Assembly: GCA_019322895.1 (NCBI GenBank)
Contig: JAHWHZ010000001.1
Location: 459,528 to 523,527, forward strand
Direction of reading: 5' to 3'
DNA: 64,000 nucleotides
Source: Candidatus Woesearchaeota archaeon
Lineage (GTDB): Archaea > Nanobdellota > Nanobdellia > Woesearchaeales > ARS49
Shown here: positions 1 through 64,000 of the stretch, piece after piece
Layout of the letters: each line of letters opens with the position of its first letter
How positions within the stretch are numbered: position 1 is the stretch's first letter
Position numbers and translations under genes: made by a program
Notes under the pieces: generated by a model
What the model was told of the DNA's origin: nothing
Databases searched by the model: none
Seen by the model: the letters and a program-made list of their open reading frames with translations, nothing else

Positions 1-95
1 TTGATAATAAATTTAATCTTAGTGGCTGTGCTCGTGGCGCTTTATTTCCTTTTTAAATAACAAGCTTTTTAAATGCGTTCTTTTTAAAATAGGAT

Positions 96-629
96 ATGGC
101 AAAAAAATTAGTTCAAGCAGAATTTGCAAAAGAAAGAGTAATTACAGAGAACTCAAATGAAGCTAGAGATTTGTATAATACTAATAGGTTTGGCTCTCTG
201 CTGGACTCTGGAAGGGTTCAGTTGTCTTTGCTTGAAGCCTTGTACTTGATTGAAAAAAAGCGCTTAGAGGTTCTTGACGGCAGGAACAAGCCTATTCCTT
301 CTGAGAAGTTCATGAAAAAAGCAGCTAAGATAGAGCCTAATTTCTGGACAAGGTACGTTGTTTTCAAGGATTTGAGGAGCAGGGGGTATATTGTGAAGAC
401 TGCTCTTAAATTTGGGGCTGACTTCAGGGTTTATGAGCGCGGAGTTAAGCCTGGGGAAGACCATGCCAAGTGGGTTGTGTTTCCTGTTCATGAGATAACC
501 GGCTTGACCTGGCACGAATTTGCTGCAAAAAACAGGGTCGCCCACAGCACAAAGAAACGCCTCATGATAGGTGTTGTTGATGACGAGGGCGACGTGAGCT
601 ACTGGGAAGTCAGGTGGCTTAGACCATAA
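96..629 (+). CDS. endA: tRNA-splicing (intron) endonuclease, short homotetrameric type
   Basis: 177 aa. The C-terminal catalytic region KFGADFRVYERG...HAKWVV is typical of archaeal EndA. ATG start at 96. Confidence 0.75.
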   Translation: MAKKLVQAEFAKERVITENSNEARDLYNTNRFGSLLDSGRVQLSLLEALYLIEKKRLEVLDGRNKPIPSEKFMKKAAKIEPNFWTRYVVFKDLRSRGYIVKTALKFGADFRVYERGVKPGEDHAKWVVFPVHEITGLTWHEFAAKNRVAHSTKKRLMIGVVDDEGDVSYWEVRWLRP

Positions 630-671
630 TTCTATAGCACCATAATCTATTTATACAACGCGTGCTTTTCT

Positions 672-1637
672 GTGATTATGGAATTCCAGGATAAAATTCT
701 TGCAATGGCCCATCACAAGCCTTTATTGCCTACAGAGGTTGGCAAGGCTTTGGGCAAGGATTCTTTGATTGCTTCTGCAATGCTCTCTGCAATGGTGGAA
801 AAAGGCCTGTTAAAGATATCTCATATAAAAGTCGGAAGCTCTCCATTATATTATGATCCAAAGCATGGCGAGCAGCTTCAGAATTATGTCTCTTACTTGA
901 ATGAAAAAGATAGGAGAATCTATGAAATTCTTAAAGAAAAAAAGATTTTAAGAGAGGCAGCTCTTGATCCCTTGTCAAGGGTGTGCGTGAAAAATCTCAA
1001 GGATTTTGCAAGGCCTTTAGAGGTTTCTTTTGGAGAAAAGAAAGAGATTTTTTGGAAATGGTATATGCTTCCTGATACAGAGGCAGCTCCTTTGATTAAG
1101 CAGCTGCTTAATTTGCAGCCAGAATCAGAGCCAGCTCCCCCGCCGCAGCCCTCTCCTGAGCCAGAGCCGCAGCCAGAATCAGAGCCAGCTCCTGAACCAA
1201 AACCAGAGCTTACTCCAGTTGAAAAACCAAAATCAAAATCCAAGCCAAAATCTAAAAAGAAAGAGACTCAAAAGAAGATTGTTGATAAAATAAAGGAAAT
1301 TATTAAAAAACCCAAGACAATTAAGGGTTCTGATGCGTTTTATAAGCATCTCAGCAAGTATTTTGACAAGAACAAGATACGCATTATTGAGAAACTTAAT
1401 CAGAAAAGAAAGTCTGAATTCGAGTTTATAATTGATATACAGACTGAAATAGGCGCATTGACATACTATTGTCATGCAAAAGACAAAAAAAGAGTTGGTG
1501 AGGCTGACTTAAGCAATGCTTTTGTGCAGGGCCAGTTGATGAAACTGCCTGTGCTTTTCCTGACTACAGGAAATCTTACAAAACAAGCAGAGAAAATGAC
1601 TGAAAAATTCAAGGGTGTTGCTGTCAGAAAGATATAA
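672..1637 (+). CDS. hypothetical DNA-binding-like protein: N-terminal winged-helix-like region, Pro/Glu/Ser-rich PEPEP linker with Lys-rich stretch, C-terminal possible PD-(D/E)xK-like fold
   Basis: 321-aa ORF with a GTG start at 672 (ATG at 678). The low-complexity linker is PESEPAPPPQPSPEPEPQPESEPAPEPKPE...KSKSKPKSKKKE. The C-terminus reads EFEFIIDIQTEIGALTYYCHAKDKK. No confident family match from the sequence alone. Confidence 0.4.
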   Translation: MIMEFQDKILAMAHHKPLLPTEVGKALGKDSLIASAMLSAMVEKGLLKISHIKVGSSPLYYDPKHGEQLQNYVSYLNEKDRRIYEILKEKKILREAALDPLSRVCVKNLKDFARPLEVSFGEKKEIFWKWYMLPDTEAAPLIKQLLNLQPESEPAPPPQPSPEPEPQPESEPAPEPKPELTPVEKPKSKSKPKSKKKETQKKIVDKIKEIIKKPKTIKGSDAFYKHLSKYFDKNKIRIIEKLNQKRKSEFEFIIDIQTEIGALTYYCHAKDKKRVGEADLSNAFVQGQLMKLPVLFLTTGNLTKQAEKMTEKFKGVAVRKI

Positions 1638-2665
1638 TGGGTGTTAATTTAAGGGATCTTTTGATTAAAGAAGTAATAAGTTTAGATGATTTAAAGGGGA
1701 GGATTGTTGCAGTTGACAGCTTTAACATGCTGTATCAGTTCCTTACAACCATACGAACTCCTGACGGCAAGCCTCTGACAGACAGCTCAGGCAATGTTAC
1801 TTCTCATTTGATCGGATTATTCAACAGAACTACTAAATTTATGGCTAAAGGCATCAAGCCTGCATTTGTTTTTGATGGTGAGAAGCCCGAGCTTAAGACA
1901 GCTGAATTAGAGAAGCGCAAGAAGCTCAAGATAGAGGCAAAGATGAAATACAGGGAAGCCTTATCTAAGGAAGATGTTGCAGCCATGCGAAAATACGGCG
2001 GAAGGTTTGCATATCTGACAAAAGACATGGTTGACCAGGCAAAAGACCTGATAAAGGCCCTTGGTTTGCCTGTTATCCAGGCTCCTTCTGAAGGAGAGGC
2101 TCAGGCAGCGCATATTGTCAAGCAGAATAAGGCATGGGCAGTTATAAGCCAGGATTTCGACAGCCTTGTTCATGGTGCAGACAAGCTTGTGAGAAATCTT
2201 TCTATTGCAGGAAGAAGGAAAAAGATTGGCGCAATGGCTTACCAGACCATAAAGCCAGAGATTATTGATTTGGCCAAGAACCTAAATAATCTAGGAATTG
2301 ACCAGGATAAGTTGATTGCCTTGTCAATGCTTGTCGGCACAGATTATAATCCCGCAGGAATAAAAGGCATTGGCCCCAAAACTGCTATTAAGTTAGTTAA
2401 GGAATATGATGATTTTGATAAGTTGTTTGAGCATGTCAAGTGGGATGAGCATTATGATCTTCCTTGGACAGATATTTTTTATTTATTCAAGAAGATGAAA
2501 GTTACAAATAAGTATGAAATAAAATTCAAGACTCCTGACAAGCAAAAAATAGTTAAATTATTAGTTGATAAGCATGATTTTAATGTTGAAAGGGTTGAAA
2601 AGACTCTTCAGCCCGTATTAAAAGAAAGAGCAAAAAAACAGCAAAAAAAGTTAGGTGATTTTTAA
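1637..2665 (+). CDS. fen: flap endonuclease 1 (FEN1)
   Basis: 342 aa with XPG N- and I-domain motifs (GEAEAQAA, helix-hairpin-helix GIKGIGPKTA). The C-terminal PIP-like box is QQKKLGDF. The ATG overlaps the upstream stop (TAATG). Confidence 0.85.
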   Translation: MGVNLRDLLIKEVISLDDLKGRIVAVDSFNMLYQFLTTIRTPDGKPLTDSSGNVTSHLIGLFNRTTKFMAKGIKPAFVFDGEKPELKTAELEKRKKLKIEAKMKYREALSKEDVAAMRKYGGRFAYLTKDMVDQAKDLIKALGLPVIQAPSEGEAQAAHIVKQNKAWAVISQDFDSLVHGADKLVRNLSIAGRRKKIGAMAYQTIKPEIIDLAKNLNNLGIDQDKLIALSMLVGTDYNPAGIKGIGPKTAIKLVKEYDDFDKLFEHVKWDEHYDLPWTDIFYLFKKMKVTNKYEIKFKTPDKQKIVKLLVDKHDFNVERVEKTLQPVLKERAKKQQKKLGDF

Positions 2666-2667
2666 TA

Positions 2668-3537
2668 ATGGAGTTATGGATACTGTTAGTATTGGTATCA
2701 GCAGTGTTAGGAGCGATAAGCCTTCTGTTCAAGAAAAAGGCATTGAAGAATGAGCATACTTCAGAATACTTGTCTTCTTTCAAGATATTAGAGCTTCTGA
2801 TTGTATTGCTGTTTGCTCCTTTTATTGTTTTTAAGATTCCCTTGACTGTTGCTGCATTCATATTTTTGATTTCATTGACAACTTCAGTTGCCTTGACATA
2901 TATCTCAAGATCCTACAGGCATGTTGATTTGTCTGTTGTCGCTCCATTAAGCAATCTTACTCCTTTATTTCTTGTGGTGCTTGCTTTTTTCTTGTTGGGC
3001 GAGCATGTAACATCAAAACACATGATAGGCATAGGCTTGCTTCTTTTTGGAACATATTACTTGGAGTCAGAGCACAGCGCAGGACACTGGCTCTCCCCGA
3101 TTATCACATTATTTCGAACAAGAAACATTGCATTCCTTTTGTTTGGTTTTTTCTTGTCGGCAATAATTGCAATAGGCGAGAAATTCCTCATAGGAATCAT
3201 ATCACCATTCACCCTTCTCTTTTATCATTACTGCTTCCAGACATTCTGTTTCCTGGCAATCACCCTGTTCTTTTACGGAGGATTCAAGGATATTGTCCAC
3301 AGCTATAAGACATCTTGGAAATGGCTGTTAGGCAATGCCTTTTTTGCCAATCTTTCTAACCTGACTTATTTTTTCGCTATTTCTATGACTTTTGTCAGCC
3401 TTGCTGCTCCAGTAAAAAAGATATCCACTTTATTTGCAGTGGTTTTAAGTGGCAAGTTTTTTAAGGAACAAAGGATATTCCACAAGGCATTGGCATGCGG
3501 TATCATGCTTGCAGGTGTTTTTGTTATCGCGATATAA
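2668..3537 (+). CDS. polytopic membrane protein, EamA/DMT-superfamily-like transporter
   Basis: 289 aa with about 10 predicted hydrophobic helices arranged as a duplicated 5-TM pattern. Confidence 0.45.
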   Translation: MELWILLVLVSAVLGAISLLFKKKALKNEHTSEYLSSFKILELLIVLLFAPFIVFKIPLTVAAFIFLISLTTSVALTYISRSYRHVDLSVVAPLSNLTPLFLVVLAFFLLGEHVTSKHMIGIGLLLFGTYYLESEHSAGHWLSPIITLFRTRNIAFLLFGFFLSAIIAIGEKFLIGIISPFTLLFYHYCFQTFCFLAITLFFYGGFKDIVHSYKTSWKWLLGNAFFANLSNLTYFFAISMTFVSLAAPVKKISTLFAVVLSGKFFKEQRIFHKALACGIMLAGVFVIAI

Positions 3538-3538
3538 A

Positions 3539-4366
3539 ATGGCATCTTTAAAACAAGCACTAAAGAAAAAATTGACAAAGAAAGAGCTGTCTGCAATGCA
3601 CTCCAGCTTTGATGTAGTTGGAAGCATAGCGATTATAGAGATTCCTGATGAACTAAAGAAAAAAGAGAAGATAATTGCCCAGACAATGATTGGTTTGTTC
3701 AAGCCTGTCAAGACAGTTGTCAAGAAAAGCGGCATTCATTATGGAAAATACAGGAGGCAGAAGTTAAAGGTTCTTGCAGGTGAAAAGAAAAAAGTTGCTG
3801 AATACAAGGAATCTGGTGTTCAGATGAAAGTTGACTTGGAAAAATGTTATTTCAGTTCAAGATTAGGCACAGAAAGACTGCGGATCGCAAAGCAAGTCAA
3901 GCCAAAAGAAAAGATTTTAGTGATGTTTTCAGGCGTTGCTCCTTATCCTTTGGTTTTAGCAAGGAATTCAAAGCCAGAAATCATCTGCGGCATTGAACTT
4001 AATCCAGTTGCGCACAAATTTGCTGAGGAGAATGTCAAGCTTAACAAGATGCAGGATAAGATAAAGCTGTACAAGGGCGATGTTGTCAAGGTTGTTCCTA
4101 AGCTAAAGAAGAAGTTTGACAGGATTCTTATGCCAATGCCAAAGACATCAATTACATTTCTGGAAACTGCTTTCAAGGCAGCGAAAAGAGGCGCAATCAT
4201 TCATTTCTATACTTTTGGAAGGGAGAAAGAGTTCAAGGAAATAAGGGACAAGATTAAAGCAGAGTGCAAGAAACACAAAAAGAAGTGCAGGATTCTTAGA
4301 ACAGTAAAGGCAGGCCATTATGCCCCAGGCGTTTATAGGGTGTGTGTGGATTTCAAATTGCAATGA
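3539..4366 (+). CDS. Trm5/Taw2 (Met-10+) family tRNA methyltransferase
   Basis: SAM-binding motif MFSGVAPYPL and an NLPK-like motif LMPMPK. The start is set at ATG 3539, immediately after the upstream stop. The tracker's 3449 start would overlap the previous gene by 89 nt. Confidence 0.6.
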   Translation: MASLKQALKKKLTKKELSAMHSSFDVVGSIAIIEIPDELKKKEKIIAQTMIGLFKPVKTVVKKSGIHYGKYRRQKLKVLAGEKKKVAEYKESGVQMKVDLEKCYFSSRLGTERLRIAKQVKPKEKILVMFSGVAPYPLVLARNSKPEIICGIELNPVAHKFAEENVKLNKMQDKIKLYKGDVVKVVPKLKKKFDRILMPMPKTSITFLETAFKAAKRGAIIHFYTFGREKEFKEIRDKIKAECKKHKKKCRILRTVKAGHYAPGVYRVCVDFKLQ

Positions 4367-4581
4367 CGCGCTTTGTCTGCTTCTTTAATTGCTTGTTTCT
4401 CAGATTTATCAGATACTGTTCAGCAACTGAAGACTCCGCCAGGCGTCATTGATATTTCCGATTACTTTAAATACTCTTATTCTATACAATATTCCAGTGC
4501 AAAGCGCAATGACGAGGTGAATCCCAATCGAGGCCTAGAAATAGGTCAGTGAGATATTTTGGAAGACCGAGCGCGCACAAA

Positions 4582-5769
4582 TTATCCAAACATTTCTTTG
4601 TATTCTATGTCTTCTTTTTCAGCAACTTTCTCAATTGCGTGATAGAAATCTTCTTCTTTTACCTTGGTCCTGTTCTCGCGGATTGCAAAATATCCTGCTT
4701 CTGTTACCGCTGCTTTTATCTGCGCTCCGCTGAAGCCATTCATTGCTTTTGCGATTTTGTCTGCATCAATCTTGCAAAGGCTCATTGTAGAAGCATGTAT
4801 CTTGAATATTTCTTTTATTGCCTCTTCTGATGGCAATGGGACTTCTGTTAGCCTGTCCAGTCTTCCTGGCCTTGTTATTGCAGGGTCAAGGATGTCAATC
4901 CTGTTTGTGCACCCGATTATTTTTACATTGTCCAGCGGCTTGAAGCCGTCTATCTCAGCAAGAAGCTGCATGAATGTCCTTTGCACCTCTCTTTCGCCAG
5001 AGGTTCCGACATCCATTCTTGTTGCTGCTATTGCATCTAGTTCGTCTATGAATATGATTGACGGTGCTTTTTCTCTAGCCAGTTCAAATATTTCTTTCAC
5101 TAGCTTTGCTCCTTCGCCGATAAATTTCTGGACCAATTCTGAGCCGACAACTTCAATGAATGTTGAGTTTGTTGAGGCAGCCACTGCTTTTGCCAGCAAT
5201 GTCTTTCCTGTTCCAGGGTGGCCGTGCAATAGAATTCCTTTTGGCGGGTTTATTCCTACCTTTGTGAATAGTTTTGGTTTTAATAAAGGAAGCTCTATCA
5301 CTTCTTTTATTTCCTGCTCTTGGTCTCTAAGCCCACCTATGTCTGTCCATTGTGTGTTGGGCTTTTCAATTATGACAAATTTTTCAACATCAAATCTTTT
5401 TGTTTTAGATATTTTCTTCACTACCGTAAGATTTTTTTGTTCTGCAAGAACAGTATCTCCTGAAAGTACTTTTTCGCAGTCGTCTGCTATGTCAACAAGA
5501 AATTCATTTCCGTTAGGAAGCCTTACAAGAACCTTATCTTCAATCATTTCTTTTACTTCGCAAGAAATCAAGGGCGTTTTCCTGTATTTGCTCAATTCCT
5601 GCTCAAGGCTTGATACTGTTTCTTTTAAGACCCTATTTTCTTCCTCTAGATAATCGTGCTCTGTCGAATAGCCGTATACTATTTTTTTGACTTCATCATC
5701 TTTGCTTGTCATGGCGTTTTCTAGAGGTGGAAGCTTTATAAACTTTATGGTAAATTTTCCTCGCAACAT
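4582..5769 (-). CDS. pan: proteasome-activating nucleotidase (AAA+ ATPase)
   Basis: 395 aa with an N-terminal coiled coil, Walker A GHPGTGKTLLAKAVA, Walker B IIFIDELD and an AAA second region of homology. Confidence 0.85.
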   Translation of the reverse strand: MLRGKFTIKFIKLPPLENAMTSKDDEVKKIVYGYSTEHDYLEEENRVLKETVSSLEQELSKYRKTPLISCEVKEMIEDKVLVRLPNGNEFLVDIADDCEKVLSGDTVLAEQKNLTVVKKISKTKRFDVEKFVIIEKPNTQWTDIGGLRDQEQEIKEVIELPLLKPKLFTKVGINPPKGILLHGHPGTGKTLLAKAVAASTNSTFIEVVGSELVQKFIGEGAKLVKEIFELAREKAPSIIFIDELDAIAATRMDVGTSGEREVQRTFMQLLAEIDGFKPLDNVKIIGCTNRIDILDPAITRPGRLDRLTEVPLPSEEAIKEIFKIHASTMSLCKIDADKIAKAMNGFSGAQIKAAVTEAGYFAIRENRTKVKEEDFYHAIEKVAEKEDIEYKEMFG

Positions 5770-5799
5770 TTATATATCATTATTCAAAAATTATTTACA

Positions 5800-6867
5800 A
5801 TGACCACTGTGCGCATTAAAAAAGCTGCTAAAGTCCTGGTTGACTATTGCACCAAAGTGAAGGAAGGGGAAAGGGTTGTCATAACAGCTCCGCCTGTTGC
5901 TCAGCCGCTGGTTCTTGAGATTTATAAGATGTGTCTGCAAAGAGGAGCACACCCTGTAATAAGGACTCCTTTGCCAGGTGCTGCTTATTTGTTTTACAAA
6001 TATGCAAAAGGCCAGCAGCTCACGCGTTTTCCTAAGACTGCAATGTATGAGATGAAAAACACAGATGCTTATATCGCAATAAGAGCGCCTAGAAACACAA
6101 GCGAGTTTGCAAGTATTGATCCTAAGAAGATTGCAGAGCGAGCAAAGATTCTGAGGCCTATATCAAAATATCGTTTGCAGAATGTCAAATGGGTTGCTTT
6201 TGATTATCCTACGCCTGCTTATGCCCAGAATGCGGGCATGTCTTTGCATGATTATGAGGGTTTTGCTTTTAATGCAATAAACCTTAACTGGAAAAACCTG
6301 AACACGCGCCTGCAAAAGATTGCAGATAAAGTGAACCAGGCAAAAGAGGTTCATATCGTAGGCTCTGGGACTGATTTGTCTTTTACTGTAAAGACGACTA
6401 ACTGTGTTTTAGGAAACGGCACTAATAATATGCCCGGTGGCGAGGTTTTTACTGCTCCTGACAAATATTCTGTTAATGGATACATAACTTTCAATTATCC
6501 TGCTATCTACAGGAGCAATGAAGTCCGGGGAGTCTATCTGGAATTCAAGAAAGGCAAGGTTGTGAAAGAAGAAGCGCAGTCTGGCCTTGATTTCTTGAAG
6601 GCAATGCTTGACCTTGATGCTGGCTCTAGATATGTGGGCGAGTGGGGCATAGGCTGTAATTATAATATAAAGCAGTTTACAAAGAACACATTGTTTGATG
6701 AGAAGATTGGCGGAACAATCCATCTTGCCCTTGGGCACGGCTATAAAGAGTGCAATGCAAAAAACAGGTCTGCCTTGCATTGGGATTTAGTAAAGGACTT
6801 AAGAAGAAATGGAGCGATTTATCTGGACGGCAAATTGTTCCAGAAGAATGGAAGGTTCAGGCTTTAG
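5800..6867 (+). CDS. M29-family aminopeptidase (AmpS/PepS-like)
   Basis: 355 aa. The motifs NMPGGEVFTAPD and GTIHLALGHGY match the thermophilic-metalloprotease (M29) family. Confidence 0.6.
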   Translation: MTTVRIKKAAKVLVDYCTKVKEGERVVITAPPVAQPLVLEIYKMCLQRGAHPVIRTPLPGAAYLFYKYAKGQQLTRFPKTAMYEMKNTDAYIAIRAPRNTSEFASIDPKKIAERAKILRPISKYRLQNVKWVAFDYPTPAYAQNAGMSLHDYEGFAFNAINLNWKNLNTRLQKIADKVNQAKEVHIVGSGTDLSFTVKTTNCVLGNGTNNMPGGEVFTAPDKYSVNGYITFNYPAIYRSNEVRGVYLEFKKGKVVKEEAQSGLDFLKAMLDLDAGSRYVGEWGIGCNYNIKQFTKNTLFDEKIGGTIHLALGHGYKECNAKNRSALHWDLVKDLRRNGAIYLDGKLFQKNGRFRL

Positions 6868-7880
6868 TATGCTTCTTTTGCCAGTTTTTCAATCTCTTTT
6901 TTCTCTTTTCTGAAAGGCTCCAGCAGATTATTTATCTCTTTTGCAAGGGCGTTCTTCAGGTCAAGAGGATGGAGTTCTTTTGCAGCATATGCTTTTTCTA
7001 TCTCTTCATATGTCTTGAATTCTTTGTTGCCTCCGAATTTTTCAGGCCTCTCTACCACAAATGATTCTTTTTTGTCTTTTTTGATTACCATTATTACATA
7101 TTTCAGGAATGCAAGCACTCCATTGTCTTCTATAACGCCAGGTTCGCAATATGCGCTTTTTAGCTTGTCCATCACTGTTTTTTCATCGTCTGCAAGGCCT
7201 ATCTTGCTTCTTGGATCAGAGGCGCTCATCTTCTTGCCTATCAATCCAGGAATCATGGGTGTCATTACTTCTATTCGTGCCTTGTATCCTATCTTTGGAA
7301 GGAATTCGCGTGCAAACATGAGTATCTTTCTCTGGTCTACTCCGCCGTATTGTATGTCTACTTTCAGGTATTCTTCATCCAGTGCCTGCATTATTGGATA
7401 AATAAGGCCGCAAAGCTTTGGATTCTCGCCGAATTTTACAACTTCTGCCGCAGCCCTCTTGCAGTCATTTATGCTTGCCTCTGTTGACATCTTGAGCATG
7501 TCAAAGTAAAAATCTTTTTTCATCTGAAAGTCAGAGCCTTTCACTATCTCAAAATCTTTTATGTCTGCGCCTATTGCCTTGAACATCAAAGGCATCACTT
7601 TTGCGTAATATTTGTATCTTTTTTCCAGCACATCCCACGGCGTACCGTCTAATGCGCCGTGCAAATTTGCTAATAGCAGCTTTACCTTGAATCCTGCTCT
7701 CAAAAAGTCTGCAAGCTTGATTACAGGAAGAAAATATCCTATGTGAGGTTTTCCTGTGACTGCAGTTCCCAGATATACAGCAGGCTTTTTCTTTTTCTTC
7801 AGAAGTTCTTTTAGTTCTTTCTCTGTGACAATCTCTTGCGTGTTTCTTTTGATTAATTCAAGTTTCTCTTCTGCATTCAT
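6864..7880 (-). CDS. tyrS: tyrosyl-tRNA synthetase, archaeal type
   Basis: 338 aa with a class I HIGH-type motif (PHIGY), KMSAS (KMSKS) and strong similarity in layout to archaeal TyrRS (IKRNT...ELKELL N-terminus). Confidence 0.85.
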   Translation of the reverse strand: MNAEEKLELIKRNTQEIVTEKELKELLKKKKKPAVYLGTAVTGKPHIGYFLPVIKLADFLRAGFKVKLLLANLHGALDGTPWDVLEKRYKYYAKVMPLMFKAIGADIKDFEIVKGSDFQMKKDFYFDMLKMSTEASINDCKRAAAEVVKFGENPKLCGLIYPIMQALDEEYLKVDIQYGGVDQRKILMFAREFLPKIGYKARIEVMTPMIPGLIGKKMSASDPRSKIGLADDEKTVMDKLKSAYCEPGVIEDNGVLAFLKYVIMVIKKDKKESFVVERPEKFGGNKEFKTYEEIEKAYAAKELHPLDLKNALAKEINNLLEPFRKEKKEIEKLAKEAY

Positions 7881-7949
7881 ACTTATTGGCTTCTTTGTTT
7901 TAGTATAAAAAGGTTTCTGAGAAAATATATAAACTCACAGGGATTATGT

Positions 7950-8801
7950 TTGCTTATGCTTGCTGTAACATCTTTGACTGCATATCTATTCTGTTCTAGA
8001 AAGCTTTTTCTTGAAAAAGTGATGGGATATTCTGAGATTCCAAAAGCTCTGCTTGTAAAAGGGGCAATAAAGCACAAGGTATTTGAAGAGATGGAGAAAT
8101 ATGAGGCAGATATTGTTTCTTCTTTTCAAAAAGGCGTCACAAAAGAGCAGATTCTTGAGAAATACACTTCTATTTATTCTGAGGTTCTTCGCAGGGCAAT
8201 TTTGAACAGCAGGAAGCAGCTGGCACTGGCAAAACTTCTTCCTGTCGCAGCATTCAAGCAGTTTCATCCTTTATTTATTAAAGAAGCTGAGGCAAGAACA
8301 GAGAGTATCTTTAACTTCATCAAGGAAAAAAATATTTATGGCTTGGAATTGTGGGAGACTCTCATCCCAAAAATAAAGTCAGAATACAAGATTTCTGCAG
8401 AAGAATTAGGCATATCAGGAAAGATTGATCAGGTATTGGTTTATCAGGACGGCGTGGTCCCTATTGAGCTAAAGACTGGAAAAGCCCCGAAAGAAGGCGC
8501 CTGGGAAAACCACAAGATCCAGCTTGCTGCTTATGCATTGCTGCTTGAAGACAGGTTTAACGTGCCGATTACGTCTGGCTACGTTAAATATATTGATGAG
8601 AATATTTCCAGGAGAATTGATATAAATCCTTTTCTTAAAGATCAGGTAAAGGATTTAATCAAGAAAGTCAGGGAGCTGCTTGATTCAAAAAAACTGCCTA
8701 AAAAATGCACTAACACAAATAAATGCGAAAAGTGTGGTCTGAAAAAGATATGTTACAGTGATGATATCGCCGAAAAAGCGCAACATTTAAATAATAAATG
8801 A
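7950..8801 (+). CDS. Cas4-like PD-(D/E)xK nuclease with Fe-S cysteine cluster (DUF83 family), stand-alone
   Basis: N-terminal YLFCSRKLF (Cas4/RecB-like YxxCxRK motif), a central ELKTGK/QLAAY nuclease core and C-terminal CTNTNKCEKCGLKKIC. TTG start at 7950 (ATG at 7956). No CRISPR array or cas genes in the window. Confidence 0.6.
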   Translation: MLMLAVTSLTAYLFCSRKLFLEKVMGYSEIPKALLVKGAIKHKVFEEMEKYEADIVSSFQKGVTKEQILEKYTSIYSEVLRRAILNSRKQLALAKLLPVAAFKQFHPLFIKEAEARTESIFNFIKEKNIYGLELWETLIPKIKSEYKISAEELGISGKIDQVLVYQDGVVPIELKTGKAPKEGAWENHKIQLAAYALLLEDRFNVPITSGYVKYIDENISRRIDINPFLKDQVKDLIKKVRELLDSKKLPKKCTNTNKCEKCGLKKICYSDDIAEKAQHLNNK

Positions 8802-8845
8802 CCTATTCAAAACTCATAAAAAGAAAAGTTTGAGGGTGAAAAAAC

Positions 8846-9109
8846 ATGGCTGAAAATGATAAGCAATTCTCAAAGAAACTGATTGGCAAAACAGTAGTTA
8901 GCAAGGCAGGAAAGCGTTTTGGAGAAGTGGGGGACATAATTTTTGAGACCAAATCTGGTGAATTAATCAATCTCGTATTGAAAAGCCCTACAAGCTATAC
9001 TGAAAAGCTGGAACTGGAAAAAAACAAGGAAGGAAAGCTATTGATACCTTTTTCTGCAGTGATTGCCATGGGCGATTTCATGGTCATTTCTGAAGAAGAC
9101 ATCATTTAA
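8846..9109 (+). CDS. PRC-barrel domain protein
   Basis: 87-aa small archaeal PRC-barrel pattern (LIGKTVVSKAGKRFGEVGDIIFE). SD-like GAGGGTGA lies 6 nt upstream. Confidence 0.55.
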   Translation: MAENDKQFSKKLIGKTVVSKAGKRFGEVGDIIFETKSGELINLVLKSPTSYTEKLELEKNKEGKLLIPFSAVIAMGDFMVISEEDII

Positions 9110-9188
9110 ACCTTAGTTTTGCCTTTTTATTCGCAAACCAAAACTATTTAAATCAGTCTATGCTAGCTTATTTTCATAGGGGGAAATC

Positions 9189-10145
9189 ATGAATCAAAGT
9201 GTTATCTGGACAGAGAAATACAGGCCTTCTGTTTTTGAGGAGATAAAAGGCCAGAAAGAGATAGTATCCAAAGTTAAGGCTTTTGTTGAGCAGAAAAATC
9301 TTCCGCATCTATTGTTTGCAGGACCTGCAGGCATTGGCAAGAGCACGCTGGCATTAGTTACCGCCAGGCAGATGTTTGGCGAGGGATGGAAGCAGAATTT
9401 TCTTGAGCTTAATGCTTCTGATGAAAGAGGAATAGATGTTGTAAGGGTTAAGGTAAAGGATTTTGCAAGGACAAAGGCAATCGGCGATGTTCCTTTCAAG
9501 ATAATCTTTCTAGATGAATGTGATGCTTTGACAAGAGATGCACAGCAGGCCTTGAGGAGAACCATGGAGAATTATGCTTCTACCTGCAGATTTATTCTTG
9601 CGTGCAATTATTCTTCAAAGATAATTGACCCTATACAGTCAAGGTGCGCCATGTTCCGCTTCAGGCCTCTTGAAAAAGAGCACATGCTCGCGCTGGTTAA
9701 TTTTATTGTTGAAAAAGAGAAGCTGAAGGTTGATGATGATGCCAAATCTGCTTTGATTGAGGTCTCAGGAGGAGACTGCAGGAAATTAGAGAATGTTCTG
9801 CAGAGCTGTGCTTCTGTGACAGACAAGATCACGCACGAAGTTGTTTATTCCATGGCTTCGACTGCGCAGCCACAGGAAATCAAGGAATTATTGAGCATTG
9901 CAGTCAAAGGAGATTTTCTTGCGTCAAGAAAGCAGTTGTTGGATATCATGCTTCGCTATGGTCTTTCTGGCCTGGATGTCATAAAGCAGATACAGAAAGA
10001 GATATGGGAATTAGATATTGATGCCAGGCAAAAGGTTGCTTTAGTCGACAAGTGCGGAGAGATTGAGTTCAGGCTGGTTGAAGGCTCTGATGAATACCTG
10101 CAGTTAGAGGCATTGCTTGCTCAGATCTGTGCTGTCAAGAATTAG
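9189..10145 (+). CDS. rfcS: replication factor C small subunit
   Basis: Walker A GPAGIGKST, DEAD-box-like LDECD, SRC motif (SRCAMFRF) and a clamp-loader fold arrangement. Confidence 0.85.
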   Translation: MNQSVIWTEKYRPSVFEEIKGQKEIVSKVKAFVEQKNLPHLLFAGPAGIGKSTLALVTARQMFGEGWKQNFLELNASDERGIDVVRVKVKDFARTKAIGDVPFKIIFLDECDALTRDAQQALRRTMENYASTCRFILACNYSSKIIDPIQSRCAMFRFRPLEKEHMLALVNFIVEKEKLKVDDDAKSALIEVSGGDCRKLENVLQSCASVTDKITHEVVYSMASTAQPQEIKELLSIAVKGDFLASRKQLLDIMLRYGLSGLDVIKQIQKEIWELDIDARQKVALVDKCGEIEFRLVEGSDEYLQLEALLAQICAVKN

Positions 10146-11074
10146 TCTGCTAAAAGCCATTTATAATATTCTTTTGTCATGTTTGTATATTGTTTCTTCA
10201 CTTCGTCATGCCCAAGATCTATGTTTAAAGATAATCTTGTAAAATCCAGGACAGTCTCTCTTACAAGGCCAGACATCGGTTTATCATCATCTTGTTGGAT
10301 CTTTTCAGAAGCCGCATAAAATTCAAAAACAAGAGGTTTTTCACTGTCATATTTATCAGCATCAACTATGCATACTGCAATGCAGGGTTTTGCACCGTGC
10401 TGTGTTCTTGCATACTCGCGGTAATCCATCAGGCTCATGCCTTTAGCAGTTCTATGAGTATCTCTTAATTCTCTTAAAAGAGCAATGTCAAATCTATTAT
10501 CTTCAGTAACAGGTGCAATATGTATGTGTGCGTGCCCGGCATTTTGATATGTGTCGGGCATTCCTCTTTGATAAGTTGGTTTTTCTTTTCCATTTAATCT
10601 TGTTCCCCGAACATGGCCGTATCTGTCTTTTAAGACACCGTCTTCTTTGCCATAATCACTTGCTGTCTTTCCAATACCATTATTGGCCCATACAGCCACT
10701 TTTTTATAATCTGCATTCAGAAGCTTTTCAACAATAGTTTTCAGGCTTTTTTCCCTGTTTTCAAAGACAAGTTCTGCTAAAGGCGAAGGATCAAGCGCAT
10801 GGTCTGGCGCTGCTGCAAAAGCATTTTTATCCCTGAAAATACTTTCAATCTTGTCTTTTGTATCAAAATCTTCTGTTCTTAGTATTGAGGATTTTCCCCT
10901 CTTGCGCATTATCGGTCTTGAGATATAGAGAATATGAAGCATTGTTGCAATGCCTGCCATTGGAACTATGACTGCTTCTGGAAATTCATGTATGATATCC
11001 AGTCCAAAGCATTCATACCTGCCTTTGAAATTTTTTGGCAGGCAGAGTTTCCCGCAAACATTAAGCAAATGCAT
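10142..11074 (-). CDS. HIT-superfamily-like protein (HxHxHxx motif) with N-terminal extension, GalT/Apa2/DcpS-like architecture
   Basis: Central HAHIHIAP histidine-triad motif with about 120 aa downstream. The N-terminal 40-60 aa may be caller over-extension. Confidence 0.35.
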   Translation of the reverse strand: MHLLNVCGKLCLPKNFKGRYECFGLDIIHEFPEAVIVPMAGIATMLHILYISRPIMRKRGKSSILRTEDFDTKDKIESIFRDKNAFAAAPDHALDPSPLAELVFENREKSLKTIVEKLLNADYKKVAVWANNGIGKTASDYGKEDGVLKDRYGHVRGTRLNGKEKPTYQRGMPDTYQNAGHAHIHIAPVTEDNRFDIALLRELRDTHRTAKGMSLMDYREYARTQHGAKPCIAVCIVDADKYDSEKPLVFEFYAASEKIQQDDDKPMSGLVRETVLDFTRLSLNIDLGHDEVKKQYTNMTKEYYKWLLAD

Positions 11075-11122
11075 GTTTAAGAATAAGAGGGGATTCTATA
11101 AAAAGATTAGGAAAAAAAATAA

Positions 11123-12103
11123 TTATTCAGAAGCATTTCCTGCTTCTGTTGGTGTTTCTGGAGCAGTCGGACCTTCTCCAGAGCTTTTGACTGTTATCGT
11201 TGTCTGCTGGTATTCCTCATAATCATATTCTGCATCTATTGTGATCAGCTGCTCAAAGTCTGTTCTTGTGTCAACTGTCTGCGTGCAAGTGATTATCTTT
11301 GACCCGTCAAAAAGAGTTACGTATCCTTCTGCTGTTTTTCCTGAGGTCTCAAGTCCTGTGCAGCTCAGTCCTGGAAGGTTTGTATCAACTTTTATATAGA
11401 CGCTATCCTTGTTTTTTCTTTGTGTCTTGTCGCACAAGGTTCTTTTTGCAAACACGTCTCCTCCGCCGACATTCTTTACTTCAAAGCTGAATCCTATCTT
11501 GTTTCTTGCACGCGCGCTTTCCTTGAAATCAGAGAACTGTATCGGGCCTCCTGAATTAAATGCTGGTTTGGCGCCTGTGATTTCGCAGATTCCTTCTGGT
11601 GCAGGATTAAGTATGTTTTCGCGCACACAAATCTTGCTTACTGCTTTTGTTCCATATAGATAGCACACTTCTGCTCTTAATGGCAGGTCAATCTGCGTGC
11701 CTGCTATTGGGGATATATGGTTCAGTTCCTTGAATTCAACAAAGACAGGAGCTCCTGGAAGTATGTTGCCTTGGGCATCTTTCATTGTCTCTGGAAGGTC
11801 ATCTTCAGGGCTTGCTGTCAGCTGCTCTTCAAGCTTGCCAAACTCTGCAGGGTTTATTCCAGATATCTTTACCCGCACATCTTCTTTTTGTACAGGAACT
11901 TCGCCTTTGTTTTCAAGCTTTAGAATAATATCAAAAGGGTCTCTTCCGCCATCAAAGATCTCTGCCCTGAAATCAACAAATTCTGATACAACGCCTGTGG
12001 TGCCGCCGATAAAAGGCGATACAATCTCTATCTGTTCTCCGCCTTGGCACCCAATCACAAAAATTAACAGCATTATTATTGCAAAGAAGCTTATTTTTTT
12101 CAT
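11123..12103 (-). CDS. secreted lipoprotein, paralog 3 of a 3-member tandem family
   Basis: Signal peptide plus lipobox-like VIGC. Shared family motifs are ACYxYxT, CID, SGGQGAP, NVGGGDVF and C-terminal YGY. Acidic Thr/Pro-rich C-terminal tail. Confidence 0.6.
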   Translation of the reverse strand: MKKISFFAIIMLLIFVIGCQGGEQIEIVSPFIGGTTGVVSEFVDFRAEIFDGGRDPFDIILKLENKGEVPVQKEDVRVKISGINPAEFGKLEEQLTASPEDDLPETMKDAQGNILPGAPVFVEFKELNHISPIAGTQIDLPLRAEVCYLYGTKAVSKICVRENILNPAPEGICEITGAKPAFNSGGPIQFSDFKESARARNKIGFSFEVKNVGGGDVFAKRTLCDKTQRKNKDSVYIKVDTNLPGLSCTGLETSGKTAEGYVTLFDGSKIITCTQTVDTRTDFEQLITIDAEYDYEEYQQTTITVKSSGEGPTAPETPTEAGNASE

Positions 12104-12170
12104 TTTATCAATCCTCGTAAATTATAAAGAAATCTTTGCCTCTCAATTATATAAATTTTTCTATTATTAA

Positions 12171-13127
12171 TTAATATACGGAAACAATTTCTATGTCTTT
12201 AAATATGCTGTTTTTATAGCCGTATGCAAGTGTTATGCTCATCGGAGTTGTATATGCATCTTGTCCTCTTGTCATGAATTCGCAGAAAACTGTTCCTTTG
12301 CCATTTGTCAGCCTTATATGATTGTTGTCTAATGGCTTGCAGGTTGGCTTTATTGACATGCCTGATATCATAACATCCCTTAATTCAACATAATCAATCT
12401 CATCAAAGCCTAATCCTGCTGTAAAAGGGCTGCATTTCTGGAGATACTGCGCTCCTGACCTGAATACATCGCCTCCGCCTACATTACTGACATGTATCTT
12501 GAATCTTGTCCTGCCCGGGCTTGGCTCAACTTCTATTGTAGAAACTGAAATCGGCGCCCCCTGGCCTCCACTTAATGAGATTGATGTTGGAGTGCAGATT
12601 TTTGCTCTTGTGGTTGGCGAGTAAGGATCAGGATCGATGCATATCGGTGCTGTTGCAATTGTTTCATAAGCATAGCACGCTGTTGCAAGAAGCCGTACAG
12701 GATATTTGTCAATGTTTTTTGGAGCCAACGGAGCAATAGTTCCTTTGAATCCCACTACATCCAGCCCCCCTTCTGTAACGAATTGTGTCTTTCCTTCTAT
12801 GTAAGGTATGTTTTCCCCCCACTCAAGTATTCCTGTAATTATAGACGGGTCAAACCCTGAAAGGTATATCTTGTCTCCTGGGCCGCCGACAGTATATGCT
12901 CCTCTGTTTTCTATCTCAACTAGCGCACTGAACTGTTCTGTGTCAAACAGCCTGTTTGGTGGAAGGTTTGGTGCAAAATTAAGGTTAAGCCCTTGTGTTC
13001 CTGTCCTGTATTGTGTCATAAGACTTGTTTCTTTGTCAGGCGCTCTAGGAGCGCACGCGCTTATTAAAACTCCAAGAACCAATAATATGAGGATGATTTT
13101 CTTCATTTTTACTCTTGTTTGATTCAA
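12171..13127 (-). CDS. secreted lipoprotein, paralog 2
   Basis: Signal peptide (possible internal start MKKIILILL at 13106) and lipobox LISAC. Carries the same conserved motifs as its neighbours (ATACYAYETIATAPICIDPDP, SGGQGAPISV, NVGGGDVF, LAYGY). Confidence 0.6.
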   Translation of the reverse strand: MNQTRVKMKKIILILLVLGVLISACAPRAPDKETSLMTQYRTGTQGLNLNFAPNLPPNRLFDTEQFSALVEIENRGAYTVGGPGDKIYLSGFDPSIITGILEWGENIPYIEGKTQFVTEGGLDVVGFKGTIAPLAPKNIDKYPVRLLATACYAYETIATAPICIDPDPYSPTTRAKICTPTSISLSGGQGAPISVSTIEVEPSPGRTRFKIHVSNVGGGDVFRSGAQYLQKCSPFTAGLGFDEIDYVELRDVMISGMSIKPTCKPLDNNHIRLTNGKGTVFCEFMTRGQDAYTTPMSITLAYGYKNSIFKDIEIVSVY

Positions 13128-13143
13128 GTTTTTAAATACTTTT

Positions 13144-14064
13144 TTATTTTATTTCTATTTTCTTGATTTCAAGCCCTTTTACCATCCGGTCCATGTAGCC
13201 GTAATTTACCTCAATTGATAATGGCGCAAGGTATGTTCCTTCTTCCTTGTAAATTCCGCCTTCAAGTGTGCATACAATCCTTTGGTCTTTTGTTAGCTTG
13301 ATTTTTTCTGGCCTGCAGTTCAGCTCAACATCAGATAATGCTGCTCTTAATTCAACCTTGTTCCAGGTCTCTTCACCAAGTGGCTTGCCTGTACATGCAT
13401 CAAAAACCTTGTCTTTCACCATTGCCTGTCCTTTTCCTAAATTTTCAAGCTTGATTATGAACTCGGGCTGTATTCTTTCAGGATCCTCATGCACCAGCAT
13501 TTTAGGCTCTACAGATGTGACTGCCACAGGAGCGCCCTGCCCTCCTGAGAATGTTATTTTTTGTGTTTTACAGGGCTTTGTTCTTACAATGTTTGTTATG
13601 TCCGTATCAATGCACACAAGCGCAGTTGCTTCTGTCTTGTAGGGATAGCATGCGCTGGCAACTATTGCTGTCTCAAAGTGCTCGAATTGCGGAGGCAGCA
13701 TTCGTGCCTGTGCCCTGAAGCTTTTTGTTGTTTCAGTTCCTTCAGGATAAAAGACAGATTTTCCTGCTAAGTCAAACTTGTCATTGCTTTCTGAAGTAAA
13801 ATAAATCTGCTGCTCTTCATACCCTATTGAGATCATCCCATTTTGTATGTCTGCTGCTCCTTTGTTGTATATTTTTGGCATGATTTCAAAATAGCGCCCT
13901 TCATAGACTTCTGAAGGAGGCAGTTCAGGCAGGAATTCCATGACAACTCCTTGTGTTCCTTTGTGGATTTCAGGAACCTTTATTTCTTCTTTTTTTGTTT
14001 GCATGTACGTACAACTAGCTAAAATCGCAAGTATAATCATCATTGAAAAAATTATTTTTTTCAT
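13144..14064 (-). CDS. secreted lipoprotein, paralog 1
   Basis: Signal peptide plus ILASC lipobox. Motifs ASACYPYKTEATALVCIDTD, SGGQGAPVAV and VNYGY. Confidence 0.6.
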   Translation of the reverse strand: MKKIIFSMMIILAILASCTYMQTKKEEIKVPEIHKGTQGVVMEFLPELPPSEVYEGRYFEIMPKIYNKGAADIQNGMISIGYEEQQIYFTSESNDKFDLAGKSVFYPEGTETTKSFRAQARMLPPQFEHFETAIVASACYPYKTEATALVCIDTDITNIVRTKPCKTQKITFSGGQGAPVAVTSVEPKMLVHEDPERIQPEFIIKLENLGKGQAMVKDKVFDACTGKPLGEETWNKVELRAALSDVELNCRPEKIKLTKDQRIVCTLEGGIYKEEGTYLAPLSIEVNYGYMDRMVKGLEIKKIEIK

Positions 14065-15569
14065 GTTGTTGCTTCTTGTTTTTCTACTGTTATTGAGCGC
14101 TGTGTTGAATAACTGTAATCATATCTCGTGGTGACCTTTATGTTTCTGATTGATACAGGGTCCTCTCCCATTAAATCATCAAAGTCTGTTATTTTAGTAA
14201 ATGCCCTGAATGTGAAGCCAACAATGTCTTTTTCCTTGTTGACCTGGTCAAGCAGTTTCTTTGGAAGCAGATAAGCGGTTTCAACTCCGTCATCGCAGAA
14301 CTCTGCATCTTTTTCATCAAGTTCTTCGCATGGAGTTGCCTCGACTTCAATTCCATTTATGTTGTCTATTTCCATTCCTTTCGGAGTCAAAAGAATAAGG
14401 TATTCTATCTTTTTGAGCTCTCCTATCCACGCATTATCAATGGTTACACCGATTGTAGGTCCTTGCTCAGAGACTGTTGTATATGCTATCCCTACTGGCT
14501 GTGTTTCAACACCTGCTCCGACTCCAATCATGACAGGCCCTGCTGTGTAGATTGTTTTAGTCTGTTTTTGCGGGAAGTCAGCCAAGGGGTCGATGCCTTC
14601 TCTTCGGTACTCCCTTAACCTGTCTTTTTCAATCAAGTAAACACGTTTGTAAGCTCTTGTTGTGAATTCGAAGTTTGCAGCCAGCTTGAATACATAGCTT
14701 TTTGCTTTCAGGTCCTTGAATATGCAGTCAATTGCCTGTTCTTCTGTAGTGTAAACCTTGAATTCTTTTTTCGGGATGACTTGGTCTGCAGTTATCTTGT
14801 CTGCAGTGCACGTCAATTTGATATCCAGAGGATCTTCCATTGTTTCTGCTTTTAATGTTGAATAAACTGTTGCCGGCTCGCCTTCATAGAATGTCGGATG
14901 CGCTGCCTTCAGCGGCTCAATAAATACCCCGAGCATTTTCTTGGCGCCTTCGTCCACCTGGCCGGTATAATAGTCTCCCGACGCAATCTTGATGCTCCGC
15001 TCTACCTCTTTTTCAACAGTCTCTTTTATGCCTACAAGAGTATCCCAGACATGATAAGCTGCATCAACAGTTGCTCTTACTAGATATCTTATTGTTATTG
15101 CAGGCGAGATTGTGGGGATCGTGTATCCTTGCTGCCCTGCATATTCTTGTATCTGTGGCATGAATGAGAATGTGAGCAGCATGATCCAGAACAAAAGATA
15201 GATTGTGCTTATCCAGGGATATTCTTCTGAATGGAAAAACAGCAGATAGATGATCCACACTGGATTAAATACCATTATTATACCGGCAATTGCACTATAT
15301 TGTGCAAGAAGACTATACAGCAATGGCATGACAAGTGCGCTTAAGATAAAGCAGACTAATATCGGCTTCCAGTCATGATATTTTTGCTGGAGCCTGTATG
15401 CAATCACGGCATAAAGCGCAAAAAACAAGGCCCACGTGTATAAGTTGATTGCTCCTTTATAATAACGCGTGAACACGTCAAACAAATGCACTGCGCCCAC
15501 TATCAGGATAATTCCAATACCTAATGCTGTGCTTTGTATTTTTTCAGTGTCAACCATTTCATTTAGCAC
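14061..15569 (-). CDS. polytopic membrane protein with large extracytoplasmic C-terminal domain
   Basis: 502 aa with about 5 N-terminal TM helices and a roughly 330-aa soluble domain. The start overlaps the upstream gene by 11 nt and the stop overlaps the downstream start by 4 nt. Confidence 0.55.
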   Translation of the reverse strand: MLNEMVDTEKIQSTALGIGIILIVGAVHLFDVFTRYYKGAINLYTWALFFALYAVIAYRLQQKYHDWKPILVCFILSALVMPLLYSLLAQYSAIAGIIMVFNPVWIIYLLFFHSEEYPWISTIYLLFWIMLLTFSFMPQIQEYAGQQGYTIPTISPAITIRYLVRATVDAAYHVWDTLVGIKETVEKEVERSIKIASGDYYTGQVDEGAKKMLGVFIEPLKAAHPTFYEGEPATVYSTLKAETMEDPLDIKLTCTADKITADQVIPKKEFKVYTTEEQAIDCIFKDLKAKSYVFKLAANFEFTTRAYKRVYLIEKDRLREYRREGIDPLADFPQKQTKTIYTAGPVMIGVGAGVETQPVGIAYTTVSEQGPTIGVTIDNAWIGELKKIEYLILLTPKGMEIDNINGIEVEATPCEELDEKDAEFCDDGVETAYLLPKKLLDQVNKEKDIVGFTFRAFTKITDFDDLMGEDPVSIRNIKVTTRYDYSYSTQRSITVEKQEATT

Positions 15570-16725
15570 TTATCTCAAGTTTTACGATGTTGAGTTCTGT
15601 CAATGGCGTTAATTCCACATAATTGTTTCCTTCTTCAATTATGTTTGATATGTCTGCCCTGTACGTAGGAGTTCTCTGGTCTATCATGTATAATCTGCCA
15701 TTCACATTTAAGCGCGCATTTTTTAATTTATTGTCATCAATGAATTTTATTACCAGTTCTGCATCTTGTATGCCGTCTGCTATTTGTTCATAAAGCACGC
15801 TGTTAACATTGAAGTAATCCATGAAGCCTTTTGTAGGGTCTAATATTGTCTTTAGTCTTATCTGTTCAACAGACGCACTGCCAGATGACAGCATTATTTC
15901 AACCATATTCTTGCCTGCTTTAAGGTCTTCTTTGTAGATGTCTTTCCTGTTCAGGCTTTCGCAGTTAGGCACGCCTGAGAATATGCTCTTGTCATTTATG
16001 CTTATTGTCATTGTGCCTACAGATAGTTGGTCGCATAATGGATAAAAGTCCATCCAGGCCCTTTCAAGATTGTTGTGCTCAACCTGGCTTATTGGCAGGT
16101 CAATCATTCCAGAAAGCTTGCTTTTGTCAAGCACATCTCCGATTATCTTGACATCTGTCAATTCGTATTTCCTTGTAGGTATGCCGAATCCTTCTGCCTG
16201 GAAGCTTATTGTGTTCTTTTTCTGAAGGTAATTCTTGCTTATTGGTATTGGCGGAGGGTTTGTCTGTCTTATCTCTCCTTCAAACACATCCATATCATTG
16301 AATCGTACTTTTAATGCGCCTTCGTGAACTGGCGCTGCAAAGCTGACATACACATTTTGCGTGTTTGCAGGGTCTGCTATGCCGAATGTGTGAGCTTTTC
16401 GGTCTGTCTTGTAGATTGTTTTCTTTATTGTGAACGGATTTATTGTGGTCAGTATCTCTGCACCGCGAGATTCGTGCAAGTAAAGGTTTGGAAGATAGTG
16501 GTCAAACTCATTTTCAGCCACAAATTCAATTTTTCCTATCGGTGCTTGCAGCAATACTTTTTTTTCAATAACTTCTCCGGTCTCTGAAAGATTTTCATCT
16601 GCAAAAAGTGCAGCTCTTTCTCCTGGAGGTAAAAATATTATATAGAAAACTAACAGCAAGGCTATTATTCCTATGAGCGAGGCTGCAGTGGCGCCTACTG
16701 GTGCTCCATCAGCTCTTTTTTTCAT
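15559..16725 (-). CDS. signal-anchored secreted protein, first gene of surface operon
   Basis: 388 aa with one N-terminal hydrophobic helix (AASLIGIIALLLVFYIIFL) and no recognisable domain. Confidence 0.55.
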   Translation of the reverse strand: MKKRADGAPVGATAASLIGIIALLLVFYIIFLPPGERAALFADENLSETGEVIEKKVLLQAPIGKIEFVAENEFDHYLPNLYLHESRGAEILTTINPFTIKKTIYKTDRKAHTFGIADPANTQNVYVSFAAPVHEGALKVRFNDMDVFEGEIRQTNPPPIPISKNYLQKKNTISFQAEGFGIPTRKYELTDVKIIGDVLDKSKLSGMIDLPISQVEHNNLERAWMDFYPLCDQLSVGTMTISINDKSIFSGVPNCESLNRKDIYKEDLKAGKNMVEIMLSSGSASVEQIRLKTILDPTKGFMDYFNVNSVLYEQIADGIQDAELVIKFIDDNKLKNARLNVNGRLYMIDQRTPTYRADISNIIEEGNNYVELTPLTELNIVKLEISAK

Positions 16726-16834
16726 TGAATCACCCTTTTTTCTTTTGTTAGTATATTACTAACTAGAGTATATATAAATGTTTTTCTTTTTATAGGGGTA
16801 AGTTTTAAATGCTGATGTGGTTTTTATTTGTGTT

Positions 16835-17890
16835 ATGAAGATAATCAGTTCAAATTTCAAGAAAGGAGAAGCAAAGGTAAAAGTTGAGAACCTTGATGAT
16901 CTTTGGTATCTTAGCCAGGTGATTGATGCAGGCGATACTGTAAAAGGCAAGACCTTCCGCAAGATCAAGGTAGGCAGTGCTGAAAAAGAAGCTGTCAGGA
17001 AGACTGTTTTTATTGTTTTGCAAGTTGAGAAAGTTGAGTTTTCCAAGACAACAAACAGGCTGCGCGTCTTAGGCACGATATTAGAAGGGCCTGAAGATGT
17101 GCAAAAAGGAAGTTATCACACATTTAATATTGAAGTTGATACTATTATTACGATTATAAAGGAAGAGTGGCCTTCTTATCAGATAAACCGCCTGAAAGAA
17201 GCTGCACAGGCAAGGCTTTTGAAGATATTGATTTGTGTTTTTGACAGGGAAGATGCTTATTTTGCCTTGATGAAGCGCGCAGGCTATGAGTTATTGACGC
17301 ACATCCATGGAGAGGTTGCAAAGAAAGCTGTGGACACTCCCGTCAAATCAACTTTTTATTCCCAGATAATAAAACAGCTTGAGGAGTATGACAAGCGCTA
17401 CAAGCTTGACAAGATTATTCTGGCAAGCCCGGCTTTCTGGAAAGAGGAATTGCTGAAGGTATTGCAGGACAAGGAGCTTAAAAGCAAGATTGTGCAGGCA
17501 ACATGTTCTTCTGCTGACGAGTCTGCAATTAATGAGGTGCTTAAGCGCGAAGAAGTGCAGAAAGCACTTAAAGAAGAAAGAGTGAGTGAGGAGCTTGCGC
17601 TTGTTGAGCAGGTGCTTGCAGAGATATCTAAACAAGGACTTGCTGCTTATGGCATGGAAGAGGTCGCAGAAGCAGTCAATGCAGGGGCTGTCAAGGATTT
17701 GCTTGTTACAGACGCATTGATAATGAAATTAAGGGATGAAGACAAGTTCAAGCATTTAGATGCACTGATGAAGCTTGCAGACAAGAGCAAGGCAAAGATC
17801 CATATCATTTCTATAGAGCATGCAGGCGGCAAGAAACTAGAGGGTCTTGGCGGTATTGCAGCACTGCTGAGATTTAAATTATCCTATTAA
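16835..17890 (+). CDS. pelA: Pelota/Dom34 (mRNA surveillance, aRF1-like)
   Basis: N-terminal MKIISSNFKKGEAKVKVENLDDLWYLSQVI is a Pelota hallmark, with a three-domain eRF1-like layout. The start is set at ATG 16835 rather than the tracker's 16817. Confidence 0.8.
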   Translation: MKIISSNFKKGEAKVKVENLDDLWYLSQVIDAGDTVKGKTFRKIKVGSAEKEAVRKTVFIVLQVEKVEFSKTTNRLRVLGTILEGPEDVQKGSYHTFNIEVDTIITIIKEEWPSYQINRLKEAAQARLLKILICVFDREDAYFALMKRAGYELLTHIHGEVAKKAVDTPVKSTFYSQIIKQLEEYDKRYKLDKIILASPAFWKEELLKVLQDKELKSKIVQATCSSADESAINEVLKREEVQKALKEERVSEELALVEQVLAEISKQGLAAYGMEEVAEAVNAGAVKDLLVTDALIMKLRDEDKFKHLDALMKLADKSKAKIHIISIEHAGGKKLEGLGGIAALLRFKLSY

Positions 17891-18096
17891 CTATCGAATA
17901 TAATTTTCAAAATCTATTCTAAATGACATAAATGTTTATATATATGCCATCATTTCTTTACTCCAGAATAGCAACGGACAAACAAGGGGTTTTGTTTGCG
18001 CTATTATTCCCCTCTTTGTAGTGCATCAAAACCGTAACATATAAATAGTGGTTCAGATTTACCTCAAGCAAATAATAAAAAAGGGGGGAGGTATAA

Positions 18097-18894
18097 ATGA
18101 TAGTAAAAGAAGAATTTTTAAGTAAATTACGTCGGTTTTTTTCTCTGAACTTGTATGAAGTGAAGATTTGGGCGTCATTGTTGTCCAGAGGTGTTGCGAC
18201 TGCTGGAGAGCTTTCTGATATCGCTAATGTTCCAAGATCAAGAAGCTATGATGTTCTTGAGAGCCTCGAGAAAAAAGGCTTTGTCATAATGAAGCTGGGC
18301 AAGCCGATAAAGTATATTGCTGTCCCTCCTACAGAGGTTATTGAGCGCGTCAAGAAGAACATGCACGAAGAGGCCCAGATGAAAGTAAAGAGGCTCGAGG
18401 ACTTGAAAAACACAGATGTTCTAGGCGAGCTTCAGACACTTCACAAGCAGGGCATTGAAGTGATTGAGCCGACTGACTTGAGCGGAAGCATCAAGGGAAG
18501 ACACAATCTATACAATCATTTAGAACTTACTATCAAGAATGCGCAAAAATCTGTTACAATAATGACTACTTCTCAAGGTCTTATGAGAAAAGTGGAAGGA
18601 TTAAAGCCAGTCTTTGAAAAATTGAAAAAGAAAGGAGTGAAGATAAAAATCGCTGCACCTTTGACAAGGGAGACAAAAAAGACTGTAAGCGAGATTGGTT
18701 CTGTGGCAGACGTGCGTAATGCAGATTCCAAGGCAAGATTCTGCATTGTTGACGGCAAAGAGATTGTCTTTATGGTATTGGACGATAAGGAGGTTCACCC
18801 GACATATGATGTTGGAATCTGGGTGAATTCCCCGTTTTTCGCCAAAGCCCTGGAGACCTTGTTTGATACAGCATGGAAGGGCCTAAAGAAATAA
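18097..18894 (+). CDS. TrmB-family transcriptional regulator
   Basis: N-terminal TrmB wHTH (LYEVKIWASLLSRGVATAGELSDIANVPRSRSYDVLESLEKKGFV) plus a TrmB C-terminal domain. Strong SD GGGGGAGG upstream. Confidence 0.6.
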   Translation: MIVKEEFLSKLRRFFSLNLYEVKIWASLLSRGVATAGELSDIANVPRSRSYDVLESLEKKGFVIMKLGKPIKYIAVPPTEVIERVKKNMHEEAQMKVKRLEDLKNTDVLGELQTLHKQGIEVIEPTDLSGSIKGRHNLYNHLELTIKNAQKSVTIMTTSQGLMRKVEGLKPVFEKLKKKGVKIKIAAPLTRETKKTVSEIGSVADVRNADSKARFCIVDGKEIVFMVLDDKEVHPTYDVGIWVNSPFFAKALETLFDTAWKGLKK

Positions 18895-18922
18895 AATTTC
18901 TTTTTTTCTTTTTTGAATTACT

Positions 18923-20446
18923 ATGGACTTGAAAAAACTAGCTGAGACGTTGCATCCTTTGGAAAGGAAGGTTTTGCCGGTTCTTAATAAATTCAAGACC
19001 CTTCCTCAGATTGTTTCTGCAACAGGATTAAAGGAAATAGAAGTCATGCGCGCATTGCAATGGCTGCAGAACAAGAAAGTAATCAAGATTGATACAGAAT
19101 TAAAGGAAGTAGTCAACCTTGACAAGAATGGCGAAAAATATCTGAAAGAAACACTTCCTGAAAGGCGTTTTATAGAAGTTTTAAAAGATAAGGAGATGAC
19201 AATCACCCGGCTTGAAAAGAGCAGCAAGCTGGCAAAGAACGAACTCAATACCTGCCTCGGCGCTTTAAGAAAAAAAGCGATGATTCTCATAATCAAGAAC
19301 AAGGAGCTGAGAGTAAAGCTGACAGACCAGGGAAAAAAATACCTGAAAAAAGAGTTTCCTGAAGAAATATTTTTGAAAAAGCCTTTTCCTGTTGAAATAA
19401 AAAAACTTGCTCCTGAAGACAAGTTTGCGCTGGACAACCTAAAGAAAAGAAAGAACATAGTGAAGGTTGAGCTTCAAAAAATCAAGAAAGTTGAGCTGCT
19501 GAAGCCAGGCCAGCAGTTGATTGATATGGGCATTAGCGATGAGAAAGTCATTGATACACTCACACCGCAGATGCTGCGCACAGGCGCATGGCGTGACAAG
19601 ACTTTTCGCAGGTATGATGTGCAAATTAATGTTCCTAAGATTTATTGCGGAAAAAAGCAGAACTATAGGCGTTTTCTTGATAATGTCCGCGAGAAATTCA
19701 TTGAACTGGGCTTTAAGGAGATGACAGGCCCTCTTGTTGAGTCAGAGTTCTGGGACATGGATGCTTTGTACATGCCGCAGTTTCATTCCGCAAGAGCAAT
19801 CCATGATGCATATTATGTTGAATCAAGAAAGCCTGCAAAGCTTGATGAATCCTTGGTCAAGAAAGTCAAGTCAGCCCATGAAAATGGCGGCAAGACAGGA
19901 AGCATAGGCTGGCAGTATGATTTTGATGTGAAAAGAACGCATAACCTGTTATTAAGGACGCAGGGAACAGCGTGTTCTGCGCGGATGCTTGCTTCAAAAG
20001 ACTTGAAGATTCCTGGAAAGTATTTTGGCATTGCGCGATGCTTCAGGCCAGATGTTGTTGATGCAACCCATGCAGTTGATTTTTATCAGACAGAAGGCAT
20101 TATCATTGAAGAGGGACTTAACATGAGGCATCTTTTTGCCCTGCTGAAGATGTTTGCAGAGGAATTTGCAGGCGCAGAAGAAGTAAAGCTTGTTCCTGGA
20201 TATTTTCCTTTTACAGAACCGAGTGTTGAATTGTTTGCAAAACATCCTGAAATGGGCTGGATAGAATTAGGCGGGGCAGGTATTTTCAGGCCAGAGGTTG
20301 TTGTGCCTTTGCTTGGAAAAAACATTCCGGTGCTTGCCTGGGGCATAGGCATTGACAGGATTGCCATGTTCAAGCTGGGAATAAAGGATATCAGAAAATT
20401 ATTTTCACACGATTTAGATTATTTGAGGAATGCAAAGGTGATTTAA
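18923..20446 (+). CDS. pheS: phenylalanyl-tRNA synthetase alpha subunit (archaeal)
   Basis: Class II motifs (FRPDVVDATHAVDFYQTEG, GAGIFRPEV) and an N-terminal wH repeat region. Confidence 0.85.
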   Translation: MDLKKLAETLHPLERKVLPVLNKFKTLPQIVSATGLKEIEVMRALQWLQNKKVIKIDTELKEVVNLDKNGEKYLKETLPERRFIEVLKDKEMTITRLEKSSKLAKNELNTCLGALRKKAMILIIKNKELRVKLTDQGKKYLKKEFPEEIFLKKPFPVEIKKLAPEDKFALDNLKKRKNIVKVELQKIKKVELLKPGQQLIDMGISDEKVIDTLTPQMLRTGAWRDKTFRRYDVQINVPKIYCGKKQNYRRFLDNVREKFIELGFKEMTGPLVESEFWDMDALYMPQFHSARAIHDAYYVESRKPAKLDESLVKKVKSAHENGGKTGSIGWQYDFDVKRTHNLLLRTQGTACSARMLASKDLKIPGKYFGIARCFRPDVVDATHAVDFYQTEGIIIEEGLNMRHLFALLKMFAEEFAGAEEVKLVPGYFPFTEPSVELFAKHPEMGWIELGGAGIFRPEVVVPLLGKNIPVLAWGIGIDRIAMFKLGIKDIRKLFSHDLDYLRNAKVI

Positions 20447-22095
20447 TGCCAACATGCACATTTTCATTAAAGGATTTGAACTCCCTGGTCAAAAAGACCT
20501 TGAAGAAGTCTGAGCTAAAAGATTTGCTGGCATATGCCAAGGCAGAGCTTGAGGATATTTCAGATGATGAGATGACTGTGCAGTTCAATGACACAAATCT
20601 TCCTTATCTCTGGTCTGTTGAAGGACTGGCCATCTTTTTGAGAGGTGTTGTAGGAAAAGAAAAAGGCATTCCAAAGATAAAGATTCATAAAAGTCCAGAA
20701 TATAAGGTGCAGGTTGATTCCTCTCTAAAGACAATAAGGCCTTATATTGCTGCTTTTGTTGCAAAAGGCAAAAAGATAAATGATCATTTCTTGAAGCAGC
20801 TTATCCAGATGCAAGAAAAATTCTGCGAAGCATATGGCAGGAGAAGAGAAAAGATTGCAATCGGCGTCTATCCTGCAAAGAAAATCACATTTCCTGTCTT
20901 TTACAAGGCTGTTCCGCCGAGGAGCGCGAGATTTGTTCCGCTGGACTTCATGAAAGAGCTGGATCTCGCGCAGATACTTGACCAGCATCCTACTGGAAAA
21001 GAGTATGCTTGGATTTTGAAGAATTGCAAGAAGTATCCTCTGCTGATTGATTACAAGAAAGAAGTGCTTAGCTTTCCTCCAATTATCAATTCAGAGACAA
21101 CAGGCAGGCTAAGCATGGAAGATGAAGAGGTTTTTTTCGAGGCAACTGGCACTGATCTGGATTCAGTGAATCTTGCTGCAAATATCTTTGCGCAGCTGTT
21201 CTTTGAAAGAGGATTTAATATTTCTTCTGTCAATATAGGATACGCCAGGAAGCCTACAACAACTCCTGATTTCAAGACAGAGGCAATGAAGATAAAGAAA
21301 GAGGATATCACAAATATCATCGGCATTGATTTCAAGGATTCTGAAATAAAGAAGCTGTTAGAGATGGCAAGATACGATTTTGCAAATTACAAGGTCACGG
21401 TTCCTGCTATCAGGCGTGATGTGATGCATCCTGTAGATATCATAGAGGATGTTGCCATAATGTACGGCTATGACAATATTGAGCCGCTTGATTTAAAAAC
21501 ATACACCCGGGGAGATACTTTTGATATCCAGCGCTTTATTGATACTGTTCGCGAGATAATGGTTGGAGAAGGTTATCAGGAGATTGCAAGCCCGATTCTT
21601 TCAAACAAGGAATTGCTGTTAAACAAGATGAATATAAAGGATTTTGGGTGTGTTGAGATAAAGAATTACACTTCATTGAACTATTCTGTCTTGCGTACAT
21701 GGCTCATTCCAGGGCTTATGGATGTATTGATGAGAAACAAGCACGTGGATTATCCTCAGAAGATGTTTGAGCAGGGAACAGTAACAGTCAATAAAGAAGG
21801 CAGTATCATGGATTATGAGAGGATTGCTGCCTTGTCCTGTCATGCAAGTGTTGATTATACTGAGATAAAGCAGGTTATTGATTACTTGTTCAAGATGCTT
21901 GGAATAGAATATGAGATTGAAGACGCTGAGCACAAGGCATTTATTTCAGGCAGAGTTGCAAGAATTTCTGTCAAGGGAAAGAAAGTTGCATTTATCGGAG
22001 AGATTAGTCCAATTGTATTGAACTCTTTTGGCGTGGATATGCCTGCAGCTGCTTTTGAGCTGAATCTCACAGAGTTATTTAATGCCTTGAAGTGA
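20446..22095 (+). CDS. pheT: phenylalanyl-tRNA synthetase beta subunit (archaeal)
   Basis: 549 aa with a B3/B4 and B5 layout. The start overlaps the pheS stop (ATGA-type coupling). Confidence 0.85.
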   Translation: MPTCTFSLKDLNSLVKKTLKKSELKDLLAYAKAELEDISDDEMTVQFNDTNLPYLWSVEGLAIFLRGVVGKEKGIPKIKIHKSPEYKVQVDSSLKTIRPYIAAFVAKGKKINDHFLKQLIQMQEKFCEAYGRRREKIAIGVYPAKKITFPVFYKAVPPRSARFVPLDFMKELDLAQILDQHPTGKEYAWILKNCKKYPLLIDYKKEVLSFPPIINSETTGRLSMEDEEVFFEATGTDLDSVNLAANIFAQLFFERGFNISSVNIGYARKPTTTPDFKTEAMKIKKEDITNIIGIDFKDSEIKKLLEMARYDFANYKVTVPAIRRDVMHPVDIIEDVAIMYGYDNIEPLDLKTYTRGDTFDIQRFIDTVREIMVGEGYQEIASPILSNKELLLNKMNIKDFGCVEIKNYTSLNYSVLRTWLIPGLMDVLMRNKHVDYPQKMFEQGTVTVNKEGSIMDYERIAALSCHASVDYTEIKQVIDYLFKMLGIEYEIEDAEHKAFISGRVARISVKGKKVAFIGEISPIVLNSFGVDMPAAAFELNLTELFNALK

Positions 22096-22500
22096 TTATT
22101 TCTTTTCTTCCTTTGTTTCAGCCTTTTTTGCAGTCTTTTTCTTTACAGCTTTTTTCTCTGTTTTTGCTGCTTTCTTGACTGATTTTTTCTCAGGCTCTGC
22201 AGCCGGCTTTGCCAGCTTGCTTCTTCTGAGTCTTCTTGGCCTTATTTTCTTTGCTTTTGGTTTTGTTTCCCTTGCTTCCAGGCCAATCTTCTTGAATGCA
22301 GCCTTGACATCAGCATGGCTTGCTTTTTTCTTGATGTCAATCTTTTCTTCTAAAGGCTCTAGATGTAGAACATTGCATTTTCTTCTTCTTGTCTCGCCGT
22401 CAATCATGACAAAAGTCTTATCAAGAACTTCAACAATAACACATTTTTTGCCAGAATCCCTTCCGGCAATCTTCACGCACAATCTTCCGGTTTCAATCAT
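22096..22500 (-). CDS. rpl14e: 50S ribosomal protein L14e with Lys/Ala-rich C-terminal extension
   Basis: KOW core MIETGRLCVKIAGRDSGKKCVIVEVLDKTFVMIDG. The start is set at the internal Met (22500). The tracker's 39-aa N-terminal extension is hydrophobic nonsense. Confidence 0.8.
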   Translation of the reverse strand: MIETGRLCVKIAGRDSGKKCVIVEVLDKTFVMIDGETRRRKCNVLHLEPLEEKIDIKKKASHADVKAAFKKIGLEARETKPKAKKIRPRRLRRSKLAKPAAEPEKKSVKKAAKTEKKAVKKKTAKKAETKEEKK

Positions 22501-22679
22501 TTTCTGCCTCCAAAACTTATTTTTGGAGACCAGCAGAATCTTTGATTCTGCGCTGCCTCCATTTCCAAGAGTAGCAGTCGCCTTAATAGCAAATTGCAGG
22601 CAAAACACCATCAGCATTTTTGCAATTTGCTATTTAGCGAATCTCACAAATGTTTAATACTTGCTGGGATTCGCTATAA

Positions 22680-22955
22680 CTACTTGGAGATTTTTCTTGT
22701 TTTTTCAACTATTTTCCTGCGAGCGCATCTGGTGCACAATACTCCGCCATATGCGCGCTCAGGCCTTTTCTTGGTCTTTGGCATATTCTTCATCTTTAGA
22801 GGAAGTTCTCTAGGCACACCTGCCAATACTTTCTTGCACTCAGCACATTTTGCTTTTGAAGGCTTTCGCCTCTTGTACTGGACTTTGGTATTTCCTCCAG
22901 GAGTCTTTACTTTGACTCTCCTGAATGTCCTTGATTTTTTTCTGCCTTCGACCAT
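22680..22955 (-). CDS. rpl34e: 50S ribosomal protein L34e
   Basis: MVEGRKKSRTFRRVKVKTPGG...CAECKK...CTRCARR (L34e Zn-ribbon). The start is set at 22955. The tracker's extension would cover a conserved intergenic repeat. Confidence 0.8.
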   Translation of the reverse strand: MVEGRKKSRTFRRVKVKTPGGNTKVQYKRRKPSKAKCAECKKVLAGVPRELPLKMKNMPKTKKRPERAYGGVLCTRCARRKIVEKTRKISK

Positions 22956-23014
22956 GCTCTTGAGAATTACTGGTTCATTTAAAAAGCTTTTGTATCTTTG
23001 TATGTTTAGCAATA

Positions 23015-23072
23015 TTTCCAATAGCGCCTTGCGAAGTCTTGTGGCATAAATGCGGAATAACATAAATCTGGA
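23015..23072. repeat. intergenic repeat element, copy B (core CCAATAgcGCCTTGCGAAGT...AATGCGGA...CATAAATCTGGAAT)
   Basis: Roughly 60-nt direct homology to 46237-46296. Shares the GCCTTGCGAAGT core with 29459-29476 and with the reverse complement of 52788-52805. Confidence 0.7.
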
Positions 23073-23178
23073 ATAAAAGCGATTAAAAAAGTAGATGTAG
23101 CGCGCTATTGGTTAGCACCTGGTGCAGTCTTTTTAAACATAAGGTTTATAAAGCCTCTGCATTGCTTTATTAACTAAA

Positions 23179-24321
23179 ATGAGAGTATATTTAGACAACG
23201 CAGCAACTACAAAAACAGCGCCTGAAGTAGTTGAGGCCATGCATCCTTATTTTACTGAAAAGTATGGCAATGCATCCAGCATACACTCTTTTGGAGAAGA
23301 AGCTAAAGAAGCATTGGAAAATGCAAGAGAACAGCTGGCTAAATATATTAATGCAGAGCCAGAAGAGATTATTTTCACAAGCGGCGGGACTGAAAGCGAT
23401 AACCTTGCTATTAAAGGAACTGCTTATGCCTTGAAAGACAAAGGAAAGCATATCATAACAAGCAAGTTTGAGCATCATGCTGTTTTAGAGACCTGTCAGG
23501 CCTTGGAAAAAGAAGGTTTTGAAGTTACATATATAGGCATAAGCAAGGACGGCTTTGTTGATATAGCTGCATTGAAGAATGCAATAAGGGATGACACAAT
23601 CCTTGCTACTATAATGCATGCTAATAATGAGATTGGAACAATACAAGACATTGAAAAAATCGGGGAAATCTGCAGGGAAAAAGGAATTATCTTTCACACA
23701 GATGCTGTCCAGTCATTAGGAAAAATTCCGATAGACGTAAAAAATATGCGCCTGGATCTTGCTTCTTTTTCAGCACACAAGCTTCATGGCCCAAAAGGCA
23801 TTGGTGCATTGTATGTCAGGAAAAAAGACAAGATAACAAAATTATTTTACGGCGGCGCACAGGAGTTCAATCTTCGCCCAGGGACAGAGAATGTTTCAGG
23901 TGCAGTTGGTTTTGCAAAAGCAATAGAGCTTATGTCTGAGCAGGATATCAAGAATATGACTGAATTTCAGGATTATTTGATTGATGCATTGCTGCAGATT
24001 CCAGAGGCCTGTCTTAATGGCTCTAGAGAAAAAAGGCTTTGCAATACTGTTAATGTTTCTTTTTCACATATTGAGGGGGAATCTGTATTGCTTGGCTTGG
24101 ATGACAAAGGTATTGCAGTCTCAACAGGTTCTGCATGCACTTCACAGAAGTTGGAGCCAAGCCATGTCTTGATTGCAATGGGCATTAAGCCAGAAGATGC
24201 GCACGGCAGCATAAGATTTTCATTGAGCAAATACACAACAAAAGAAGAATTAGATTATGCAATAAATGCAGTAAAAGCAGTTGTAGAAAACTTAAGAAAG
24301 ATTTCACCTTTAGGCAAATAA
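23179..24321 (+). CDS. iscS: cysteine desulfurase (IscS/NifS)
   Basis: 380 aa with the PLP-binding SAHKLHGPKG and active-site SSGSACTS loop. Confidence 0.85.
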   Translation: MRVYLDNAATTKTAPEVVEAMHPYFTEKYGNASSIHSFGEEAKEALENAREQLAKYINAEPEEIIFTSGGTESDNLAIKGTAYALKDKGKHIITSKFEHHAVLETCQALEKEGFEVTYIGISKDGFVDIAALKNAIRDDTILATIMHANNEIGTIQDIEKIGEICREKGIIFHTDAVQSLGKIPIDVKNMRLDLASFSAHKLHGPKGIGALYVRKKDKITKLFYGGAQEFNLRPGTENVSGAVGFAKAIELMSEQDIKNMTEFQDYLIDALLQIPEACLNGSREKRLCNTVNVSFSHIEGESVLLGLDDKGIAVSTGSACTSQKLEPSHVLIAMGIKPEDAHGSIRFSLSKYTTKEELDYAINAVKAVVENLRKISPLGK

Positions 24322-24322
24322 A

Positions 24323-24694
24323 ATGTATTCAGAAAAAGTGCTTAAGCATTTCAAGAAACCGCACAATGTAGGCAAGATTGAAGATGCTGACGGAATTGGA
24401 ACAGTAGGCAACAGGGCCTGCGGCGATGTCATGAAATTATACATCAAGGTAGAGGATAACAAGATTGTTGACATAAAGTTTGAGACAATGGGGTGTGCAG
24501 CTGCCATAAGTTCTTCTGATATGTTATGTGAAATGGCTAAGGGAAAAACTATCGAGGAGGCCTTAAAAATTACTAAAGACGATTTAATTAAGGAGTTAGA
24601 AGGATTGCCGCCAGTAAAAATTCATTGTTCCGTACTGGCTGTCGACGCATTACATGAAGCGATTAAAGAATACAAACAAAAACAAAAGAAATAA
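24323..24694 (+). CDS. iscU: Fe-S cluster scaffold IscU/NifU N-terminal domain
   Basis: 123 aa with three conserved Cys (GNRACGD, MGCAAAIS, KIHCSVLA). Confidence 0.85.
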   Translation: MYSEKVLKHFKKPHNVGKIEDADGIGTVGNRACGDVMKLYIKVEDNKIVDIKFETMGCAAAISSSDMLCEMAKGKTIEEALKITKDDLIKELEGLPPVKIHCSVLAVDALHEAIKEYKQKQKK

Positions 24695-24757
24695 TTTCTA
24701 CTAGCCACTGGACATTCTCTCGCAGTCTATTTAAAGACTAAATGCTCGAATATTATG

Positions 24758-24840
24758 AAAAGAGAATACGCAGAACTGCTAAATAATGTTTTTCGGTCTG
24801 CGACGCGAAAATCAATTACGCAGTTCTGCTCAGGCGTTCT
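24758..24840. repeat. long imperfect inverted repeat/hairpin upstream of the endonuclease gene
   Basis: AAAAGAGAATACGCAGAACTGC ... GCAGTTCTGCTCAGGCGTTCTCTTTT. Perfect 10-bp arms GCAGAACTGC/GCAGTTCTGC plus flanking AAAAGAGA/TCTCTTTT arms, with a loop of about 45 nt. Confidence 0.6.
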
Positions 24841-24915
24841 CTTTTCTCGAAAAAGTTGAGCTTTCCTATCAACTGCGGAAATCTCAACTACAAGATTGGG
24901 ATTTCGAGGTGTACT

Positions 24916-25785
24916 ATGGCTTTTAAAAAAGGAAACGTTCCTTGGAATAAAAATAAAAAAGGAGTTATGCCGATTCCTTGGAATAAAGGATTATCTAAAA
25001 ATAATTCTAAAATTGCTGAAATTTGTCAAAGAATCAGTCAAACTAAAAAATCACAATATCTGCATGGCGAACTTGTTGTTTGGAATAAAGGAAAAAATAA
25101 ATTTATTGATAAAAGATTAGCACAGCAAGGAAAAAAATCTTCTGAAACTAAGAAAAGAAGATACACAGCAGGTGACTTAGTTATTTGGAATAAAGGTAAG
25201 AAAAATGTACAAACTCCTTGGAATAAAGGCAGAGAAGGACTGCAAAAAGCATGGAATAAAGGATTAAATAAAGAAAATAATTCATTTATTCGTAAACAAG
25301 CAGAGTCTTTGAAAGGCAGCTGGGATGTAAAGTATGGAATACAGCATGCAGAGAAAAGAAAAGCAAAAGTTCGAGCGGCTCGTTTAAAGCAAACCTTTAA
25401 TAAAATCAGTAGCATAGAACTGACGACTAAAAAAATTCTTTTAAGTATAGGATGCAAAGAAAAACAAAGTATCAATAACTGCAAATCTTGGCTAGATTTT
25501 GCCTGTCAGCAATCTATTGAAGGAATTTGTGTGCCTGATTTCGTTTTTCCTCTGCAAAGTTTAATTATAAATTGTGATGGTGATTATTGGCATGGAAATC
25601 CTAAGCTCTTTAATGAATTAGATTACATTCAGAAAAAAACAAGAAAAAGAGATATTAGACAAAATGAACTACTTAAAGAAAAAGGCTGGCTTGTTCTGCG
25701 CTTCTGGGAACACTTCATTAAAGAAAACGAAGAAAGATACGCGAACGATTTAGCGAATATATTAGAGATACAATTAACTTTATAA
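24916..25785 (+). CDS. homing-endonuclease-like protein: six NUMOD3-type WNKG DNA-binding repeats fused to a Vsr/DUF559-type endonuclease domain
   Basis: Repeats VPWNKNKKG, IPWNKGLSK, VVWNKGKNK, VIWNKGKKN, TPWNKGREG, KAWNKGLNK. The C-terminus VPDFVFPLQSLIINCDGDYWHGN...RKRDIRQNELLKEKGWLVLRFWEHF matches the Vsr catalytic core. ATG 24916 has GAGGTG 4 nt upstream, and the tracker's TTG at 24856 is an alternative start. Confidence 0.6.
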   Translation: MAFKKGNVPWNKNKKGVMPIPWNKGLSKNNSKIAEICQRISQTKKSQYLHGELVVWNKGKNKFIDKRLAQQGKKSSETKKRRYTAGDLVIWNKGKKNVQTPWNKGREGLQKAWNKGLNKENNSFIRKQAESLKGSWDVKYGIQHAEKRKAKVRAARLKQTFNKISSIELTTKKILLSIGCKEKQSINNCKSWLDFACQQSIEGICVPDFVFPLQSLIINCDGDYWHGNPKLFNELDYIQKKTRKRDIRQNELLKEKGWLVLRFWEHFIKENEERYANDLANILEIQLTL

Positions 25786-25808
25786 ACTCGATTTCTTTTT
25801 CTAGCATT

Positions 25809-26654
25809 ATGATCATAATTCGCTTTGCTGAAATCGGCCTTAAAGGCAGGAACCGGGCTTTCTTTGAAAAAACTCTTGTGAATAACATAAAATCTTGCCT
25901 TGATGCTCATAAAATAATATACAAGAACATCAAAAGGCCCATGGGCAGGGTCTTGATTGCCACAGATGATTCTTGCAAATGCTTGGAATGTGTTTTTGGT
26001 ATTGCCTCTTTTTCAGATGCAGTCAATGCAGGCTTTAACATGGAGTCTGTAAAAAAAGAGGCTTTGAAATTAGCAAAAGATCTTACTCCGAAAAAATCTT
26101 TTAGGATAACCTGCCAAAGACTGGACAAGAGATTTCCCATGACTTCTCAGGAATTTGATGTAGAGCTTGGCGCTTTTATCCAGGAAAAGACAAATGCAAA
26201 AGTCAAGATGAAAGGGTTTGATTTGAATATCCGGGCAGAGATCATTGATAATTTTGTTTACTTGTTCACTGAGAAGATCAAAGGCCTTGGAGGCCTGCCA
26301 GTTGGTGTTGAAGGAAAAGTTATTGTTCTTCTTGAGAATGAAGCTTCCTTGCTTGCAGGATTGTTCATGATGAAGCGCGGATGCCATATAATTCCAGCAG
26401 CTTTTAAAGAGATGGATATCTCTTTGCTGCAGAAATATGCTTTTGGCACAAGGGTTGAACTGAAGATAATCAAAAATATTTCAGATATTGATGCATTGGC
26501 TAAAGAGCATAAGGCAAAAGCAGTGGCTGTCAGTGATTTATTGGACACGATGAAAGAATATGATATGAATACCAAGGTGTTCAGGCCTTTGATTGCTTAT
26601 GAACCTAAAGAGATTGCAGAGGAATTAAATGGTTTCAGACAAAGAGTTTGTTAA
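25809..26654 (+). CDS. ThiI-like THUMP-domain protein with degenerate PP-loop (predicted catalytically inactive tRNA-binding module)
   Basis: N-terminal ferredoxin-like plus THUMP. The region GKVIVLLENEASLLAGLFMMKRGCHII aligns to the ThiI [25 protein letters not shown], but SGGxDS is replaced by ENEAS. The protein is about 100 aa shorter than ThiI and has no rhodanese domain. Confidence 0.55.
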   Translation: MIIIRFAEIGLKGRNRAFFEKTLVNNIKSCLDAHKIIYKNIKRPMGRVLIATDDSCKCLECVFGIASFSDAVNAGFNMESVKKEALKLAKDLTPKKSFRITCQRLDKRFPMTSQEFDVELGAFIQEKTNAKVKMKGFDLNIRAEIIDNFVYLFTEKIKGLGGLPVGVEGKVIVLLENEASLLAGLFMMKRGCHIIPAAFKEMDISLLQKYAFGTRVELKIIKNISDIDALAKEHKAKAVAVSDLLDTMKEYDMNTKVFRPLIAYEPKEIAEELNGFRQRVC

Positions 26655-27495
26655 GAAGTTTGAGCAGAAAGTAAAAAATACAATAAAGAAATTCAAGCTG
26701 ATTAGTCCTAAGGACAAGATTCTTGTCGCGGTTTCAGGAGGAAAAGACAGCACAACTGTTTTGTATCTGTTAAATAAGTTTGGCTATGATATTGAGGCAG
26801 TGACAGTTGATGTTGGTGTGGGTGATTATTCTGAAGTTAATCTGAAAAATCTGAAGGCTTTTTGTGCAGAGAAAAATATCAAGCTGCATAAGCTGTCTTT
26901 TATAAAAAATTTTAATTGTTCTATTGATCAGATACAGCCCTTGCTGAAGAAAAAAGGAATTAATCTAAGATCCTGTGCTGTTTGCGGTGTTCTCAGAAGA
27001 TATTTAATCAACAAGTTTGTGAGAAAGGCCAAGGCAACAAAAGTTGCTACAGGCCACAATGCTTCTGATGAGGCTCAGGTTTACTTGATGAATGTTTTAA
27101 AGAACAAGCAGGAATTGAATTCACGATTAGGCCCTATGCCTGGCTTAATAAGAAGCAAATTGTTTGTTCCAAGAATAAAGCCATTGTATCTTATCACAGA
27201 AGATGATGTTGAGCGCTATTCAAAGATAATGAATTTTCCTGTCAAGTATGGAAGATGCCCCTGCGCTCATGATGCTTATAGGAATTATATCAGGAATTTC
27301 TTGAATGATTACAAGAAGACAAATCCAGATGTTCACTTGAATATTGTCAGGAATTTCTTGAAAGAATTGCCTGGATTAAAAAAAAGATTTGCAACAAAAA
27401 AAAAGCCGAATGTTTGTGCAAAGTGCGGAGAGCCTGCCAAAGAAAAGATATGCAGGACCTGCCAGATATTATCTCATCTTAAGAAATGCCTTTAA
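26629..27495 (+). CDS. TtuA/TtcA/NcsA-family PP-loop tRNA thiolase with C-terminal Zn ribbon
   Basis: PP-loop SGGKDS, Fe-S ligand candidates CAVCG and CPCAHD, C-terminal CAKCGEPAKEKICRTC. Overlaps the upstream THUMP gene by 26 nt. Confidence 0.65.
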   Translation: MVSDKEFVKKFEQKVKNTIKKFKLISPKDKILVAVSGGKDSTTVLYLLNKFGYDIEAVTVDVGVGDYSEVNLKNLKAFCAEKNIKLHKLSFIKNFNCSIDQIQPLLKKKGINLRSCAVCGVLRRYLINKFVRKAKATKVATGHNASDEAQVYLMNVLKNKQELNSRLGPMPGLIRSKLFVPRIKPLYLITEDDVERYSKIMNFPVKYGRCPCAHDAYRNYIRNFLNDYKKTNPDVHLNIVRNFLKELPGLKKRFATKKKPNVCAKCGEPAKEKICRTCQILSHLKKCL

Positions 27496-28158
27496 TTCTT
27501 TTAGTTCTTTTTTGCCTAATTGTCTCTTTTTTCCTGGGCGCAATCCTTTTAGTTTTATGTTGGCCACCTGAGTTCTTTTAAGTTCCTGGACCTTGTATCC
27601 TAGCTTTGCAAAGATTCTCTTGACTATGTGCTTTTTTCCTTCGTGTATTATTATCTCAATCCCTTTTGGCAGTGACCTGTATCTTTTTATCTTTACTTTC
27701 TTTCCGTCAAGGACTATTTTTTGCAATTTGCTGAAATCCTTGAATTTTTTGTCTAATACTGCGTGGTATGTCTTGAATGTCATATATCTTGGATGCATTA
27801 TCCTGTTTGCCAGTTCGCCGTCATTTGTAAGAATCAATAATCCTTCTGTATTCTCATCAAGCCTTCCTACTGGAAATACTTTTTCTTTTATCTTTATGAG
27901 CTCCATTATTGTTTTCTTGCCTTTTTGCTTGAGAGAAGTCACATATCCTTTTGGCTTGTTGAAGGCAAAATACACTTTTTCCTCTGGCTGGATTATTTCT
28001 CCATCTAGTGTAATTACATCCAGCACAGCATCTGCTTTATCTCCTAGTTTTATCTTCTTTCCATTTACCTTGACCCTGCCCTGCGCTATGAGTTCCTCGC
28101 TTTTTCTTCTTGAGGCAATCCCTGCAGCAGCAAGTATCTTTTGCACTCTTTCTTCCAT
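27469..28158 (-). CDS. RsuA/RluB-family pseudouridine synthase with S4 domain
   Basis: N-terminal S4 (RVQKILAAAGIASRRKSEELIAQGRVKVNG) and catalytic VGRLDENTEGLLILTNDGELANRIMHP. Confidence 0.75.
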   Translation of the reverse strand: MEERVQKILAAAGIASRRKSEELIAQGRVKVNGKKIKLGDKADAVLDVITLDGEIIQPEEKVYFAFNKPKGYVTSLKQKGKKTIMELIKIKEKVFPVGRLDENTEGLLILTNDGELANRIMHPRYMTFKTYHAVLDKKFKDFSKLQKIVLDGKKVKIKRYRSLPKGIEIIIHEGKKHIVKRIFAKLGYKVQELKRTQVANIKLKGLRPGKKRQLGKKELKELKAFLKMR

Positions 28159-28210
28159 AACACTAGGATATAACAGAAGATTTAAATAATTAACTCAATA
28201 AGGCGGTCTT

Positions 28211-28807
28211 ATGATTGATGTAGTGTTTCCAGATAAAAATGAGAAGGAATTTGTTGAGATAGCTGAAAAGCTGGGATATTCAGGATTGATATTTGTTTAT
28301 GAGCATAAATTTGAATCTGGTGCTGAAAAAATCAAGACAAAGCTAAAATTGCACGATGCCTTGTCAGTTCAGCACAAAAAAATCATTTCTGCAAAAAACA
28401 AGTCAAAGTTTGTATTTGCAAAAGCAATAGAAGATAATCGTTTTGCTTTTGAAAAAGCACGACCTGCAATGGTTTTTGCATTAGAAGAAGCACAGAAAAG
28501 GGATTTCATGCATCAGAGAGGCTCTGGACTCAATCATATATTTTGCAGGCTTGCAAAAGAAAACAATGTCAAGATAGGTTTTTCCTTTAATTCAATCCTT
28601 AATTCAAGAGGGATGTCAAGAGCGCAGATAATCGGCAGGATGCAGCAGAACATCATGCTCTGCAGGAAATACAAGTGTAAGATGGTTATTGCTTCTTTTG
28701 CAAAAGATCCTTATGAGATGCGCTCTCCAAAAGATTTGATTTCTTTTTTTACAGAGATAGGAATGCACCAGAAAGAAGCAAAAGACTCATTAAATATGTT
28801 TAAATGA
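28211..28807 (+). CDS. RNase P protein component Rpp30/Rnp3-like (TIM-barrel)
   Basis: 198 aa. The conserved C-terminal ASFAKDPYEMRSPKDLISF resembles the Rpp30 signature. Call is tentative. Confidence 0.45.
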   Translation: MIDVVFPDKNEKEFVEIAEKLGYSGLIFVYEHKFESGAEKIKTKLKLHDALSVQHKKIISAKNKSKFVFAKAIEDNRFAFEKARPAMVFALEEAQKRDFMHQRGSGLNHIFCRLAKENNVKIGFSFNSILNSRGMSRAQIIGRMQQNIMLCRKYKCKMVIASFAKDPYEMRSPKDLISFFTEIGMHQKEAKDSLNMFK

Positions 28808-29390
28808 TTAATTTAATACATCTTTGTTTTAATTGCGCATCAACTATGTTGTCGCAGAGAGGCTTGTGATTGAATTCCTGCGCAGCGATCATGTAAGAAG
28901 AATCTGCGCATTCTTGTTTAACTTGATTGTTCAGGAAATAATCTGCATTCCTGGTTGCCATTGCAATGCAGTCATCAATTATTTTTTGTGTATCACTTGA
29001 TTTCAGGCAGTAGCTTTGGTCTCCTGTTGTGTATGCCAAGCACATGTAATTATCTGGCCTACAGAGTGAGCTGTCTTTTGTTATTCCTGCAATGCATCTT
29101 TTTTTAGCATCTTCTGACAGGTCTTGACATACAGAAGGGTCTCTATTCACATTTGCAGCGCAGTATATCTTTGCCTCTCCTTTTAATTTATTGCAGTATC
29201 CTATATCCCCTGTTTTTTCTGCCAGGACAGTATAGTACACTTCACCTCTTTCACCAATGCATATGTCATAGTTTTCCTCAAAAACAACTTTATATGCTGG
29301 TTTTTTGACAAGCAAGGTGAACACTAGCGCAAGAATTACGATTAATAACAGCAATAAAAGCAATACAATGATTGTTTTTCTTCTTTCCAT
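28800..29390 (-). CDS. membrane-anchored Cys-rich extracellular protein
   Basis: N-terminal poly-Leu TM anchor followed by about 16 cysteines in a recurring xYCxK/xCxD pattern. Transcribed divergently from the large surface-protein cluster. Confidence 0.5.
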   Translation of the reverse strand: MERRKTIIVLLLLLLLIVILALVFTLLVKKPAYKVVFEENYDICIGERGEVYYTVLAEKTGDIGYCNKLKGEAKIYCAANVNRDPSVCQDLSEDAKKRCIAGITKDSSLCRPDNYMCLAYTTGDQSYCLKSSDTQKIIDDCIAMATRNADYFLNNQVKQECADSSYMIAAQEFNHKPLCDNIVDAQLKQRCIKLII

Positions 29391-29456
29391 CTTGCCTCTT
29401 TTTATAAGATTGTTTTTTGTCTTTGACTATTTAAAACTTTCTTTGCAAGGTAAGCG

Positions 29457-29556
29457 GCAATGCTGCCTGGCGAAGTTATCCAAATGACAAGCGGTTTCAG
29501 ATAAATCTGATGTATATGTGATTTAAGCAGCGTAACGTAGCGCAGTATTGCTGCAA
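29457..29556. repeat. intergenic repeat element, copy D (full-length, about 100 nt, terminal inverted repeats)
   Basis: The 5' end is GCAATGCTGCCTGGCGAAGT, the centre is GCGGTTTCAGATAAATCTGA (near-palindrome TCAGAT..ATCTGA) and the 3' end is AGCGCAGTATTGCTGC, the inverse of the 5' end. Homologous to the reverse complement of 52713-52806. Confidence 0.7.
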
Positions 29557-29635
29557 TACAATAAACTTAACTCAACTCTTTACCCAAAAGGTTTATATAT
29601 TAAATACTCGATATTAACGTTAAAAGAGGGTTTAT

Positions 29636-32600
29636 ATGGGAAGCAAACATACATTACTAGTTATTTTAGTGTTAATTCTGTTTTCTAGCACTGTTTATGC
29701 TGTTGATTTTGAGCTTGCATTTGGGTATCCAATGTATAATCTCTCTTATAGCAAACAGTTTTGGGGTGTTGCTGACACAACAGGCCCTTATTTTATCTTG
29801 GAAAATACAGGAATCTGGACTATTCATCCTACTGAAATCGAAGTGGAGGGTTTATTAGAGGTAGACCCGCCTTTTATTGCTGTAGAAGCCAGAGGGCACT
29901 ATACAGACAGATATGCTTGTGAAGGAAACAGGGGCGGCGGAGGATGTAATTCCCATTTGAAAGTTTTATTAGAATATAATCAAAAAGAGGTATGGGACAA
30001 TGTCCGGCGCGCAGACAATCCTCCTAACTGGTATGAAGATCCTATCAATGTTATTTCAGATTATGTAGAATATAAGAGAGTTTCTGGAAGAAAGGAGTGT
30101 ACTAATAGAGATCCTGATGTGAATTGCTGGCCTGACCAGGTAATTCAATTTTATTATGCTCCAATCATTGTAAAGGATTTTAACAATGTATTTGTTGAAG
30201 ATGAGACAAAATCTCTTGGAACTGTTGGAGAGATAATGGGAGAGGATTTTCCAGATGGTGTTAATGCAACTGTTTACACTGGAATTTTTTCAGAGAATAA
30301 ACAGGTTCTTTTCTGGATTGCTGATTATCCTGATTCTTCTGCAGATTATCCTGCGGAGCCTGAAAAAAATACTGCAGACAAGACAGATTATATACTTGCA
30401 TGCGCGGATTTTGACCAAAATAATAAATGCGATCACTTACAGTCTACTGTCCAGACCTGCTGGGATGAAGATGGTGCCTGGTTTGGCAGGAATTATCATG
30501 AAGGCCAGTTATATGGTGGAGGATTTGTGGAAGGATGTTGTGTTGATAATGACCCTCAAAAAATTGCGCGCCTGAATGCAGCAGGAATTGAAGCTTTTCA
30601 CTGCGGATATTATGATCACAGGCTCAAGGCATTGTGCGGTTATGATGAGCAGGGAAATCATCACTGGGCTTCCTTAGAGCAGGCAGGCAGTATTGCAGAT
30701 TTAAGAGGCTGTCCTGGTTTTAATATTGTATCAAATGGAAGAAGATTTTATGGATGTCGCGCCGGAAATTTAGGGTTTGCTACATTTGATACAAATGTTT
30801 CTGTTCAAAGGACATGGTATGACTGGGAAGGCAAGTGGCATGCAAAAGCTGAAAATGAAGACTTGTTTGAAGGCGCATTATATACTAATGCCAATGATTG
30901 GCTTAGAGATTATTTTGATGACAATGGAAAAACTGATTTATGTAGATTAACTGAGAGCATGTGCAATGCGGAGAATGCATATGAAAGCGCGTATAAGTGC
31001 GACTTTACTGATGATCCTAATACCGAAAGATATCAGGTTAATAGTGATGAAGCAACTGTTTATTGGGACTTATCTACAGATGACTGGCCTGATTTGTTTT
31101 GTCCATATAGGATAAGCATATATCCTCTGGAACACCAAACGAAGAGTATCTACAGTGCTTCTGGCACACACACTTATCTTTGTGATTCTACCACTGGAAA
31201 CTTGTTTGAATGTACAGGAGACCTGCCTTCTTTTACAAATCCTTATGAAAATCCTGGTGCAATTGCTGAGACAGGCAGGACAACTGTTGAGCTGGTTGGT
31301 GCAGGCGGCTGTCCTCCAGGAATATTGTCTTACTGGACTTTTGATGATACTGTGCAGGATTCTAAAGGAGATTTCAATGGATTGCTTTCTGGCGCAACTT
31401 ATGCAGAAGGCATTGTTAATAATGCCCTATTGTTTGATGGCAATGACAAGGTGACTGTTTCAGGAAATCTAACAACCCCTGCAAGTAATTTTACGATTGA
31501 GTCATGGATTTATCCTGAGCAGGTTGATGAAGGCACTTATTCAATATTAGAAAAGCCTGGCTCTTACAAGCTTGAGATAGTTGATAGAAGACTTAAGGCA
31601 GGAGTCAATATTGATGGAACCTGGGAAAACTTTGGACATGCATTAGTAAGCAAGAATGACTGGGCTCACATCGCTTTGATTTTTAATGGCAACACTGCGA
31701 GACTTTTCAAGAATGGCGACCCTGTCGGTCATGCTGACAAGACAGGAAGCATAACAAAAACAATCAATCCTTTGGTTATTGGCCAGAATTTCATAGGCAA
31801 GATTGATGAAGTCGCTCTTTATGATGAATCGCTTTCCTATACTCTCTTTAAGGCGCATAAGGATGCTGAAAGAAACTATTGCAATCTTTCCACCGGATTT
31901 ACACAAATAGAATATTGTGCATCAGATGGCTGGTGGACGTATGATTTAGATACAAAAGATGAAAGCTCTTGTGAAAAATCTGGATTCAAGTGGACAGGAC
32001 ATTTGTGCTGCTCAGAAGACAATGATGAAAATGAATTTTACAATGATTGGGATTCTCCTGCACTGCCTTTTGATTATAGCAGGAAATCTGCAAATGTAGA
32101 TTTATTGCCAGATTCAGATAATCCGACATTTATCACATTAAAACCTAGAAAATCAAGAATTACTATTTACGGTCCTGCAAGGTTTGAGATGCGCGTGTAT
32201 TCTTCTGAGAAATTCGGAACAACATATGATAGATGTGAAGAGATTGAAGATAAAACACGCATCATCGAAATAAAATCAGGAGAATCAAGAACATTCAGGG
32301 CAGAACAAGGGCCTGCAGAAGGAGGAGACAATTGCATTTACAGGGAGATAGAGCTTGAGTCAAAGCCATTTGAGGCTCTTGGCGGATGCTGGAACAAGAC
32401 TTTTGTGCCGATTGGGCATTTTGCAGAGCCGCACGTCATTAATTATCACGGCAAGTTTTACAGCTGCGGCATACCTGCATTAGATTTGATTGATACGCGT
32501 AATGGCAGCACGCTTGTTAAGTCTGTCAGTCCTACATGCAGTCACATAATGCTTCATGCAAGAGGGCCGTTACTGCACGCTGTCTGCAATCCTGGAAAGG

Positions 32601-32782
32601 ACTGGCAGTTCACAAACAATTCTGATGCAACAATGCAAAAAAGTGTTGCATGGGATATTGCAGGAACAAATGCAACTGAAATAGGGTGTTGCGGTCCTGA
32701 TGAGTGCTGGAATGGTTTTAATTGCGTTAAAATCGGCAGGTTCCAGGAAATAGATTCAGTCTCATATTTTTGCGGGGAATAA
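29636..32782 (+). CDS. large secreted Cys-rich surface protein with concanavalin-A-like/LamG domain
   Basis: 1048 aa with a signal peptide. The LamG_3-like segment is LSYWTFDDT...NGLLSGATY...LFDG...DWAHIALIFNGNTARLFKNGDPVG...KIDEVALYD. More than 50 Cys. Confidence 0.65.
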   Translation: MGSKHTLLVILVLILFSSTVYAVDFELAFGYPMYNLSYSKQFWGVADTTGPYFILENTGIWTIHPTEIEVEGLLEVDPPFIAVEARGHYTDRYACEGNRGGGGCNSHLKVLLEYNQKEVWDNVRRADNPPNWYEDPINVISDYVEYKRVSGRKECTNRDPDVNCWPDQVIQFYYAPIIVKDFNNVFVEDETKSLGTVGEIMGEDFPDGVNATVYTGIFSENKQVLFWIADYPDSSADYPAEPEKNTADKTDYILACADFDQNNKCDHLQSTVQTCWDEDGAWFGRNYHEGQLYGGGFVEGCCVDNDPQKIARLNAAGIEAFHCGYYDHRLKALCGYDEQGNHHWASLEQAGSIADLRGCPGFNIVSNGRRFYGCRAGNLGFATFDTNVSVQRTWYDWEGKWHAKAENEDLFEGALYTNANDWLRDYFDDNGKTDLCRLTESMCNAENAYESAYKCDFTDDPNTERYQVNSDEATVYWDLSTDDWPDLFCPYRISIYPLEHQTKSIYSASGTHTYLCDSTTGNLFECTGDLPSFTNPYENPGAIAETGRTTVELVGAGGCPPGILSYWTFDDTVQDSKGDFNGLLSGATYAEGIVNNALLFDGNDKVTVSGNLTTPASNFTIESWIYPEQVDEGTYSILEKPGSYKLEIVDRRLKAGVNIDGTWENFGHALVSKNDWAHIALIFNGNTARLFKNGDPVGHADKTGSITKTINPLVIGQNFIGKIDEVALYDESLSYTLFKAHKDAERNYCNLSTGFTQIEYCASDGWWTYDLDTKDESSCEKSGFKWTGHLCCSEDNDENEFYNDWDSPALPFDYSRKSANVDLLPDSDNPTFITLKPRKSRITIYGPARFEMRVYSSEKFGTTYDRCEEIEDKTRIIEIKSGESRTFRAEQGPAEGGDNCIYREIELESKPFEALGGCWNKTFVPIGHFAEPHVINYHGKFYSCGIPALDLIDTRNGSTLVKSVSPTCSHIMLHARGPLLHAVCNPGKDWQFTNNSDATMQKSVAWDIAGTNATEIGCCGPDECWNGFNCVKIGRFQEIDSVSYFCGE

Positions 32783-32797
32783 AAAAGAGGTGATTAG

Positions 32798-33922
32798 TTG
32801 AAAAAACCATTGATTTGGTTATGTATAATCATTTTGCTAGTTTTTGCTGTTTTTGCAGCAGACTGGTATGGGCCTCTTAGCTTAAAGCAAAATTGGGACA
32901 GGACAGAATCTGGCGTGTGTCCGAACATAAAGCAGTGTCTTGTGAGTGCAAGCCCGCAGGCAAAAGCCGAATATAATGACCAGCCAGGAAAATATTTTAC
33001 AGACCCTCCTGGCCCCAAATGCATTGCAGACAAGCAGCATATTCTTGATTATTACTGCGAAGAAGGCAGCTGGACAACAAGAACAAAACTTATTGCCTTG
33101 ACTTTGATGGATTTTGCAAGCACGCAGTCAAACAAGTTTGCCTTGTTCTGCGGAAATTACAAGGACGCTCTTAATCATTACCAGTATCTTGTGGGTTCTA
33201 ACACAGATACAAAATTAGTTGAAGACTTTCTGAAAGATTACAGATGCCCGCAATACAATACAACGACAAAAGAAGCATGCGTGAACAACATCTGTGTCTT
33301 GAAATACCAGGATGGAGTTGCAATAGGCACTAGCTTGAACACAAAAATAAATGATGACGAGCATTCGTTCCTGCTTGCATTGAATCATTCAAGTGATGCC
33401 TGCGACAATATAAATTCAGGCGAAAATTTTCAAAGATGCACAGACTGGAACAAAAGAGGAAGAGCATTTTATAACCCCGGCATAAATTCATTTATTTACT
33501 TGTCTACAGATGATACTCTTCCTTCTGCAAAATATTCTGCAGCATATAATGCATTCATCAAGAATAACCTGGAGTCAATAGAAGATTATGCAGCTAATAT
33601 CCAGGATTCAAATCTTAGTTTTGTCAAGAATACAAGATTATTCAATAATTTTTATTATTCCCAGCAAGGAAGCGGAAAAATAATTTTTGCATTTTTAGAA
33701 GAGGGTCAGGAACTTTTTGATTATGATTATGTCGGTGCAAGATACAAGGGTATTGACTTAGGTAATAATCCTTGCAGTGATGTGTTTGAGCAGTATGATG
33801 CCTGGTCATTTTGCGAAGAGACAAGCGGAGACATAAAGATAATCGCAAAGCAGACCCCTGACAAAAAAAGCCCGCTGGTTGAAGCATGGGCAGATTTGTC
33901 AGGAAAATTAAGGCCAAAATGA
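32798..33922 (+). CDS. secreted Cys-rich protein
   Basis: 374 aa. The TTG start at 32798 is preceded by AGAGGTGA at 5-nt spacing. Signal peptide MKKPLIWLCIIILLVFAVFA. Confidence 0.55.
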   Translation: MKKPLIWLCIIILLVFAVFAADWYGPLSLKQNWDRTESGVCPNIKQCLVSASPQAKAEYNDQPGKYFTDPPGPKCIADKQHILDYYCEEGSWTTRTKLIALTLMDFASTQSNKFALFCGNYKDALNHYQYLVGSNTDTKLVEDFLKDYRCPQYNTTTKEACVNNICVLKYQDGVAIGTSLNTKINDDEHSFLLALNHSSDACDNINSGENFQRCTDWNKRGRAFYNPGINSFIYLSTDDTLPSAKYSAAYNAFIKNNLESIEDYAANIQDSNLSFVKNTRLFNNFYYSQQGSGKIIFAFLEEGQELFDYDYVGARYKGIDLGNNPCSDVFEQYDAWSFCEETSGDIKIIAKQTPDKKSPLVEAWADLSGKLRPK

Positions 33923-35196
33923 GAAACGCACAGATAACATTGTTTTTGATTATTGGAATCGTTATTTTGCTGGGGGCTGGATTGTTGATTTACATGGTAT
34001 CAATAACACCTGAAAAAAAAGGAGAAGAAACAGTGGTTGGGCAGACTTTAAGGCAGCAGGCAGTGCAGCCTGTCAAGGATTACATAACTACTTGTCTTGA
34101 TATTGTTTCTTCAGATGCCCTTGAATTAGTTGGCAAGCAGGGCGGAAGATTGTATCAAGAGCAGGGAAGCATTATTCCTAATCCTTCTGTAGATAAGCTT
34201 GGAATTATTTTCATGGATTATGATGACTCGAAGCTATCGTATTCGATAGTTCCTCCAAAAGGCAATGTTGGCGCCTTGTTTTTTTCTGATGTTCCAGAAT
34301 ATCCTTGGCCCAGCTTCCCATATACAGCCAATGGAAACACCTCAGATCTTGGTTACTTTGGATTATCAAGGCTGCCGGCATTGTACAAGAATTTCAGCAC
34401 AGACTCTATACAACAGCAATTAGAGACATACATCTCAAACAATATCGCAAAATGCACTTTGTGGGATAATAAGTTCCCTGGCTTTAAGATTACAACAGGA
34501 ACACCTATGACAACAATGATTATTGCAGAGAATCTTACACACTTGCGGCAGGAAGAATATATTTCATTTGTGCTTGACTGGCCTGTTACAATAACAGAAG
34601 AAAGCAGTGGTGCCAGGATTACTTTAGATAGGTTCACGGTCAATTATCCTGTCGCATTTGGCAGGATGTATTATACAATCAAGAGCATAGTAGAAGCTGA
34701 AATATCTAACATGAGTTATGAGCCGATTACAACAGATGCTTATTTTATCACAATAAACAATAATGCTTACAACAAGGATGACATAATTGTTTACCAGGAC
34801 AAGAAATACAGTCTCAAGGGGGTTCCTTATGAATTCAGGATTGCAAGAAAGAACCGGGCTCCTGCACTTCATTTGATTGATCAGAAAGAGATAGACAAGT
34901 TTGCATATTGCGTGGATATTGTGAAGTTCTCTTTGCAGGGAAACAAGTTGTATGCAAGTCCTGACCTGGAAGACGGCGATCCTTTTCCATTAAACAGTAC
35001 AGCAATTGATCCAGACAATGATGTGATTTCCTTTAAGCTCAAGCCAACTACGCCAAAAGTGGATTCATATGCAGTTGCTTTGTACAAGGATAATCCTGCA
35101 AAAGGAGGATTGCTTTTCAAGGTCTATGCAGATGACGGCGAGCTTGAAGATTACCAGCAGATAAGGATAATTCCTAAAGGATGTGCAGAAGATTGA
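33919..35196 (+). CDS. membrane-anchored protein with class III (prepilin-like) signal-peptide-type N-terminus
   Basis: The start is set at ATG 33919 (MRNAQITLFLIIGIVILLGAGLL), which overlaps the upstream stop as ATGA. The tracker's start is 33886. Confidence 0.5.
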   Translation: MRNAQITLFLIIGIVILLGAGLLIYMVSITPEKKGEETVVGQTLRQQAVQPVKDYITTCLDIVSSDALELVGKQGGRLYQEQGSIIPNPSVDKLGIIFMDYDDSKLSYSIVPPKGNVGALFFSDVPEYPWPSFPYTANGNTSDLGYFGLSRLPALYKNFSTDSIQQQLETYISNNIAKCTLWDNKFPGFKITTGTPMTTMIIAENLTHLRQEEYISFVLDWPVTITEESSGARITLDRFTVNYPVAFGRMYYTIKSIVEAEISNMSYEPITTDAYFITINNNAYNKDDIIVYQDKKYSLKGVPYEFRIARKNRAPALHLIDQKEIDKFAYCVDIVKFSLQGNKLYASPDLEDGDPFPLNSTAIDPDNDVISFKLKPTTPKVDSYAVALYKDNPAKGGLLFKVYADDGELEDYQQIRIIPKGCAED

Positions 35197-38100
35197 ATAA
35201 AAAAATATTATTGATATCCATTATGATGATTTTAACAGCATTAGCTGCAGCTGTTTTTGCGCAGCAGTTTGGCTGCTGCTGTGATCCTATTGTCAGGACA
35301 GGCTCTATAATGAACCAGTCAGCATGCGTCTCCCCTTTTGTATTTGTTCCAATTCCTGCTTTTGGCTTTACTGGCTGCCCTGCTTTGTGCAATGCAACAA
35401 ACATAACTGCACCGCCTACAGTCCCGCCTAGCTGCACTGCTCCTGGATACAAGCCGCCTGTCTCAAATCTTTTTGTCTTGCCTGTTAAAGGCGAAAAAGC
35501 AGTCCAGATTGACTTTAATCTTCCCTGCCCTGTGAATCATGTCAAGATTTACCGCTGCCAAGGCTCTGGATGCACTAACTTTACCTTGTTGACAACCCTT
35601 GGCTCTTCTAATTCATACAAGGATGAGTCTGCTGACTTGCTATGGGACGAGGATTATAATTACAAGATTATTGCAAACTATAAAGTGTCTGGTGATTCAA
35701 CTCCAGCAACAGCAGAAGTAAATATAGGAGACTTGGAGTGCTGGTATCAGACAACAAATGACTTGTTTTGCATTGCTCCGTATTATTATGACCAGTTCAA
35801 GAGCTATCTTAAAAAATACGGCTACAAGATAGCTTCTGCAGATGATTTTAAGGCGGATTTTGATTCAGAAAGAGATTCTGTATTCAATGACTTTTATAGA
35901 AAATCCTGGCGCTGCAATGACATGAATCAATTGTCAAAGCCTTCTCCACAGGTTTCCTGCACAGAGGATGAAATATGCATCTCAGATGGAAGCACTGCAA
36001 AGTGTGTTGAGAGTGTTTCCTGCGATCTTGGAGGAGATTTTGGCCTGCAGTCTGATGTAGATGACTGCGAGGGAGAATATGGAGAAATCAAGTATTGCTT
36101 CTTGGACAAGTCAACTACTGTTGTAAACAAGTGCTATCCTTGCAATCCTCAGATGACTTGTTATGATTATCATTCAGAAGATGCCTGTCTTAGAGATAAT
36201 TGTGGCGCAGGCCAGTGTGCATGGACAGATGTGTTTCCTGATTTAGGAATAGGTGTTTGTTATGACGCGCGTTTTGATGCGTGCAGCTTGTGCCAGGCAA
36301 GGCCAAGCAGCAGTGCTTCAAACAAGGAAGGCTTTAATGAGGTGTTTGATGCTTGCACTGAGGAAAAAGCAAGAGCACTTTCTACAGATGAAATACCTTG
36401 CTTCTTCAATAAAAATACGCAGGAAGGCCAGAGCTGCGATTATGTTGATTGTACAGCTTATACGCAGACGCAGTGCAGTTCTCCTGCTGGAGGAATCCAG
36501 TTAAATTCAGACAATTCAATAAAAGTTGGCAGCAATGATGCCTGCCAGATAAATGTGTGCCAGTATTCCGTTGAGACAGGATGCGTGAAGAATGCAAATG
36601 GAGCATCAGGTGTTGGCTGGTCTGACTGCCTTGATGCAGAAGATCCTGAATTATGTGAAAAAGATTATTTTCCTCCTGAAACAATTGCTGTCTTGACTGG
36701 AGAAGCTCCTGGAAAGCACGATTATATTGACTTGATAATAAATGACATGACAAGCAGGACAGGCAAGACAAAAGAGATGCAGGGCGAGCCAGGATACAAG
36801 ACATACTTGTGCATTGTTTCAGCAAATAATTCCTGCAATATTGCTTCAGCATTTCCTATCACCACAACAAAATCAAGATTGATAATAAATGATTTGAACC
36901 TGCAGGACGGCCAGGATGTTGTTGGCAAATTCAGCGAGGGAAACAACAAGGTCAAGTTTTATTCTGTTGATCCTAACAAGAATCTGGAAGTCATAAAGGA
37001 AGTTATTGTTTTTGCATGTGACAAGTGTTCAGGCCCAAAAGCAATTAACATAACTGTTACAGGAGCAAATGAGGTTAATGGAAAGTTTTACACAAGGGTT
37101 TTGCAGCCTTCAATAAAGATTACTTTTGATGAGCCTGCAGAATTGATTGCCTCCAGCCTGGACAAGGCAGGTGTTTTGCAATCGCTAGCATCTTCTCCTA
37201 CTTCTGGATTGAATTACCAGTATACTTTCATGCCAAACAACCAGCTGTCAGAAGGAGTCTATAGGTTCTCAGTCAATGCAAAAGATGATAATGGTGTTTC
37301 AATGGATAATCCTGTTGTCTTTGACTTGTACATAGACACAACACCTCCGACTGTTGTGATTACTCCAGAGGATGGTGTAGAGTTTGAGACAAAAGATGTT
37401 GCAGTTGCCTTGAATTTCAGCGAGCCTGTCTTTTTCAACAAGACAACACTGGATGAGGTTGTCTTCATAAATGAGTTTGCAAAAGAATCATTTCCGATAT
37501 ATCTTTCAAGAGAGCTCAGCTCAGAAAACAGCAAGTATTTTTCAGGCATTGTAACAAATCTTAAGGCAGGATTAAAAATAGTCAATGTTGATGTCACTGA
37601 TTATGCAGGCAATGTCTTGAGAACAAAATCTTATTTCTCAGTTTTTGCAGGCCCTCCAAAAATCAGGATGGTACATCCGAGCTGGGGAATCTCGTCAGTA
37701 TTCTCTTTCAATGTAACAGTTGAATCGTCTACAAAAGCAAAGTGCAAGTATATCTATGATGTTCCTGCACCTCCGCCTGCAACACAGTTTGATAGTTTGA
37801 GTGATTTTGATTCAAGCGACGGCATATATCATGTAATCAATCAAGTCACGATTCCTTACGGCGATACTTCAACACATTCCCTGCACGTATACTGCAAAGC
37901 AGGAGAATTCAATATCTCAAGGCAGTCATTTAACTTGTTTATTGATTCAATAGCTCCAAAGATAGTTTCTGCTTACGCAAATCCAGACCCTATTGTTGAG
38001 CCAGTGGAAACAGGTGCAGAGATTTACTCAACAAGGCTGCAGGTGCAGACAGATGAAGAAGGATTCTGCAAGTACAGTGCAGACAAGCAGGACTTCAAGG

Positions 38101-39851
38101 AGATGGAAAGTTTCTTCCCTGGATTTGATGTGTATCCCAAGAAATCCCATTCAGTTGCAGTCAATGTTTCTGAAGTCAAGGGCTACACATATTATGTTGC
38201 CTGCAAAGACAAGGCAGAACTATTGTCATCATCAAAGCCGATCACATTCACTATTGACTTGACAGCCTTGTTTGCAATAAAGAGCACTACAGAGCCTTAT
38301 TCCAGCACAGAATTGTTTGACCTGCGTATTGAAAGCAATAAAAGGTCATTCTGCTTTTTTGGAGAAAATAAGAACAGCATCTCAAACTGCTTTGGGGCAT
38401 GTGAATTCACTAATGGCCATGCCCAGCCAATCACAAAGCCTGCTGGAACTTACACGTTCTTTGTTAAGTGCAATACCGGCTCTGGAGGGGAATCGAGCAA
38501 TGTGCTTAATATCACTGTGACAGTTGATACCAGCCCTCCTGTTATGGAGTATGTTGATGACAGCTCTACACTGCCTGGGGAGCCAGACATATCATGGTAT
38601 CCTGACAGGCTAAAGGTCAAGTTCAAGGGCAAGGATCCTGAGACAAAAGTCATAAAATATTATTATCTTTTAGAGACTGCATTTGCAAGAGAGCTTGTTG
38701 TGAACTGGACTCCAAGTCTTGAGCTAAATGGAACTTCTATCTTTGTAAAAGCAAACTTGTCTGACGGCCAGAGATATGTTTTTAGGGTAAGGCCTGTGAA
38801 TCTTGTCGGCCTGGTTGGAAATTTCAGTTCAAGTGACGGAGTGACAGTTGATTTGTCAAAAATGCCTCCTGTCTGTGCTAATGGAGAAAAAGATGCAAAT
38901 GAAACTGATATTGACTGCGGAGGCATGTGCGCAGGCTGTGCAGTAGGTAAAAATTGCCTGAAGAATAATGACTGTGAATCAGTGTATTGTGCAGAGAATG
39001 TTTGTGCAGAGCCTTCTTGTACAGATGGCGTAAGAAATGGCCAGGAGACTGATGTTGACTGCGGCGGTCCTGAGTGTCCGAAATGCATGCTTAACAAGAC
39101 ATGTGCAGAAAATACTGATTGTGATTCTGGCAGCTGCTTGTTTGGAAAATGTGCTGTTGATACCTGCAAAAATGGTGTTCTTGACAACACAGAGTCTGAT
39201 ATTGATTGCGGAGGTGCATGCCCATCAAGGTGCGGCAGTGGAATGAACTGCAACCTGCCAGGTGATTGCGCAGAAGAACTTGCCTGCATTGACAATACTT
39301 GTAGTGTTCCTCTTGACTTAGATGAAGATGGTGTTCCTGATTATCTTGATATCTGCCCTAATACTCTTCCAGGTGTTCCTGTTGATGCACAAGGATGCGA
39401 GATTGTTGAAGAGATTCCTGCTGCAGAAAAGCCTTCCTTCTTGTGGACTCTCATAAAGTTCTTGCTGATACTTGCAGTGCTTGGAGGCCTTGGATTTGGA
39501 GGATATTATGCTTACAAGAAAGGATATTTAGATAAAGTGATTGCAAAGTTCAAGAAAGCCCCTCCTGCTGCGCCTGAAATAAAGCCTGCTGCTGTAAAAG
39601 CAAGGCCAAAGCCTAAGCCAGTAGGGCCTACACCTGAAGAAAGGATTGCTGCCTTGCGAAAGTTTGCAAAAAAGAAGGAGCGGCCTGCAATAACAGAAGA
39701 GTTTGTTCCATTAGAGAAATTAAAAACTAAAAAAAGGCCTAAAACAAAGGCTTTTGAGAAGCTAAAGAAGCTTAAATCAAAGAAAAAAGCTTCTAAGAAA
39801 AAATCTAAAGAAGAGGCCATAGCAAAGCTGAGGAAGATAAGGAAAAAATGA
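35181..39851 (+). CDS. giant (1556 aa) type-I-membrane surface protein: Sec signal, Cys-rich modules, Ig-like regions, three or four novel 6-Cys tandem repeats, TSP-type-3-like Ca-binding motif, C-terminal TM and Lys-rich cytoplasmic tail
   Basis: Signal ...AAAVFAQQ. Repeats of the form CxxGxxNxxETD(I/V)DCGGxCxxC...C...DC.S..C....C at about 38866-39310. DLDEDGVPDYLDICPNT matches DxDxDGxxDxxDxCP. TM segment FLWTLIKFLLILAVLGGLGFGGYY. Tail KKAPPAAPEIKP...KKLKSKKKASKKKSKEE. Confidence 0.7.
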   Translation: MCRRLNKKILLISIMMILTALAAAVFAQQFGCCCDPIVRTGSIMNQSACVSPFVFVPIPAFGFTGCPALCNATNITAPPTVPPSCTAPGYKPPVSNLFVLPVKGEKAVQIDFNLPCPVNHVKIYRCQGSGCTNFTLLTTLGSSNSYKDESADLLWDEDYNYKIIANYKVSGDSTPATAEVNIGDLECWYQTTNDLFCIAPYYYDQFKSYLKKYGYKIASADDFKADFDSERDSVFNDFYRKSWRCNDMNQLSKPSPQVSCTEDEICISDGSTAKCVESVSCDLGGDFGLQSDVDDCEGEYGEIKYCFLDKSTTVVNKCYPCNPQMTCYDYHSEDACLRDNCGAGQCAWTDVFPDLGIGVCYDARFDACSLCQARPSSSASNKEGFNEVFDACTEEKARALSTDEIPCFFNKNTQEGQSCDYVDCTAYTQTQCSSPAGGIQLNSDNSIKVGSNDACQINVCQYSVETGCVKNANGASGVGWSDCLDAEDPELCEKDYFPPETIAVLTGEAPGKHDYIDLIINDMTSRTGKTKEMQGEPGYKTYLCIVSANNSCNIASAFPITTTKSRLIINDLNLQDGQDVVGKFSEGNNKVKFYSVDPNKNLEVIKEVIVFACDKCSGPKAINITVTGANEVNGKFYTRVLQPSIKITFDEPAELIASSLDKAGVLQSLASSPTSGLNYQYTFMPNNQLSEGVYRFSVNAKDDNGVSMDNPVVFDLYIDTTPPTVVITPEDGVEFETKDVAVALNFSEPVFFNKTTLDEVVFINEFAKESFPIYLSRELSSENSKYFSGIVTNLKAGLKIVNVDVTDYAGNVLRTKSYFSVFAGPPKIRMVHPSWGISSVFSFNVTVESSTKAKCKYIYDVPAPPPATQFDSLSDFDSSDGIYHVINQVTIPYGDTSTHSLHVYCKAGEFNISRQSFNLFIDSIAPKIVSAYANPDPIVEPVETGAEIYSTRLQVQTDEEGFCKYSADKQDFKEMESFFPGFDVYPKKSHSVAVNVSEVKGYTYYVACKDKAELLSSSKPITFTIDLTALFAIKSTTEPYSSTELFDLRIESNKRSFCFFGENKNSISNCFGACEFTNGHAQPITKPAGTYTFFVKCNTGSGGESSNVLNITVTVDTSPPVMEYVDDSSTLPGEPDISWYPDRLKVKFKGKDPETKVIKYYYLLETAFARELVVNWTPSLELNGTSIFVKANLSDGQRYVFRVRPVNLVGLVGNFSSSDGVTVDLSKMPPVCANGEKDANETDIDCGGMCAGCAVGKNCLKNNDCESVYCAENVCAEPSCTDGVRNGQETDVDCGGPECPKCMLNKTCAENTDCDSGSCLFGKCAVDTCKNGVLDNTESDIDCGGACPSRCGSGMNCNLPGDCAEELACIDNTCSVPLDLDEDGVPDYLDICPNTLPGVPVDAQGCEIVEEIPAAEKPSFLWTLIKFLLILAVLGGLGFGGYYAYKKGYLDKVIAKFKKAPPAAPEIKPAAVKARPKPKPVGPTPEERIAALRKFAKKKERPAITEEFVPLEKLKTKKRPKTKAFEKLKKLKSKKKASKKKSKEEAIAKLRKIRKK
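38866..39310 (+). repeat. tandem array of about 45-aa six-cysteine modules inside the giant surface protein
   Basis: PPVCANGEKDANETDIDCGGMCAGCAVGKNCLKNNDCESVYCAENVC / PSCTDGVRNGQETDVDCGGPECPKCMLNKTCAENTDCDSGSCLFGKC / DTCKNGVLDNTESDIDCGGACPSRCGSGMNCNLPGDCAEELACIDNTC. Confidence 0.6.
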
Positions 39852-40321
39852 AAAAAGCGCAGATGATAGGCCAGATATTTATTTTTGTAGTTGCTGCAAT
39901 AATTTTTATCCTTATCCTTATGTATGGGTATAAGGCAATCTCTAATTTTTTGCAGCGTTCTGAGCAGGTTGCATTGATTGATTTCAAGTCTGATTTAGAA
40001 TCTTCTGTAGAGGTCATCAAGAGGGATTATGGCAGTGTGAGAAAGCTTGAATTAAAGCTGCCAAAAAGATATACAGAGCTCTGCATAATTGATATAAACA
40101 ATTGCGAGCCGCTAAAGAAACAGAGGCCTTTGATGTATTCGACGTGTATTGCAGGCAGTGAGAATGTCATACTTGTTCCTAAGCAGGAAACTCCTATCTT
40201 TCTTCCAGACATAACTGTTTTAGGCGGCTACACTTGTGTTGATGTTGCCCACGGCAATGTTGTACTGGGCCTTAAGGGTCTTGGCAAGTCAACACAGATT
40301 TCAGGGTGGCCTGTTCCATAA
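39848..40321 (+). CDS. pilin-like protein with archaeal class III signal peptide
   Basis: MKKAQMIGQIFIFVVAAIIFILILM... The ATG overlaps the upstream stop (ATGA). Confidence 0.55.
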   Translation: MKKAQMIGQIFIFVVAAIIFILILMYGYKAISNFLQRSEQVALIDFKSDLESSVEVIKRDYGSVRKLELKLPKRYTELCIIDINNCEPLKKQRPLMYSTCIAGSENVILVPKQETPIFLPDITVLGGYTCVDVAHGNVVLGLKGLGKSTQISGWPVP

Positions 40322-41358
40322 TGAAAAAACGCGGTTTTGAGATGCAGTTTCACTGGATTTTTATTCTGATAGCTGGCGCTGTAATCCTTGCTTTCTTTTT
40401 TTCTGTAGTTGCCAAGCAAAAATCGCTTTCTGAGCAAAAGCTTTCCATAACCCTCTCAGAGAATATTGAAGCGGTTTTTTCTGGCGCAATTGAAAGCAAG
40501 GGAACTGCCCAGTTGCTTGCAATGCCTAAAGGGGGACTGTCTTTTTCCTGCTCAGAGGCTTGTGACTGTAATTTTTGGATTGATGACAAGGCAACTTCTT
40601 TCAGCGATAAGATCCTGTTTGCTCCCTCCTTGATTGAAGGCCAGGATGCTGTGGCCTGGTCAAATGAATGGAAGATGCCTTTTAGGATAACTAATTTCCT
40701 GTACATCACAAATCCTAATATCAAGTATTATCTTGTTTATGAGGCTGGCAAGAATGACCGCTTGTTTGATAGGATAAATAAGTCATTTCCACCTGGATTG
40801 AATGTGGCTGTTTTGAGAGACCCGAATGAAGTAGAGGATGTTCCTTATGAAGGTTATCCGGAGACTAAGTTTATATTTTTAGATGTGGTCAATCCTGAGA
40901 TTAACCTGATGGGCATGGACAGTGATTTCAAGAGAGAAGAGGTTTCTGCAATAAATATCCAGCCAAATGCAAATTCAATCACTTTTTACGAGAAAACGCC
41001 TAAAGAGATTGAATTTACATCCAAATCATCTCCTTTTGCAGGCGAGCCGTGGATATTTGCCGCAATATTCGCTGCAGATAAGCAGATGTATGATTGTGGC
41101 TTGCGGGCAGCTTTCCTTAAGCTGAGTCATGTTGCGCAGGTAATTTATGGCAGGGCAAAGATGATACAGGCCAACATAACCCAAATAAAACCTGAATGCA
41201 CATATTTGCTTGACAGTTTTGACGTGCTTATTGAAAGCTCAAAAAGTTTTGTAAATCAATTGGATTTTTCAAGTATTTCAGGCATAGCCCAGGCTGCTGA
41301 TGATATTGAGAGAGAAAACAAGAACATAATATTGTTATCCTGCCCAGAGATTTATTAA
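40321..41358 (+). CDS. pilin-like protein (class III signal peptide, 345 aa)
   Basis: MKKRG|FEMQFHWIFILIAGAVILAFFF. The start is set at ATG 40321, overlapping the upstream TAA by 1 nt. Confidence 0.55.
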   Translation: MKKRGFEMQFHWIFILIAGAVILAFFFSVVAKQKSLSEQKLSITLSENIEAVFSGAIESKGTAQLLAMPKGGLSFSCSEACDCNFWIDDKATSFSDKILFAPSLIEGQDAVAWSNEWKMPFRITNFLYITNPNIKYYLVYEAGKNDRLFDRINKSFPPGLNVAVLRDPNEVEDVPYEGYPETKFIFLDVVNPEINLMGMDSDFKREEVSAINIQPNANSITFYEKTPKEIEFTSKSSPFAGEPWIFAAIFAADKQMYDCGLRAAFLKLSHVAQVIYGRAKMIQANITQIKPECTYLLDSFDVLIESSKSFVNQLDFSSISGIAQAADDIERENKNIILLSCPEIY

Positions 41359-41359
41359 A

Positions 41360-41851
41360 ATGAGGCGAGCACAGATAAAGATGTTTGAAACAATGGCTGT
41401 GTTAGTGATATTCTTCTTTTTATTGGTCGGCGGTGCTGCTTTTTATTTTCAGATACAGAAAAGCAGCATAAAAAGAGATTTGGAGAGGCAGGAGCAGCTG
41501 CGTGCGTTTCAGGTTGTGCAGAAAGCGTTGTTTTTGCCAGAGCTTGACTGTTCTTTTGTGAGCATACAGAAAGATAATTGCTTTGATAAATTAAAAGTGA
41601 TTAATCTCCAAGAGCTTTTGAAGCAGGAAAAGTTTATGATTGATTATTTTAATGTGTTTGGTTTTTCCGAGATAAAGATAATGCAGCTTTATCCTGTTAA
41701 TGATACCTTTTCATATACTCTTTACCAGAACATTCCTGAAAAATATAAGTCCGTGATAAGCACGCAAAGCCCGATACTGCTGTTTGATGCAGTGCAGAAC
41801 AGGTATAATTTTGGTGTTGTTGAGGTTGATGTTTATGCAGAAGAGCAATAA
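41360..41851 (+). CDS. pilin-like protein (class III signal peptide)
   Basis: MRRAQIKMFETMAVLVIFFFLLVGG. Confidence 0.5.
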   Translation: MRRAQIKMFETMAVLVIFFFLLVGGAAFYFQIQKSSIKRDLERQEQLRAFQVVQKALFLPELDCSFVSIQKDNCFDKLKVINLQELLKQEKFMIDYFNVFGFSEIKIMQLYPVNDTFSYTLYQNIPEKYKSVISTQSPILLFDAVQNRYNFGVVEVDVYAEEQ

Positions 41852-42320
41852 GTCCCAGATGGAGATAATGGGTCTGGTAATTATAGTGATACTTGTTGCT
41901 ATTGGAATGCTTTTTGCAGTGCAGTTTTTGCTGAAAAAGCCTGCTGGAAGAGAGACTGCAGCTGTAAAGGAAAGCACGATTGCGGCAAATTTCCTTAACG
42001 CGATGCTTTCCACCACAACTGACTGCTATAACAGGAACATTCGCGAATTATTGCAGGACTGTGCTCTTACTGGCGGCACCACAAGATGCCCTGGCCAGAG
42101 AAACTCTTGTGATTATGCTGCAGACCAGATAAGAATAATGCTTGACAAGACATTGAGCACCTGGAACAAGGATTATTATTTCAGCATAAAAGGCGCTCCT
42201 GGTGTTGAGGCAATCTCTTTTGGCAATTCCTGCCCTGAATGTGAGAGAGAGGCAAAGATACATCCTGTTCCTGTCCGGCCTGGCTTTGAGATACAGCTTA
42301 CGCTTGAGATTTATAGTTAA
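41835..42320 (+). CDS. pilin-like protein (class III signal peptide), Cys-containing
   Basis: The start is set at ATG 41835 (MQKSNKSQMEIMGLVIIVILVAIGMLF). Four Cys in the globular part. Confidence 0.5.
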   Translation: MQKSNKSQMEIMGLVIIVILVAIGMLFAVQFLLKKPAGRETAAVKESTIAANFLNAMLSTTTDCYNRNIRELLQDCALTGGTTRCPGQRNSCDYAADQIRIMLDKTLSTWNKDYYFSIKGAPGVEAISFGNSCPECEREAKIHPVPVRPGFEIQLTLEIYS

Positions 42321-42350
42321 TCTTTATATATCGCTTTTTCTTTATATCTA

Positions 42351-44207
42351 ATGATGGGGGACAGCAGGATTAAAAGAGCATATAATTGGCTAGTGAAAAA
42401 GCCTTTGCGCACAGCAGGCATTGCAGGACTTATTGCATTGCCTTACAGTTTGTACAATGTTTTGAACTGGAAGATTTCTTTTATTGATTCAGAGGCGTCT
42501 GAGCTTTTTCAGGATCTTTTTGCAATAACCACTCCTGTATGGACAGCAGCCAGCACAGGCTTTTTTGCAGAATTGCTCAATACTTTTACTTATGAAGATA
42601 AATATCATCCAAGAACAAGATTAAGTGATTTCAAGAAGAGAAGGAAAATAAAAAAAGAACTTGCAAAAACTGATTTTGAGTCATTAATTGACAAGGAGTT
42701 TAAGTTGTTGAAGGCAGATAATGTCTTGAAGACGCTTTATGATGAAGGAATTAAAAGGCCAGGTATCACAGGAACTCCTGAAGGCACAGACAAGCTTGCT
42801 GAGCTGGCTGAAAAAGAAAAAAATCCAGCAATGCATTTTGATGCTGCATTTAATTATTTTGACCAGGATAAACATGATGAAGCTTTTATCCAGATGAGCA
42901 AGTTTCTTCAGCTTAATAAGGATATTTCTTTGCTTCATAAGCTTGATTTGACAATAAAAGACTTTTGCAACAGAACAGAAACTTTCTTGAATACCAGGAA
43001 TTCATTTCCCTTGTTTTATGCAGCCTTGATAGAGATATTGAAAAGAAATTATGACAGCGCCCTTTATTATTCTTCTTTTGCAAGAAAAACAGCTGAAGAA
43101 TTTGACAGTCCGATCAAGAAAGAAATATTTTGCCTTGACTCATTGATTCATCATGCACTGAATGCAAAGAATTCAAGCGAAATCTGGGCCAATTTTGTGA
43201 TAGAGACAAGAAAACAGCAGGCTCTTGAAAGGATTGCTGAAACAAAGAATCTTGTGAGGCAGGTGAAAGACAGCAGGTTCTTGTCAAAGACAATTGTGTT
43301 AAAAGACAAGCATGATAGAAAAGATCTTGAGGCAGAGGCAGAGATGACAAATTACATTAAAGGCATTCTTCCTACTAGAGATGAGCTCAAGAAGATAATC
43401 GGCGATGATATTGGAATAACATTTGATACTCCAGAGATGTTTTATCTTTCAGAAAAACCTGTCAATAATATGTATCCATTGGTCATGCGCCATGCTCCTG
43501 GAGAGACCTTGCTTGAGCAGTTTAAGAAAGAAAAATATTCTATGTTTCCTTTTATTGCTGTATGCCTGGCAAAGATTCATGCAGATGTCCCTGCTGAAAA
43601 AGTCAGGAAAAAGCAGCTTGAGATTATTCCTAAGTTAATGCGCAAGCTGACAGATCCTGATCTAAAGCTCTCAAAGGACCTGACTGAAAGAGTCCTTCGC
43701 AATTACAAGCCTGTGTTGAATCTTTTTAAGGACGCAACGTATGTCTATAATAAGGATGCGCATCCAGAAAACTGGCTGATACATGACAAGACAGTTATTG
43801 TTCTTGACTGCGAGAATAATTTCTTGGTCCCGCAGCAGTTTGACTTGGTTAATTTGCTTGAGTATTCAGATTACCTTACTGATATGCAGAAAGATTATGC
43901 AATAAAGCTGTATATTGATGCATATGAGGAATTCACAAATACCTTGATTGACAGGGAAAAGTTCAAGCTTACGTATTTAAATTCAGTGATTCAAAGAGCC
44001 ATCTCCTTGTGTACTGCCTGGTCTTCTGAATACAGGAAGTCAATGCATGCTGAAAGGCCTAAAGTAATTGCAAATGCCATTCACGCGATAGACAGGATGC
44101 AGAAAGAGCATAAAACATATTATTACAGGCATAAATTTAATTATTTGAATTTGCAGAGAGCTTTAGAAGAAATAAAGGAATTAGTCAGTGTTCAAGGCAA
44201 TCATTGA
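42351..44207 (+). CDS. hypothetical 618-aa protein; C-terminal region with protein-kinase-like (APH/ChoK-type) signature
   Basis: NKDAHPENWLIHDKTVIVLDCENNFLVPQQFDLVNLL resembles the HxDxxxxN ... DxE ... DL motifs of aminoglycoside/choline kinase-like folds. There is one N-terminal hydrophobic segment. Call is tentative. Confidence 0.3.
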   Translation: MMGDSRIKRAYNWLVKKPLRTAGIAGLIALPYSLYNVLNWKISFIDSEASELFQDLFAITTPVWTAASTGFFAELLNTFTYEDKYHPRTRLSDFKKRRKIKKELAKTDFESLIDKEFKLLKADNVLKTLYDEGIKRPGITGTPEGTDKLAELAEKEKNPAMHFDAAFNYFDQDKHDEAFIQMSKFLQLNKDISLLHKLDLTIKDFCNRTETFLNTRNSFPLFYAALIEILKRNYDSALYYSSFARKTAEEFDSPIKKEIFCLDSLIHHALNAKNSSEIWANFVIETRKQQALERIAETKNLVRQVKDSRFLSKTIVLKDKHDRKDLEAEAEMTNYIKGILPTRDELKKIIGDDIGITFDTPEMFYLSEKPVNNMYPLVMRHAPGETLLEQFKKEKYSMFPFIAVCLAKIHADVPAEKVRKKQLEIIPKLMRKLTDPDLKLSKDLTERVLRNYKPVLNLFKDATYVYNKDAHPENWLIHDKTVIVLDCENNFLVPQQFDLVNLLEYSDYLTDMQKDYAIKLYIDAYEEFTNTLIDREKFKLTYLNSVIQRAISLCTAWSSEYRKSMHAERPKVIANAIHAIDRMQKEHKTYYYRHKFNYLNLQRALEEIKELVSVQGNH

Positions 44208-45095
44208 TGCAGAGAAATCAACTATTTTCAGGACAGCGTTATTTAAGTAGTTAAGCATTCCTGCTTCTGCTCCTTTTTTTATGCTCACTGCCTTGTGCCC
44301 TTTTTCAAGCAGTTCTTTTTTCTTTTCATTCAGTTTATTTAACTGCTTTAAGTCAAATGAATAAAATAATTCGTAATATCTTCTCAGCAGGTCATTTGTT
44401 TCCTTGAATAAAGAAATGCTTTCTTTTGAAAGTTTTGCATTGCTTTCTGAGAGCAGTTTGCAGATATACTTGTAATCATCGCATACTTTTTCAAGGTTCC
44501 ATGCGATTACATAATAAAAGCAGGTTTTTGCATAATCAAGATGCCCTTTCTTGTTGAGTGTTCTTTGGCAGAAATTTGTTAATTGATTGTTTGTTTTTTC
44601 AAGTGCAAGAAGCTCTTTCAATTGCTTTTGCTGTCCCTGCTTGATGTATTCTATTGCACTGTCGCCCATTGATATTGTCACAAGCCACGCTCTTCTCAGG
44701 ATGTTGTCAAACTCCTGCTCTCTTTCCTGTGATATTGCTCGTAATACGCATCTTTTATTGCTTTGGTGCACAATTGCAAATCCAACAAAGAGGTCTTTCA
44801 CAAGCTCTTGTATGACTGCTGTCTTTTTCGGGTTTTCATAGAATAATTCTATCTCATCATAGCCTTTCTTGTGCAGGCTTGATAACAGCCATCTAAGGGT
44901 TCTTTCGTCTGTCTTTGTTATGTTGATGCTTGTCTTTTTTGTGTCTATTTCTTTTTTTGTTGAGAATATGATGTTTGTTGCCCTGTCTTTTACTTCCAGT
45001 TCATCTCCTTTTTTGATGCCGTACTTTTTTACCCACTTGCTTGGCAAACTCACCACAAAGGTTCTTCCTGCAAGCTGTATCACTTTTCTCTTCAT
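44181..45095 (-). CDS. transcription regulator: AbrB/SpoVT swapped-hairpin N-domain fused to PhoU-like domain
   Basis: MKRKVIQLAGRTFVVSLPSKWVKKYGIKKGDELEV (AbrB/MazE-type) plus a helical PhoU-like repeat region. Confidence 0.6.
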   Translation of the reverse strand: MKRKVIQLAGRTFVVSLPSKWVKKYGIKKGDELEVKDRATNIIFSTKKEIDTKKTSINITKTDERTLRWLLSSLHKKGYDEIELFYENPKKTAVIQELVKDLFVGFAIVHQSNKRCVLRAISQEREQEFDNILRRAWLVTISMGDSAIEYIKQGQQKQLKELLALEKTNNQLTNFCQRTLNKKGHLDYAKTCFYYVIAWNLEKVCDDYKYICKLLSESNAKLSKESISLFKETNDLLRRYYELFYSFDLKQLNKLNEKKKELLEKGHKAVSIKKGAEAGMLNYLNNAVLKIVDFSASMIALNTD

Positions 45096-45227
45096 ATTAC
45101 TTGCTTAAACTTTGGAATATATAAGTTTTTCTATATTATATAACTATAAGGCAATATATAAGACTTAAGAAAAAAGTATATAATAATCAAAGCTTATAGT
45201 ATTATATTGTTTAGGAGGTGATATATA

Positions 45228-45692
45228 ATGCTTAAGAAAAAAGATCTGGTATTAACAGCTTACTTAAGGCAGAATTCGCGGGCATCCTTGACAATATTAT
45301 CACGCAAGACAGGGGTTCCTGTAAGCACAATATTTGACAGGCTCAAGACAAATAAGATAATTGTAAAAAACACTGCCTTGCTGGACTTCAGTAAGATGGG
45401 ATATGGCGCGCGGGCCACTATACTATTGCGCGCAAAAAAGAATGAAAAGCAGAATCTTAAAGATTTTTTGATGGCATCCTTTAATGTAAACTCTTTGTAT
45501 AAGGTAAATAATGGCTTTGATTTCATGTTTGAGTGTATTTTCAGGGATATAAAAGAGCTTGAGGAGTTTGTGGATGCTATTGATGAGAAATTCTCTATCA
45601 GGTCCAAGGAAATTCATTATATAATCGATGAAATCAAGAAAGAGACTTTTCTCAGCCAGCCAGAGCTTGTAGAGCTGGTATATGCCCAATAA
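45228..45692 (+). CDS. Lrp/AsnC-family transcription regulator
   Basis: 154 aa with an HTH (SRASLTILSRKTGVPVSTIFDRLK) plus a RAM domain. GGAGGTGA SD upstream. Confidence 0.75.
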   Translation: MLKKKDLVLTAYLRQNSRASLTILSRKTGVPVSTIFDRLKTNKIIVKNTALLDFSKMGYGARATILLRAKKNEKQNLKDFLMASFNVNSLYKVNNGFDFMFECIFRDIKELEEFVDAIDEKFSIRSKEIHYIIDEIKKETFLSQPELVELVYAQ

Positions 45693-45754
45693 TCCCAAAA
45701 AGTTTATATATAACCAATTACAAATACAGTGTAAAGCTAGCAAGAGGTGTACTA

Positions 45755-46081
45755 ATGAGAAAAGCACAAGGATTGCCTATCACTACTATTATCATTGCTG
45801 CATTAGCACTAGTTGTGCTTGTAGTATTGTTTGCCATATTTACAGGCAGACTATCTATTTTTGGAAGAGGCATTTCCGAATGCCCTGGAATTTGTGTTGC
45901 CAAATATTCTGAAAGCGGTGCAACCACTAGTGGCGTGAAAACAGCAGATGCAACAGCTGCATGTCCTAATCCGCAACTGCAAAGGCCGCTGACAGGAACA
46001 TATATTGAAGTAGGACAGCCAGCTAACAGAAAAGCAGAAGATTTGGTTTTCTGCTCTAAGTGCTGCGTCTCCACAGTCTGA
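45755..46081 (+). CDS. small disulfide-rich pilin-like protein (candidate major pilin), paralog 1
   Basis: MRKAQG|LPITTIIIAALALVVLVVL class III signal, with an approximately 80-aa mature part containing 6 Cys. Confidence 0.55.
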   Translation: MRKAQGLPITTIIIAALALVVLVVLFAIFTGRLSIFGRGISECPGICVAKYSESGATTSGVKTADATAACPNPQLQRPLTGTYIEVGQPANRKAEDLVFCSKCCVSTV

Positions 46082-46236
46082 TGGTAGAGCTGAAGATTCC
46101 TTATTTGCAGGGCGTCACTCCTGCAAGACTTTTTACTTTATTGACTTTGATTGTTCTTTTGGTTATACTCATAACTAAATTCTTTGTTTTGAAAGAGCAT
46201 ATGAGCTTGATTCCGCCTTCTGTATTGCCTTAGGTT

Positions 46237-46296
46237 GCCAATACTGCCTTGCGAAGTTCTCAGATGAATATGCGGATTCTGATACCTCGGGAATAC
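46237..46296. repeat. intergenic repeat element, copy 46(+)
   Basis: GCCAATACTGCCTTGCGAAGTTCTCAGATGAATATGCGGATTCTGATACC. Collinear with copy B at 23015-23072. Confidence 0.7.
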
Positions 46297-46325
46297 TTCT
46301 TAATTATTTGTATGTGAAGTATTCC
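46290..46325. other. perfect 10-bp stem-loop (GGAATACTTC ... GAAGTATTCC) with 16-nt AT-rich loop
   Basis: Read directly: GGAATACTTCttaattatttgtatgtGAAGTATTCC. Confidence 0.7.
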
Positions 46326-46390
46326 GGATGGTGCTCAAGAACCCTTGGTTCTTGACAAATCTGGTTTGCAGGAGGCATCTAGTGCATAAC

Positions 46391-46505
46391 ACAGCGCAGC
46401 ATTGGCTTATGCATAGCACGCTTCGTTCTGCTTCTATTATCGCTTATGTCCAGATTTATGATAAGTGGAATATTGCTTAGATAACTTCGCTAGGTGCTAT
46501 GCATG
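46391..46505. repeat. intergenic repeat element, copy 46(-), inverted relative to the 46(+) copy
   Basis: AGCGCAGCATTGG...CGCTTCGTTCT...CCAGATTTATGATAAG...AACTTCGCTAGGTGC is collinear with 52713-52806. Together with 46237-46296 it forms about 25-bp imperfect terminal inverted repeats (GCGAAGTTCTCAGATGAATATGCGG vs the reverse complement GCGAAGTTATCTAAGCAATATTCC). Confidence 0.65.
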
Positions 46506-46553
46506 TATGTTCTGCCATAAAGTTTATATATGAGAATTAGATTTTATATCAGC

Positions 46554-46895
46554 ATGAAGAAAAGAGGCCAAGGATTGCCAATAACCACCATAATCATAGC
46601 TGCTCTTGCACTGATAGTTCTCGTGGTTCTTATTTTCATATTTTCAGGCAAAATAAGGGTTTTTAGCGGAGAGATGGTTAGCTGCACAAGCAAGGGGGGT
46701 TTTTGTACTTCAAAAGCTTGCGTATTTGGCTATCAATCAGAAATCAAGAATACAGATTGTCCTTCTGGCCAGAAATGTTGCCTTACAATTCTTGGCGCTC
46801 CTGCAGATTCTCCTTGCGCTAATGATGATGACTGTGCAAAAGGTTTAGAGTGTAAAAATAACAAGTGCACCGCAAAGACTGCAGCTAAAAAATAG
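46554..46895 (+). CDS. small disulfide-rich pilin-like protein (candidate major pilin), paralog 2
   Basis: MKKRGQG|LPITTIIIAALALIVLVVL has an N-terminus nearly identical to 45755. The mature part has 10 Cys (knottin-like spacing). The start is set at ATG 46554. Confidence 0.55.
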   Translation: MKKRGQGLPITTIIIAALALIVLVVLIFIFSGKIRVFSGEMVSCTSKGGFCTSKACVFGYQSEIKNTDCPSGQKCCLTILGAPADSPCANDDDCAKGLECKNNKCTAKTAAKK

Positions 46896-46952
46896 ACAAT
46901 ATTTCTTTTTTCACCAAAAACCTTTTATATATAATTCTTATTTTCTGAAGTA

Positions 46953-47060
46953 ATGAAAAAAAGAGGCGTGATTGAGCCAGAGATATTGATAGCAATAGTT
47001 TTGTCAGTCATTTTTCTCATAATCGCAATCTTGGTCTTGACAAGGAAGGGCATCATATGA
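46953..47060 (+). CDS. micro-ORF (35 aa) consisting only of a class III signal peptide plus TM helix
   Basis: MKKRGVIEPEILIAIVLSVIFLIIAILVLTRKGII. Its stop overlaps the next start (ATGA). Missed by the more than 60-aa ORF track. Confidence 0.3.
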   Translation: MKKRGVIEPEILIAIVLSVIFLIIAILVLTRKGII

Positions 47061-48025
47061 ACAAGAAAAGCCAGGCAGGAATCCCCACAAGCGTGCGTAT
47101 AATAGGCCTTGCAATAGCACTGTTAGCGCTTATACTTGTTTCAGGAGTGTTTGTTCAGTATATTTTTGGAGCTGTAAAGACAGGGGAATGCCAGTGGGAC
47201 CTGCTGTTCTCAGCCATCTCAACAGTGGCTGGCGGAGGCGCGATGGATATTCCTCCTGAATGCAAGGCAGAATACATCACCATAACAAAAAAAGATCTTG
47301 AAAAAGAGCTTGATACTGCTGCAGCAAGAATAAAAACATATGATTCAAATCCAGAAAAATATAAGAAGATACGCGCCGCAGGATTCCAGTATTACAAAAA
47401 TGAGCCAGAAAAGAATTACAGGGTTCAGATGGAATGGGCCTTGAACAAGATAGTTGCAGATAAGCTGCTTTCCTGCTGGAAAAAGGTATGGAAAGGAAGC
47501 CTGCCAATGTTTGATTATTGGTGGAAGCTTGTTGACTGGACCTGGTTTGGATTGAGTGAAGAAGATTATACCAAAAAGCAGTTAGAATATATTGATGAAC
47601 AATTTAATGCAGGAGTTTTAAAGATCTACGGCCCTCCTGCTTTCTGCATTATATGCTATCACTTGAATTTTGATAAGGATGTCAGGGGATTATTTCAAGA
47701 AGATATCAAATCCTTGAAGGTATGGATGGCAGGCAACAAGGCCCCGAATTCAGATAAAAGCTATCTTGAAGAACTGCTTGAAGGACAGACTTTTGAAAGC
47801 CCGCTGTATATCCCCCCATATGAATATAACATTCAAAAGCCAGTAGGGATTGTTTACAAAAGGCTTAATCCTCAGGCATTAAACGTGGTTAAAGACTGGA
47901 TTCTTAGCAACTTGGCTGGATATGAGAAAGCAAAGGCAGTGAATATTCTTGCTCTTGCAGATTATGATGTGGTAACTACTCCAGCTGGTAAAAATGGATT
48001 AGGGTGTTTTTATGTCATTGATTAA
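47057..48025 (+). CDS. pilin-like protein (class III signal peptide, 322 aa)
   Basis: MNKKSQAG|IPTSVRIIGLAIALLALILV. Confidence 0.5.
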   Translation: MNKKSQAGIPTSVRIIGLAIALLALILVSGVFVQYIFGAVKTGECQWDLLFSAISTVAGGGAMDIPPECKAEYITITKKDLEKELDTAAARIKTYDSNPEKYKKIRAAGFQYYKNEPEKNYRVQMEWALNKIVADKLLSCWKKVWKGSLPMFDYWWKLVDWTWFGLSEEDYTKKQLEYIDEQFNAGVLKIYGPPAFCIICYHLNFDKDVRGLFQEDIKSLKVWMAGNKAPNSDKSYLEELLEGQTFESPLYIPPYEYNIQKPVGIVYKRLNPQALNVVKDWILSNLAGYEKAKAVNILALADYDVVTTPAGKNGLGCFYVID

Positions 48026-48179
48026 GATGCAAAACAAGAAAGCAATGGAAATACCTGGATGGATTTATGTTGTAGGCTTGATAATCGGCTTGCTGGTCAT
48101 ATTGTTGATAATCTGGATTTCTGCAAAATCCGGCCAAAAGGCAACTGGTTTGCTGGATACCATCAAAGGATTACTATGA
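48012..48179 (+). CDS. micro-ORF (55 aa) with class III signal-peptide-like N-terminus
   Basis: MSLIKMQNKKA|MEIPGWIYVVGLIIGLLVILLIIW. Translationally coupled at both ends (14-nt overlap upstream, ATGA downstream). Confidence 0.3.
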   Translation: MSLIKMQNKKAMEIPGWIYVVGLIIGLLVILLIIWISAKSGQKATGLLDTIKGLL

Positions 48180-51100
48180 AAAAAAGAGGTGTAAGTGGGG
48201 CTTTTATGTGGGTTTCTATAGTTATAGGGCTCATTGTTATCTTGTCCATTGGAACAGTCCTTTACCAGGGAAGAGATTATCTCTCAGAAAAAATATTTGG
48301 AAAAAAATACATCTCTGCTGAAGAAAAAGAATTTGTTCCTTACGAAGTGGAGTTAGAAGGAGAAGTAAAGACAGCAGATGATTCTATGAAAGCTCTTGTT
48401 TGCGCTTTCAACAGTTTGGCTATTGAGAAAAAAGGCTGGCTCATTGAAGGAGTGTGTCCAGAAGGGTTTTATTCAAAAGAAGTAGAAGAGAAAAAGAAAA
48501 AAGAGGCAGAAGAGAAGAAAGCAGCAGAAGAAAAGAAAAAAGCAGAGGAAAAGAAAACAGAACCCACGCCTGCTCCAACAGGAGCAATGGTTTCAATAAC
48601 AGGCGCCGCAACTAAAGAGGATTGCGATGGTGCCTTGTATGGCCAGACTTGTGTTGAGTGCCGTGAAAGCGAGTTTGGCATGAAAACAATTACTTTGCCA
48701 GACAGCGAATATGATGCTACAAAAATGTTAGCTAAAGCTGCAGTTCAGTGCTGGAATGATTTTAAAGGTCCAAAAGGCAATAAAGGCGAAAAAAATATTC
48801 TTTGCAATAAGGTTGTCATACCAGGGACTGCACCTGGCTGGGTAATAACAAAAGAAGAGTTTAGAGAACGTCTAGAAAAATTTGAAGGAGAAGTAGGTTC
48901 TGACTTGGCAGGTCTTGGTACTGGAACACAGAATGTTGATTGGAAATTTGGCGAGGCAATTGTCTTAAATATTAAACAAGAATTTTATATCTGCGCTAAC
49001 GATGCTTACGATGCCAATCCGTTTGACGCAGATGAGATTTTCTTCACGCGAAATCTAAATGATTGTGAAGTTGAAACAAGAGGGCTTGCCGAAAAAGAAT
49101 TTACCTGCGAAATTAAAACTTTTGAGTTGCCGCAGGAGATTGGCAGCGACATCAGTCTTTTTAATTGGGCAGAAGAGTTCATTAACAAGTATAATGACCC
49201 GGAATATCTTGCGTATTACGAGTCTTTTCCAAGAGGAGAGGAAGCAGCATGGCATTTAGAAGAAGGCGATTTTATTGTTGATGTTATACTGTTCGGTGCA
49301 GTCATGAATACGTTGCCTGTGCTTGGAAAAGGTGTGCGCCAAGCTGGCGGATTATTTAGAAGAATATTCACTAAAAAAATTCTTGTGGAAGTGCCTGAAG
49401 ATATTGTTAAGAAAGCTTCTAAAAAAACCATAACAACAGTATTAGGGAAAACAGGCAAAGAGATTGGAACAGAACTCGGCGAACAAACTATAAAAGAACT
49501 GACAGATATGTTTGGCAAAGGCATGGAGCGCCAGCTAAAATCACAGATACTCTATGATAATATACTTAAAGAAGTGGGGGAAGATGCTGCAGAAACAGCC
49601 CGCCAGGCATTTCTCTCAAAATATTCTATCTATAAAGGAATGGGAAAGACAGACGACCAGATTGCAACTCTTCTGAAAAAAGAGATCCCAGAAGCAATTG
49701 GAAAGACACCTGATGAAGTCAGCGGACTAATCAAGAATGTGGATGACGTGATTAAGAAATCCCTGGCAGAGCTTAGCGAATCCGCTAGGAATAAGCAGAC
49801 TGCCAGGCAGTTTTTTACAAAATATCTCTTGAAAGAAGGCGGTGAAAGCCTCAATAAAGAAGCTATGGAAAATATATTAGCTACAGCCTTGACTAAAGAG
49901 ACATATGATAAGCTTGGCCCAGAAGCAGCAGAACAAATAATGCAGCGTTCCCTTTCATATACTGATGAAATTATTGATGTCACTAAAGGCACCGATGAAT
50001 TGTTAAAAACCCAGTCATTGATAGGCCGAACTTATGGTGCAGTTGTTGGCCAAGTTAATAAAGAATTCAACCTTTTTGCAAATATATTGAGCCAGCCAAA
50101 TAAAGATACCTTATCAAGATTTTTATTAGGAGTAACTCCCAAAGAAATTGGCGAAGCTGTTGCGCAAAAAGGAGGGGCATTAGGTGCTATCGGAGCAGCT
50201 GCAGCGCGTTATAATCCTATTCATATTTCAATAGGAACAGGAAAAATTGTTCCAATTCCTAGACCTTTGTTGGTACGTTCACTTGTTGGAACTGCATATA
50301 AGACTACGCGTACAGGCATTCGTTTTACCTCTGATGCTGCAGGGGCTGCATGGCATTCCAGGGCTGCGCGTTACACACTGGCATATCTCCTTGCAACGCA
50401 GATAGCTGAATCAGATGCAAAGAATGATAAATTAGGTTATAATGAGGAAAATACGCTTATCCTGCAAAAGCCTTATGATTTTGATGCTAAGGCAAAATAT
50501 TTTTTGTCAGATGAAACTAATAAGTATTACTTGAACTTGCACAAGTATCAGTATGGTGATGCGCGGTTCTTCCTTGCAAGTCCCTGCAAAGCAGACTTGA
50601 CAATACCTAAAACAGATTGTGATTGTAATATCTATTCTGGAGATTACATCTTGAAATCCAATAATCAGCCATTTGACCCTGCTTCTGTAAAATTCAAGAG
50701 CGATGACGCGATTCATACTGTGTATAAATATGATGAACTTTCAAAAGATGGTAAAAGAGCTGCAATGGATTATTGTTTAGTAAAAGACCAGGAGTTTGGT
50801 GTTTTATGCAACATATTTGTTATGAAGGATCCTGAAGCTTATGAAAAGTTTACAAAATATGTTTATAAGAATGTTTATAGCCCTGCAATTGATTTCATGC
50901 AAAAATATAAAGTAGATGAAGAAAAGATTGCTGATATCATTGAAAGAAAAGAAGGGGATGTATCGCTTACAATAGGCCACATAATTTCAGATGCTGGCGA
51001 AGAATTAAGGCCGCATTATGAATTTGGTGCTTTCTGCTTTTTTGCAGAAGGCGGTATTGGTCCTTGCTCAGTCAATATTCCTGGTGCGCTCACTGAGATG

Positions 51101-51700
51101 CTTGTAGAAACAAGAGCTCCTGAGCTTACATTAAGAAAAACTCCTTTGTCTTATGAAGAATTCAAAAAAGAGTTTGATAAGGTTATTGCAAGTGGTTATT
51201 ATGAGAATATTGCATTTTCAGTTTATCATAAACTGGGAGCGATTAGGAAAGGCGAAGGTATGTATTTCATGGATATGTATGACCCAAATGGATTCTTAGA
51301 TATTGCTACAAGACACACTTACTTAAATTACAATGTTGTTGAAGACAGCAAGATTGACAAAAAGAAGATTGCAAAGCTTTGTAATACTAGATTAGATGAG
51401 CGGGAGCCACACATAAAAAGTATGCTCGCAACAAAAGTATCTATTGCTTGTTTTAATGCCCAGCCAAGCATAGAAGGATATCCTGATTATAATAATGGCC
51501 ATAATTATTGCTTCAGCAGCGAGCATGCTGGAATTGAGACTGCCAAAGATATTGCCACAGGCATTTCTATTGCAATTGACTTTGGTGCAGGAATCATAAG
51601 TGGCGGCTTGGCAGAAGCGCCTGTAGCAGCTCTTACTGGCCTTGGTTCTGCATGGTTTGCTCATGAAATGGATAAAAAGAAATTCTGGCCAAATCATTAA
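48176..51700 (+). CDS. giant (1175 aa) pilin-like surface protein with Lys/Glu-rich repeat
   Basis: The start is set at ATG 48176 (MKKRG|VSGAFMWVSIVIGLIVILSIG). EKKKKEAEEKKAAEEKKKAEEKK is encoded by an approximately 85-nt pure polypurine tract. The remainder has no recognisable domain. Confidence 0.55.
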   Translation: MKKRGVSGAFMWVSIVIGLIVILSIGTVLYQGRDYLSEKIFGKKYISAEEKEFVPYEVELEGEVKTADDSMKALVCAFNSLAIEKKGWLIEGVCPEGFYSKEVEEKKKKEAEEKKAAEEKKKAEEKKTEPTPAPTGAMVSITGAATKEDCDGALYGQTCVECRESEFGMKTITLPDSEYDATKMLAKAAVQCWNDFKGPKGNKGEKNILCNKVVIPGTAPGWVITKEEFRERLEKFEGEVGSDLAGLGTGTQNVDWKFGEAIVLNIKQEFYICANDAYDANPFDADEIFFTRNLNDCEVETRGLAEKEFTCEIKTFELPQEIGSDISLFNWAEEFINKYNDPEYLAYYESFPRGEEAAWHLEEGDFIVDVILFGAVMNTLPVLGKGVRQAGGLFRRIFTKKILVEVPEDIVKKASKKTITTVLGKTGKEIGTELGEQTIKELTDMFGKGMERQLKSQILYDNILKEVGEDAAETARQAFLSKYSIYKGMGKTDDQIATLLKKEIPEAIGKTPDEVSGLIKNVDDVIKKSLAELSESARNKQTARQFFTKYLLKEGGESLNKEAMENILATALTKETYDKLGPEAAEQIMQRSLSYTDEIIDVTKGTDELLKTQSLIGRTYGAVVGQVNKEFNLFANILSQPNKDTLSRFLLGVTPKEIGEAVAQKGGALGAIGAAAARYNPIHISIGTGKIVPIPRPLLVRSLVGTAYKTTRTGIRFTSDAAGAAWHSRAARYTLAYLLATQIAESDAKNDKLGYNEENTLILQKPYDFDAKAKYFLSDETNKYYLNLHKYQYGDARFFLASPCKADLTIPKTDCDCNIYSGDYILKSNNQPFDPASVKFKSDDAIHTVYKYDELSKDGKRAAMDYCLVKDQEFGVLCNIFVMKDPEAYEKFTKYVYKNVYSPAIDFMQKYKVDEEKIADIIERKEGDVSLTIGHIISDAGEELRPHYEFGAFCFFAEGGIGPCSVNIPGALTEMLVETRAPELTLRKTPLSYEEFKKEFDKVIASGYYENIAFSVYHKLGAIRKGEGMYFMDMYDPNGFLDIATRHTYLNYNVVEDSKIDKKKIAKLCNTRLDEREPHIKSMLATKVSIACFNAQPSIEGYPDYNNGHNYCFSSEHAGIETAKDIATGISIAIDFGAGIISGGLAEAPVAALTGLGSAWFAHEMDKKKFWPNH

Positions 51701-52308
51701 CTTAATGACATCATCGTTCTTCCAGGAGCATGTTCTTTAGTTACATCTCCTACAAGTATTCCAAATGTTCTTATTCTTGCATCATCTGAAAATCTTTCTG
51801 CATCATCTATTATCTGGTCATGATACATTCCTGAATCTATCTCTTTGAATTCAAAAGGTCGCATCTTTGTGTACATCACTCCCCATTGAATGTTTGTGAA
51901 ATTCATTTGCTCTTTCCAGTCCTCATCAAGAAATATGTCAACAATCCACTGGCCGTCCTCTCTTTTCTCTGTCATGAAGCCTTCCATAATGCCGTCATCT
52001 GGGGTCATTTCAGTTGTTATTCTTATTTTGACTTCACCATCTTCAACAAATTGGTTTGTGAATTGCTGGCCTTTGTAATATCCTTCTAATTCAAATACAG
52101 TGCTTATCTCTGTATCTCTGTATTGCAGTCCCATGGAATCCATGAACATTCTTCTGCCTGTCGCTTTATCTATGTCTATTGTGCTGTCCTCCACCCAGGT
52201 CTCTGGCTCTTCAGGAGAATATGGCTTTGGCCTGGTTGATATATAGATTGATACTAAAAGAAGTATGAGTGTGATTATTATTCCTATTATCACCACTTTT
52301 TTTTCCAT
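51697..52308 (-). CDS. membrane-anchored hypothetical protein
   Basis: 203 aa with an N-terminal TM (VVIIGIIITLILLLVSIYI). It is the only minus-strand gene inside the pilin-like cluster and is convergent with the giant gene. Confidence 0.45.
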   Translation of the reverse strand: MEKKVVIIGIIITLILLLVSIYISTRPKPYSPEEPETWVEDSTIDIDKATGRRMFMDSMGLQYRDTEISTVFELEGYYKGQQFTNQFVEDGEVKIRITTEMTPDDGIMEGFMTEKREDGQWIVDIFLDEDWKEQMNFTNIQWGVMYTKMRPFEFKEIDSGMYHDQIIDDAERFSDDARIRTFGILVGDVTKEHAPGRTMMSLS

Positions 52309-52381
52309 GCCTTGCTTTATCTTATATGTTTATTTAAACTTTTTGGAAATATTTATATAGGTGTAAGCTTCTTTTATTTTT

Positions 52382-52711
52382 ATGAAAAAAAGAGCTGTTC
52401 AATTGTCTGTGCAGACAATGATTATTGTAGCTCTTGGCTTGATTGTTTTGCTTGTCTTGATTTTTCTTATCAGAGGCCAGATTCAGAAAGGTGCTGGACA
52501 GTATTTTGATATTGGCACGAAAATCGGCAAAGAGGCAGAGCTTGAGAAATGCCAGGGCGGATTCTTTACTACAAAACAATGTGCCACAAACTGCATAAAG
52601 GATCCTAAGCTGGATGAGAATTATTATTGGGAGGATATTGGCCCAAAAGACTGCAAGGCTCCTACGCCGGTATGCTGCCAAAGAGGAGATAAAAAAGCTT
52701 CTATAAAATGA
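52382..52711 (+). CDS. small Cys-containing pilin-like protein
   Basis: MKKRA|VQLSVQTMIIVALGLIVLLVLIFLI, with 6 Cys in the mature part. Confidence 0.5.
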   Translation: MKKRAVQLSVQTMIIVALGLIVLLVLIFLIRGQIQKGAGQYFDIGTKIGKEAELEKCQGGFFTTKQCATNCIKDPKLDENYYWEDIGPKDCKAPTPVCCQRGDKKASIK

Positions 52712-52712
52712 T

Positions 52713-52806
52713 GCAATGCTGCGCTTCGTTCTTATGCTGAAACCGCCTGTTACCTAGATTTATCAGAAATCACTCTTAACATTAAAGACTTCGCAAGGCA
52801 GCATTT
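52713..52806. repeat. intergenic repeat element, copy 52 (minus orientation relative to copy D)
   Basis: GCAATGCTGCGCTTCGTTCT...CTAGATTTATCAGAAATC...GACTTCGCAAGGCAGCATTTGC. Its reverse complement begins AAATGCTGCCTTGCGAAGT. It starts 1 nt after the upstream stop and ends 6 nt before a TATA-like TTTAAAAAT. Confidence 0.7.
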
Positions 52807-52858
52807 GCACGTTTAAAAATAAGAAACTTTTAAATAACAATTATGCTAATTCTTTATT

Positions 52859-53380
52859 ATGTCAAAAAAAGGGGCAGTAGCATTAGAATACTTGGTTGAT
52901 TTAATTCCAAGAATAATAATATTTGTAGGGCTTCTGGCTGCATTGGCTGTTTTGTTTAATGTTATAGTAAAGCAATCAGCAACAACTCCTGCTGAAGATG
53001 ACTTGAACAGGGTTTTTGAAAAAATAAAGCAATTGCAGCCATACAGAGCAGAAAAAGTGTTTACAACAGGCGATGATTATACATTAGTCTTGTACGGACA
53101 GGAGCATATTGATCTTCCTGAGCAGTGCAGCAAAGCAGCATGCTTGTGTGTTACAGATGCAAAAGGAAAAACATCATGTAAAAGACTTACTGATGTGAGC
53201 AAGCAGTGCGCCACCTCAAAATGCGCCGCAAGCCCGATGTGTTTTGATCCTATAAGCTCAAATAAAGTTTATATCAGGGGAACCGGCACGGTCCGAGAGC
53301 CAATTTACATTTGCAGGCACTGCACAGAATTAATGATTACAGATTCAGAAGCATTATGTAAAGGACATGCAGCAAAATGA
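52859..53380 (+). CDS. pilin-like protein, Cys-rich
   Basis: MSKKG|AVALEYLVDLIPRIIIFVGLLAALAVLF is a classic archaeal prepilin N-terminus, with 12 Cys. Confidence 0.55.
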   Translation: MSKKGAVALEYLVDLIPRIIIFVGLLAALAVLFNVIVKQSATTPAEDDLNRVFEKIKQLQPYRAEKVFTTGDDYTLVLYGQEHIDLPEQCSKAACLCVTDAKGKTSCKRLTDVSKQCATSKCAASPMCFDPISSNKVYIRGTGTVREPIYICRHCTELMITDSEALCKGHAAK

Positions 53381-54480
53381 TTTCTAAAAAAGGAACAATA
53401 GTGGACCTTGTCTTAATGCCTACTTTCACGACAATAATTGTTCTTGGCTTTATTTTGCTGAGCATCCTTGCTACAATCAAAGGCCTGCATGGTGATTTGC
53501 AGCCGGAAAAAGCATCAACTGCAATAAATTCAGGACTGCTAACAATAGGATTGCATGATCTTACAGGAAATATTGATTATATCTACGGCAACAGGAAGAA
53601 TTTCAGCTTTGATTTCCAGGACAATAAAATATTGGTTTACACAAAGAAAAAAGACAAGTCAGATGCAGTAACTTATGCTTTTGCAGAAGACGGCTCTTTA
53701 GGCAGGCTTACATTCATTCCAAAAACCCTTAATTTCACCAAAAAAACAATACGTGAGCTTCATTTTGTCAAGCAGGGCAATGTTGTTTTTGTGGACAGCC
53801 CTATTGTTAATGATAAATTCCGGGCAAATCTTGATTTGCTGGAGTGCTCAAGAGAAAAGACAACAGCACTAAAAAAAGATATAATTATAGATCCATCTCT
53901 TGGCTGGGACGCAAACCTTGAGAAAGAGGGTGTTCCTGCCGGCGAAAAAGGTTATATGAATCACAGACTGCAGATAACAGAGTCTGATGTTAATAGGATT
54001 ATTGCAGCAAGGCTTTTTGGCTATGGCAAGGACTTTTTTGCTGAAAAAGCACAGCACACAAGAAGCTTATCGCAGGATTCAAAGGTTGACTTAAATGAAA
54101 AAATAAACAAGGTACAGAAAAGCAAGGGAAACGCAGTAATCTCACTGCGCCTTGGCAGCTATGCTGATACAGATTTCAATCCAGTTATTGCTTATATCAA
54201 TGGAGAATCAAATGACATTAAGGCAAGCAGGAAACTTGCCTGCCTTATCCTTAATGCACTCTCAAGCAAGCTTCCTGAAATCACTGATATTGCGATTGTT
54301 CCTGTCAGCATAAGCCAGCTTGATAGATTTTCAGGAAATGACCCAAAAAGAGTGCTGCTAAAGGAGAAGATAGGATTGCAGTTAGTCATAGGCAATGTCC
54401 AGATAGAAAATAAGAATATGATTGTTGAAAAACAAGATGACATTGCAAGAGCAATATACGATGGCATTAAGGCTTATTAA
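53377..54480 (+). CDS. pilin-like protein (367 aa)
   Basis: MISKKG|TIVDLVLMPTFTTIIVLGFILLSIL. ATGA overlap with the upstream gene. Confidence 0.5.
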   Translation: MISKKGTIVDLVLMPTFTTIIVLGFILLSILATIKGLHGDLQPEKASTAINSGLLTIGLHDLTGNIDYIYGNRKNFSFDFQDNKILVYTKKKDKSDAVTYAFAEDGSLGRLTFIPKTLNFTKKTIRELHFVKQGNVVFVDSPIVNDKFRANLDLLECSREKTTALKKDIIIDPSLGWDANLEKEGVPAGEKGYMNHRLQITESDVNRIIAARLFGYGKDFFAEKAQHTRSLSQDSKVDLNEKINKVQKSKGNAVISLRLGSYADTDFNPVIAYINGESNDIKASRKLACLILNALSSKLPEITDIAIVPVSISQLDRFSGNDPKRVLLKEKIGLQLVIGNVQIENKNMIVEKQDDIARAIYDGIKAY

Positions 54481-54943
54481 AAACAAGAAAGGCGCGAAGC
54501 TTCATAATTTTCTGTATTTGATACTTTATGTAATCCTTACTTTTATTGTGGTTCTTTTGCTGGTGCAGATTCCTGAGAAAATGTTTAAAGCAAGGATGGA
54601 GCAGGGATATTTTCCTCAAACTGTAAACCAGGACAGGATAAGCACCATGTTTGCTTACAAAAATCCCTATTCTGGAAGATTAGACTTGCTAAAAGTTTCT
54701 TCAGCCAACATGATTCAAAACAAGACAGCAAAGAATCTTCTCAGCTTTCCTGAAGAAGAGGAAGTGGCATTATTTGTTTCATTAGACAATAAAAAGTCTT
54801 ATTATGACAGGAAATTTTACAAAAGAGCCAAGCCATTGGTTCCTGTAAGATATGTCAGCTTGCTAAATACGCGCAAGGTCCAGGCGCAGGATGACAAGTC
54901 CTGGAAAACATTAACAATAGAGCAGGTTTTCAGGAGAACATGA
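54461..54943 (+). CDS. pilin-like protein
   Basis: The start is set at ATG 54461 (MALRLIKNKKG|AKLHNFLYLILYVILTFIVVLLLV). Confidence 0.45.
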   Translation: MALRLIKNKKGAKLHNFLYLILYVILTFIVVLLLVQIPEKMFKARMEQGYFPQTVNQDRISTMFAYKNPYSGRLDLLKVSSANMIQNKTAKNLLSFPEEEEVALFVSLDNKKSYYDRKFYKRAKPLVPVRYVSLLNTRKVQAQDDKSWKTLTIEQVFRRT

Positions 54944-55338
54944 ATAAAAAAGGAGATATCAGGCCGGCACTTTACTTGTTTGCAATAATTGGCATTGGAT
55001 TTCTTTTTATCTTGTTTTATATCTGGCAGGGCGCTGCGTATGAGGCAGGCAAGGAAATAATAATTATCTCAGAAGAAGTGCACAAGAATCCGATGCTTAC
55101 AAAACTGCTTAGTTACAATGTAGATTCTGGCCGGACAATAGGTGATGCAATTGCATACGATGAATTAAGCAAAGCCTGCGTAGCTGCTAAAAAAATAATG
55201 GACAAGGAGAAATTCATCCTTTCCTTGGATGGAGTTGATTTTTGCTCTAGTGAGAAAGGGCCTGAAAAGCCTGCAAAGATAAAAGCACTTATCCCTGCTG
55301 AAGATAATCAGATAAAAGAGGTTGTTTTAGAAATATGA
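54940..55338 (+). CDS. pilin-like protein
   Basis: MNKKG|DIRPALYLFAIIGIGFLFILF. ATGA overlap. Confidence 0.5.
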   Translation: MNKKGDIRPALYLFAIIGIGFLFILFYIWQGAAYEAGKEIIIISEEVHKNPMLTKLLSYNVDSGRTIGDAIAYDELSKACVAAKKIMDKEKFILSLDGVDFCSSEKGPEKPAKIKALIPAEDNQIKEVVLEI

Positions 55339-56168
55339 GAAGATTATTGAAGAACAAGAAAGGGTTTAACTGGGCCTTCTTGATGCTGGGCGTAGTGTTG
55401 ATCTGCCTTGTTTACTTGTTTTTCCAGCTTAATTCAAAACTAGCAAGCTTATCAATTATAGGTCCAAATCAGATGCAGGTAATCAATGCAAAAAAGCAGT
55501 CAAGTGATGTATTCTTCTATCTCGATCAAGCAAGCAGGCTTTCTGCCTGCAATGCAATATATGATTTAGGTGAAAAAGGAGGGTTTGCAAGCAATATTGC
55601 GTGCAACAAGCCGCCTTTCATAGGCGTGATAGATACGCCGCACACATACTGGAATGCAGGAGATGAGAAATGCTATGAAAACATAAATTTCTATGCAGAA
55701 TTTGAAAAGTTGTTCAAGCAGCATTTCATTAATTATCTCAGGATTTACAATGCTTTTCCTGCTGCAGACATAGATATTGATCCTTTTAATTATGAATTCA
55801 TGATTACAGATGACTTGATTGTTGGTTCTGCAATAAAGAATGCAGAAATGTCATTTGTTTCTTTGGATGCAGGATCATTAAGCAAGTATGTTTTCAAGCC
55901 TTCTTTTGCAATTGATTTTAAGACAGGAATAAATGATTATTTCAAGACAGGCGAGGCAGTTGACAAGTTGCTTGACTGTGACAAGCCAATGGCACAATGC
56001 ATCAATGATTTGAATACTCCTGGCCTGTCCTGGCATTTTACGCAGTCCAGCATGCCTGGCATTTATTTGTTTGAAGTGACGCAGAACAGTATAAACTGCA
56101 GGTTTGCCGGGGCAAAGCCTAAAATCAAGTTTGCTTTGCAGAAGATGCCGCCTGTTCCAGGGCCTTGA
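55335..56168 (+). CDS. pilin-like protein
   Basis: MRRLLKNKKG|FNWAFLMLGVVLICLVYLFF. ATGA overlap. Confidence 0.5.
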   Translation: MRRLLKNKKGFNWAFLMLGVVLICLVYLFFQLNSKLASLSIIGPNQMQVINAKKQSSDVFFYLDQASRLSACNAIYDLGEKGGFASNIACNKPPFIGVIDTPHTYWNAGDEKCYENINFYAEFEKLFKQHFINYLRIYNAFPAADIDIDPFNYEFMITDDLIVGSAIKNAEMSFVSLDAGSLSKYVFKPSFAIDFKTGINDYFKTGEAVDKLLDCDKPMAQCINDLNTPGLSWHFTQSSMPGIYLFEVTQNSINCRFAGAKPKIKFALQKMPPVPGP

Positions 56169-56236
56169 AACAGTATTCTCTAAAATACAAAAGTATATAA
56201 ATAATTAGTTAACCATTTAATTAAGGGTGGATTTAG

Positions 56237-57226
56237 ATGATTAGAATTCCTTATGCAGAGATGATTGCTAAATTAAAAGAAAAAACAGGCATGTCTCAAG
56301 AGGAAGTAGAAGCTAAGATTAATGACAAGCTTAAGCAGCTTTCTGGCCTTATAAGCAAAGAAGGAGCAGCTCACATAATTGCAAATGAGCTTGGAGTAAA
56401 GCTGGTTGAGCCAGGAGGAAAGATAAAGGATATCTATGCTGGAATGCGCAATGTTGAGGTCAACGGCAAGATCCAGCAGGTTTATGAGATTAGGGAATTT
56501 ACAAGGCAGGATGGAAGCGCGGGAAAAGTAGGTAATTTCTTGATGGGTGATGAGACCGGAGTCATGCGCGTTGTCTGCTGGGGAGACAAGGCAGACGTTC
56601 TCTCTAAACTGAATGAAGGTGATATTGTTAGGGTCACCTGCGGCCTTTGCAGGGAAAACCAGGGCAGGTGCGAGATTCATCTTGGCGACAACAGCCAGGT
56701 TATCATTAATCCTAACGGCGTGTCTATAGGAGAGGTTCAAAACAAGAGAGCAGCTTCTATCAGGAAGCCCATTAAAGATCTTGCAGAAAATGACGAGAAC
56801 ATAGAGGTTCTTGGCACGATTGTTCAGGTTTTTGATCCAAAATTCTATGAAGTGTGTCCTGACTGCAATGCAAGAATAAAAGAAAACAATGGAGAATTTG
56901 CCTGCTTAAAGCACGGCAAGGTGAATCCAGATTATGCTTATGTCGTGAATGTATTCTTAGATGACGGGACAGAAAACATAAGATGCGTTCTTTTCAGAAA
57001 ACAGGCAGAGATGCTGTTAGGCAAGAAACCTGAAGATATGCTTACCTTCAGGACATCGCCTGAATCTTTTGAGTCCTTGAAGACAGAGATGCTTGGCAAT
57101 ATTGTCAAGTTTGTCGGCAGAGTGAGGAAAAATGATTTTTTTGACAGGCTGGAATTCATGGTTCAGCTGGTTTTTCCAGAACCAGATCCTGAAGAAGAGA
57201 TTCAAAGATTGAAAGTAGAACAATGA
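56237..57226 (+). CDS. rpa: replication protein A-like ssDNA-binding protein (OB folds plus Zn ribbon)
   Basis: RPA-type N-terminus (LSGLISKEGAAHIIANELGVKL), OB-fold segments and C4 Zn ribbon CPDCNARIKENNGEFACLKHG. Confidence 0.65.
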   Translation: MIRIPYAEMIAKLKEKTGMSQEEVEAKINDKLKQLSGLISKEGAAHIIANELGVKLVEPGGKIKDIYAGMRNVEVNGKIQQVYEIREFTRQDGSAGKVGNFLMGDETGVMRVVCWGDKADVLSKLNEGDIVRVTCGLCRENQGRCEIHLGDNSQVIINPNGVSIGEVQNKRAASIRKPIKDLAENDENIEVLGTIVQVFDPKFYEVCPDCNARIKENNGEFACLKHGKVNPDYAYVVNVFLDDGTENIRCVLFRKQAEMLLGKKPEDMLTFRTSPESFESLKTEMLGNIVKFVGRVRKNDFFDRLEFMVQLVFPEPDPEEEIQRLKVEQ

Positions 57227-57678
57227 TGGCCCACACTCACCTGGCTTTTGGACTGCTTTTCGGATTGTTGTCCTTGTCTTTTATTCATCCTGCAAACAAG
57301 TATGTGTTTCTTGGCATCGCGATTTTTTCTTCATTGCTTCCTGACCTTGACCATCCGCAGTCCAAGCTTGGAAGAAAACTGTTTGTCTCAAAAATATTCA
57401 ATGTATTCTTCGGCCACAGGGGTTTTTTTCATGCAGTGTGGATTCCTATTGCAGCATGGCTTATCTTGAGCTTGGGCTTTGGAATTTCATACGGCTCAGC
57501 AGTATTTGTGGGGTATTTTGCTCACCTGTTCTCAGACGGCCTCACAAAGGCAGGAGTAAATCTCATACATCCTTTAAAGCAGCTCAGGATGCAGGGATTC
57601 ATTGAAACAGGCGGCATTGCAGAGCATCTGACCTTTTTTGCAGTGGTGGTAGTGTCTATAATATTGATAGTCAGCTAG
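57223..57678 (+). CDS. membrane-bound metal-dependent hydrolase (DUF457/YdjM-like)
   Basis: 151 aa with 4 TM segments and conserved His/Asp (LPDLDHPQS, GHRGFFHA, HLFSDG). Confidence 0.55.
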   Translation: MMAHTHLAFGLLFGLLSLSFIHPANKYVFLGIAIFSSLLPDLDHPQSKLGRKLFVSKIFNVFFGHRGFFHAVWIPIAAWLILSLGFGISYGSAVFVGYFAHLFSDGLTKAGVNLIHPLKQLRMQGFIETGGIAEHLTFFAVVVVSIILIVS

Positions 57679-57818
57679 TCCACTGGTCACTGGACATCTT
57701 CTCGTAGCGTATTTAAACAATTTTAGCCACCCTTATTCTATCGCAAACCTCATCTCCTGGTTTAATCTTTCTTTTTCCAGGGGATTGAAACAAGATGCGA
57801 AAGCAAGAGGTGAAAAAA

Positions 57819-58085
57819 ATGAACAAACCTGAAAAAAAATACAAGGCAGGGGCAATAAGCGCAACTGTCTGGAAAAATGAAGGGCAAAAAAATGGAAAAA
57901 CTTTTGCTTTTCATACAATCTCGATTGGAAGAAACTATAAAGACAAGGATGGTGAGTGGAAGAACTCTTCTTCTTTGAGGCCTGCTGATTTGCCAAAAGC
58001 TGCACTGGTGCTTAACAAGGCTTATGAGTATCTGATAATGAGCTCAGCTGAAGAAGGAGTGGTGGAAGAGGAGCTTGCTGCATGA
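57819..58085 (+). CDS. PC4/Sub1-like small ssDNA-binding protein, paralog 1
   Basis: KKYKAGAISATVWKNEG...KDKDGEWKNSSSLRPADLPKAALVLNKAYEYL fits the PC4 C-terminal domain pattern. The start is set at ATG 57819, with AGAGGTGA 5 nt upstream. Confidence 0.45.
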   Translation: MNKPEKKYKAGAISATVWKNEGQKNGKTFAFHTISIGRNYKDKDGEWKNSSSLRPADLPKAALVLNKAYEYLIMSSAEEGVVEEELAA

Positions 58086-58243
58086 TTTCCGAAAAAAGAA
58101 CCGGATTTTTCGGTTATCCCTGTTTTTTAGGCAGGTATTTCGAAATAATTCCAGATTCTGTATTGCTTTTTCCGGAAAAATCTCAGCAAGGCATAATTAA
58201 AATGCCAGCCACCTGTTTTACAAAAATAAAAAAGGTGGTTTGC

Positions 58244-58474
58244 ATGGAAAAAAATACACCAGAAAAAAAGTTCAGGGCAGGAGCAATAAGCGCTACTGTC
58301 TGGAAAAACCAAAGCAAGGAAGGAAACGAGTTCAGCAGCGTATCTTTTGAAAAAGGATACAAGGATGCTGCAGGCGAGTGGAAATCAACCAACCACTTGA
58401 ACGTGAATGACCTGCCAAAGGCTTTGGTTGTGATCGGCAAGGCATTTGAGCACTTGTCACTTAAAGAGGCTTAA
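58244..58474 (+). CDS. PC4/Sub1-like small ssDNA-binding protein, paralog 2
   Basis: MEKNTPEKKFRAGAISATVWKNQSKEGNEFSSVSFEKGYKDAAGEWKSTNHLNVNDLPKALVVIGKAFEHL. The start is set at the internal ATG 58244 after GGTGG. Confidence 0.45.
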   Translation: MEKNTPEKKFRAGAISATVWKNQSKEGNEFSSVSFEKGYKDAAGEWKSTNHLNVNDLPKALVVIGKAFEHLSLKEA

Positions 58475-58497
58475 AGCCTCTTATTTTAATTTTTTAA
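58464..58497 (+). terminator. terminator-like palindrome plus T-tract after the second PC4-like gene
   Basis: AAGAGGCTTaAAGCCTCTT (9-nt perfect inverted arms spanning the stop codon) followed by ATTTTAATTTTTT. Confidence 0.4.
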
Positions 58498-58509
58498 GGT
58501 GGTGGTAAT

Positions 58510-59526
58510 ATGACAAAAAAACAAAAAGGTGATAATATGGAGCAAGAACTTGAACAGCCAGAAGTAGTTGAAAAGAAAGTACAATCCTTGGACCAGCTTC
58601 CAGGAGTAGGTCCTGCAACAATTGAAAAGCTTAACAATGCAGGATATTCTGACTTGATGAGCATTGCGGTAGCGACACCAGGCGAGCTTGTGGGCGCTGC
58701 TGAGATGTCAGAAGCAACTGCAAAGAAAGTTATTGCAATCGCAAGGGCAAATCTTGAGATGAATTTTGAGAGCGGAGATGATTTGCTGCAGAAAAGAGAG
58801 CAGATAACCAAGCTGAGCACTGGAAGCGAAGAGCTGGATAAATTATTTGGCGGTGGTGTTGAGTCAGCTGCAATCACAGAGGCTTTTGGACAGTATGGTT
58901 CTGGAAAAAGCCAGATAGCCCACGTTCTTGCTACAAGATGCGTGCTTCCTGTTGATAAGGGAGGTGCTGGCGGTGTTGCAGTATTCATTGATACAGAAGG
59001 AACTTTCAGGCCAGAGCGTATTGTTCAGATGGTCAAAGGTGTTGATAAGGATGCAGATCCCCAGGAATTCTTGAGAAACATAAAGGTGGCAAGGGCCCTT
59101 AATTCAGACCATCAGATGCTTCTTGCAGACAAGATTGCAGATTTGATCAAGAATAAAGGAGTGGATGTAAAATTAGTCATTGTTGATTCCTTGACATCGC
59201 ATTTCAGGGCAGAGTATATTGGCAGAGGAACCTTGGCAGAAAGGCAGCAGAAGCTTAACAAGCACATGCATACCTTGATTAGGCTTGCAGACAGGCATAA
59301 TGTTGCTGTTTATGTGACAAATCAGGTGATGTCAAAGCCAGACATGTTTTTCGGAGACCCTACACAGGCAATTGGAGGCCATGTAGTTGGCCACAACTCA
59401 ACTTACAGGGTTTATCTCAGGAGAGGGAAAAAAGGCACGCGGGTTGCCAAGATGATTGACGCCCCAAATCTTGCAGAAGATGAGGCAGTATTCATGATAG
59501 ACGAAGCAGGCATAAGAAATGCCTGA
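58510..59526 (+). CDS. radA: DNA repair and recombination protein RadA
   Basis: N-terminal HhH (LPGVGPATIEKLNNAGY), Walker A GQYGSGKSQ and an RecA/Rad51 core. An oligo-T tract follows directly after the stop. Confidence 0.85.
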   Translation: MTKKQKGDNMEQELEQPEVVEKKVQSLDQLPGVGPATIEKLNNAGYSDLMSIAVATPGELVGAAEMSEATAKKVIAIARANLEMNFESGDDLLQKREQITKLSTGSEELDKLFGGGVESAAITEAFGQYGSGKSQIAHVLATRCVLPVDKGGAGGVAVFIDTEGTFRPERIVQMVKGVDKDADPQEFLRNIKVARALNSDHQMLLADKIADLIKNKGVDVKLVIVDSLTSHFRAEYIGRGTLAERQQKLNKHMHTLIRLADRHNVAVYVTNQVMSKPDMFFGDPTQAIGGHVVGHNSTYRVYLRRGKKGTRVAKMIDAPNLAEDEAVFMIDEAGIRNA

Positions 59527-59623
59527 TTTTTTTGTTCTACAGATACCTTTATATATCTCATTCATATCTTGAGAGCTATTGTGCAGTGCACAAGATTAAA
59601 TAAATTAATAGGTGAAAAGAAAT

Positions 59624-60103
59624 ATGGAAAGAAGAAGTTATTCAGGATCCCGTAGAGGATTTGGATCCAGACCGCCTGTAAATCAGGGCGATGTATTAGA
59701 AGTAACCATAGAAGCTGTCGGCGAAAAAGGCGACGGAATTGCCAGGAAAGACGGATTTGTCTTGTTCATTCCTGGTGTCAAGGAAGGAGACCGCGTGAAA
59801 GTCAAGGTGACGCGCGTTCTAAGAAAGGTGGGATTTGCAGAAGTTGTTGGAGAAGGTGAAGCACCTGCTGAGGAAGCTCCTGCTCCAGAAGCAGAGATGC
59901 CTGCTGAAGAGCCTGAAGCAGAGCCAGAAACTCCTGTAGAAGACACAGAAGATTTTGGCGAAGAAGTCGCAGAAGAGGTGTCTGTGGAAGAAGCTCCTGC
60001 AGAAGAGGTTCCTGCTGAGGAAGCTCCAGAAGAACCTGAAGCTCCAGAAGAGCCTGCAGAAGAGGCTCCTGAAGAACCTGCTGAAGAAAAGCCTGCTGAA
60101 TAA
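59624..60103 (+). CDS. TRAM-domain protein with acidic Pro/Glu/Ala-rich tail
   Basis: TRAM core GDVLEVTIEAVGEKGDGIARKDGFVLFIPGVKEGDRVKVKVTRV. The tail is (PEE/AEE)n. ATG 59624 follows AGGTGA (the tracker's GTG 59612 lies inside the SD). Confidence 0.6.
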   Translation: MERRSYSGSRRGFGSRPPVNQGDVLEVTIEAVGEKGDGIARKDGFVLFIPGVKEGDRVKVKVTRVLRKVGFAEVVGEGEAPAEEAPAPEAEMPAEEPEAEPETPVEDTEDFGEEVAEEVSVEEAPAEEVPAEEAPEEPEAPEEPAEEAPEEPAEEKPAE

Positions 60104-60131
60104 GCAGTTAATTTTTTTTATCTTTTTTAAA

Positions 60132-60674
60132 ATGAGATTATTTATTGCATTTGATGTTTCTGAAGAAGTGAAAGATTATTTATCTGGCCTGCAAAAGCAG
60201 ATTCCTGAGGATTCTAAGGTCAATCTTGTCAAAGAATTTCATCAGACTATGAAATTTCTTGGCGATGTTGATGAAAACAAGGTTGACAAGATAAAGGCAT
60301 TGCTTTCTAATGTGGATTTCACTAAATTCACAGCAAAGACAGCTGAGCTGGGTGTTTTTCCTGATGAAAAGATGGTTCGTGTTGTTTGGATTGGCCTTGA
60401 GCCAAAGGATATAATAATTGGCTTGCAGCAAGAGATTGAATCTGCTCTTATGGACTTGTTTCCTAAAGACAAGCGCTTTCACCCGCATCTCACTCTAGCA
60501 AGAGTCAAGTTTGTCAAGGACAAGAAAAATTTCATGGAAAAGCTCAAGAAGATTTCTGTAAAAGAGATAGAGTTTCCAGTAAATTCTTTCAAGCTTATCA
60601 AGAGTACCCTCACAAGAGAAGGAGCTGTTTACGAGGATGTTGCTGAGTTTGCTTTGAAACCAAGAGAGAAATAA
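60132..60674 (+). CDS. RNA 2',3'-cyclic phosphodiesterase / 2'-5' RNA ligase family (ThpR/LigT, 2H)
   Basis: Two HxT motifs (FHQTMKF, HPHLTLAR). The start is set at ATG 60132 (MRLFIAFDV). The tracker's 59955 start adds a Lys/Leu-rich artefact overlapping the TRAM gene. Confidence 0.65.
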   Translation: MRLFIAFDVSEEVKDYLSGLQKQIPEDSKVNLVKEFHQTMKFLGDVDENKVDKIKALLSNVDFTKFTAKTAELGVFPDEKMVRVVWIGLEPKDIIIGLQQEIESALMDLFPKDKRFHPHLTLARVKFVKDKKNFMEKLKKISVKEIEFPVNSFKLIKSTLTREGAVYEDVAEFALKPREK

Positions 60675-61172
60675 TCACTGCCCTGCTGATAGGATTGCTT
60701 TTACTTCTCTTATTGAAAGGCCTTCGTCCTTGTAATGGTCAAATCCTTTTTCCTGGCTGTATTCTAAGAAAGCTAATAATTGAGGGCCAAATCCTCTGAC
60801 GATTGCCTGCAGATCTGTGTTTCTCTCATCTAAAGTCCTGTATCTTTTTGAGATTCTTCGCGCCAATCTGTCTCTTAATCTAAAAGAATATTCCTGCCCA
60901 ATATCTGTTAATATGTGGGAGAGTTCATGAGCAAAACCACCTTCTATAACATCAGTCGGCGCGTCTTTCATGGAATTATCAACTTCAATGCAATACCCTT
61001 CTGAAGTTAATCCGCAATATTCCAACAAAGCATCATCTAAGTCTTTGTATTCCACTTGAATATCTTCATCCATTAATTCAAGGAAACCTTTCTGTATTAT
61101 TCTATCCCGTATTTCATCTAAGTTTTGCATGTTAAATTTTAATTTTGATTTATATTTAAAGATTAACCGCAA
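60675..61172 (-). CDS. putative HExxH zinc metallopeptidase-like protein
   Basis: FAHELSHIL motif in an approximately 150-aa soluble protein. True start possibly at internal Met (61130). Confidence 0.35.
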   Translation of the reverse strand: MRLIFKYKSKLKFNMQNLDEIRDRIIQKGFLELMDEDIQVEYKDLDDALLEYCGLTSEGYCIEVDNSMKDAPTDVIEGGFAHELSHILTDIGQEYSFRLRDRLARRISKRYRTLDERNTDLQAIVRGFGPQLLAFLEYSQEKGFDHYKDEGLSIREVKAILSAGQ

Positions 61173-61282
61173 TCTTTATAAACAAACTCTGAATCCTTTA
61201 CTCTATTACCAAAGGCATTCAGTGGCTATATTGAATGCAAAAGACTGTTGAGGTTATAAAAATACGGTCGGAGGAAAATAAC

Positions 61283-61882
61283 ATGGCAGAACAATCATTT
61301 TTAGTACCGCAGGAAAAATACTTGAAGTCAGGAATACATATAGGTACAAAATTCAAGACTAAATATATGGCTCCTTTTATTTACAAGACAAGGCCAGACG
61401 GCCTCTCAGTTCTGAATCTTCAAAAGATTGATGAAAGAATAAAGGTTGCTGCTAACTTATTGTCTGCTTACGAGCCTGAGGACATATTGATTTCCTGCAG
61501 GCGTGAAAACGGCTGGAAAGCTGTCAAGGCATTTGGAAAGGCAACAGGAGTGAATGTTTTTGCAGGCAGGTATCCTCCAGGAATCTTGACTAATCCTGCT
61601 TTGGATAATTATATGGAAGTCAAGATTATTCTTGTGACAGATGCATGGCCTGACAGGAATGTAATCAAGGATGCAAAGGCAACAGGAATTCCTGTAATTG
61701 CATTATGCGATACAAACAACCAGGCAAATGACATAGACTTGGTTGTTCCATGCAATAACAAGGGAAAGAAATCCTTGGGATTGTTCTTTTACATCCTTGC
61801 AAGAGAATTCTTAAGGAACAAGAGCCTATTAGGAAGTTCAGAAGAGCCTAAGTTTACAGTAGATGATTTTACTGAAGAATAA
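61283..61882 (+). CDS. rps2: 30S ribosomal protein S2 (uS2)
   Basis: Core LKSGIHIGTKFKTKYMAPFIYKTRPDGLSVLNL...GIPVIALCDTNN. ATG 61283 follows GGAGG. Confidence 0.8.
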   Translation: MAEQSFLVPQEKYLKSGIHIGTKFKTKYMAPFIYKTRPDGLSVLNLQKIDERIKVAANLLSAYEPEDILISCRRENGWKAVKAFGKATGVNVFAGRYPPGILTNPALDNYMEVKIILVTDAWPDRNVIKDAKATGIPVIALCDTNNQANDIDLVVPCNNKGKKSLGLFFYILAREFLRNKSLLGSSEEPKFTVDDFTEE

Positions 61883-61884
61883 GC

Positions 61885-62556
61885 TTAGATTTTTTCAATT
61901 CCTTTTTTTACTATTCTGAATATTGCTTCTTTTTCTCCTGCTACTGAGCGGTGCTTTCTTAAGATTGCCTTTCGCAGCCCTTTTGATCCTGCTTGAAGCT
62001 CTATCAGGCACTTGCTGCCGTATTTCATTATGTCTCCGCCCACCATGTTCACCTTGTTTTTTTCTTCAAATGGAGTATATACGTGGTTTGATATCAGCAC
62101 AGGAATGTTTTTCTTGCGTGCAATCTCTGTCAAGCAGCACATCTGAACGCCAAGCTCCCTGTTTATCTCTTTGGCATCTTCATTTGACCTCTCAAGCCGG
62201 TAAAGCATGGATATTGTGTCAACAATTATCAGCCCTATCTTAGAATTGACAGCATCTTTTAGTTTTTCAAACACTTTTTTTTGCTCTTCAAATGTTGTTG
62301 GCTTGAAAAAGATGATGTTGTTGAGTATCTTCTCGTGTTTTGAAACCACTTGTTTAAGTCTTGCAATTGAGAATCCGCCTTCTGTATCTATGTATATCAC
62401 TTTTTTGCCGCTTTTTGCAGTCTCTACTGCAGCAAGCAATAACAGGTTGGTTTTTCCGCTTCCTGCAGGGCCGTAGATAGTGGTGATTGCGTCTTTTTCA
62501 TAGCCACCCTCAAGAAGCTCATCTAATATTCTTGTTCCGCAGGATATCTTTTCCAT
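61885..62556 (-). CDS. radB: RadB (archaeal RadA paralog)
   Basis: 223 aa with Walker A GPAGSGKTNL and a KaiC/RecA-like core without N-terminal HhH. Size typical for RadB. Confidence 0.7.
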   Translation of the reverse strand: MEKISCGTRILDELLEGGYEKDAITTIYGPAGSGKTNLLLLAAVETAKSGKKVIYIDTEGGFSIARLKQVVSKHEKILNNIIFFKPTTFEEQKKVFEKLKDAVNSKIGLIIVDTISMLYRLERSNEDAKEINRELGVQMCCLTEIARKKNIPVLISNHVYTPFEEKNKVNMVGGDIMKYGSKCLIELQAGSKGLRKAILRKHRSVAGEKEAIFRIVKKGIEKI

Positions 62557-62655
62557 GCATTTTGTGATGTTTTCTTTGTTTAAATACTTTGTGCCTTTAA
62601 AACCGGAACATTTGCGACCAAAACCTATTTAAACCGCGCTTTTTTAAGAAAATGT

Positions 62656-64000
62656 ATGGGGAGGCGTGCTAATACAGCAATCTTGATAATATTATTTTTA
62701 ATAGTACTTGCCACAAGATTGTATTTGGCATACAGCACTCCTGTATTCAGTTCAGATGACTCTTATTTTCATTTAAGGCAGATAGAGCACATCAAGGAGA
62801 CAGGAGCGCCTATTTTTCATGATGATTTAAGCTTTTCAGGGCGCACTAATATATTCAGCCCGGCATTTCATTATTTTATTGCAGTTTTTGCATTGTTTTT
62901 GCCCACCATGCTTGTTGCAAAGCTTATACTTAACATATTTGCAGCATCATTGATATTTTTTGTCTACCTGATTGCCAAAAAAATTACAAATAATTCATTT
63001 GTCTCTCTTTTTACTGCATTTTTATCTGGCTTTGTGCCTGTGTTTTTTGCAGAGACAATAACTGAATTAAATCCAGTGTGCATCGTGATTCCCTTGATGT
63101 TCCTTTTGATATATGCGTTCATGAACATACAAGACCAGAGATGGCTGTATTGCTATCTGGTGCTGCTGGTTTTCCTGTCTTTGATACATCCAATAATTCT
63201 TTTGTTTATCTTGGGCTTGATTATTTACTTGATTTTGATCTTGATAGAACGCCTCAAGCAAAACAGAGAAGAGCTGGAAATCTCGCTTTTTTCAATATTC
63301 TTTGTCCTTTGGGCACAGTTCATTCTTTACAAGAAGCTGATTGTTTTTCACGGTCCTGCTGTTATCTGGCAGAACATTCCTGCCCCCATCTTGAATAATT
63401 ACTTTGCCCACATAACTGTTCTTGAAGCAATATATAACATAGGGATTGTCCCGCTTATAGTTGGGCTTTATGTGATTTATCTTTTTTCTTTCAAGAAGAA
63501 AAATAGGCAGATATACCTGATAATTGCTTTTGCTGCTTCTGCAGGGCTGCTGCTCTGGCTAAGACTGATAAATGTCAATGTCGGCTTGATGATGTTTGGA
63601 ATTGTCCTGGTCATACTTTTTGCGCAGTGGCTGAATAAGTTTATAGTCTATGTAAAACAATCAAGGGCATCTAATTTTTTAAGCTTGTTTCTTGTCTTGA
63701 TTTTTGCAGGCCTGCTTGTTTTGTCAGTTTATCCTTCTATTGAGATGGCAAAGATTTCTTTGAGCGAGATAACGCCTGCTGAGATAACTGCGCTGGAATG
63801 GATTGAAGAACATACTCCTGAAGATGCAGTCATAATTGCAGCGCCGCAAGAAGGCAATCTTATAACAGCGATAGCAAAACGAAAAAATATTCTTGATACT
63901 TTTTTTCTGCTGCAGCCTGATGCCAAGCAAAGGTTTGATGATGTTAAGAGAGTTTATTCTGCTTGTCTTGAGATAGAGGTTGTTGAGATAATGGACAAGT
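62656..64000 (+). CDS. aglB: oligosaccharyltransferase AglB/STT3-like polytopic membrane protein (N-terminal part; continues beyond window)
   Basis: Found by manual translation. It is absent from the ORF track because no stop occurs before the window end. MGRRANTAILIILFLIVLATRLYLAYSTPVFSSDDSYFHLRQIEH matches the first-loop DxD...YxHxR signature of STT3/AglB, followed by multiple TM helices. Confidence 0.55.
   Translation, partial: MGRRANTAILIILFLIVLATRLYLAYSTPVFSSDDSYFHLRQIEHIKETGAPIFHDDLSFSGRTNIFSPAFHYFIAVFALFLPTMLVAKLILNIFAASLIFFVYLIAKKITNNSFVSLFTAFLSGFVPVFFAETITELNPVCIVIPLMFLLIYAFMNIQDQRWLYCYLVLLVFLSLIHPIILLFILGLIIYLILILIERLKQNREELEISLFSIFFVLWAQFILYKKLIVFHGPAVIWQNIPAPILNNYFAHITVLEAIYNIGIVPLIVGLYVIYLFSFKKKNRQIYLIIAFAASAGLLLWLRLINVNVGLMMFGIVLVILFAQWLNKFIVYVKQSRASNFLSLFLVLIFAGLLVLSVYPSIEMAKISLSEITPAEITALEWIEEHTPEDAVIIAAPQEGNLITAIAKRKNILDTFFLLQPDAKQRFDDVKRVYSACLEIEVVEIMDK

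What the first reader, a model, noticed from the sequence alone, without database searches (positions are those of the whole stretch)
45755..46895. Two tandem paralogous small disulfide-rich pilin-like genes flanking a repeat-rich spacer: candidate major pilins
The 108- and 113-aa proteins share an almost identical class III N-terminus (GQGLPITTIIIAALAL(V/I)VLVVL). Their mature parts are about 80 aa with 6 and 10 Cys (knottin-like CTSKGGFCTSKACVFGY...DCPSGQKCC...PCANDDDCAKGLECKNNKC). This is the size and duplication expected of major filament subunits. A third relative lies at 52382-52711. The 450-nt spacer between the first two carries the inverted repeat-element pair and a perfect hairpin. 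That spacer could drive differential expression or recombination between the paralogs (antigenic or adhesive variation).
Basis: partly seen in the sequence, partly recalled or inferred. Interest (0 to 1): 0.7.

Follow-up and report, generated by a model that had tools for sequence, protein, structure and literature searches.

The report
Woesearchaeal cysteine-rich pilin genes plus MITEs
Two neighbouring genes in an uncultivated Woesearchaeota genome belong to a large, unannotated family of small cysteine-rich pilin-like proteins that probably build a surface fibre, while the "repeat-rich spacer" between them is a missed 50-residue gene plus two copies of a small mobile element, not a switch for antigenic variation.

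Summary
The genes are real. P1 (45755-46081, 6 Cys) and P2 (46554-46895, 10 Cys) share the N-terminus [KR][GA]|QGLPITTIIIAALAL. P3 (52382-52711) is the only other family member in the window. The organism is a Candidatus Woesearchaeota MAG.

The family has no Pfam or NCBIfam model. A profile search found 4,253 cluster representatives, nearly all of those listed 82-110 aa. Tandem arrays of 2-3 members occupy the same slot of a conserved island in six divergent genomes: a giant Ig-like protein, four pilin-like proteins, the small pilins, a peptidoglycan hydrolase, then RPA. P1 and P2 are old paralogues (synonymous difference 0.66 in the shared helix), each with its own consensus BRE/TATA. I read them as candidate filament-forming pilins; this is inferred, because no assembly ATPase, platform protein or prepilin peptidase lies in the window.

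The P2 head has beta-defensin cysteine spacing, with weak but concordant defensin matches.

The "spacer" holds a conserved, translationally coupled 50-aa gene (46081-46233) and two inverted copies of a ~100-nt MITE. That element has terminal inverted repeats and ~9-bp target duplications, six copies in the window and over 100 in metagenomes. It is absent from both sites in the sister genome. Three samples show no polymorphism. The variation hypothesis is not supported.

The parts
45695..45711 (+). BRE/TATA promoter of P1 (CCAAAAAGTTTATATAT). A GAGGTG Shine-Dalgarno lies 5 nt before the ATG.
   Evidence: Direct repeat family D1. One of only two perfect AAAGTTTATATA sites in the window. Sequence read.
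45755..46081 (+). P1: 108-aa class-III-signal pilin-like protein with 6 Cys (CPGxC...C...CxxCC head). NCBI tag KY346_03020.
   Evidence: A 36-sequence alignment has invariant Q5 and C43/47/70/100/103/104. AF2 pLDDT 81 with helix 9-29 plus strands. No fold match in PDB.
46081..46233 (+). Its ATG overlaps the P1 stop codon (TGATG).
   Evidence: 96% aa identity and dN/dS 0.18 against L001. A homologous 51-aa ORF, also overlapping the stop, is present in L007.
46234..46406 (+). MITE copy A1, a long variant. It contains the hairpins at 46287-46328 and 46335-46355.
   Evidence: CM E=0.037 for the 5' part. Terminal stem GCCAATACTGC/GCAGCATTGGC. Absent from L001. Long (~150-170 nt) variants also occur in metagenome loci.
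46406..46507 (-). MITE copy A2, full length, inverted relative to A1.
   Evidence: CM R1 96.9 bits, E 2e-19. Perfect 11-bp terminal inverted repeat ATGCATAGCAC/GTGCTATGCAT (I12). Absent from L001.
46515..46531 (+). BRE/TATA promoter of P2. The TATA lies about 25 nt before ATG 46554, so the mRNA is probably leaderless.
   Evidence: The same core promoter is present in L001, which has no MITEs, and in L007.
46554..46895 (+). P2: 113-aa class-III-signal pilin-like protein with 10 Cys. It has a beta-defensin-spaced 6-Cys head plus a 4-Cys tail module. NCBI tag KY346_03035.
   Evidence: AF2 pLDDT 77.5 with helix 10-30, a 3-stranded sheet and a hairpin. Defensin-type matches.
46914..47060 (+). Third BRE/TATA copy (46914-46930) and a 35-aa class-III-like ORF (46953-47060). 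This ORF starts the next operon: 35 aa, 322 aa, 55 aa, 1174 aa.
   Evidence: The 35-aa product is 100% identical in L001.
52382..52711 (+). P3: 109-aa third family member with 6 Cys.
   Evidence: Family HMM E=1.1e-11. 99% identical to the L001 orthologue, dN/dS 0.04. Orthologue present in L007.
52709..52811 (-). MITE copy C. It was inserted at the last codons of P3 and supplies the present stop codon.
   Evidence: CM 93.1 bits. Empty site in L001.
4356..4456 (-). MITE copy outside the locus. It overlaps the stop codon of the Trm5-like gene.
   Evidence: CM 72.9 bits.
23014..23115 (+). MITE copy B, between rpl34e and the cysteine desulfurase gene.
   Evidence: CM 103.5 bits.
29453..29555 (+). 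MITE copy in a divergent intergenic region.
   Evidence: CM 76.4 bits.

Best explanation
P1 and P2, with P3 as a more distant member, belong to a large Woesearchaeota family of small secreted proteins. Each has a class III (prepilin-type) signal, [KR][G/A/S] cleaved before Q. This is followed by a nearly invariant hydrophobic helix and a small disulfide-stabilised head.

Inferred mechanism: a prepilin peptidase removes the short leader. The conserved helices pack into the core of a type-IV-pilus-like fibre and the variable Cys-rich heads coat its surface. P1 and P2 are alternative or co-assembling main subunits. The upstream giant Ig-like protein plus four larger pilin-like proteins would act as adhesin and minor pilins.

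The two genes are ancient paralogues with independent consensus promoters. P1 has a 5' leader with a Shine-Dalgarno and is translationally coupled to a 50-aa membrane protein. P2 is leaderless.

The repeats between them are two copies of a ~100-nt MITE. They landed just upstream of the P2 BRE/TATA after the split from the closest sequenced relative. They are passengers, not a variation mechanism.

Shown here: gene reality, family membership, signal motif, predicted helix-plus-head architecture, synteny, age of the paralogues, and the MITE nature and recent insertion of the repeats. Inferred: cleavage, filament assembly and major-subunit status.
For: Family and signal:
- All named homologues come from Candidatus Woesearchaeota MAGs.
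- Q at +1 and the H-domain are invariant or nearly so in the alignments.
- The site matches the KGQ/RAQ sites of the Methanococcus Epd pilins and the G/A/S(-1), charged(-2) rule (PMC4371748).
- A profile search found 4,253 representatives at E<=1e-3 and 1,824 at E<=1e-10. Nearly all of the 150 listed are 82-110 aa and match over most of the profile.

Structure: AF2 gives an N-terminal helix followed by a small beta-rich head for both proteins.

Context:
- Tandem arrays of 2-3 members sit at the same position in six divergent islands.
- They follow a giant Ig/TSP3-like protein and four class-III-like proteins.
- P1 and P2 carry the only perfect AAAGTTTATATA sites in 64 kb.

Age and variation:
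- P1 against P2 in the shared helix: pS 0.66, 73% nucleotide identity.
- hhalign detects homology over the first 58 residues only.
- dN/dS is 0.28-0.30 for P1 and P2 against 0.04-0.13 for the regulators, as expected for exposed subunits.

Spacer:
- The sister genome L001 has 185 nt where the window has 472 nt, and 36 nt where it has 147 nt. Both are clean empty sites.
- The covariance model finds 6 copies in the window and 104 in 80 metagenome loci.
- The terminal 10-bp stem is 94.7% paired.
- Flanking 8-9-bp duplications score 2.51 against a control of 1.14 +/- 0.165.
- 80 of 89 copies lie outside long ORFs.
Against: - No PilB-like ATPase, PilC-like platform protein or A24 prepilin peptidase is among the window ORFs I scanned, nor is one annotated in the syntenic loci. 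The rest of the 705-kb contig could not be read.
- No curated pilin model matches: no archaeal pilin family appears among the Pfam or NCBIfam matches.
- G at +2 is unusual for archaeal prepilin sites as I recall the FlaFind rule; I did not run that rule here.
- Nothing shows which class-III protein is the major subunit. The tiny 35-aa and 50/55-aa ORFs and P3 (99% conserved) are alternatives.
- There are no expression or proteomic data.
- Disulfide-rich extracellular proteins are unexpected if this lineage lives anaerobically, as Woesearchaeota are usually assumed to. That assumption is my own background knowledge and was not tested here.
Confidence: 0.6

Rival explanations
1. P1 and P2 are pilin-like but are not the main filament subunit. 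They would be minor or tip pilins, or membrane-anchored surface proteins that keep their helix as an anchor. The fibre would be built by another class-III protein of the island, such as P3 or one of the tiny 35-55-aa ORFs.
For: The window has about 18 ORFs with class-III-like N-termini. P3 is far more constrained (99% aa, dN/dS 0.04) and the 35-aa ORF is 100% conserved. No assembly genes are linked. Membrane-associated pilins can act in adhesion without pili in Haloferax (PMC4371748).
Against: The P1/P2-type H-domain is the most conserved feature across thousands of clusters, as expected for helix-helix packing in a fibre core. P1 and P2 have the only perfect consensus promoters. Haloferax PilA1-6 is a precedent for several paralogues with one shared H-domain that can each act as major pilin. 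Major pilins usually evolve faster than minor ones, which fits dN/dS of about 0.3.
Confidence: 0.25
2. The P2-type proteins, and perhaps P3, are defensin-like effectors. A hydrophobic N-domain joined to a beta-defensin-fold head, as in big defensins, would be released or displayed to bind or damage the envelope of a host or competitor, rather than serving as structural pilins.
For: Cys spacing is C-x6-C-x4-C-x12-C-x5-CC. The orthologue P0008 passes the Pfam gathering score for Defensin_beta_2, 22.9 against 22.2 bits. The P2-type profile's PDB hits are tick carboxypeptidase inhibitor, big defensin, hBD3, hBD104, platypus DLPs and crotamine. The Foldseek top list includes hBD1 and hBD2 with target TM 0.63-0.71. 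The island also carries a peptidoglycan hydrolase.
Against: All these matches are statistically weak: Foldseek E>=0.28, PDB profile E>=0.02, and P2 itself has no Pfam defensin hit. Small cystine-rich folds converge easily. P2 is not markedly cationic. The N-terminus is shared with P1-type and CCC-type paralogues that have quite different heads, which points to a common assembly role for the helix.
Confidence: 0.1
3. The repeat-bearing spacer would drive differential expression, inversion or recombination between P1 and P2 to give antigenic or adhesive variation. Alternatively, the repeats would be structured regulatory RNAs specific to this locus.
For: The two copies are inverted and about 0 nt apart. 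They could in principle pair or recombine, and they fold stably (z=-4.45 for 46230-46410). The terminal stems covary strongly. Copies often abut stop codons, 35 of 89, so a 3'-UTR effect on read-through from P1 cannot be excluded.
Against: The element is dispersed genome-wide in either orientation, including sites upstream of both divergent promoters. It has target-site duplications. It is missing from both orthologous sites in L001, while the genes and the P2 promoter are intact there. The P1 and P2 coding sequences are too diverged at synonymous sites for homologous exchange. There are no SNPs or rearrangements in three samples. There is no Rfam match.
Confidence: 0.04

Closest known systems
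Haloferax volcanii adhesion pilins PilA1-PilA6 (Esquivel et al. 2013, as reviewed in PMC4371748)
   Same: Several small paralogous pilins share an almost identical hydrophobic H-domain but have different C-terminal parts. They are not linked to pilB/pilC. Each can act as major pilin. They carry a class III signal with G/A/S at -1.
   Different: There is no sequence match to the Pilin_N model. The heads here are cysteine-rich and lack N-glycosylation sequons. The genes are arranged in a fixed tandem array inside a conserved pilin island. The lineage is Woesearchaeota (DPANN).
Methanococcus maripaludis Epd pilins (EpdA-E; major pilin EpdE is processed by EppA)
   Same: The processing motif has Q at +1, KGQ or RAQ in Epd against KRG|Q and RKA|Q here. 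The pilins are very small. The major pilin is encoded away from the assembly genes (bioRxiv 10.64898/2026.04.22.720090).
   Different: No curated pilin or class III signal model matches. There is no QxSxE-type continuation. Cysteine-rich heads are absent from the Epd pilins.
Bacterial type IV pilus minor-pilin/PilY1 operon followed by the major pilin (established knowledge of Pseudomonas fimU-pilVWXY1E)
   Same: The gene logic is similar: one giant adhesin-like protein, four mid-sized pilin-like proteins, and then the small, strongly expressed pilin(s).
   Different: This is an analogy of gene order only. No sequence homology was shown and the domain of life differs.
Beta-defensin / big-defensin / tick carboxypeptidase inhibitor fold (trans-defensins)
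   Same: The six-cysteine spacing ending in CC is shared. AF2 predicts a three-stranded sheet. Weak matches agree across Pfam, PDB sequence profile and Foldseek searches. Big defensins also join a hydrophobic N-domain to the defensin domain.
   Different: Those proteins are animal peptides, while here the domain is fused to a pilin helix in an archaeon. The statistics are marginal, the disulfide connectivity is unknown, and convergence is the default reading.
MITEs such as Neisseria Correia elements or the archaeal Sulfolobus/haloarchaeal MITEs
   Same: The element is about 100 nt and non-coding. It has terminal inverted repeats and target-site duplications. It is present in many intergenic copies, often at gene ends, and shows presence/absence between close relatives.
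   Different: This is a new sequence family with ~9-bp duplications, found in Woesearchaeota-type contigs. No autonomous transposase partner was identified. The terminal repeats vary between subfamilies while staying complementary.

Membership tests
Archaeal type IV pilin / class III signal peptide protein | Short charged N-terminus with K/R at -2 and G/A/S at -1, placed before rather than after the hydrophobic domain | tested here: met
   P1 has MRKA|QGLP and P2 has MKKRG|QGLP. Homologues have K/R then G, A or S before an invariant Q. The criterion is taken from PMC4371748.
Archaeal type IV pilin / class III signal peptide protein | About 20-residue hydrophobic H-domain forming an N-terminal alpha-helix, followed by a globular domain | tested here: met
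   AF2 gives helix 9-29 (P1) and 10-30 (P2), followed by beta-rich heads, at pLDDT 81 and 77.5. These are predictions only.
Archaeal type IV pilin / class III signal peptide protein | Match to a curated pilin or class III signal model (e.g. Pfam Pilin_N, Class_IIIsignal; NCBIfam archaeal flagellin N-terminal domain) | tested here: not met
   No such hit at E<=0.1-1 for P1, P2, P3 or for 31 family members.
Archaeal type IV pilin / class III signal peptide protein | Prepilin peptidase (A24), PilB-type ATPase and PilC-type platform protein encoded in the same genome | not testable with these tools
   None is found among the window ORFs scanned, and none is annotated in the 20-kb syntenic loci. 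The remaining ~640 kb of the contig could not be read. Linkage is not required, as Haloferax pilA and the Methanococcus major pilin show.
Archaeal type IV pilin / class III signal peptide protein | Signal cleavage and incorporation into a filament | not testable with these tools
   This needs mass spectrometry or cryo-EM of fibres.
Beta-defensin (trans-defensin) fold | Six cysteines spaced C-x(4-8)-C-x(3-5)-C-x(9-13)-C-x(4-7)-CC (consensus recalled from the literature) | tested here: met
   P2 has C44-x6-C51-x4-C56-x12-C69-x5-C75C76. These six are invariant in 10 P2-type sequences.
Beta-defensin (trans-defensin) fold | Significant match to a curated defensin model or to solved defensin structures | tested here: inconclusive
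   P2 itself has no hit. The orthologue P0008 just passes the PF13841 gathering score, 22.9 against 22.2 bits. PDB profile hits have E of 0.02-4. Foldseek E>=0.28, although hBD1/2 have target TM 0.63-0.71.
Beta-defensin (trans-defensin) fold | Disulfide connectivity C1-C5, C2-C4, C3-C6 | not testable with these tools
This needs NMR, a crystal structure or disulfide mapping.
MITE (miniature inverted-repeat transposable element) | Terminal inverted repeats | tested here: met
   The 10-bp terminal helix is 94.7% complementary over 87 distinct copies.
MITE (miniature inverted-repeat transposable element) | Target-site duplication flanking the copies | tested here: met
   Perfect 8-9-bp duplications are seen, e.g. 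CAAATGTAG (L176) and TAAGAGAG (L149). The mean score is 2.51 against 1.14 +/- 0.165 for shuffled partners. The duplications at the window copies are degenerate: GTATTGCCt and GTtcTGCCA against GTATTGCCA at the empty site.
MITE (miniature inverted-repeat transposable element) | Small, non-coding, multi-copy and dispersed, with empty sites in relatives | tested here: met
   There are 6 copies in 64 kb and 104 copies in 80 metagenome loci, up to 5 per 14 kb. 80 of 89 lie outside ORFs of 100 aa or more. Empty sites are present in L001.
MITE (miniature inverted-repeat transposable element) | Related autonomous element with a transposase sharing the terminal repeats | not tested
   Partial HMM hits gave no candidate IS ends. 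No systematic search was made.
Pilin antigenic/phase variation system (e.g. the Neisseria pilE/pilS type) | Recombining homologous cassettes, or an invertible segment, giving population-level sequence variants | tested here: not met
   pS is 0.66 between P1 and P2 in the only shared segment. There were 0 mismatches over P1-spacer-P2 in the contigs from two other samples, L002 and L003. Each paralogue has its own orthologues in other genomes.

The most novel reading that the evidence does not exclude
The P2-type head, and the related P3-type head, is a genuine beta-defensin (trans-defensin) fold with the canonical disulfide pattern. That fold is so far known only from animals. Here it would be polymerised along an archaeal type IV pilus, with the hydrophobic-helix-plus-defensin-domain architecture of big defensins. 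An episymbiotic Woesearchaeon would use it to bind or breach the envelope of its host, together with the peptidoglycan hydrolase encoded in the same island.
Probability: 0.12. Interest if true: 0.8.

Novelty: new variant of a known kind. Interest (0 to 1): 0.5.

Why it matters
Woesearchaeota are abundant, uncultivated, small-genome archaea thought to live attached to other cells. How they attach is unknown.

This locus gives concrete candidates for their fibre subunits. The family is large (over 4,000 clusters), has no annotation, and has one invariant assembly helix with interchangeable cysteine-rich heads. It sits in a conserved island that also carries a giant adhesin-like protein and a swappable peptidoglycan hydrolase.

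That makes several things directly testable in enrichments and metaproteomes. One is the question of which protein builds the Woesearchaeal pilus and what it binds. Another is the defensin-like head.

The work also removes a tempting but wrong reading, a variation switch. The repeats are instead a new MITE family that can serve as a strain-level marker.

Tried and rejected
1. Rfam scans gave nothing usable. The whole window at gathering thresholds had no hit, and the spacer at E<=10 gave only a meaningless HgcE hit at E=7. ARAGORN found no tRNA.

2. The genome-contig scan with a 16-mer from the repeat returned only single chance hits in unrelated bacteria (L009-L088). As a result the machinery genes could not be sought in GTDB genomes.

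3. Reading the repeats as a structured RNA gene or 3'-UTR element. Stem covariation is strong. I rejected this as the main reading for five reasons: both orientations occur; some copies lie upstream of both divergent promoters; target-site duplications are present; orthologous sites are empty; and the interior helices are poorly supported (53-79% paired).

4. A1 as a nested insertion. It is more likely a long subfamily, since copies of 150-170 nt occur elsewhere. This is unresolved.

6. NCBIfam gave no pilin model hit, only a weak Myxo_Cys_RPT match to the P2 tail.

7. The listing of cluster members on ten family members returned no organism names. The taxonomic range therefore rests on the named NCBI hits only.

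8. A search for IS ends among partial element hits found nothing.

9. The sigma-70 promoter and intrinsic-terminator scan is not informative for an archaeon.
Full report
OBSERVATION

The window is archaeal: RadA, RadB, RPA, aRF1-type release factor and tRNA-intron endonuclease are present and GC is 39%.

ORFs 45755-46081 (P1, 108 aa) and 46554-46895 (P2, 113 aa) are present. Their N-termini are almost identical, MRKAQGLPITTIIIAALALVVLVVL against MKKRGQGLPITTIIIAALALIVLVVL. They have 6 and 10 cysteines.

The longer reading of P2 from ATG 46530 starts inside the TATA box and is not conserved. ATG 46554 is conserved in two other genomes.

A family HMM built without P3 finds exactly three members among 344 window ORFs: P1 (E 9e-31), P2 (1e-27) and P3 at 52382-52711 (1.1e-11). 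The next ORF scores E=0.13.

IDENTITY OF THE PROTEINS

P2 and P1 are identical to hypothetical proteins KY346_03035 and KY346_03020 of a Candidatus Woesearchaeota MAG (705-kb contig). Every homologue that carries an organism name is also from Woesearchaeota.

No Pfam or NCBIfam pilin model matches.

A profile of 31 diverse members was searched against 1.84 billion cluster representatives. It finds 4,253 proteins at E<=1e-3 and 1,824 at E<=1e-10. Nearly all of the 150 listed are 82-110 aa, and most match over nearly the whole profile.

All members have this layout:
- K/R, then G, A or S;
- an invariant Q;
- G-[LI]-[PS]-I-[TN]-x-III-AA..L.VLVV;
- a Gly;
- a short linker;
- a 45-75-residue head with invariant cysteines, ending in CC or CCC.

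This is the layout of a class III (prepilin) signal: G/A/S at -1, a charged residue at -2, and the cleavage site before the H-domain. The KGQ/RAQ form is that of the Methanococcus Epd pilins (PMC4371748).

AF2 predicts helix 9-29 (P1, pLDDT 81) and 10-30 (P2, pLDDT 77.5), each followed by a small beta-rich head.

Profile-profile comparison shows that the P1-type and P2-type groups are homologous over the first 58 residues only (99.6% probability). The heads differ.

CONTEXT

About 18 ORFs in the window have class-III-like N-termini. Most lie in one block at 33.9-56.2 kb.

The order of the block is:
- a giant Ig-like protein (1,556 aa here, 1,300-2,660 aa elsewhere);
- four pilin-like proteins of about 157, 345, 163 and 161 aa;
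- in this clade only, a kinase-like protein, an AbrB/MazE-type regulator and an Lrp/AsnC regulator;
- 2-3 tandem small Cys-rich family members;
- further class-III-like proteins;
- a peptidoglycan hydrolase, then in the more distant islands a ~570-630-aa protein (fn3-like where annotated);
- RPA.

This order recurs in six divergent Woesearchaeota contigs from sediment, groundwater and the ocean. The tandem array is therefore ancestral and not a recent duplication. The P2-type gene is its last member in all six.

No assembly ATPase, platform protein or A24 peptidase is among the window ORFs scanned or annotated in these loci. Haloferax pilA1-6 and the Methanococcus major pilin are likewise unlinked from their machinery.

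ARE THEY MAJOR SUBUNITS?

Evidence in favour, all indirect:
- The H-domain is the most conserved part of the family. This is as in Haloferax PilA1-6, where six paralogues share one H-domain and each can form pili.
- They are the smallest head-bearing pilin-like proteins of the island.
- P1 and P2 carry the only two perfect AAAGTTTATATA (BRE/TATA) sites in 64 kb. Six other sites have one mismatch, and the chance expectation is 0.64.
- Their position after an adhesin plus four pilin-like genes mirrors bacterial minor-pilin operons. This is an analogy only.
- Against the closest relative (L001), P1 and P2 have 84% and 82% aa identity and dN/dS of 0.30 and 0.28. The regulators score 0.04-0.12 and P3 scores 0.04. 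The pattern is exposed but constrained.

Evidence against: nothing here measures abundance or assembly, and P3 or the 35-55-aa helix-only ORFs could be the core subunit.

I put about 0.8 on 'type-IV-pilin-like' and about 0.5 on 'main filament subunits'.

THE P2 HEAD

P2 has the spacing C-x6-C-x4-C-x12-C-x5-CC, the beta-defensin pattern as I recall it. This is followed by a 4-Cys module found only in the closest five orthologues.

Three independent searches point the same way, each weakly:
- Foldseek against PDB lists the Dkk4 N-domain, human beta-defensins 1 and 2 (target TM 0.63-0.71, rmsd 1.8-3.1 A) and knottins. The best E-value is 0.28.
- Of 13 PDB sequences hit by the P2-type profile, 9 have the beta-defensin fold: tick carboxypeptidase inhibitor, big defensin, hBD3, hBD104, platypus DLPs and crotamine. 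E-values are 0.02-4.
- The 85-aa orthologue P0008 just passes the Pfam gathering score for Defensin_beta_2, 22.9 against 22.2 bits over the whole model.

A pairwise BLAST of P2 against the tick inhibitor domain gives E=0.002 for that single comparison.

I treat this as a real resemblance of pattern and predicted fold, most likely convergent.

The P1 head has no detectable structural relative.

THE 'SPACER'

It has three parts.

(a) 46081-46233 is a 50-aa ORF, MVELKIPYLQGVTPARLFTLLTLIVLLVILITKFFVLKEHMSLIPPSVLP. Its ATG overlaps the P1 stop codon. It is 96% identical in L001 (dN/dS 0.18). L007 has a 51-aa homologue with the same overlap. Small coupled ORFs also follow the last pilin in L006 and L215.

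(b) 46234-46406 (+) and 46406-46507 (-) are two copies of one ~100-nt element.

(c) 46515-46531 is the P2 BRE/TATA. The insertion sits directly upstream of it and leaves it intact.

A covariance model built from four copies finds six copies in the window. The others are at 4356-4456, 23014-23115, 29453-29555 and 52709-52811. It finds two copies in L007 and none in L001 or L005.

A pattern scan of JGI metagenomes returned 84 loci, and the model found 104 copies in the 80 of them that were searched. Some contigs have up to five copies in 14 kb.

The terminal 10-bp arms are 94.7% complementary, and 9 of 10 pairs show changes on both sides. Flanks carry 8-9-bp direct duplications well above a shuffled control. 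80 of 89 copies avoid long ORFs, and 35 abut a stop codon.

In L001 the P1-P2 gap is 185 nt and the P3-to-next-gene gap is 36 nt. Both are clean empty sites. In the window the insertions supply new stop codons for the 50-aa ORF and for P3.

These are MITEs.

THE VARIATION HYPOTHESIS

- P1 and P2 differ at 66% of synonymous sites within the 27 codons that encode the shared helix (73% nucleotide identity). The identical peptide is therefore kept by selection, not by recombination.
- Each paralogue has its own orthologues in other genomes.
- Contigs of the same population from two other samples (L002, L003) have no mismatch across P1, spacer, P2 and the downstream 2.5 kb. All 11-15 differences lie upstream.
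- The real divergence hot spot against L001 is 48176-52308: the 1174-aa and 203-aa genes have 63-65% aa identity and dS of about 1.07.

A residual possibility is that the MITE hairpins affect read-through from the P1 operon. That needs transcript mapping.

VERDICT

The finding is a new, large, unannotated family within a known kind, the archaeal type IV pilin-like proteins. It has an unusual disulfide-rich and partly defensin-like head. It lies next to ordinary MITE insertions.

Noticed in passing
window 53377-54480 (+); L212 16110-17198, L214 16047-17189, L215 12597-13655: A 367-aa protein has a class-III-like N-terminus and an Amidase_3 domain. In the same syntenic slot other Woesearchaeota carry Amidase_2 or Peptidase_M15_3. 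A peptidoglycan-hydrolase module has thus been replaced non-homologously inside a conserved pilin island. This hints at bacterial cell walls as a target.
   Followed up: partly
window 48176-51700 (+) and 51697-52308 (-): These two genes (1174 aa and 203 aa) are the divergence hot spot against the sister genome L001. They have 63-65% aa identity and dS of about 1.07, against 82-100% and dS 0.1-0.4 for all neighbours. This suggests allele replacement or a host-specificity determinant.
   Followed up: partly
window 35181-42320 (+): A giant Ig-like protein (1556 aa, Big_13/Big_3_3) is followed by four class-III-like proteins of 157, 345, 163 and 161 aa. The block is conserved in order in six Woesearchaeota contigs and resembles an adhesin plus minor-pilin operon.
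   Followed up: partly
window 46953-47060 (+) and 48027-48179 (+): These are tiny helix-only class-III-like ORFs: 35 aa (MKKRGVIEPEILIAIVLSVIFLIIAILVLTRKGII, 100% identical in L001) and 50/55 aa. They are translationally coupled to the larger genes that follow. They could be Flp-like minimal pilins or assembly factors.
   Followed up: no
window 4356-4456, 23014-23115, 29453-29555, 46234-46507, 52709-52811; loci L128-L211: The ~100-nt MITE is a widespread high-copy family in several metagenome series (Ga01804xx, JGI10211, Ga0209536, Hainich groundwater). It has subfamilies whose terminal repeats differ but stay complementary. Copies sometimes occur in head-to-tail tandem (e.g. L207, L211, L131). 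No transposase partner was found.
   Followed up: partly
window 24856-25785 (+): This ORF has a many-times repeated WNKG motif (repeat families D5, D10, D14, D15) and a C-terminal DUF559/REase-like endonuclease domain.
   Followed up: no
window 57817-57877 and 58248-58308: A 61-nt direct repeat (84% identity) lies at the starts of two adjacent small ORFs (57795-58085 and 58082-58474). They are probably tandem paralogues with no Pfam match.
   Followed up: no
window 59842-60107: A long run of degenerate acidic Glu/Ala/Pro-coding repeats lies just upstream of, or fused to, the LigT-like 2'-5' RNA ligase ORF (59955-60674).
   Followed up: no
window 10142-16725 (-): Six consecutive ORFs (306-502 aa) have no Pfam match. 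Several have lipoprotein-like or class-III-like N-termini (e.g. 15559-16725, MKKRADGAPVGATAASLIGIIALLLVF). This may be a second surface-protein cluster.
   Followed up: no

What the first reader, a model, noticed from the sequence alone, without database searches (positions are those of the whole stretch)
46237..46505. Two repeat-element copies in opposite orientation form a roughly 270-bp MITE-like unit
The plus copy at 46237-46296 and the minus copy at 46391-46505 place about 25-bp imperfect terminal inverted repeats (GCGAAGTTCTCAGATGAATATGCGG ... GGAATATTGCTTAGATAACTTCGC) around a core. The core contains a perfect 10-bp hairpin. This is the geometry of a miniature inverted-repeat transposable element. 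It sits exactly between two paralogous pilin genes, which would be compatible with recombination or promoter delivery at this site.
Basis: seen in the sequence. Interest (0 to 1): 0.65.

Follow-up and report, generated by a model that had tools for sequence, protein, structure and literature searches.

The report
Two adjacent ~100-bp mobile hairpin repeats
The flagged 270 bp is not one transposon but two neighbouring copies, tail to tail, of a ~100-bp inverted-repeat element that is scattered through Woesearchaeota genomes, leaves 8-bp target duplications, and is cleanly missing from this spot in a close relative.

Summary
The inverted similarity and the 10-bp hairpin are real, but the parsing is wrong. 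The region holds two complete members of one repeat family. Copy E is canonical (46406-46506, minus strand, 91 bits). Copy F is rearranged (46237-46406, plus strand). Each has its own 11-bp terminal inverted repeat.

The window has four more copies. Pattern scans plus a covariance model found 107 distinct copies in all, all in Woesearchaeota-type contigs, always intergenic and in either orientation.

Fifteen of 96 copies have 8-nt flanks matching at 7/8 or better (1.15 expected). A close relative (L042) has a clean empty site with one TGCCATAA. The window has TGCCTTAG...TGCCATAA around a 279-bp insert. A more distant relative (L043) has a single F-type copy at the same site.

Best reading: a MITE-like non-autonomous DNA transposon family, with two members inserted side by side. 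No autonomous partner was found. Promoter delivery is refuted, because the promoter is present in the empty site.

Two puzzles remain. Syntenic copies keep the family motifs while the variable columns diverge. Adjacent pairs are tail-to-tail 6 times and head-to-head never.

Verdict: new member of a known kind, moderate interest.

The parts
46237..46406 (+). Copy F: a rearranged family member of the CAATGCTGCC-type subfamily. It has a 5' module (46237-46299, model positions 4-61), a 47-nt linker, and a 3' module (46347-46406, model positions 39-97).
   Evidence: CM hit 46235-46329, 27.5 bits, E 1e-3. Local alignments to the model consensus and to the L043 copy. MFE -60.8 kcal/mol, z -3.8.
46237..46247 (+). 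F left terminal inverted repeat, GCCAATACTGC. It pairs with 46396-46406.
   Evidence: Inverted repeat I8, 11 nt, 91% complementary.
46396..46406 (+). F right terminal inverted repeat, GCAGCATTGGC.
   Evidence: I8.
46290..46325 (.). The 'perfect 10-bp hairpin' (GGAATACTTC / GAAGTATTCC). The 3' arm is an inverted duplicate of F's own positions just after the central motif.
   Evidence: (I5).
46335..46355 (.). Second short hairpin (TCAAGAACC / GGTTCTTGA). The 3' arm is the start of F's 3' module.
   Evidence: (I14).
46406..46506 (-). Copy E: a canonical ~100-nt family member of the GCATAGCACC-type subfamily.
   Evidence: CM 91.3 bits, E 7e-18. About 80% similar to L082 1999-2099 at an unrelated locus.
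46409..46419 (.). E terminal inverted repeat arm, ATGCATAGCAC on the + strand. It pairs with 46494-46504.
   Evidence: I6, 11 nt, 100% complementary.
46494..46504 (.). E terminal inverted repeat arm, GTGCTATGCAT on the + strand.
   Evidence: I6.
46226..46233 (.). Left copy of the flanking direct repeat, TGCCTTAG. It doubles as the last codon plus stop of the 50-aa ORF.
   Evidence: Comparison with the empty site in L042 and the occupied site in L043.
46513..46520 (.). Right copy of the flanking direct repeat, TGCCATAA (6/8 to the left copy). The inserted block is 46234-46512 (279 bp).
46081..46233 (+). Conserved 50-aa hydrophobic ORF. Its ATG overlaps the stop of the upstream gene. The insertion lies immediately after its stop codon.
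   Evidence: Called gene in L037/L039/L043. Conserved in L042 and L043.
46519..46531 (+). BRE/TATA-like box AAAGTTTATATAT of the downstream pilin-like gene (ATG at 46554, about 27 nt downstream). It is present unchanged in the empty site, so the elements did not deliver it.
   Evidence: That it acts as a promoter is inferred from position and archaeal consensus.
29454..29555 (+). Family copy A.
   Evidence: CM 100.4 bits.
23015..23115 (+). Family copy B, followed at 23116-23135 by a truncated left-end-like fragment and a T5 run.
   Evidence: CM 97.2 bits..
52709..52810 (-). Family copy C, between two further pilin-like ORFs.
   Evidence: CM 101.4 bits..
4356..4455 (-). Family copy D.
   Evidence: CM 99 bits.

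Best explanation
The feature is two adjacent, convergent (3' ends touching) members of a ~100-bp non-coding repeat family specific to Woesearchaeota-type DPANN archaea.

Anatomy of one unit:
- a 9-15-bp terminal inverted repeat;
- a conserved left subterminal box, CCTNGCGAAGT;
- a 24-nt variable stretch;
- a central box, ATAAATCTG;
- a ~28-nt variable stretch;
- a right box, AGAAGC..AACGAAGCG.

The family behaves as a miniature non-autonomous DNA transposon. It inserts into intergenic DNA in either orientation and duplicates 8 bp of target. That implies a staggered cut by a transposase supplied in trans. The duplication is shown; the enzyme is inferred.

At this locus the block 46234-46512 sits in the target TGCCATAA, directly after the stop codon of a small conserved ORF and just upstream of the next gene's promoter. 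F is a rearranged older copy, with an F-type copy at the same site in a more distant relative. E is a second member beside it. A close relative has the unoccupied or precisely restored site.

The pair is a by-product of element accumulation at a tolerated site. It is not a single composite element and not a promoter donor.
For: - Family and copies: 5 strong and 1 weak copy in the window. 42 plus 102 CM hits in loci from the genome and metagenome pattern scans, 107 distinct, in Woesearchaeota-type contigs. The few bacterial pattern hits get no CM support.
- Length: about 100-103 nt for canonical copies (start/end coordinates). Copies never overlap ORFs, and orientation relative to neighbours is roughly random (16/14/10/6).
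- TIRs: 97.5% paired, 8 of 9 pairs with changes on both sides. Mismatches show no RNA-type bias (G.T 10 vs A.C 12), which fits a DNA-level inverted repeat.
- Target-site duplications: 8-nt flanks match at >=7/8 in 15 of 96 copies against 1.15 expected; 8/8 in 4 against 0.11. An example is L005, TAAGAGAG on both sides.
- Empty site: L042 (neighbour protein 82% identical, same gene order) reads ...CTGTATTGCC|ATAAAGTTTATATAT with no element even with CM filters off.
- Same site in L043 (54% identical neighbour): one F-type copy between TTCCATAA and TGCCATAA. Its 3' half aligns with F.
- E is about 80% similar to a copy at an unrelated locus, L082.
Against: - No autonomous element or multi-copy transposase was found in about 0.8 Mb of held Woesearchaeal DNA.
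- The window's own six copies have no convincing individual duplications. The best is 6/8, for copy D and for the F+E block (and direct reading).
- Syntenic copies in different genomes keep the family-conserved columns (29-32 of 32) while the variable columns fall to 14-31 of 43, and unit length is kept. Neutral decay of dead transposon copies does not predict this.
- Adjacent pairs are tail-to-tail 6 times and head-to-head never, which simple random insertion does not predict.
- F's presence in L043 but absence in the closer L042 needs either a precise loss or two independent hits on one target.
Confidence: 0.7

Rival explanations
1. One reading: F and E together are one ~270-280-bp composite MITE. 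It would be mobilised through its two outward-facing left ends, which act as ~25-bp imperfect TIRs.
For: - The whole block is what is missing in L042, and a degenerate 8-bp direct repeat (6/8) flanks the block as a whole.
- Tail-to-tail pairs recur: 6 against 0 head-to-head.
- The L082 pair has the same subfamily make-up, a CAATGCTGCC-type copy plus a GCATAGCACC-type copy.
Against: - Each copy has its own complete TIRs.
- The two outer ends differ in the terminal 11-15 nt and agree only in the subterminal box.
- L043 has the same duplication around a single copy.
- Pair junctions differ between loci, with gaps of 0, 2, 4, 5 and 30 nt and different partners. No second instance of this composite was found among the 107 distinct copies held (window plus the scan loci).
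- Clear duplications in other genomes flank single units.
Confidence: 0.1
2. The family is a set of paralogous genes for a ~100-nt structured small RNA: a rod-like hairpin with a GAA/GAA internal loop and a conserved apical box. The RNA would be transcribed from its own or shared promoters or as 3' UTRs. The locus would hold two such genes, and mobility would be secondary.
For: - Strong covariation in the terminal helix.
- Invariant GC/GC and GU/AC pairs around a conserved 3x3 GAA/GAA loop.
- Fixed 24- and 28-nt spacings and in-situ conservation of the motif columns in syntenic copies.
- A TATA-like box about 20-25 nt upstream of many copies.
- A T5 run after some CAATGCTGCC-type copies.
Against: - No Rfam family matches above chance.
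- Covariation is confined to the terminal repeat, which a transposase-recognised TIR also explains. The interior shows none.
- There is no G.U over A.C excess.
- The TATA peak is equally strong on the antisense side, 17 against 14. Many copies start within 6 nt of an upstream stop codon, or sit between convergent genes with no room for a promoter.
- Folding z-scores are modest, -1.2 to -2.7.
- The 8-bp duplications show DNA-level transposition.
Confidence: 0.15
3. The family is a host-maintained DNA-level repeat, REP/ERIC-like. It would be a binding platform for a chromatin, topology or termination factor, or for a domesticated transposase. It would be kept by selection next to gene ends and only occasionally copied.
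For: - Copies are always intergenic, and about half abut a stop codon on either strand.
- Function looks orientation-independent.
- Motif columns are conserved in situ while variable columns drift.
- Pairing statistics are symmetric at the DNA level.
- Density is high in small genomes: 6 copies in 64 kb.
Against: - No binding protein or associated gene was identified.
- Clean 8-bp duplications and an empty site show real mobility.
- Gene conversion among about 100 copies per genome could mimic in-situ conservation.
- A close relative does without the elements at this locus, with the same genes and promoter.
Confidence: 0.2
4. Chance inverted similarity in an AT-rich spacer, with no element at all.
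For: The exact inverted 8-mer alone has E 2.3 within the spacer.
Against: - CM E-values are 7e-18 and 1e-3 in the window.
- More than 100 homologous copies exist elsewhere.
- The block is absent from the orthologous site in L042.
Confidence: 0.01

Closest known systems
Prokaryotic MITEs (for example Neisseria Correia/NEMIS elements, enterobacterial ERIC/IRU, pneumococcal RUP, Sulfolobus SM-type MITEs). Comparison from general knowledge.
   Same: - About 100-150 bp, non-coding, with terminal inverted repeats that let the whole unit fold as a long imperfect hairpin.
- Many dispersed intergenic copies in both orientations, often just after genes.
- Fixed-length target duplication.
- Longer variants with internal insertions (F here; L017 1248-1400).
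- Presence/absence between relatives.
   Different: - The duplication is 8 bp, against TA for Correia and ERIC.
- No matching autonomous IS has been found.
- Three internal boxes are conserved across very divergent subfamilies, with fixed spacing and variable sequence between them.
- TIR sequences differ between subfamilies.
- The motifs stay conserved in syntenic copies.
REP/BIME elements and REPINs mobilised by RAYT (IS200/IS605-like) transposases. Comparison from general knowledge.
   Same: - Abundant intergenic palindromic repeats in both orientations.
- They occur as inverted doublets.
- They may be retained by the host.
- The mobilising enzyme need not be multi-copy.
   Different: - REPs are 20-40 nt, and REPIN doublets form one hairpin.
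- HUH-type transposition leaves no target duplication.
- Here single 100-nt units carry 8-bp duplications.
- No RAYT-like gene was seen or searched for specifically.
IS1-family ends. This is a lead from memory only: ends GGnnnTG, 8-9-bp duplication, IS1 IRL GGTGATGCTGCC...
   Same: - The CAATGCTGCC-type copies begin GGCAATGCTGCC (copy A), sharing ATGCTGCC with my recollection of the IS1 inverted repeat.
- The 8-bp duplication fits the IS1 range.
   Different: - The GCATAGCACC-type ends do not fit this pattern.
- No IS1-type transposase was looked for or found.
- The resemblance was not tested against ISfinder and may be coincidental.
Archaeal box C/D sRNA genes (architecture and placement only).
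   Same: - Terminal stem, conserved boxes at both ends and in the middle, two fixed-length variable stretches.
- Genes packed against neighbouring stop codons in either orientation.
   Different: - There are no C (RUGAUGA) or D (CUGA) boxes and no k-turn geometry. A 3-nt bulge is separated from the G.A pairs by two Watson-Crick pairs.
- The unit is twice as long.
- The only Rfam C/D hit is at chance level (SNORD77, E 0.8, 18 bits against a cutoff of 35).

Membership tests
MITE (non-autonomous DNA transposon) | Short, non-coding unit | tested here: met
   Canonical copies span about 100-103 nt (start/end coordinates). No ORF of at least 70 aa spans any of 48 copies.
MITE (non-autonomous DNA transposon) | Terminal inverted repeats | tested here: met
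   TIRs of 9-15 bp in nearly all copies. The 9 core pairs are 97.5% complementary. E has 11/11 and F has 10/11.
MITE (non-autonomous DNA transposon) | Target-site duplication of constant length | tested here: met
   Across the family, 15 of 96 copies have 8-nt flanks at >=7/8 against 1.15 expected from shuffled pairings. For the window locus only a degenerate 6/8 repeat remains, TGCCTTAG/TGCCATAA, around the F+E block.
MITE (non-autonomous DNA transposon) | Multiple dispersed copies per genome | tested here: met
   Six copies in this 64-kb window. More than 20 in the Yap100.bin1.6 MAG contigs.
MITE (non-autonomous DNA transposon) | Occupied versus empty orthologous sites | tested here: met
   L042 has a clean empty site with one TGCCATAA. 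L043 has one copy. The window has two.
MITE (non-autonomous DNA transposon) | Autonomous partner with matching ends encoding a transposase | tested here: inconclusive
   None was found among about 0.8 Mb of held loci. There were no distant TIR pairs around ORFs and no multi-copy protein family. MAG contigs tend to lose IS copies, so absence here is weak evidence.
   Five other tail-to-tail pairs exist (L012, L061, L079, L082, L100), but with different partners and junctions. None repeats the F-E junction.
   Both sub-units have their own complete TIRs. The outer ends match only in the shared subterminal box.
Structured small-RNA gene family | Covariation supporting a secondary structure beyond what DNA-level constraints explain | tested here: inconclusive
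   Covariation is strong but limited to the terminal repeat. G.T and A.C mismatches are equally frequent, 10 against 12.
Structured small-RNA gene family | Own promoter and terminator, discrete transcript | tested here: inconclusive
   A TATA-like peak at -25..-21 appears on both sides, 17 against 14. T4+ runs downstream occur in 18 copies against 15 in the antisense control. Many copies have no room for a promoter. Transcripts cannot be tested with these tools.
Structured small-RNA gene family | Match to a described RNA family | tested here: not met
   Rfam 15 gives nothing at gathering score in the window. Only chance-level hits appear at E<=10. No tRNA was found.
REP/REPIN-RAYT system | 20-40-nt palindromes, no target duplication, associated RAYT gene | tested here: not met
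   The unit is about 100 nt and has 8-bp duplications. A RAYT gene was not specifically searched for.
Integron attC sites | R''/R' core sites (RYYYAAC/GTTRRRY), one per cassette, in co-oriented arrays next to an integrase | tested here: not met
   The ends are CAATGCTGC/GCATAGCAC types. Copies are 6-20 kb apart on both strands among housekeeping genes.
Box C/D or H/ACA guide RNAs | C/D boxes with a k-turn, or a pseudouridylation pocket plus an ACA tail | tested here: not met
   No such boxes appear in the alignment of 42-102 copies. The 3' tails are not ANA-conserved. The Rfam C/D hit is at chance level.

The most novel reading that the evidence does not exclude
The ~100-bp unit may be more than junk DNA. 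It could be a mobile functional module: a structured RNA, or a protein-binding DNA cassette with three conserved boxes and fixed spacing. Woesearchaeota would keep it under purifying selection after insertion, for example as a gene-end insulator, terminator or RNA-stability element. Tail-to-tail doublets like F/E would be a preferred or functional arrangement. That would make it a lineage-specific, transposable regulatory or ncRNA element in highly streamlined DPANN genomes.
Probability: 0.25. Interest if true: 0.65.

Novelty: new member of a known kind. Interest (0 to 1): 0.38.

Why it matters
DPANN archaea have very small, tightly packed genomes, and little is known about their mobile DNA or non-coding elements. 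A ~100-bp repeat at roughly one copy per 10 kb in this window, shared by Woesearchaeota from hypersaline sediment, groundwater, trench and ocean samples, matters in three ways:

- It is a source of assembly breaks and of strain-level structural variation. Here it sits right at the promoter of a surface-protein gene.
- It is a handy marker for insertion polymorphism in population studies.
- Because its boxes stay conserved in syntenic copies, it is a candidate for an exapted regulatory or RNA element.

For the locus itself, the result removes the idea that the spacer supplies a promoter or drives recombination between the two pilin-like genes.

Tried and rejected
- tRNA and Rfam scans found nothing.
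- Box C/D, H/ACA, k-turn, bulge-helix-bulge, hammerhead-like and attC readings were checked by eye against the 42-102-copy alignments and rejected for lack of the defining boxes or geometry.
- The 'own promoter' idea looked good by eye but failed its control. The TATA-like peak is equally present on the antisense side, and many copies abut stop codons.
- A mutual-information scan found no supported interior helices.
- The search for an autonomous element led nowhere. Left ends without nearby right ends were only truncated solo ends, or two separate copies around housekeeping genes. Long-range inverted repeats with duplications gave none. All-against-all BLASTP for multi-copy proteins found only orthologues of housekeeping genes.
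- No similarity to phage records.
- No paper in the held library links MITEs with DPANN or Woesearchaeota.
- A separate duplication for E alone could not be identified.
- The L079/L082 locus is not orthologous to any window locus.
- The IS1 resemblance is from memory and was not tested.

Full report
**Setting**

The window is archaeal in style. It has TTTATATA-type promoter boxes and short or absent leaders. Its relatives are Woesearchaeota MAGs. The same sequence occurs in JGI and ENA metagenome contigs such as Ga0180433_10004546.

The finding lies in the 472-bp gap between two ORFs, 45755-46081 and 46554-46895. These ORFs are paralogues (46% identity, E 2e-16). Both start with a K/R-G-Q-G-L-P-I-T-T-hydrophobic stretch that looks like an archaeal class III (pilin-type) signal. 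Pfam recognises neither, so 'pilin' remains an inference.

The first 150 bp of the gap is not spacer. It encodes a conserved 50-aa hydrophobic ORF (46081-46233), which is called as a gene in related contigs and conserved in two relatives.

**Checking the observation**

The quoted inverted similarity exists. GCGAAGTT is identical, then the match is 16/21 in a local alignment. The 10-bp perfect hairpin is at 46290-46299/46316-46325.

On its own the exact inverted 8-mer is a chance-level event (E 2.3). Its significance comes from a repeat family.

BLAST of the spacer against the rest of the window pointed to short matches near 4.4, 23.0, 29.5 and 52.7 kb. Reading those places showed a ~100-nt unit with:

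- complementary ends;
- a left box, CCTNGCGAAGT;
- a central box, ATAAATCTG;
- a right box, AGAAGC..AACGAAGCG.

A covariance model built from five window copies finds exactly five strong copies in the window, at 91-101 bits:

| Copy | Coordinates | Strand |
|---|---|---|
| D | 4356-4455 | - |
| B | 23015-23115 | + |
| A | 29454-29555 | + |
| E | 46406-46506 | - |
| C | 52709-52810 | - |

It also finds one weak copy, F, at 46235-46329 (+, 27.5 bits, E 1e-3).

**What the flagged region contains**

- **E** is a canonical copy with a perfect 11-bp terminal inverted repeat (46409-46419/46494-46504).
- **F** extends to 46406, where GCAGCATTGGC pairs with GCCAATACTGC at 46237-46247.
- F is rearranged. 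Positions 46237-46299 match model positions 4-61, and 46347-46406 match positions 39-97.
- The 47 nt in between carry inverted duplicates of the adjoining F sequence.

Its 'minus copy 46391-46505' includes F's 3' repeat. Its '25-bp TIRs' are the homologous left ends of two elements lying tail to tail.

**The family elsewhere**

One degenerate pattern built on the three boxes was scanned against GTDB species genomes and against JGI metagenome contigs.

- In the genome scan, 32 of 36 hit loci are Woesearchaeota-type MAGs from trench, groundwater and other samples. The four bacterial hits get no model support.
It is dominated by the Ga01804xx sample series that also holds the window.
- The model finds 42 and 102 copies in these loci.
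- Adding the window's six copies and the L043 copy gives 107 distinct copies. Canonical copies span about 100-103 nt (coordinates).
- Rfam has no family for it.
- Copies never overlap ORFs. They occur in all four arrangements relative to neighbouring genes (16 same/same, 14 opposite/opposite, 10, 6).
- About half start or end within a few bases of a stop codon on one strand or the other.

**Mobile DNA or RNA gene?**

The terminal 9 bp covary strongly. They are 97.5% paired, and 8 of 9 pairs have double changes, far above shuffled and slid controls. I first read that, together with an apparent TATA box about 20 nt upstream, as a small-RNA gene family. Four controls argue otherwise.

1. The TATA-like peak is as strong on the antisense side, 17 against 14. 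Many copies have no room for a promoter.
2. No interior helix is supported by covariation.
3. Mismatches within the terminal repeat are G.T 10 against A.C 12. An RNA stem should tolerate G.U but not A.C. A DNA inverted repeat is symmetric.
4. Many copies are flanked by 8-bp direct repeats. With the same procedure applied to shuffled flank pairings, 15 of 96 copies score >=7/8 against 1.15 expected, and 4 score 8/8 against 0.11. Examples are L005 TAAGAGAG, L026 GATAATTA and L030 CAAATGTA.

Both ends of a transposon must fit the same transposase. Co-variation of the two arms between subfamilies is therefore expected for TIRs too.

**The orthologous site in relatives**

Homologues of the 322-aa protein downstream led to two syntenic contigs.

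- **L042** (82% identical protein, identical gene order) has only 185 bp between the two pilin-like genes and no element even with filters off. Its sequence runs ...CTCTGTATTGCC|ATAAAGTTTATATATGAGAATTAG....
- **The window** is nearly identical on both sides but carries 279 extra bp (46234-46512). They lie between TGCCTTAG (46226-46233, the last codon and stop of the small ORF) and TGCCATAA (46513-46520). L042 has one TGCCATAA. This is an empty-site signature.
- **L043** (54% identical protein) has, at the same place, one canonical F-type copy (81.9 bits) plus a ~34-nt truncated left end, between TTCCATAA and TGCCATAA.

L043's 3' half aligns with F, including variable positions such as TTGACAAATCTG and GCATAAC.

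There are two possible histories. Either an F-type insertion is old and L042 lost the block precisely between the duplicated 8-mers, or the target just upstream of this promoter was hit more than once. Either way the elements are insertions. The promoter and start of the downstream gene are present unchanged in the empty site, so nothing was 'delivered'.

**Is the pair itself a unit?**

Among adjacent copies (at most 40 nt apart) there are six tail-to-tail pairs, three tandem pairs and no head-to-head pair. The tail-to-tail pairs are the window, L012, L061, L079, L082 and L100. L079 and L082 are orthologous to each other.

The L082 pair even has the same subfamily make-up as F/E. Its minus copy is about 80% similar to E. 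This excess is unexplained.

However:

- junctions differ (gaps of 0-30 nt, different partners);
- no second F-E junction was found;
- L043 shows the same duplication around one copy;
- clear duplications elsewhere flank single units.

I therefore rate the composite reading at about 0.1.

**What does not fit a plain dead-transposon picture**

In copies that share both flanks across different genomes, which are thus orthologous, the 32 family-conserved columns are 29-32 identical. The 43 variable columns fall to 14-31 identical, and unit length is kept. Possible causes are selection on the boxes after insertion, gene conversion among the many copies, or repeated hits on hot spots. I could not separate these.

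No autonomous partner or multi-copy transposase turned up in about 0.8 Mb of held DNA. MAG contigs under-represent IS copies, so this is weak evidence. A resemblance of GGCAATGCTGCC ends and the 8-bp duplication to IS1-family ends is from memory only and untested.

**Verdict**

The region is an insertion of two members of a previously undescribed (as far as Rfam and the held literature show) Woesearchaeal MITE-like family. It is not a single 270-bp MITE, and it does not supply the promoter.

It is a new member of a known kind. Interest is moderate because of the family's abundance in streamlined genomes, the conserved three-box architecture, the in-situ conservation and the tail-to-tail bias.

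Noticed in passing
window 46081-46233: A 50-aa hydrophobic ORF (MVELKIPYLQGVTPARLFTLLTLIVLLVILITKFFVLKEHMSLIPPSVLP). Its ATG overlaps the TGA of the upstream pilin-like gene. It is conserved in L042 and L043 and called as a gene in related contigs.
   Followed up: partly
window 23116-23138; L009 ~2948-2990; L032; L043 3461-3494; L082 1969-1998: CAATGCTGCC-type copies are often followed directly by a ~20-35-nt truncated second left end. In several cases this ends in CTTTTTAAA (a T5 run plus a TATA-like box). This subfamily's unit may be ~140 nt, or tandem insertion followed by truncation may be recurrent.
   Followed up: partly
L012 2150-2410; L014 ~4330-4490; L020; L100 800-1060; L061: In the CG10-type and some other genomes, an extra conserved motif GGTGCAGTCAAGTTAAGTG lies ~10 nt outside the element's 5' end. 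In tail-to-tail pairs it appears on both outer sides as a longer inverted repeat.
   Followed up: no
L017 1248-1400 (also L102 3523-3675): A 153-nt variant of the element has a 51-nt insertion just after the central box. The insertion is made of two short hairpins, at a similar position to the rearrangement in window copy F.
   Followed up: no
L024 4873-4974, L031 7124-7225, L006 4448-4548, L059 494-594, L092 5357-5458: Five syntenic copies in different genomes sit after a gene ending ...GTWLKEF and before an AAAAGCTATAAATA promoter. They keep 30-32 of 32 motif columns but only 14-31 of 43 variable columns. One terminal pair shows a compensated change (A-T to C-G) between orthologues; L009 and L032 show another.
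   Followed up: partly
window 45755-46081, 46554-46895, 52382-52711, 52859-53380 and 47057-51700: A cluster of small ORFs with class III signal-like N-termini and cysteine-rich C-termini, plus large proteins with no Pfam match (322 aa, 1213 aa). This is probably a surface-appendage or adhesion locus. Three of the window's six repeat copies lie inside it.
   Followed up: no
window 59842-60107: An in-frame tandem repeat encoding an acidic E/A/P-rich tail (periods of 12-15 nt), in an ORF resembling the ribosomal protein S6e-like gene seen in L079.
   Followed up: no
window 29460-29517: Copy A gives a sub-threshold Rfam hit to a C/D-box snoRNA model (SNORD77, 18.3 bits against a cutoff of 35, E 0.8). 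It was judged to be chance, since no C/D boxes are conserved across the family.
   Followed up: yes

What the first reader, a model, noticed from the sequence alone, without database searches (positions are those of the whole stretch)
46953..47060. 35-aa micro-ORF that is essentially a bare prepilin signal peptide plus helix
MKKRGVIEPEILIAIVLSVIFLIIAILVLTRKGII has the same KKRG plus hydrophobic helix start as the large neighbours and ends by ATGA coupling into the next pilin-like gene. It is below the ORF-track length cutoff. It could be a minimal 'pilin' like the short minor pseudopilins, an assembly primer, or a relic.
Basis: seen in the sequence. Interest (0 to 1): 0.5.

Follow-up and report, generated by a model that had tools for sequence, protein, structure and literature searches.

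The report
Conserved 35-residue pilin-signal-like membrane micro-protein
The 35-codon ORF is a real, evolutionarily conserved gene of Woesearchaeota (DPANN archaea) that encodes little more than a pilin-type leader (MKKRG) plus one membrane helix and heads a tightly coupled four-gene operon of pilin-like surface proteins; its biochemical role is still inferred, not shown.

Summary
ORF 46953-47060 (+) encodes MKKRGVIEPEILIAIVLSVIFLIIAILVLTRKGII and overlaps the next gene by ATGA. It is neither chance nor a relic. All 16 related contigs with upstream DNA (partner protein down to 26% identity, all Woesearchaeota) carry a 34-40 aa ORF at the same spot. All share M-x-[KQ]-[RK]-G, a 25-28 residue hydrophobic stretch and a short basic tail. 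dN/dS is 0-0.57.

A conserved TATA box lies at -29..-22 of the ATG, the same geometry as bona fide leaderless genes of this genome. The ORF is therefore the first cistron of a micro35 / 322-aa / ~50-aa / 1174-aa operon joined by stop-start overlaps.

The N-terminus meets the sequence rules for an archaeal class III (prepilin) signal: R/K at -2, invariant G at -1, a 5-aa leader and a following H-domain. However, no pilin profile matches it. The tail is too short to form a filament surface. No pilus ATPase, platform protein or peptidase lies in the window.

Best reading: a helix-only, pilin-type membrane subunit made together with its partners. Processing and assembly are inferred. The family is undescribed, narrow, and absent from the NCBI records for this sequence.

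The parts
46900..46912 (+). T-rich tract (tatttcttttttc) just after the stop (46893-46895) of the upstream 113-aa gene; a likely archaeal terminator that separates the transcription units
   Evidence: Read directly from the sequence. The function is inferred from the general knowledge that archaeal RNA polymerase terminates at oligo-T.
46912..46931 (+). Promoter: BRE-like CACCAAAAACC followed by the TATA box TTTATATA (46924-46931), which lies at -29..-22 relative to the ATG
   Evidence: The motif CACCnnAAACCTTTTATATA is identical in L006 and L009-L012/L016/L017, and degenerate versions sit at the same distance in L015 and L018-L021. It is unique in the window. Bona fide leaderless genes of this genome show the same TATA-to-ATG distance of -28..-31, e.g. 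5800, 7880(-), 28211 and 52382, whereas SD-led genes have the TATA at -42..-52.
46953..47060 (+). Micro-ORF, 35 aa: predicted leader MKKRG (46953-46967), H-domain VIEPEILIAIVLSVIFLIIAILVLT (46968-47042), tail RKGII (47043-47057), stop TGA (47058-47060)
   Evidence: Orthologues of 34-40 aa are found in 16 contigs. Alignment A3 shows M1, G5 and K32 invariant and K3 and R4 at 90% or more. dN/dS is 0-0.57.
47043..47050 (+). Shine-Dalgarno-like AGGAAGGG inside the last codons of the micro-ORF, ending 6 nt upstream of the ATG of the 322-aa gene (the AAGGGC hexamer within it ends 5 nt upstream)
   Evidence: AAGG[TG]N or GGTGG lies 5-6 nt upstream of the partner's start in the window, L006, L009, L010 and L018-L021. 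This genome uses GGAGGTG-type SD sequences. This overlaps the conserved Lys-Val/Gly/Ala codons.
47057..48025 (+). 322-aa partner gene (MNKKSQAGIPTSVRIIGLAIALLALILV..), translationally coupled to the micro-ORF by ATGA
48012..48179 (+). Second micro-protein, 55 aa from 48012 or 50 aa from 48027 (..NKKAMEIPGWIYVVGLIIGLLVILLIIWISAKSG..); ATGA overlap with the next gene
   Evidence: A 42-55 aa ORF with the conserved PGW motif follows the partner gene in every locus.
48176..51700 (+). 1174-aa protein starting MKKRGVSGAFMWVSIVIGLIVILSIG; last cistron of the operon
   Evidence: Orthologues are 1163-1275 aa in L009-L012/L017/L023. In the distant loci L018-L021 the ORFs listed at this position are 182-224 aa. 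No Pfam family matches.
46554..46895 (+). 113-aa Cys-rich pilin-like protein (MKKRGQGLPITTIIIAALALIVLVVL..) with its own leaderless-type promoter
   Evidence: It is a paralogue of the 45755 family, with an invariant Gln after [KR][AG].
45755..46081 (+). 108-aa Cys-rich pilin-like protein (MRKAQGLPITTIIIAALALVVLVVL..)
   Evidence: More than 150 homologous clusters, all unnamed or 'hypothetical', and Woesearchaeota wherever an organism is given. Q5 is invariant. The AF2 model (pLDDT 82) shows a long N-terminal helix plus a 3-stranded sheet, but no PDB match was found.
46081..46233 (+). Third conserved micro-protein, 50 aa, a single TM helix without a [KR][GA] leader; TGATG overlap with the 108-aa gene
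   Evidence: It is called as a 50-51 aa gene in L001, L009-L011 and L013, and is present in L016/L017.
45228..45692 (+). Lrp/AsnC-type regulator that precedes the locus in all relatives
   Evidence: Pfam AsnC_trans_reg and HTH_24. Synteny is seen.

Best explanation
The micro-ORF is a genuine gene for a 35-residue single-helix membrane protein of the class III (type IV prepilin-like) signal type.

Shown:
- It is conserved in position, length (34-40 aa), N-terminal motif M-x-[KQ]-[RK]-G, hydrophobic core (25-28 residues) and short basic tail across Woesearchaeota.
- It is under purifying selection.
- It sits 21-22 nt downstream of a conserved TATA box.
- Its stop overlaps or abuts the start of a 322-aa membrane-anchored protein, which is followed in the same way by a ~50-aa micro-protein and a 1174-aa protein. 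All of these have the same kind of N-terminus.

Inferred:
1. The mRNA is leaderless, so the micro-ORF is the entry point for ribosomes. The downstream cistrons are translated by termination-reinitiation and/or the SD-like elements embedded in the preceding ORF ends. This would give roughly fixed stoichiometry.
2. At 35 aa the peptide is released before its helix leaves the ribosome. It would therefore insert post-translationally, N-terminus inside, like a tail-anchored protein.
3. An archaeal prepilin peptidase cuts after the invariant Gly5, leaving a 30-residue peptide that corresponds to the alpha1-N segment of a pilin.
4. This peptide lacks any surface-forming part, so it does not build a filament itself. 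Instead it packs its helix with the N-terminal helices of the co-translated 322-aa, ~50-aa and 1174-aa proteins. It would act as a core, primer or anchor subunit of a minor-pilin-like complex that presents the giant protein, used together with the adjacent 108/113-aa Gln+1 pilin candidates.
For: - Conservation and synteny: 16 of 16 contigs with upstream DNA carry the ORF. Neighbour identity falls to 26%.
- Selection: window versus L006 shows 4 differences, all synonymous. Other pairs give dN/dS of 0.10-0.57.
- Motif: G5 is invariant, position 4 is R in 11 of 12 sequences and K in the other, and K3 is conserved at 90% or more. This matches the published requirements for archaeal prepilins: G/A/S at -1, a charged residue at -2, and cleavage before a 20-25 residue H-domain (PMC4371748, PMC10191384). 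A 5-aa leader is long enough for FlaK, and PibD accepts 3-4 aa (PMC4187195). Glu at +5 is present in the window copy and in L009.
- Context: 11 of the 12 ORFs with this kind of N-terminus cluster at 39.8-55.3 kb, against 0 in shuffles. The adjacent 108/113-aa family has an invariant Gln after [KR][AG], the EppA-substrate signature (PMC4371748).
- Promoter geometry equals that of real leaderless genes in this genome.
- Junctions are ATGA, TGATG or a 1-nt gap in all loci except L012/L013. Coupling at such overlaps is documented in archaea (PMC6728339, abstract seen).
- There is no RNA-structure signal (z = -0.68) and no Rfam hit.
- Precedents for helix-only pilins: Tad pilins of 40-60 aa (PMC10710030) and the Epd major pilin (bioRxiv 10.64898/2026.04.22.720090).
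Against: - No profile evidence: Pfam, NCBIfam and PDB-sequence searches of all 12 members give only insignificant hits and no pilin or class III family. The nearest pilin in 5.8 billion proteins scores E = 8.2.
- No Peptidase_A24, T2SSE or T2SSF gene lies among the window ORFs scanned.
- The neighbours themselves are pilins only by N-terminal pattern. Their models match nothing in the PDB.
- The residues right after the putative cut are semi-polar and variable. E/D at +5 is not conserved, and there is no Gln at +1, so an EppA-type enzyme would not accept it (PMC4371748).
- The 4-10 residue tail cannot cover a filament core.
- Part of the conserved C-terminal Lys-Val/Gly/Ala coincides with an SD-like element for the next gene, so not all of the conservation is about the peptide.
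- A basic N-terminus followed by a TM helix is also what a generic N-in membrane anchor looks like.
Confidence: 0.5

Rival explanations
1. It is an unprocessed small single-pass membrane protein, a generic N-in anchor. It acts as a transmembrane-helix partner (stabiliser, chaperone or regulator) of the 322-aa protein, with no relation to prepilin peptidase or to filaments. The KKRG motif is simply a positive-inside cytoplasmic cap.
For: The conservation, synteny and coupling data fit this reading as well. No pilin profile matches. No pilus machinery lies in the window. The partner's fold is unknown. In H. volcanii, pilin H-domains act within the membrane independently of pilus assembly (PMC4371748).
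Against: A strictly invariant Gly, always preceded by R/K and always 25-28 residues before the distal charge, is not expected of a mere positive-inside cap. The same [KR][GAS] motif recurs on a cluster of neighbouring proteins, including a family with the EppA-type Gln+1.
Confidence: 0.33
2. It is a translational 'launcher'. The ORF exists mainly so that ribosomes can start on a leaderless mRNA and be handed by termination-reinitiation to the 322-aa gene. The peptide itself would have little or no function.
For: The TATA box at -29..-22 implies a leaderless start. Junctions are ATGA, TGATG or 1-nt. SD-like elements are embedded in the 3' codons. Leaderless short ORFs as the first genes of polycistronic mRNAs are known in mycobacteria (bioRxiv 10.1101/834739, abstract seen).
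Against: A launcher needs no particular peptide, yet length, the MKKRG motif and TM character are kept while the nucleotide sequence diverges to saturation (pS up to 0.8) with dN/dS well below 1. The 322-aa gene could itself be leaderless, as many genes here are. In L012/L013 a duplication uncouples the two genes, yet the micro-ORF stays intact up to its tail.
Confidence: 0.1
3. It is a chance ORF or a decaying remnant of a pilin gene's 5' end.
For: The ORF is very short and hydrophobic. AT-rich DNA readily yields such ORFs. The antisense frame is also stop-free in 11 of 13 loci.
Against: An intact ORF lies at the same place in 16 contigs spanning deep divergence. Purifying selection is seen, and the promoter is conserved. 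The open antisense frame is a by-product of NTN codons and is broken in L020/L021.
Confidence: 0.02

Closest known systems
Archaeal class III signal peptide proteins / type IV pilins (FlaFind-type substrates of PibD, FlaK, EppA)
   Same: Both have a short basic leader ending in Gly, R/K at -2, and an H-domain of about 25 residues directly after the putative cut, with Glu at +5 in some members. Both are encoded among other proteins with the same N-terminus and apart from the assembly genes, as are the H. volcanii pilA1-6 genes (PMC4371748).
   Different: The protein ends 4-10 residues after the H-domain and has no globular domain. No pilin HMM matches. Processing is untested.
Helix-only pilins: bacterial Flp/Tad (T4c) pilins and the archaeal Epd major pilin (arCOG06620)
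   Same: These pilins lack a C-terminal globular domain and are essentially one helix (PMC10710030; bioRxiv 10.64898/2026.04.22.720090). Epd-like 'system 1' is reported in DPANN archaea.
   Different: Tad pilins are 40-60 residues long, and the polar C-terminal half of the helix forms the filament surface. The predicted mature micro-protein is 30 residues with a 5-residue tail. It has no G/xxxxEY Flp motif and no Gln at +1.
Geobacter sulfurreducens split pilin PilA-N / PilA-C
   Same: A short helix-only gene lies directly next to a gene for a larger partner with which it is thought to assemble (PMC10710030 discussion).
   Different: Here the 322-aa partner carries its own N-terminal leader and H-domain, so this is not a simple fission of one pilin. 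The micro-protein is half the length of PilA-N (61 aa; length from my own knowledge, not checked here).
Minor-pilin tip/initiation complexes with a large adhesin (PilHIJK plus PilY1/PilC; GspHIJK; TadE/F/G)
   Same: Both are a separate operon of several pilin-signal proteins of unequal size plus a protein of more than 1000 aa, placed next to major-pilin candidates (bioRxiv 10.64898/2026.02.14.705861; PMC10191384).
   Different: There is no sequence or fold similarity to any minor pilin or to PilY1. Known minor pilins all have globular domains. This is an analogy of organisation only.
H-domain of Haloferax volcanii PilA pilins acting inside the membrane
   Same: It shows that a pilin H-domain alone can carry a function in the membrane, here regulation of motility, independent of the filament (PMC4371748).
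   Different: In H. volcanii the H-domain is part of full-length pilins. No free-standing H-domain gene is described there.
Leaderless short first cistrons and ATGA/TGATG termination-reinitiation coupling
   Same: The promoter sits directly before the ATG, and a 4-nt or 1-nt stop/start overlap leads into the next gene (PMC6728339; bioRxiv 10.1101/834739; both seen as abstracts).
   Different: Those regulatory sORFs are not conserved as membrane peptides. This one is.

Membership tests
Class III (type IV prepilin-like) signal peptide protein | Short hydrophilic leader that ends in Gly or Ala (Ser tolerated) at -1 | tested here: met
   The leader is MKKRG. Gly5 is invariant in 12 of 12 distinct orthologues. 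Criterion taken from PMC10191384 and PMC4371748.
Class III (type IV prepilin-like) signal peptide protein | Charged residue at -2 (critical in archaea) | tested here: met
   Position 4 is Arg in 11 orthologues and Lys in 1. Criterion from PMC4371748.
Class III (type IV prepilin-like) signal peptide protein | Stretch of 20-25 mainly hydrophobic residues directly after the cleavage site | tested here: met
   There are 25-28 residues between Gly5 and the first distal charged residue in all orthologues (sequences). The first 4-7 of them are semi-polar.
Class III (type IV prepilin-like) signal peptide protein | Glu/Asp at +5 (frequent but not obligatory; only a subset in archaea) | tested here: inconclusive
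   E5 is present in the window copy, L006 and L009. Other orthologues have an acidic residue at +4, +6 or +7, or none (L011, L016-L019).
Class III (type IV prepilin-like) signal peptide protein | Leader long enough for a prepilin peptidase | tested here: met
   The leader is 5 residues. FlaK needs at least 5, and PibD cleaves leaders of 3-4 (PMC4187195).
Class III (type IV prepilin-like) signal peptide protein | Actual cleavage by a PibD/FlaK/EppA-type peptidase | not testable with these tools
   This needs biochemistry or intact-mass proteomics.
Class III (type IV prepilin-like) signal peptide protein | A prepilin peptidase, a PilB-type ATPase and a PilC-type platform are encoded by the organism | tested here: inconclusive
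   None is found among the window ORFs scanned with Pfam. The rest of the genome (contig up to 705 kb) could not be read.
Class III (type IV prepilin-like) signal peptide protein | Match to a curated pilin or class III signal profile (Pfam Class_IIIsignal, Pilin_N, N_methyl; NCBIfam pilin models) | tested here: not met
   There are no such hits at E<=10, apart from ComGG at E = 0.36 in 2 of 12 members, which is insignificant. A PDB profile search finds nothing relevant.
Filament-forming type IV pilin (major pilin, including helix-only Tad/Epd type) | A C-terminal globular domain, or a polar C-terminal helix half that covers the hydrophobic filament core; mature length of at least about 40 aa | tested here: not met
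   The predicted mature length is 29-35 aa, and the tail after the H-domain is 4-10 residues. Tad pilins are 40-60 aa (PMC10710030).
EppA-type (Epd) pilin | Gln at +1 | tested here: not met
   The +1 residue is V, L, A, I, T, M, D or E in the micro family. By contrast the neighbouring 108/113-aa family has an invariant Gln.
Flp pilin | Flp motif G/xxxxEY at the processing site | tested here: not met
   The window copy reads G/VIEPEI: E5 is present but Tyr6 is absent. The motif is not conserved in orthologues. The motif itself is quoted from my own knowledge of Flp pilins.
Regulatory leader peptide / uORF | The effect depends on the act of translation, not on the peptide; the peptide sequence is free to vary or is enriched in regulatory codons | tested here: not met
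   dN/dS is 0-0.57, and length, leader and TM character are conserved. There are no codon runs.
Split pilin (PilA-N/PilA-C type) | The partner gene encodes only the globular part and lacks its own alpha1 helix | tested here: not met
   The 322-aa partner has its own basic leader and a predicted N-terminal helix covering residues 11-38.

The most novel reading that the evidence does not exclude
A free-standing 'alpha1-N only' pilin. In this reading the 35-aa precursor is cut by a prepilin peptidase to a 30-residue helix, which would be the smallest type IV pilin-class subunit known. That helix is incorporated stoichiometrically into the hydrophobic core of a minor-pilin-like complex as a primer, plug or anchor, together with a second micro-pilin (~50 aa), a 322-aa subunit and a 1174-aa adhesin-like protein. 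This would define a new way in which DPANN archaea build or cap their host-contact filaments.
Probability: 0.2. Interest if true: 0.7.

Novelty: new variant of a known kind. Interest (0 to 1): 0.45.

Why it matters
- DPANN archaea depend on cell-cell contact, and their genomes are full of unannotated proteins with pilin-type N-termini. This locus shows that conserved micro-proteins of 35-55 aa are integral, stoichiometrically coupled parts of such operons. These genes fall below the usual annotation cut-offs, and this one is absent from the NCBI records for the sequence.
- If the 35-aa protein is processed and assembled, it would extend the lower size limit of the type IV pilin class. It would also give a natural example of an H-domain working on its own.
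- If it is not processed, it is still a clean, testable case of a small membrane protein dedicated to a surface-protein complex in archaea.
- Either way it is a warning that pilin loci cannot be read correctly with a 60-100 aa ORF cut-off.

Tried and rejected
It was replaced by a profile search.
- The profile search of 5.8 billion proteins and the exhaustive HMM search of 1.84 billion representatives returned only the family itself, so no distant relatives or longer proteins share the sequence.
- Pfam, NCBIfam and PDB-sequence searches of all members gave only noise: EssA, SNARE, PufX, ComGG at E = 0.36.
- Pfam scans of about 60 window ORFs found no pilus ATPase, platform protein or A24 peptidase.
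- An RNA-element explanation was rejected: folding z = -0.68 and no Rfam match.
- An antisense gene was rejected: that frame is open only because of NTN codon composition, and it is broken in L020/L021.
- The sigma-70 promoter/terminator scan is uninformative for an archaeon.
- A metagenome scan with a promoter+start pattern found only three more copies of variants already known.
- SRP-mediated membrane targeting of the mRNA by the nascent micro-peptide was considered and rejected on general grounds. A 35-aa chain terminates while its helix is still inside the ribosomal tunnel.

Full report
**Observation.** The ORF is exactly as described. It has ATG at 46953, a TGA stop at 47058-47060, and 35 codons that translate to MKKRGVIEPEILIAIVLSVIFLIIAILVLTRKGII. 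Its stop overlaps the ATG of the 322-aa ORF 47057-48025 as ATGA.

The window is archaeal. It encodes eRF1, RadA, RPA, TrmB, PheRS, RFC and a proteasome-type AAA ATPase. The neighbouring 108-aa protein is recorded by NCBI as a hypothetical protein of a Candidatus Woesearchaeota archaeon (KY346_03020). All named relatives are Woesearchaeota or Nanoarchaeota MAGs.

A pattern scan for M..[KR][KR][KR]?[GA] followed by an uncharged hydrophobic stretch finds 12 ORFs in the window, 11 of them between 39.8 and 55.3 kb. It finds none in 30 shuffles.

**Is it a gene? Conservation and selection.** Exact look-ups show that JGI and ENA gene callers already call the 35-aa ORF. A diverged strain (L006, about 87% nucleotide identity in the flanks) encodes the identical peptide. 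All four nucleotide differences are synonymous third positions, while the sequence further upstream is unalignable.

The 322-aa neighbour has homologues at 95-33% identity. Six further Woesearchaeota MAG loci carry it at 45-26% identity. In every one of the 16 contigs that include upstream DNA, a 34-40 aa ORF lies immediately upstream of the homologue. Examples:
- MKKRGLETGELLVVLALMLIIIVILTVFFTTDFWTKVFS
- MKKRGLAWEMWLVLIVLIIIIIIVITFLSDKVLP
- MKKRGASWASIMVVAVLLVIIFIVVLMIVRKALAPAM
- MNKRGTVSNLNELLVYLALFVIIAVIILFVLKEKIFTGAL
- MEKRGMSNLFRILLYLALFVLLALIILVVFKQKVFIGGP
- MNQKGEFSMFEQVALGILAAALFALVFWVFITKVLA

In the alignment, M1, G5 and one distal Lys are invariant, and K3 and R4 are conserved at 90% or more. 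The distance from Gly5 to the first distal charged residue is 25-28 residues in every member.

Nei-Gojobori estimates give dN/dS of 0 (window versus L006) and 0.10-0.57 for thirteen other pairs, with synonymous sites near saturation in the distant pairs. Only the sense frame is stop-free in all 13 loci. One antisense frame is open in 11 of 13, but that is the expected by-product of NTN codons and it is broken in L020/L021. The stretch shows no RNA-structure signal (z = -0.68) and no Rfam match. 'Relic' and 'chance ORF' are therefore rejected.

**Expression signals.** A BRE/TATA element, CACCnnAAACC-TTTTATATA, precedes the ORF. The TATA octamer is at 46924-46931, that is -29..-22 from the ATG. 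The element is identical in the closer relatives, and recognisable TATA boxes sit at the same distance in the distant ones. It is unique in the window.

Within this genome two promoter classes are visible. Genes such as the M29 peptidase (5800), a class I tRNA synthetase (7880, minus strand) and RNase P p30 (28211) have TATA at -28..-31 and no Shine-Dalgarno sequence. Others (45228, 45755, 18097, 56237) have TATA at -42..-52 and a GGAGGTG-type SD. The micro-ORF belongs to the first, leaderless class.

Downstream, all junctions are tight:
- micro35 / 322-aa: ATGA;
- 322-aa stop at 48025, then the next ATG at 48027 (an alternative ATG lies at 48012);
- that 50/55-aa ORF / the 1174-aa ORF (ATG at 48176): ATGA.

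The relatives show ATGA, TGATG or 1-nt gaps at the first junction. The exception is L012/L013, where a 33-nt tandem duplication truncates the tail and leaves a 46-nt gap. Such overlaps are associated with termination-reinitiation coupling in archaea (PMC6728339, abstract seen).

In addition, SD-like AAGG[TG]N or GGTGG elements lie 5-6 nt before the partner's start, inside the last codons of the micro-ORF. The conserved Lys-Val/Gly/Ala near the C-terminus is therefore doubly constrained and cannot be read purely as a protein motif.

**What kind of protein?** By the published rules, an archaeal class III signal has these features (PMC10191384, PMC4371748):
- a short hydrophilic leader ending in G/A(/S);
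- a charged residue at -2;
- cleavage on the cytoplasmic side, before a 20-25 residue H-domain;
- often, but not always, an acidic residue at +5.

Leaders of 5 residues are processed by FlaK, and leaders of 3-4 residues by PibD (PMC4187195). The micro family meets every sequence criterion. The invariance of Gly5 and of R/K at position 4 in otherwise drifting sequences is the strongest single argument that this position is recognised by something, most simply a prepilin peptidase.

The adjacent 108/113-aa Cys-rich proteins belong to a family of more than 150 clusters with an invariant Gln after [KR][AG]. That is the signature of EppA-type pilins (PMC4371748). Epd-like 'system 1' machineries are reported in DPANN archaea (bioRxiv 10.64898/2026.04.22.720090). 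The AF2 model of the 108-aa protein (pLDDT 82) has a long N-terminal helix followed by a small sheet.

**Evidence against filing it as a pilin.**
- No Pfam, NCBIfam or PDB-sequence profile for pilins matches any of the 12 members.
- The profile search of 5.8 billion proteins and the exhaustive search of 1.84 billion representatives return only the family itself. The next hit, a bacterial N_methyl pilin, scores E = 8.2.
- Models of the 322-aa and 108-aa neighbours match nothing in the PDB.
- No ATPase, platform protein or A24 peptidase is encoded in the 64 kb.
- The predicted mature peptide is only 30 residues with a 5-residue tail. Even the helix-only Tad pilins are 40-60 residues and use a polar C-terminal half to form the filament surface (PMC10710030).

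The defining feature of a filament-forming pilin is therefore tested and not met. I file the protein as 'class III-signal-type micro-protein', not as a pilin.

**Mechanism I commit to (confidence about 0.5).**
1. The operon mRNA starts at or next to the ATG at 46953.
2. The micro-ORF is translated by leaderless initiation and hands ribosomes on to the 322-aa, ~50-aa and 1174-aa cistrons, which fixes their ratios.
3. The 35-residue chain is released before its helix leaves the ribosome. It inserts post-translationally with the N-terminus inside.
4. It is probably trimmed after Gly5.
5. The resulting alpha1-N-like helix packs with the equivalent helices of its operon partners, as a core, primer or anchor element of a minor-pilin-like complex that carries the giant protein. 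This complex would operate with the neighbouring Gln+1 pilin candidates.

Steps 1-2 rest on conserved promoter and junction geometry. Steps 3-5 are inference from established properties of small tail-anchored-like proteins and of type IV filament assembly.

**Rivals.**
- The main rival (about 0.33) is the same membrane micro-protein without processing, acting as a helix partner or regulator. There is precedent for pilin H-domains acting inside the membrane in H. volcanii (PMC4371748).
- A pure translational launcher (about 0.1) is disfavoured by the peptide-level constraint.

**Novelty and value.** The family has no name, no profile and no description in the libraries or papers searched. It is narrow, with nine protein clusters (34-40 aa, unnamed or 'hypothetical') in the profile search plus uncalled copies in MAGs. 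It is missing from the NCBI records for this sequence.

It is a new variant of a known kind, namely class III-signal proteins of archaeal surface systems, rather than something categorically new. Its interest lies in the possibility of a free-standing pilin H-domain. It also lies in showing that three conserved micro-proteins (46081-46233, 46953-47060, 48012/48027-48179) are built into one DPANN pilin-like locus.

Noticed in passing
window 48012 (or 48027)-48179 (+): A second conserved micro-protein of 55 or 50 aa..NKKAMEIPGWIYVVGLIIGLLVILLIIWISAKSG... It has a [KR]A leader-like start and an invariant PGW motif. It lies between the 322-aa and 1174-aa genes, overlaps the latter by ATGA, and is present in every related locus, including the most distant ones.
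   Followed up: partly
window 46081-46233 (+): A third conserved micro-protein of 50 aa, MVELKIPYLQGVTPARLFTLLTLIVLLVILITKFFVLKEHMSLIPPSVLP. It has a single TM helix and no [KR][GA] leader, and overlaps the stop of the 108-aa pilin-like gene by TGATG. It is called as a 50-51 aa gene in relatives.
   Followed up: partly
[not shown]
   Followed up: partly
L012 4800-4887 / L013 3240-3326: A 33-nt tandem duplication at the 3' end of the micro-ORF truncates ..RKALAPAM to ..RKALS and separates it by 46 nt from the partner gene. It is seen in two records, an ENA scaffold and NCBI GCA_030631325.1, so it is either real or a shared assembly artefact.
   Followed up: no
window, gene starts listed: The genome uses two start types side by side. 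Leaderless genes have TATA at -28..-31 of the ATG. SD-led genes have GGAGGTG 5-8 nt upstream and TATA at -42..-52.
   Followed up: partly
window 29636-42320 (+): An upstream block of very large secreted-type proteins: 1048 aa with a Laminin_G_3 domain, and 1556 aa with Big_13/Big_3_3 and Y_Y_Y domains. It is followed by four proteins of 157-350 aa with the same [KR][KR][GA] or [KR]AQ N-termini, probably a second pilin-like/adhesin module.
   Followed up: no
window 53377-54480 (+): A 367-aa protein with a pilin-signal-like N-terminus (MISKKGTIVD..) and a sub-threshold Amidase_3 (N-acetylmuramoyl-L-alanine amidase) match (E = 5.8e-5, 23.6 bits against a cut-off of 27). This could be a cell-wall hydrolase displayed on a pilin-type anchor.
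   Followed up: no
window 52859-53380 (+): A 173-aa protein begins MSKKGAVALEYLVD.., i.e. G/AVALEY, which fits the bacterial Flp/TadE-type G/xxxxEY processing motif. The motif is recalled from my own knowledge and was not tested.
   Followed up: no
window 42351-45095: An APH-like kinase-fold protein (618 aa) and a 304-aa AbrB/MazE-domain protein on the opposite strand are syntenic with the pilin-like locus in all relatives, together with the Lrp/AsnC regulator. They may form a regulatory module.
   Followed up: no
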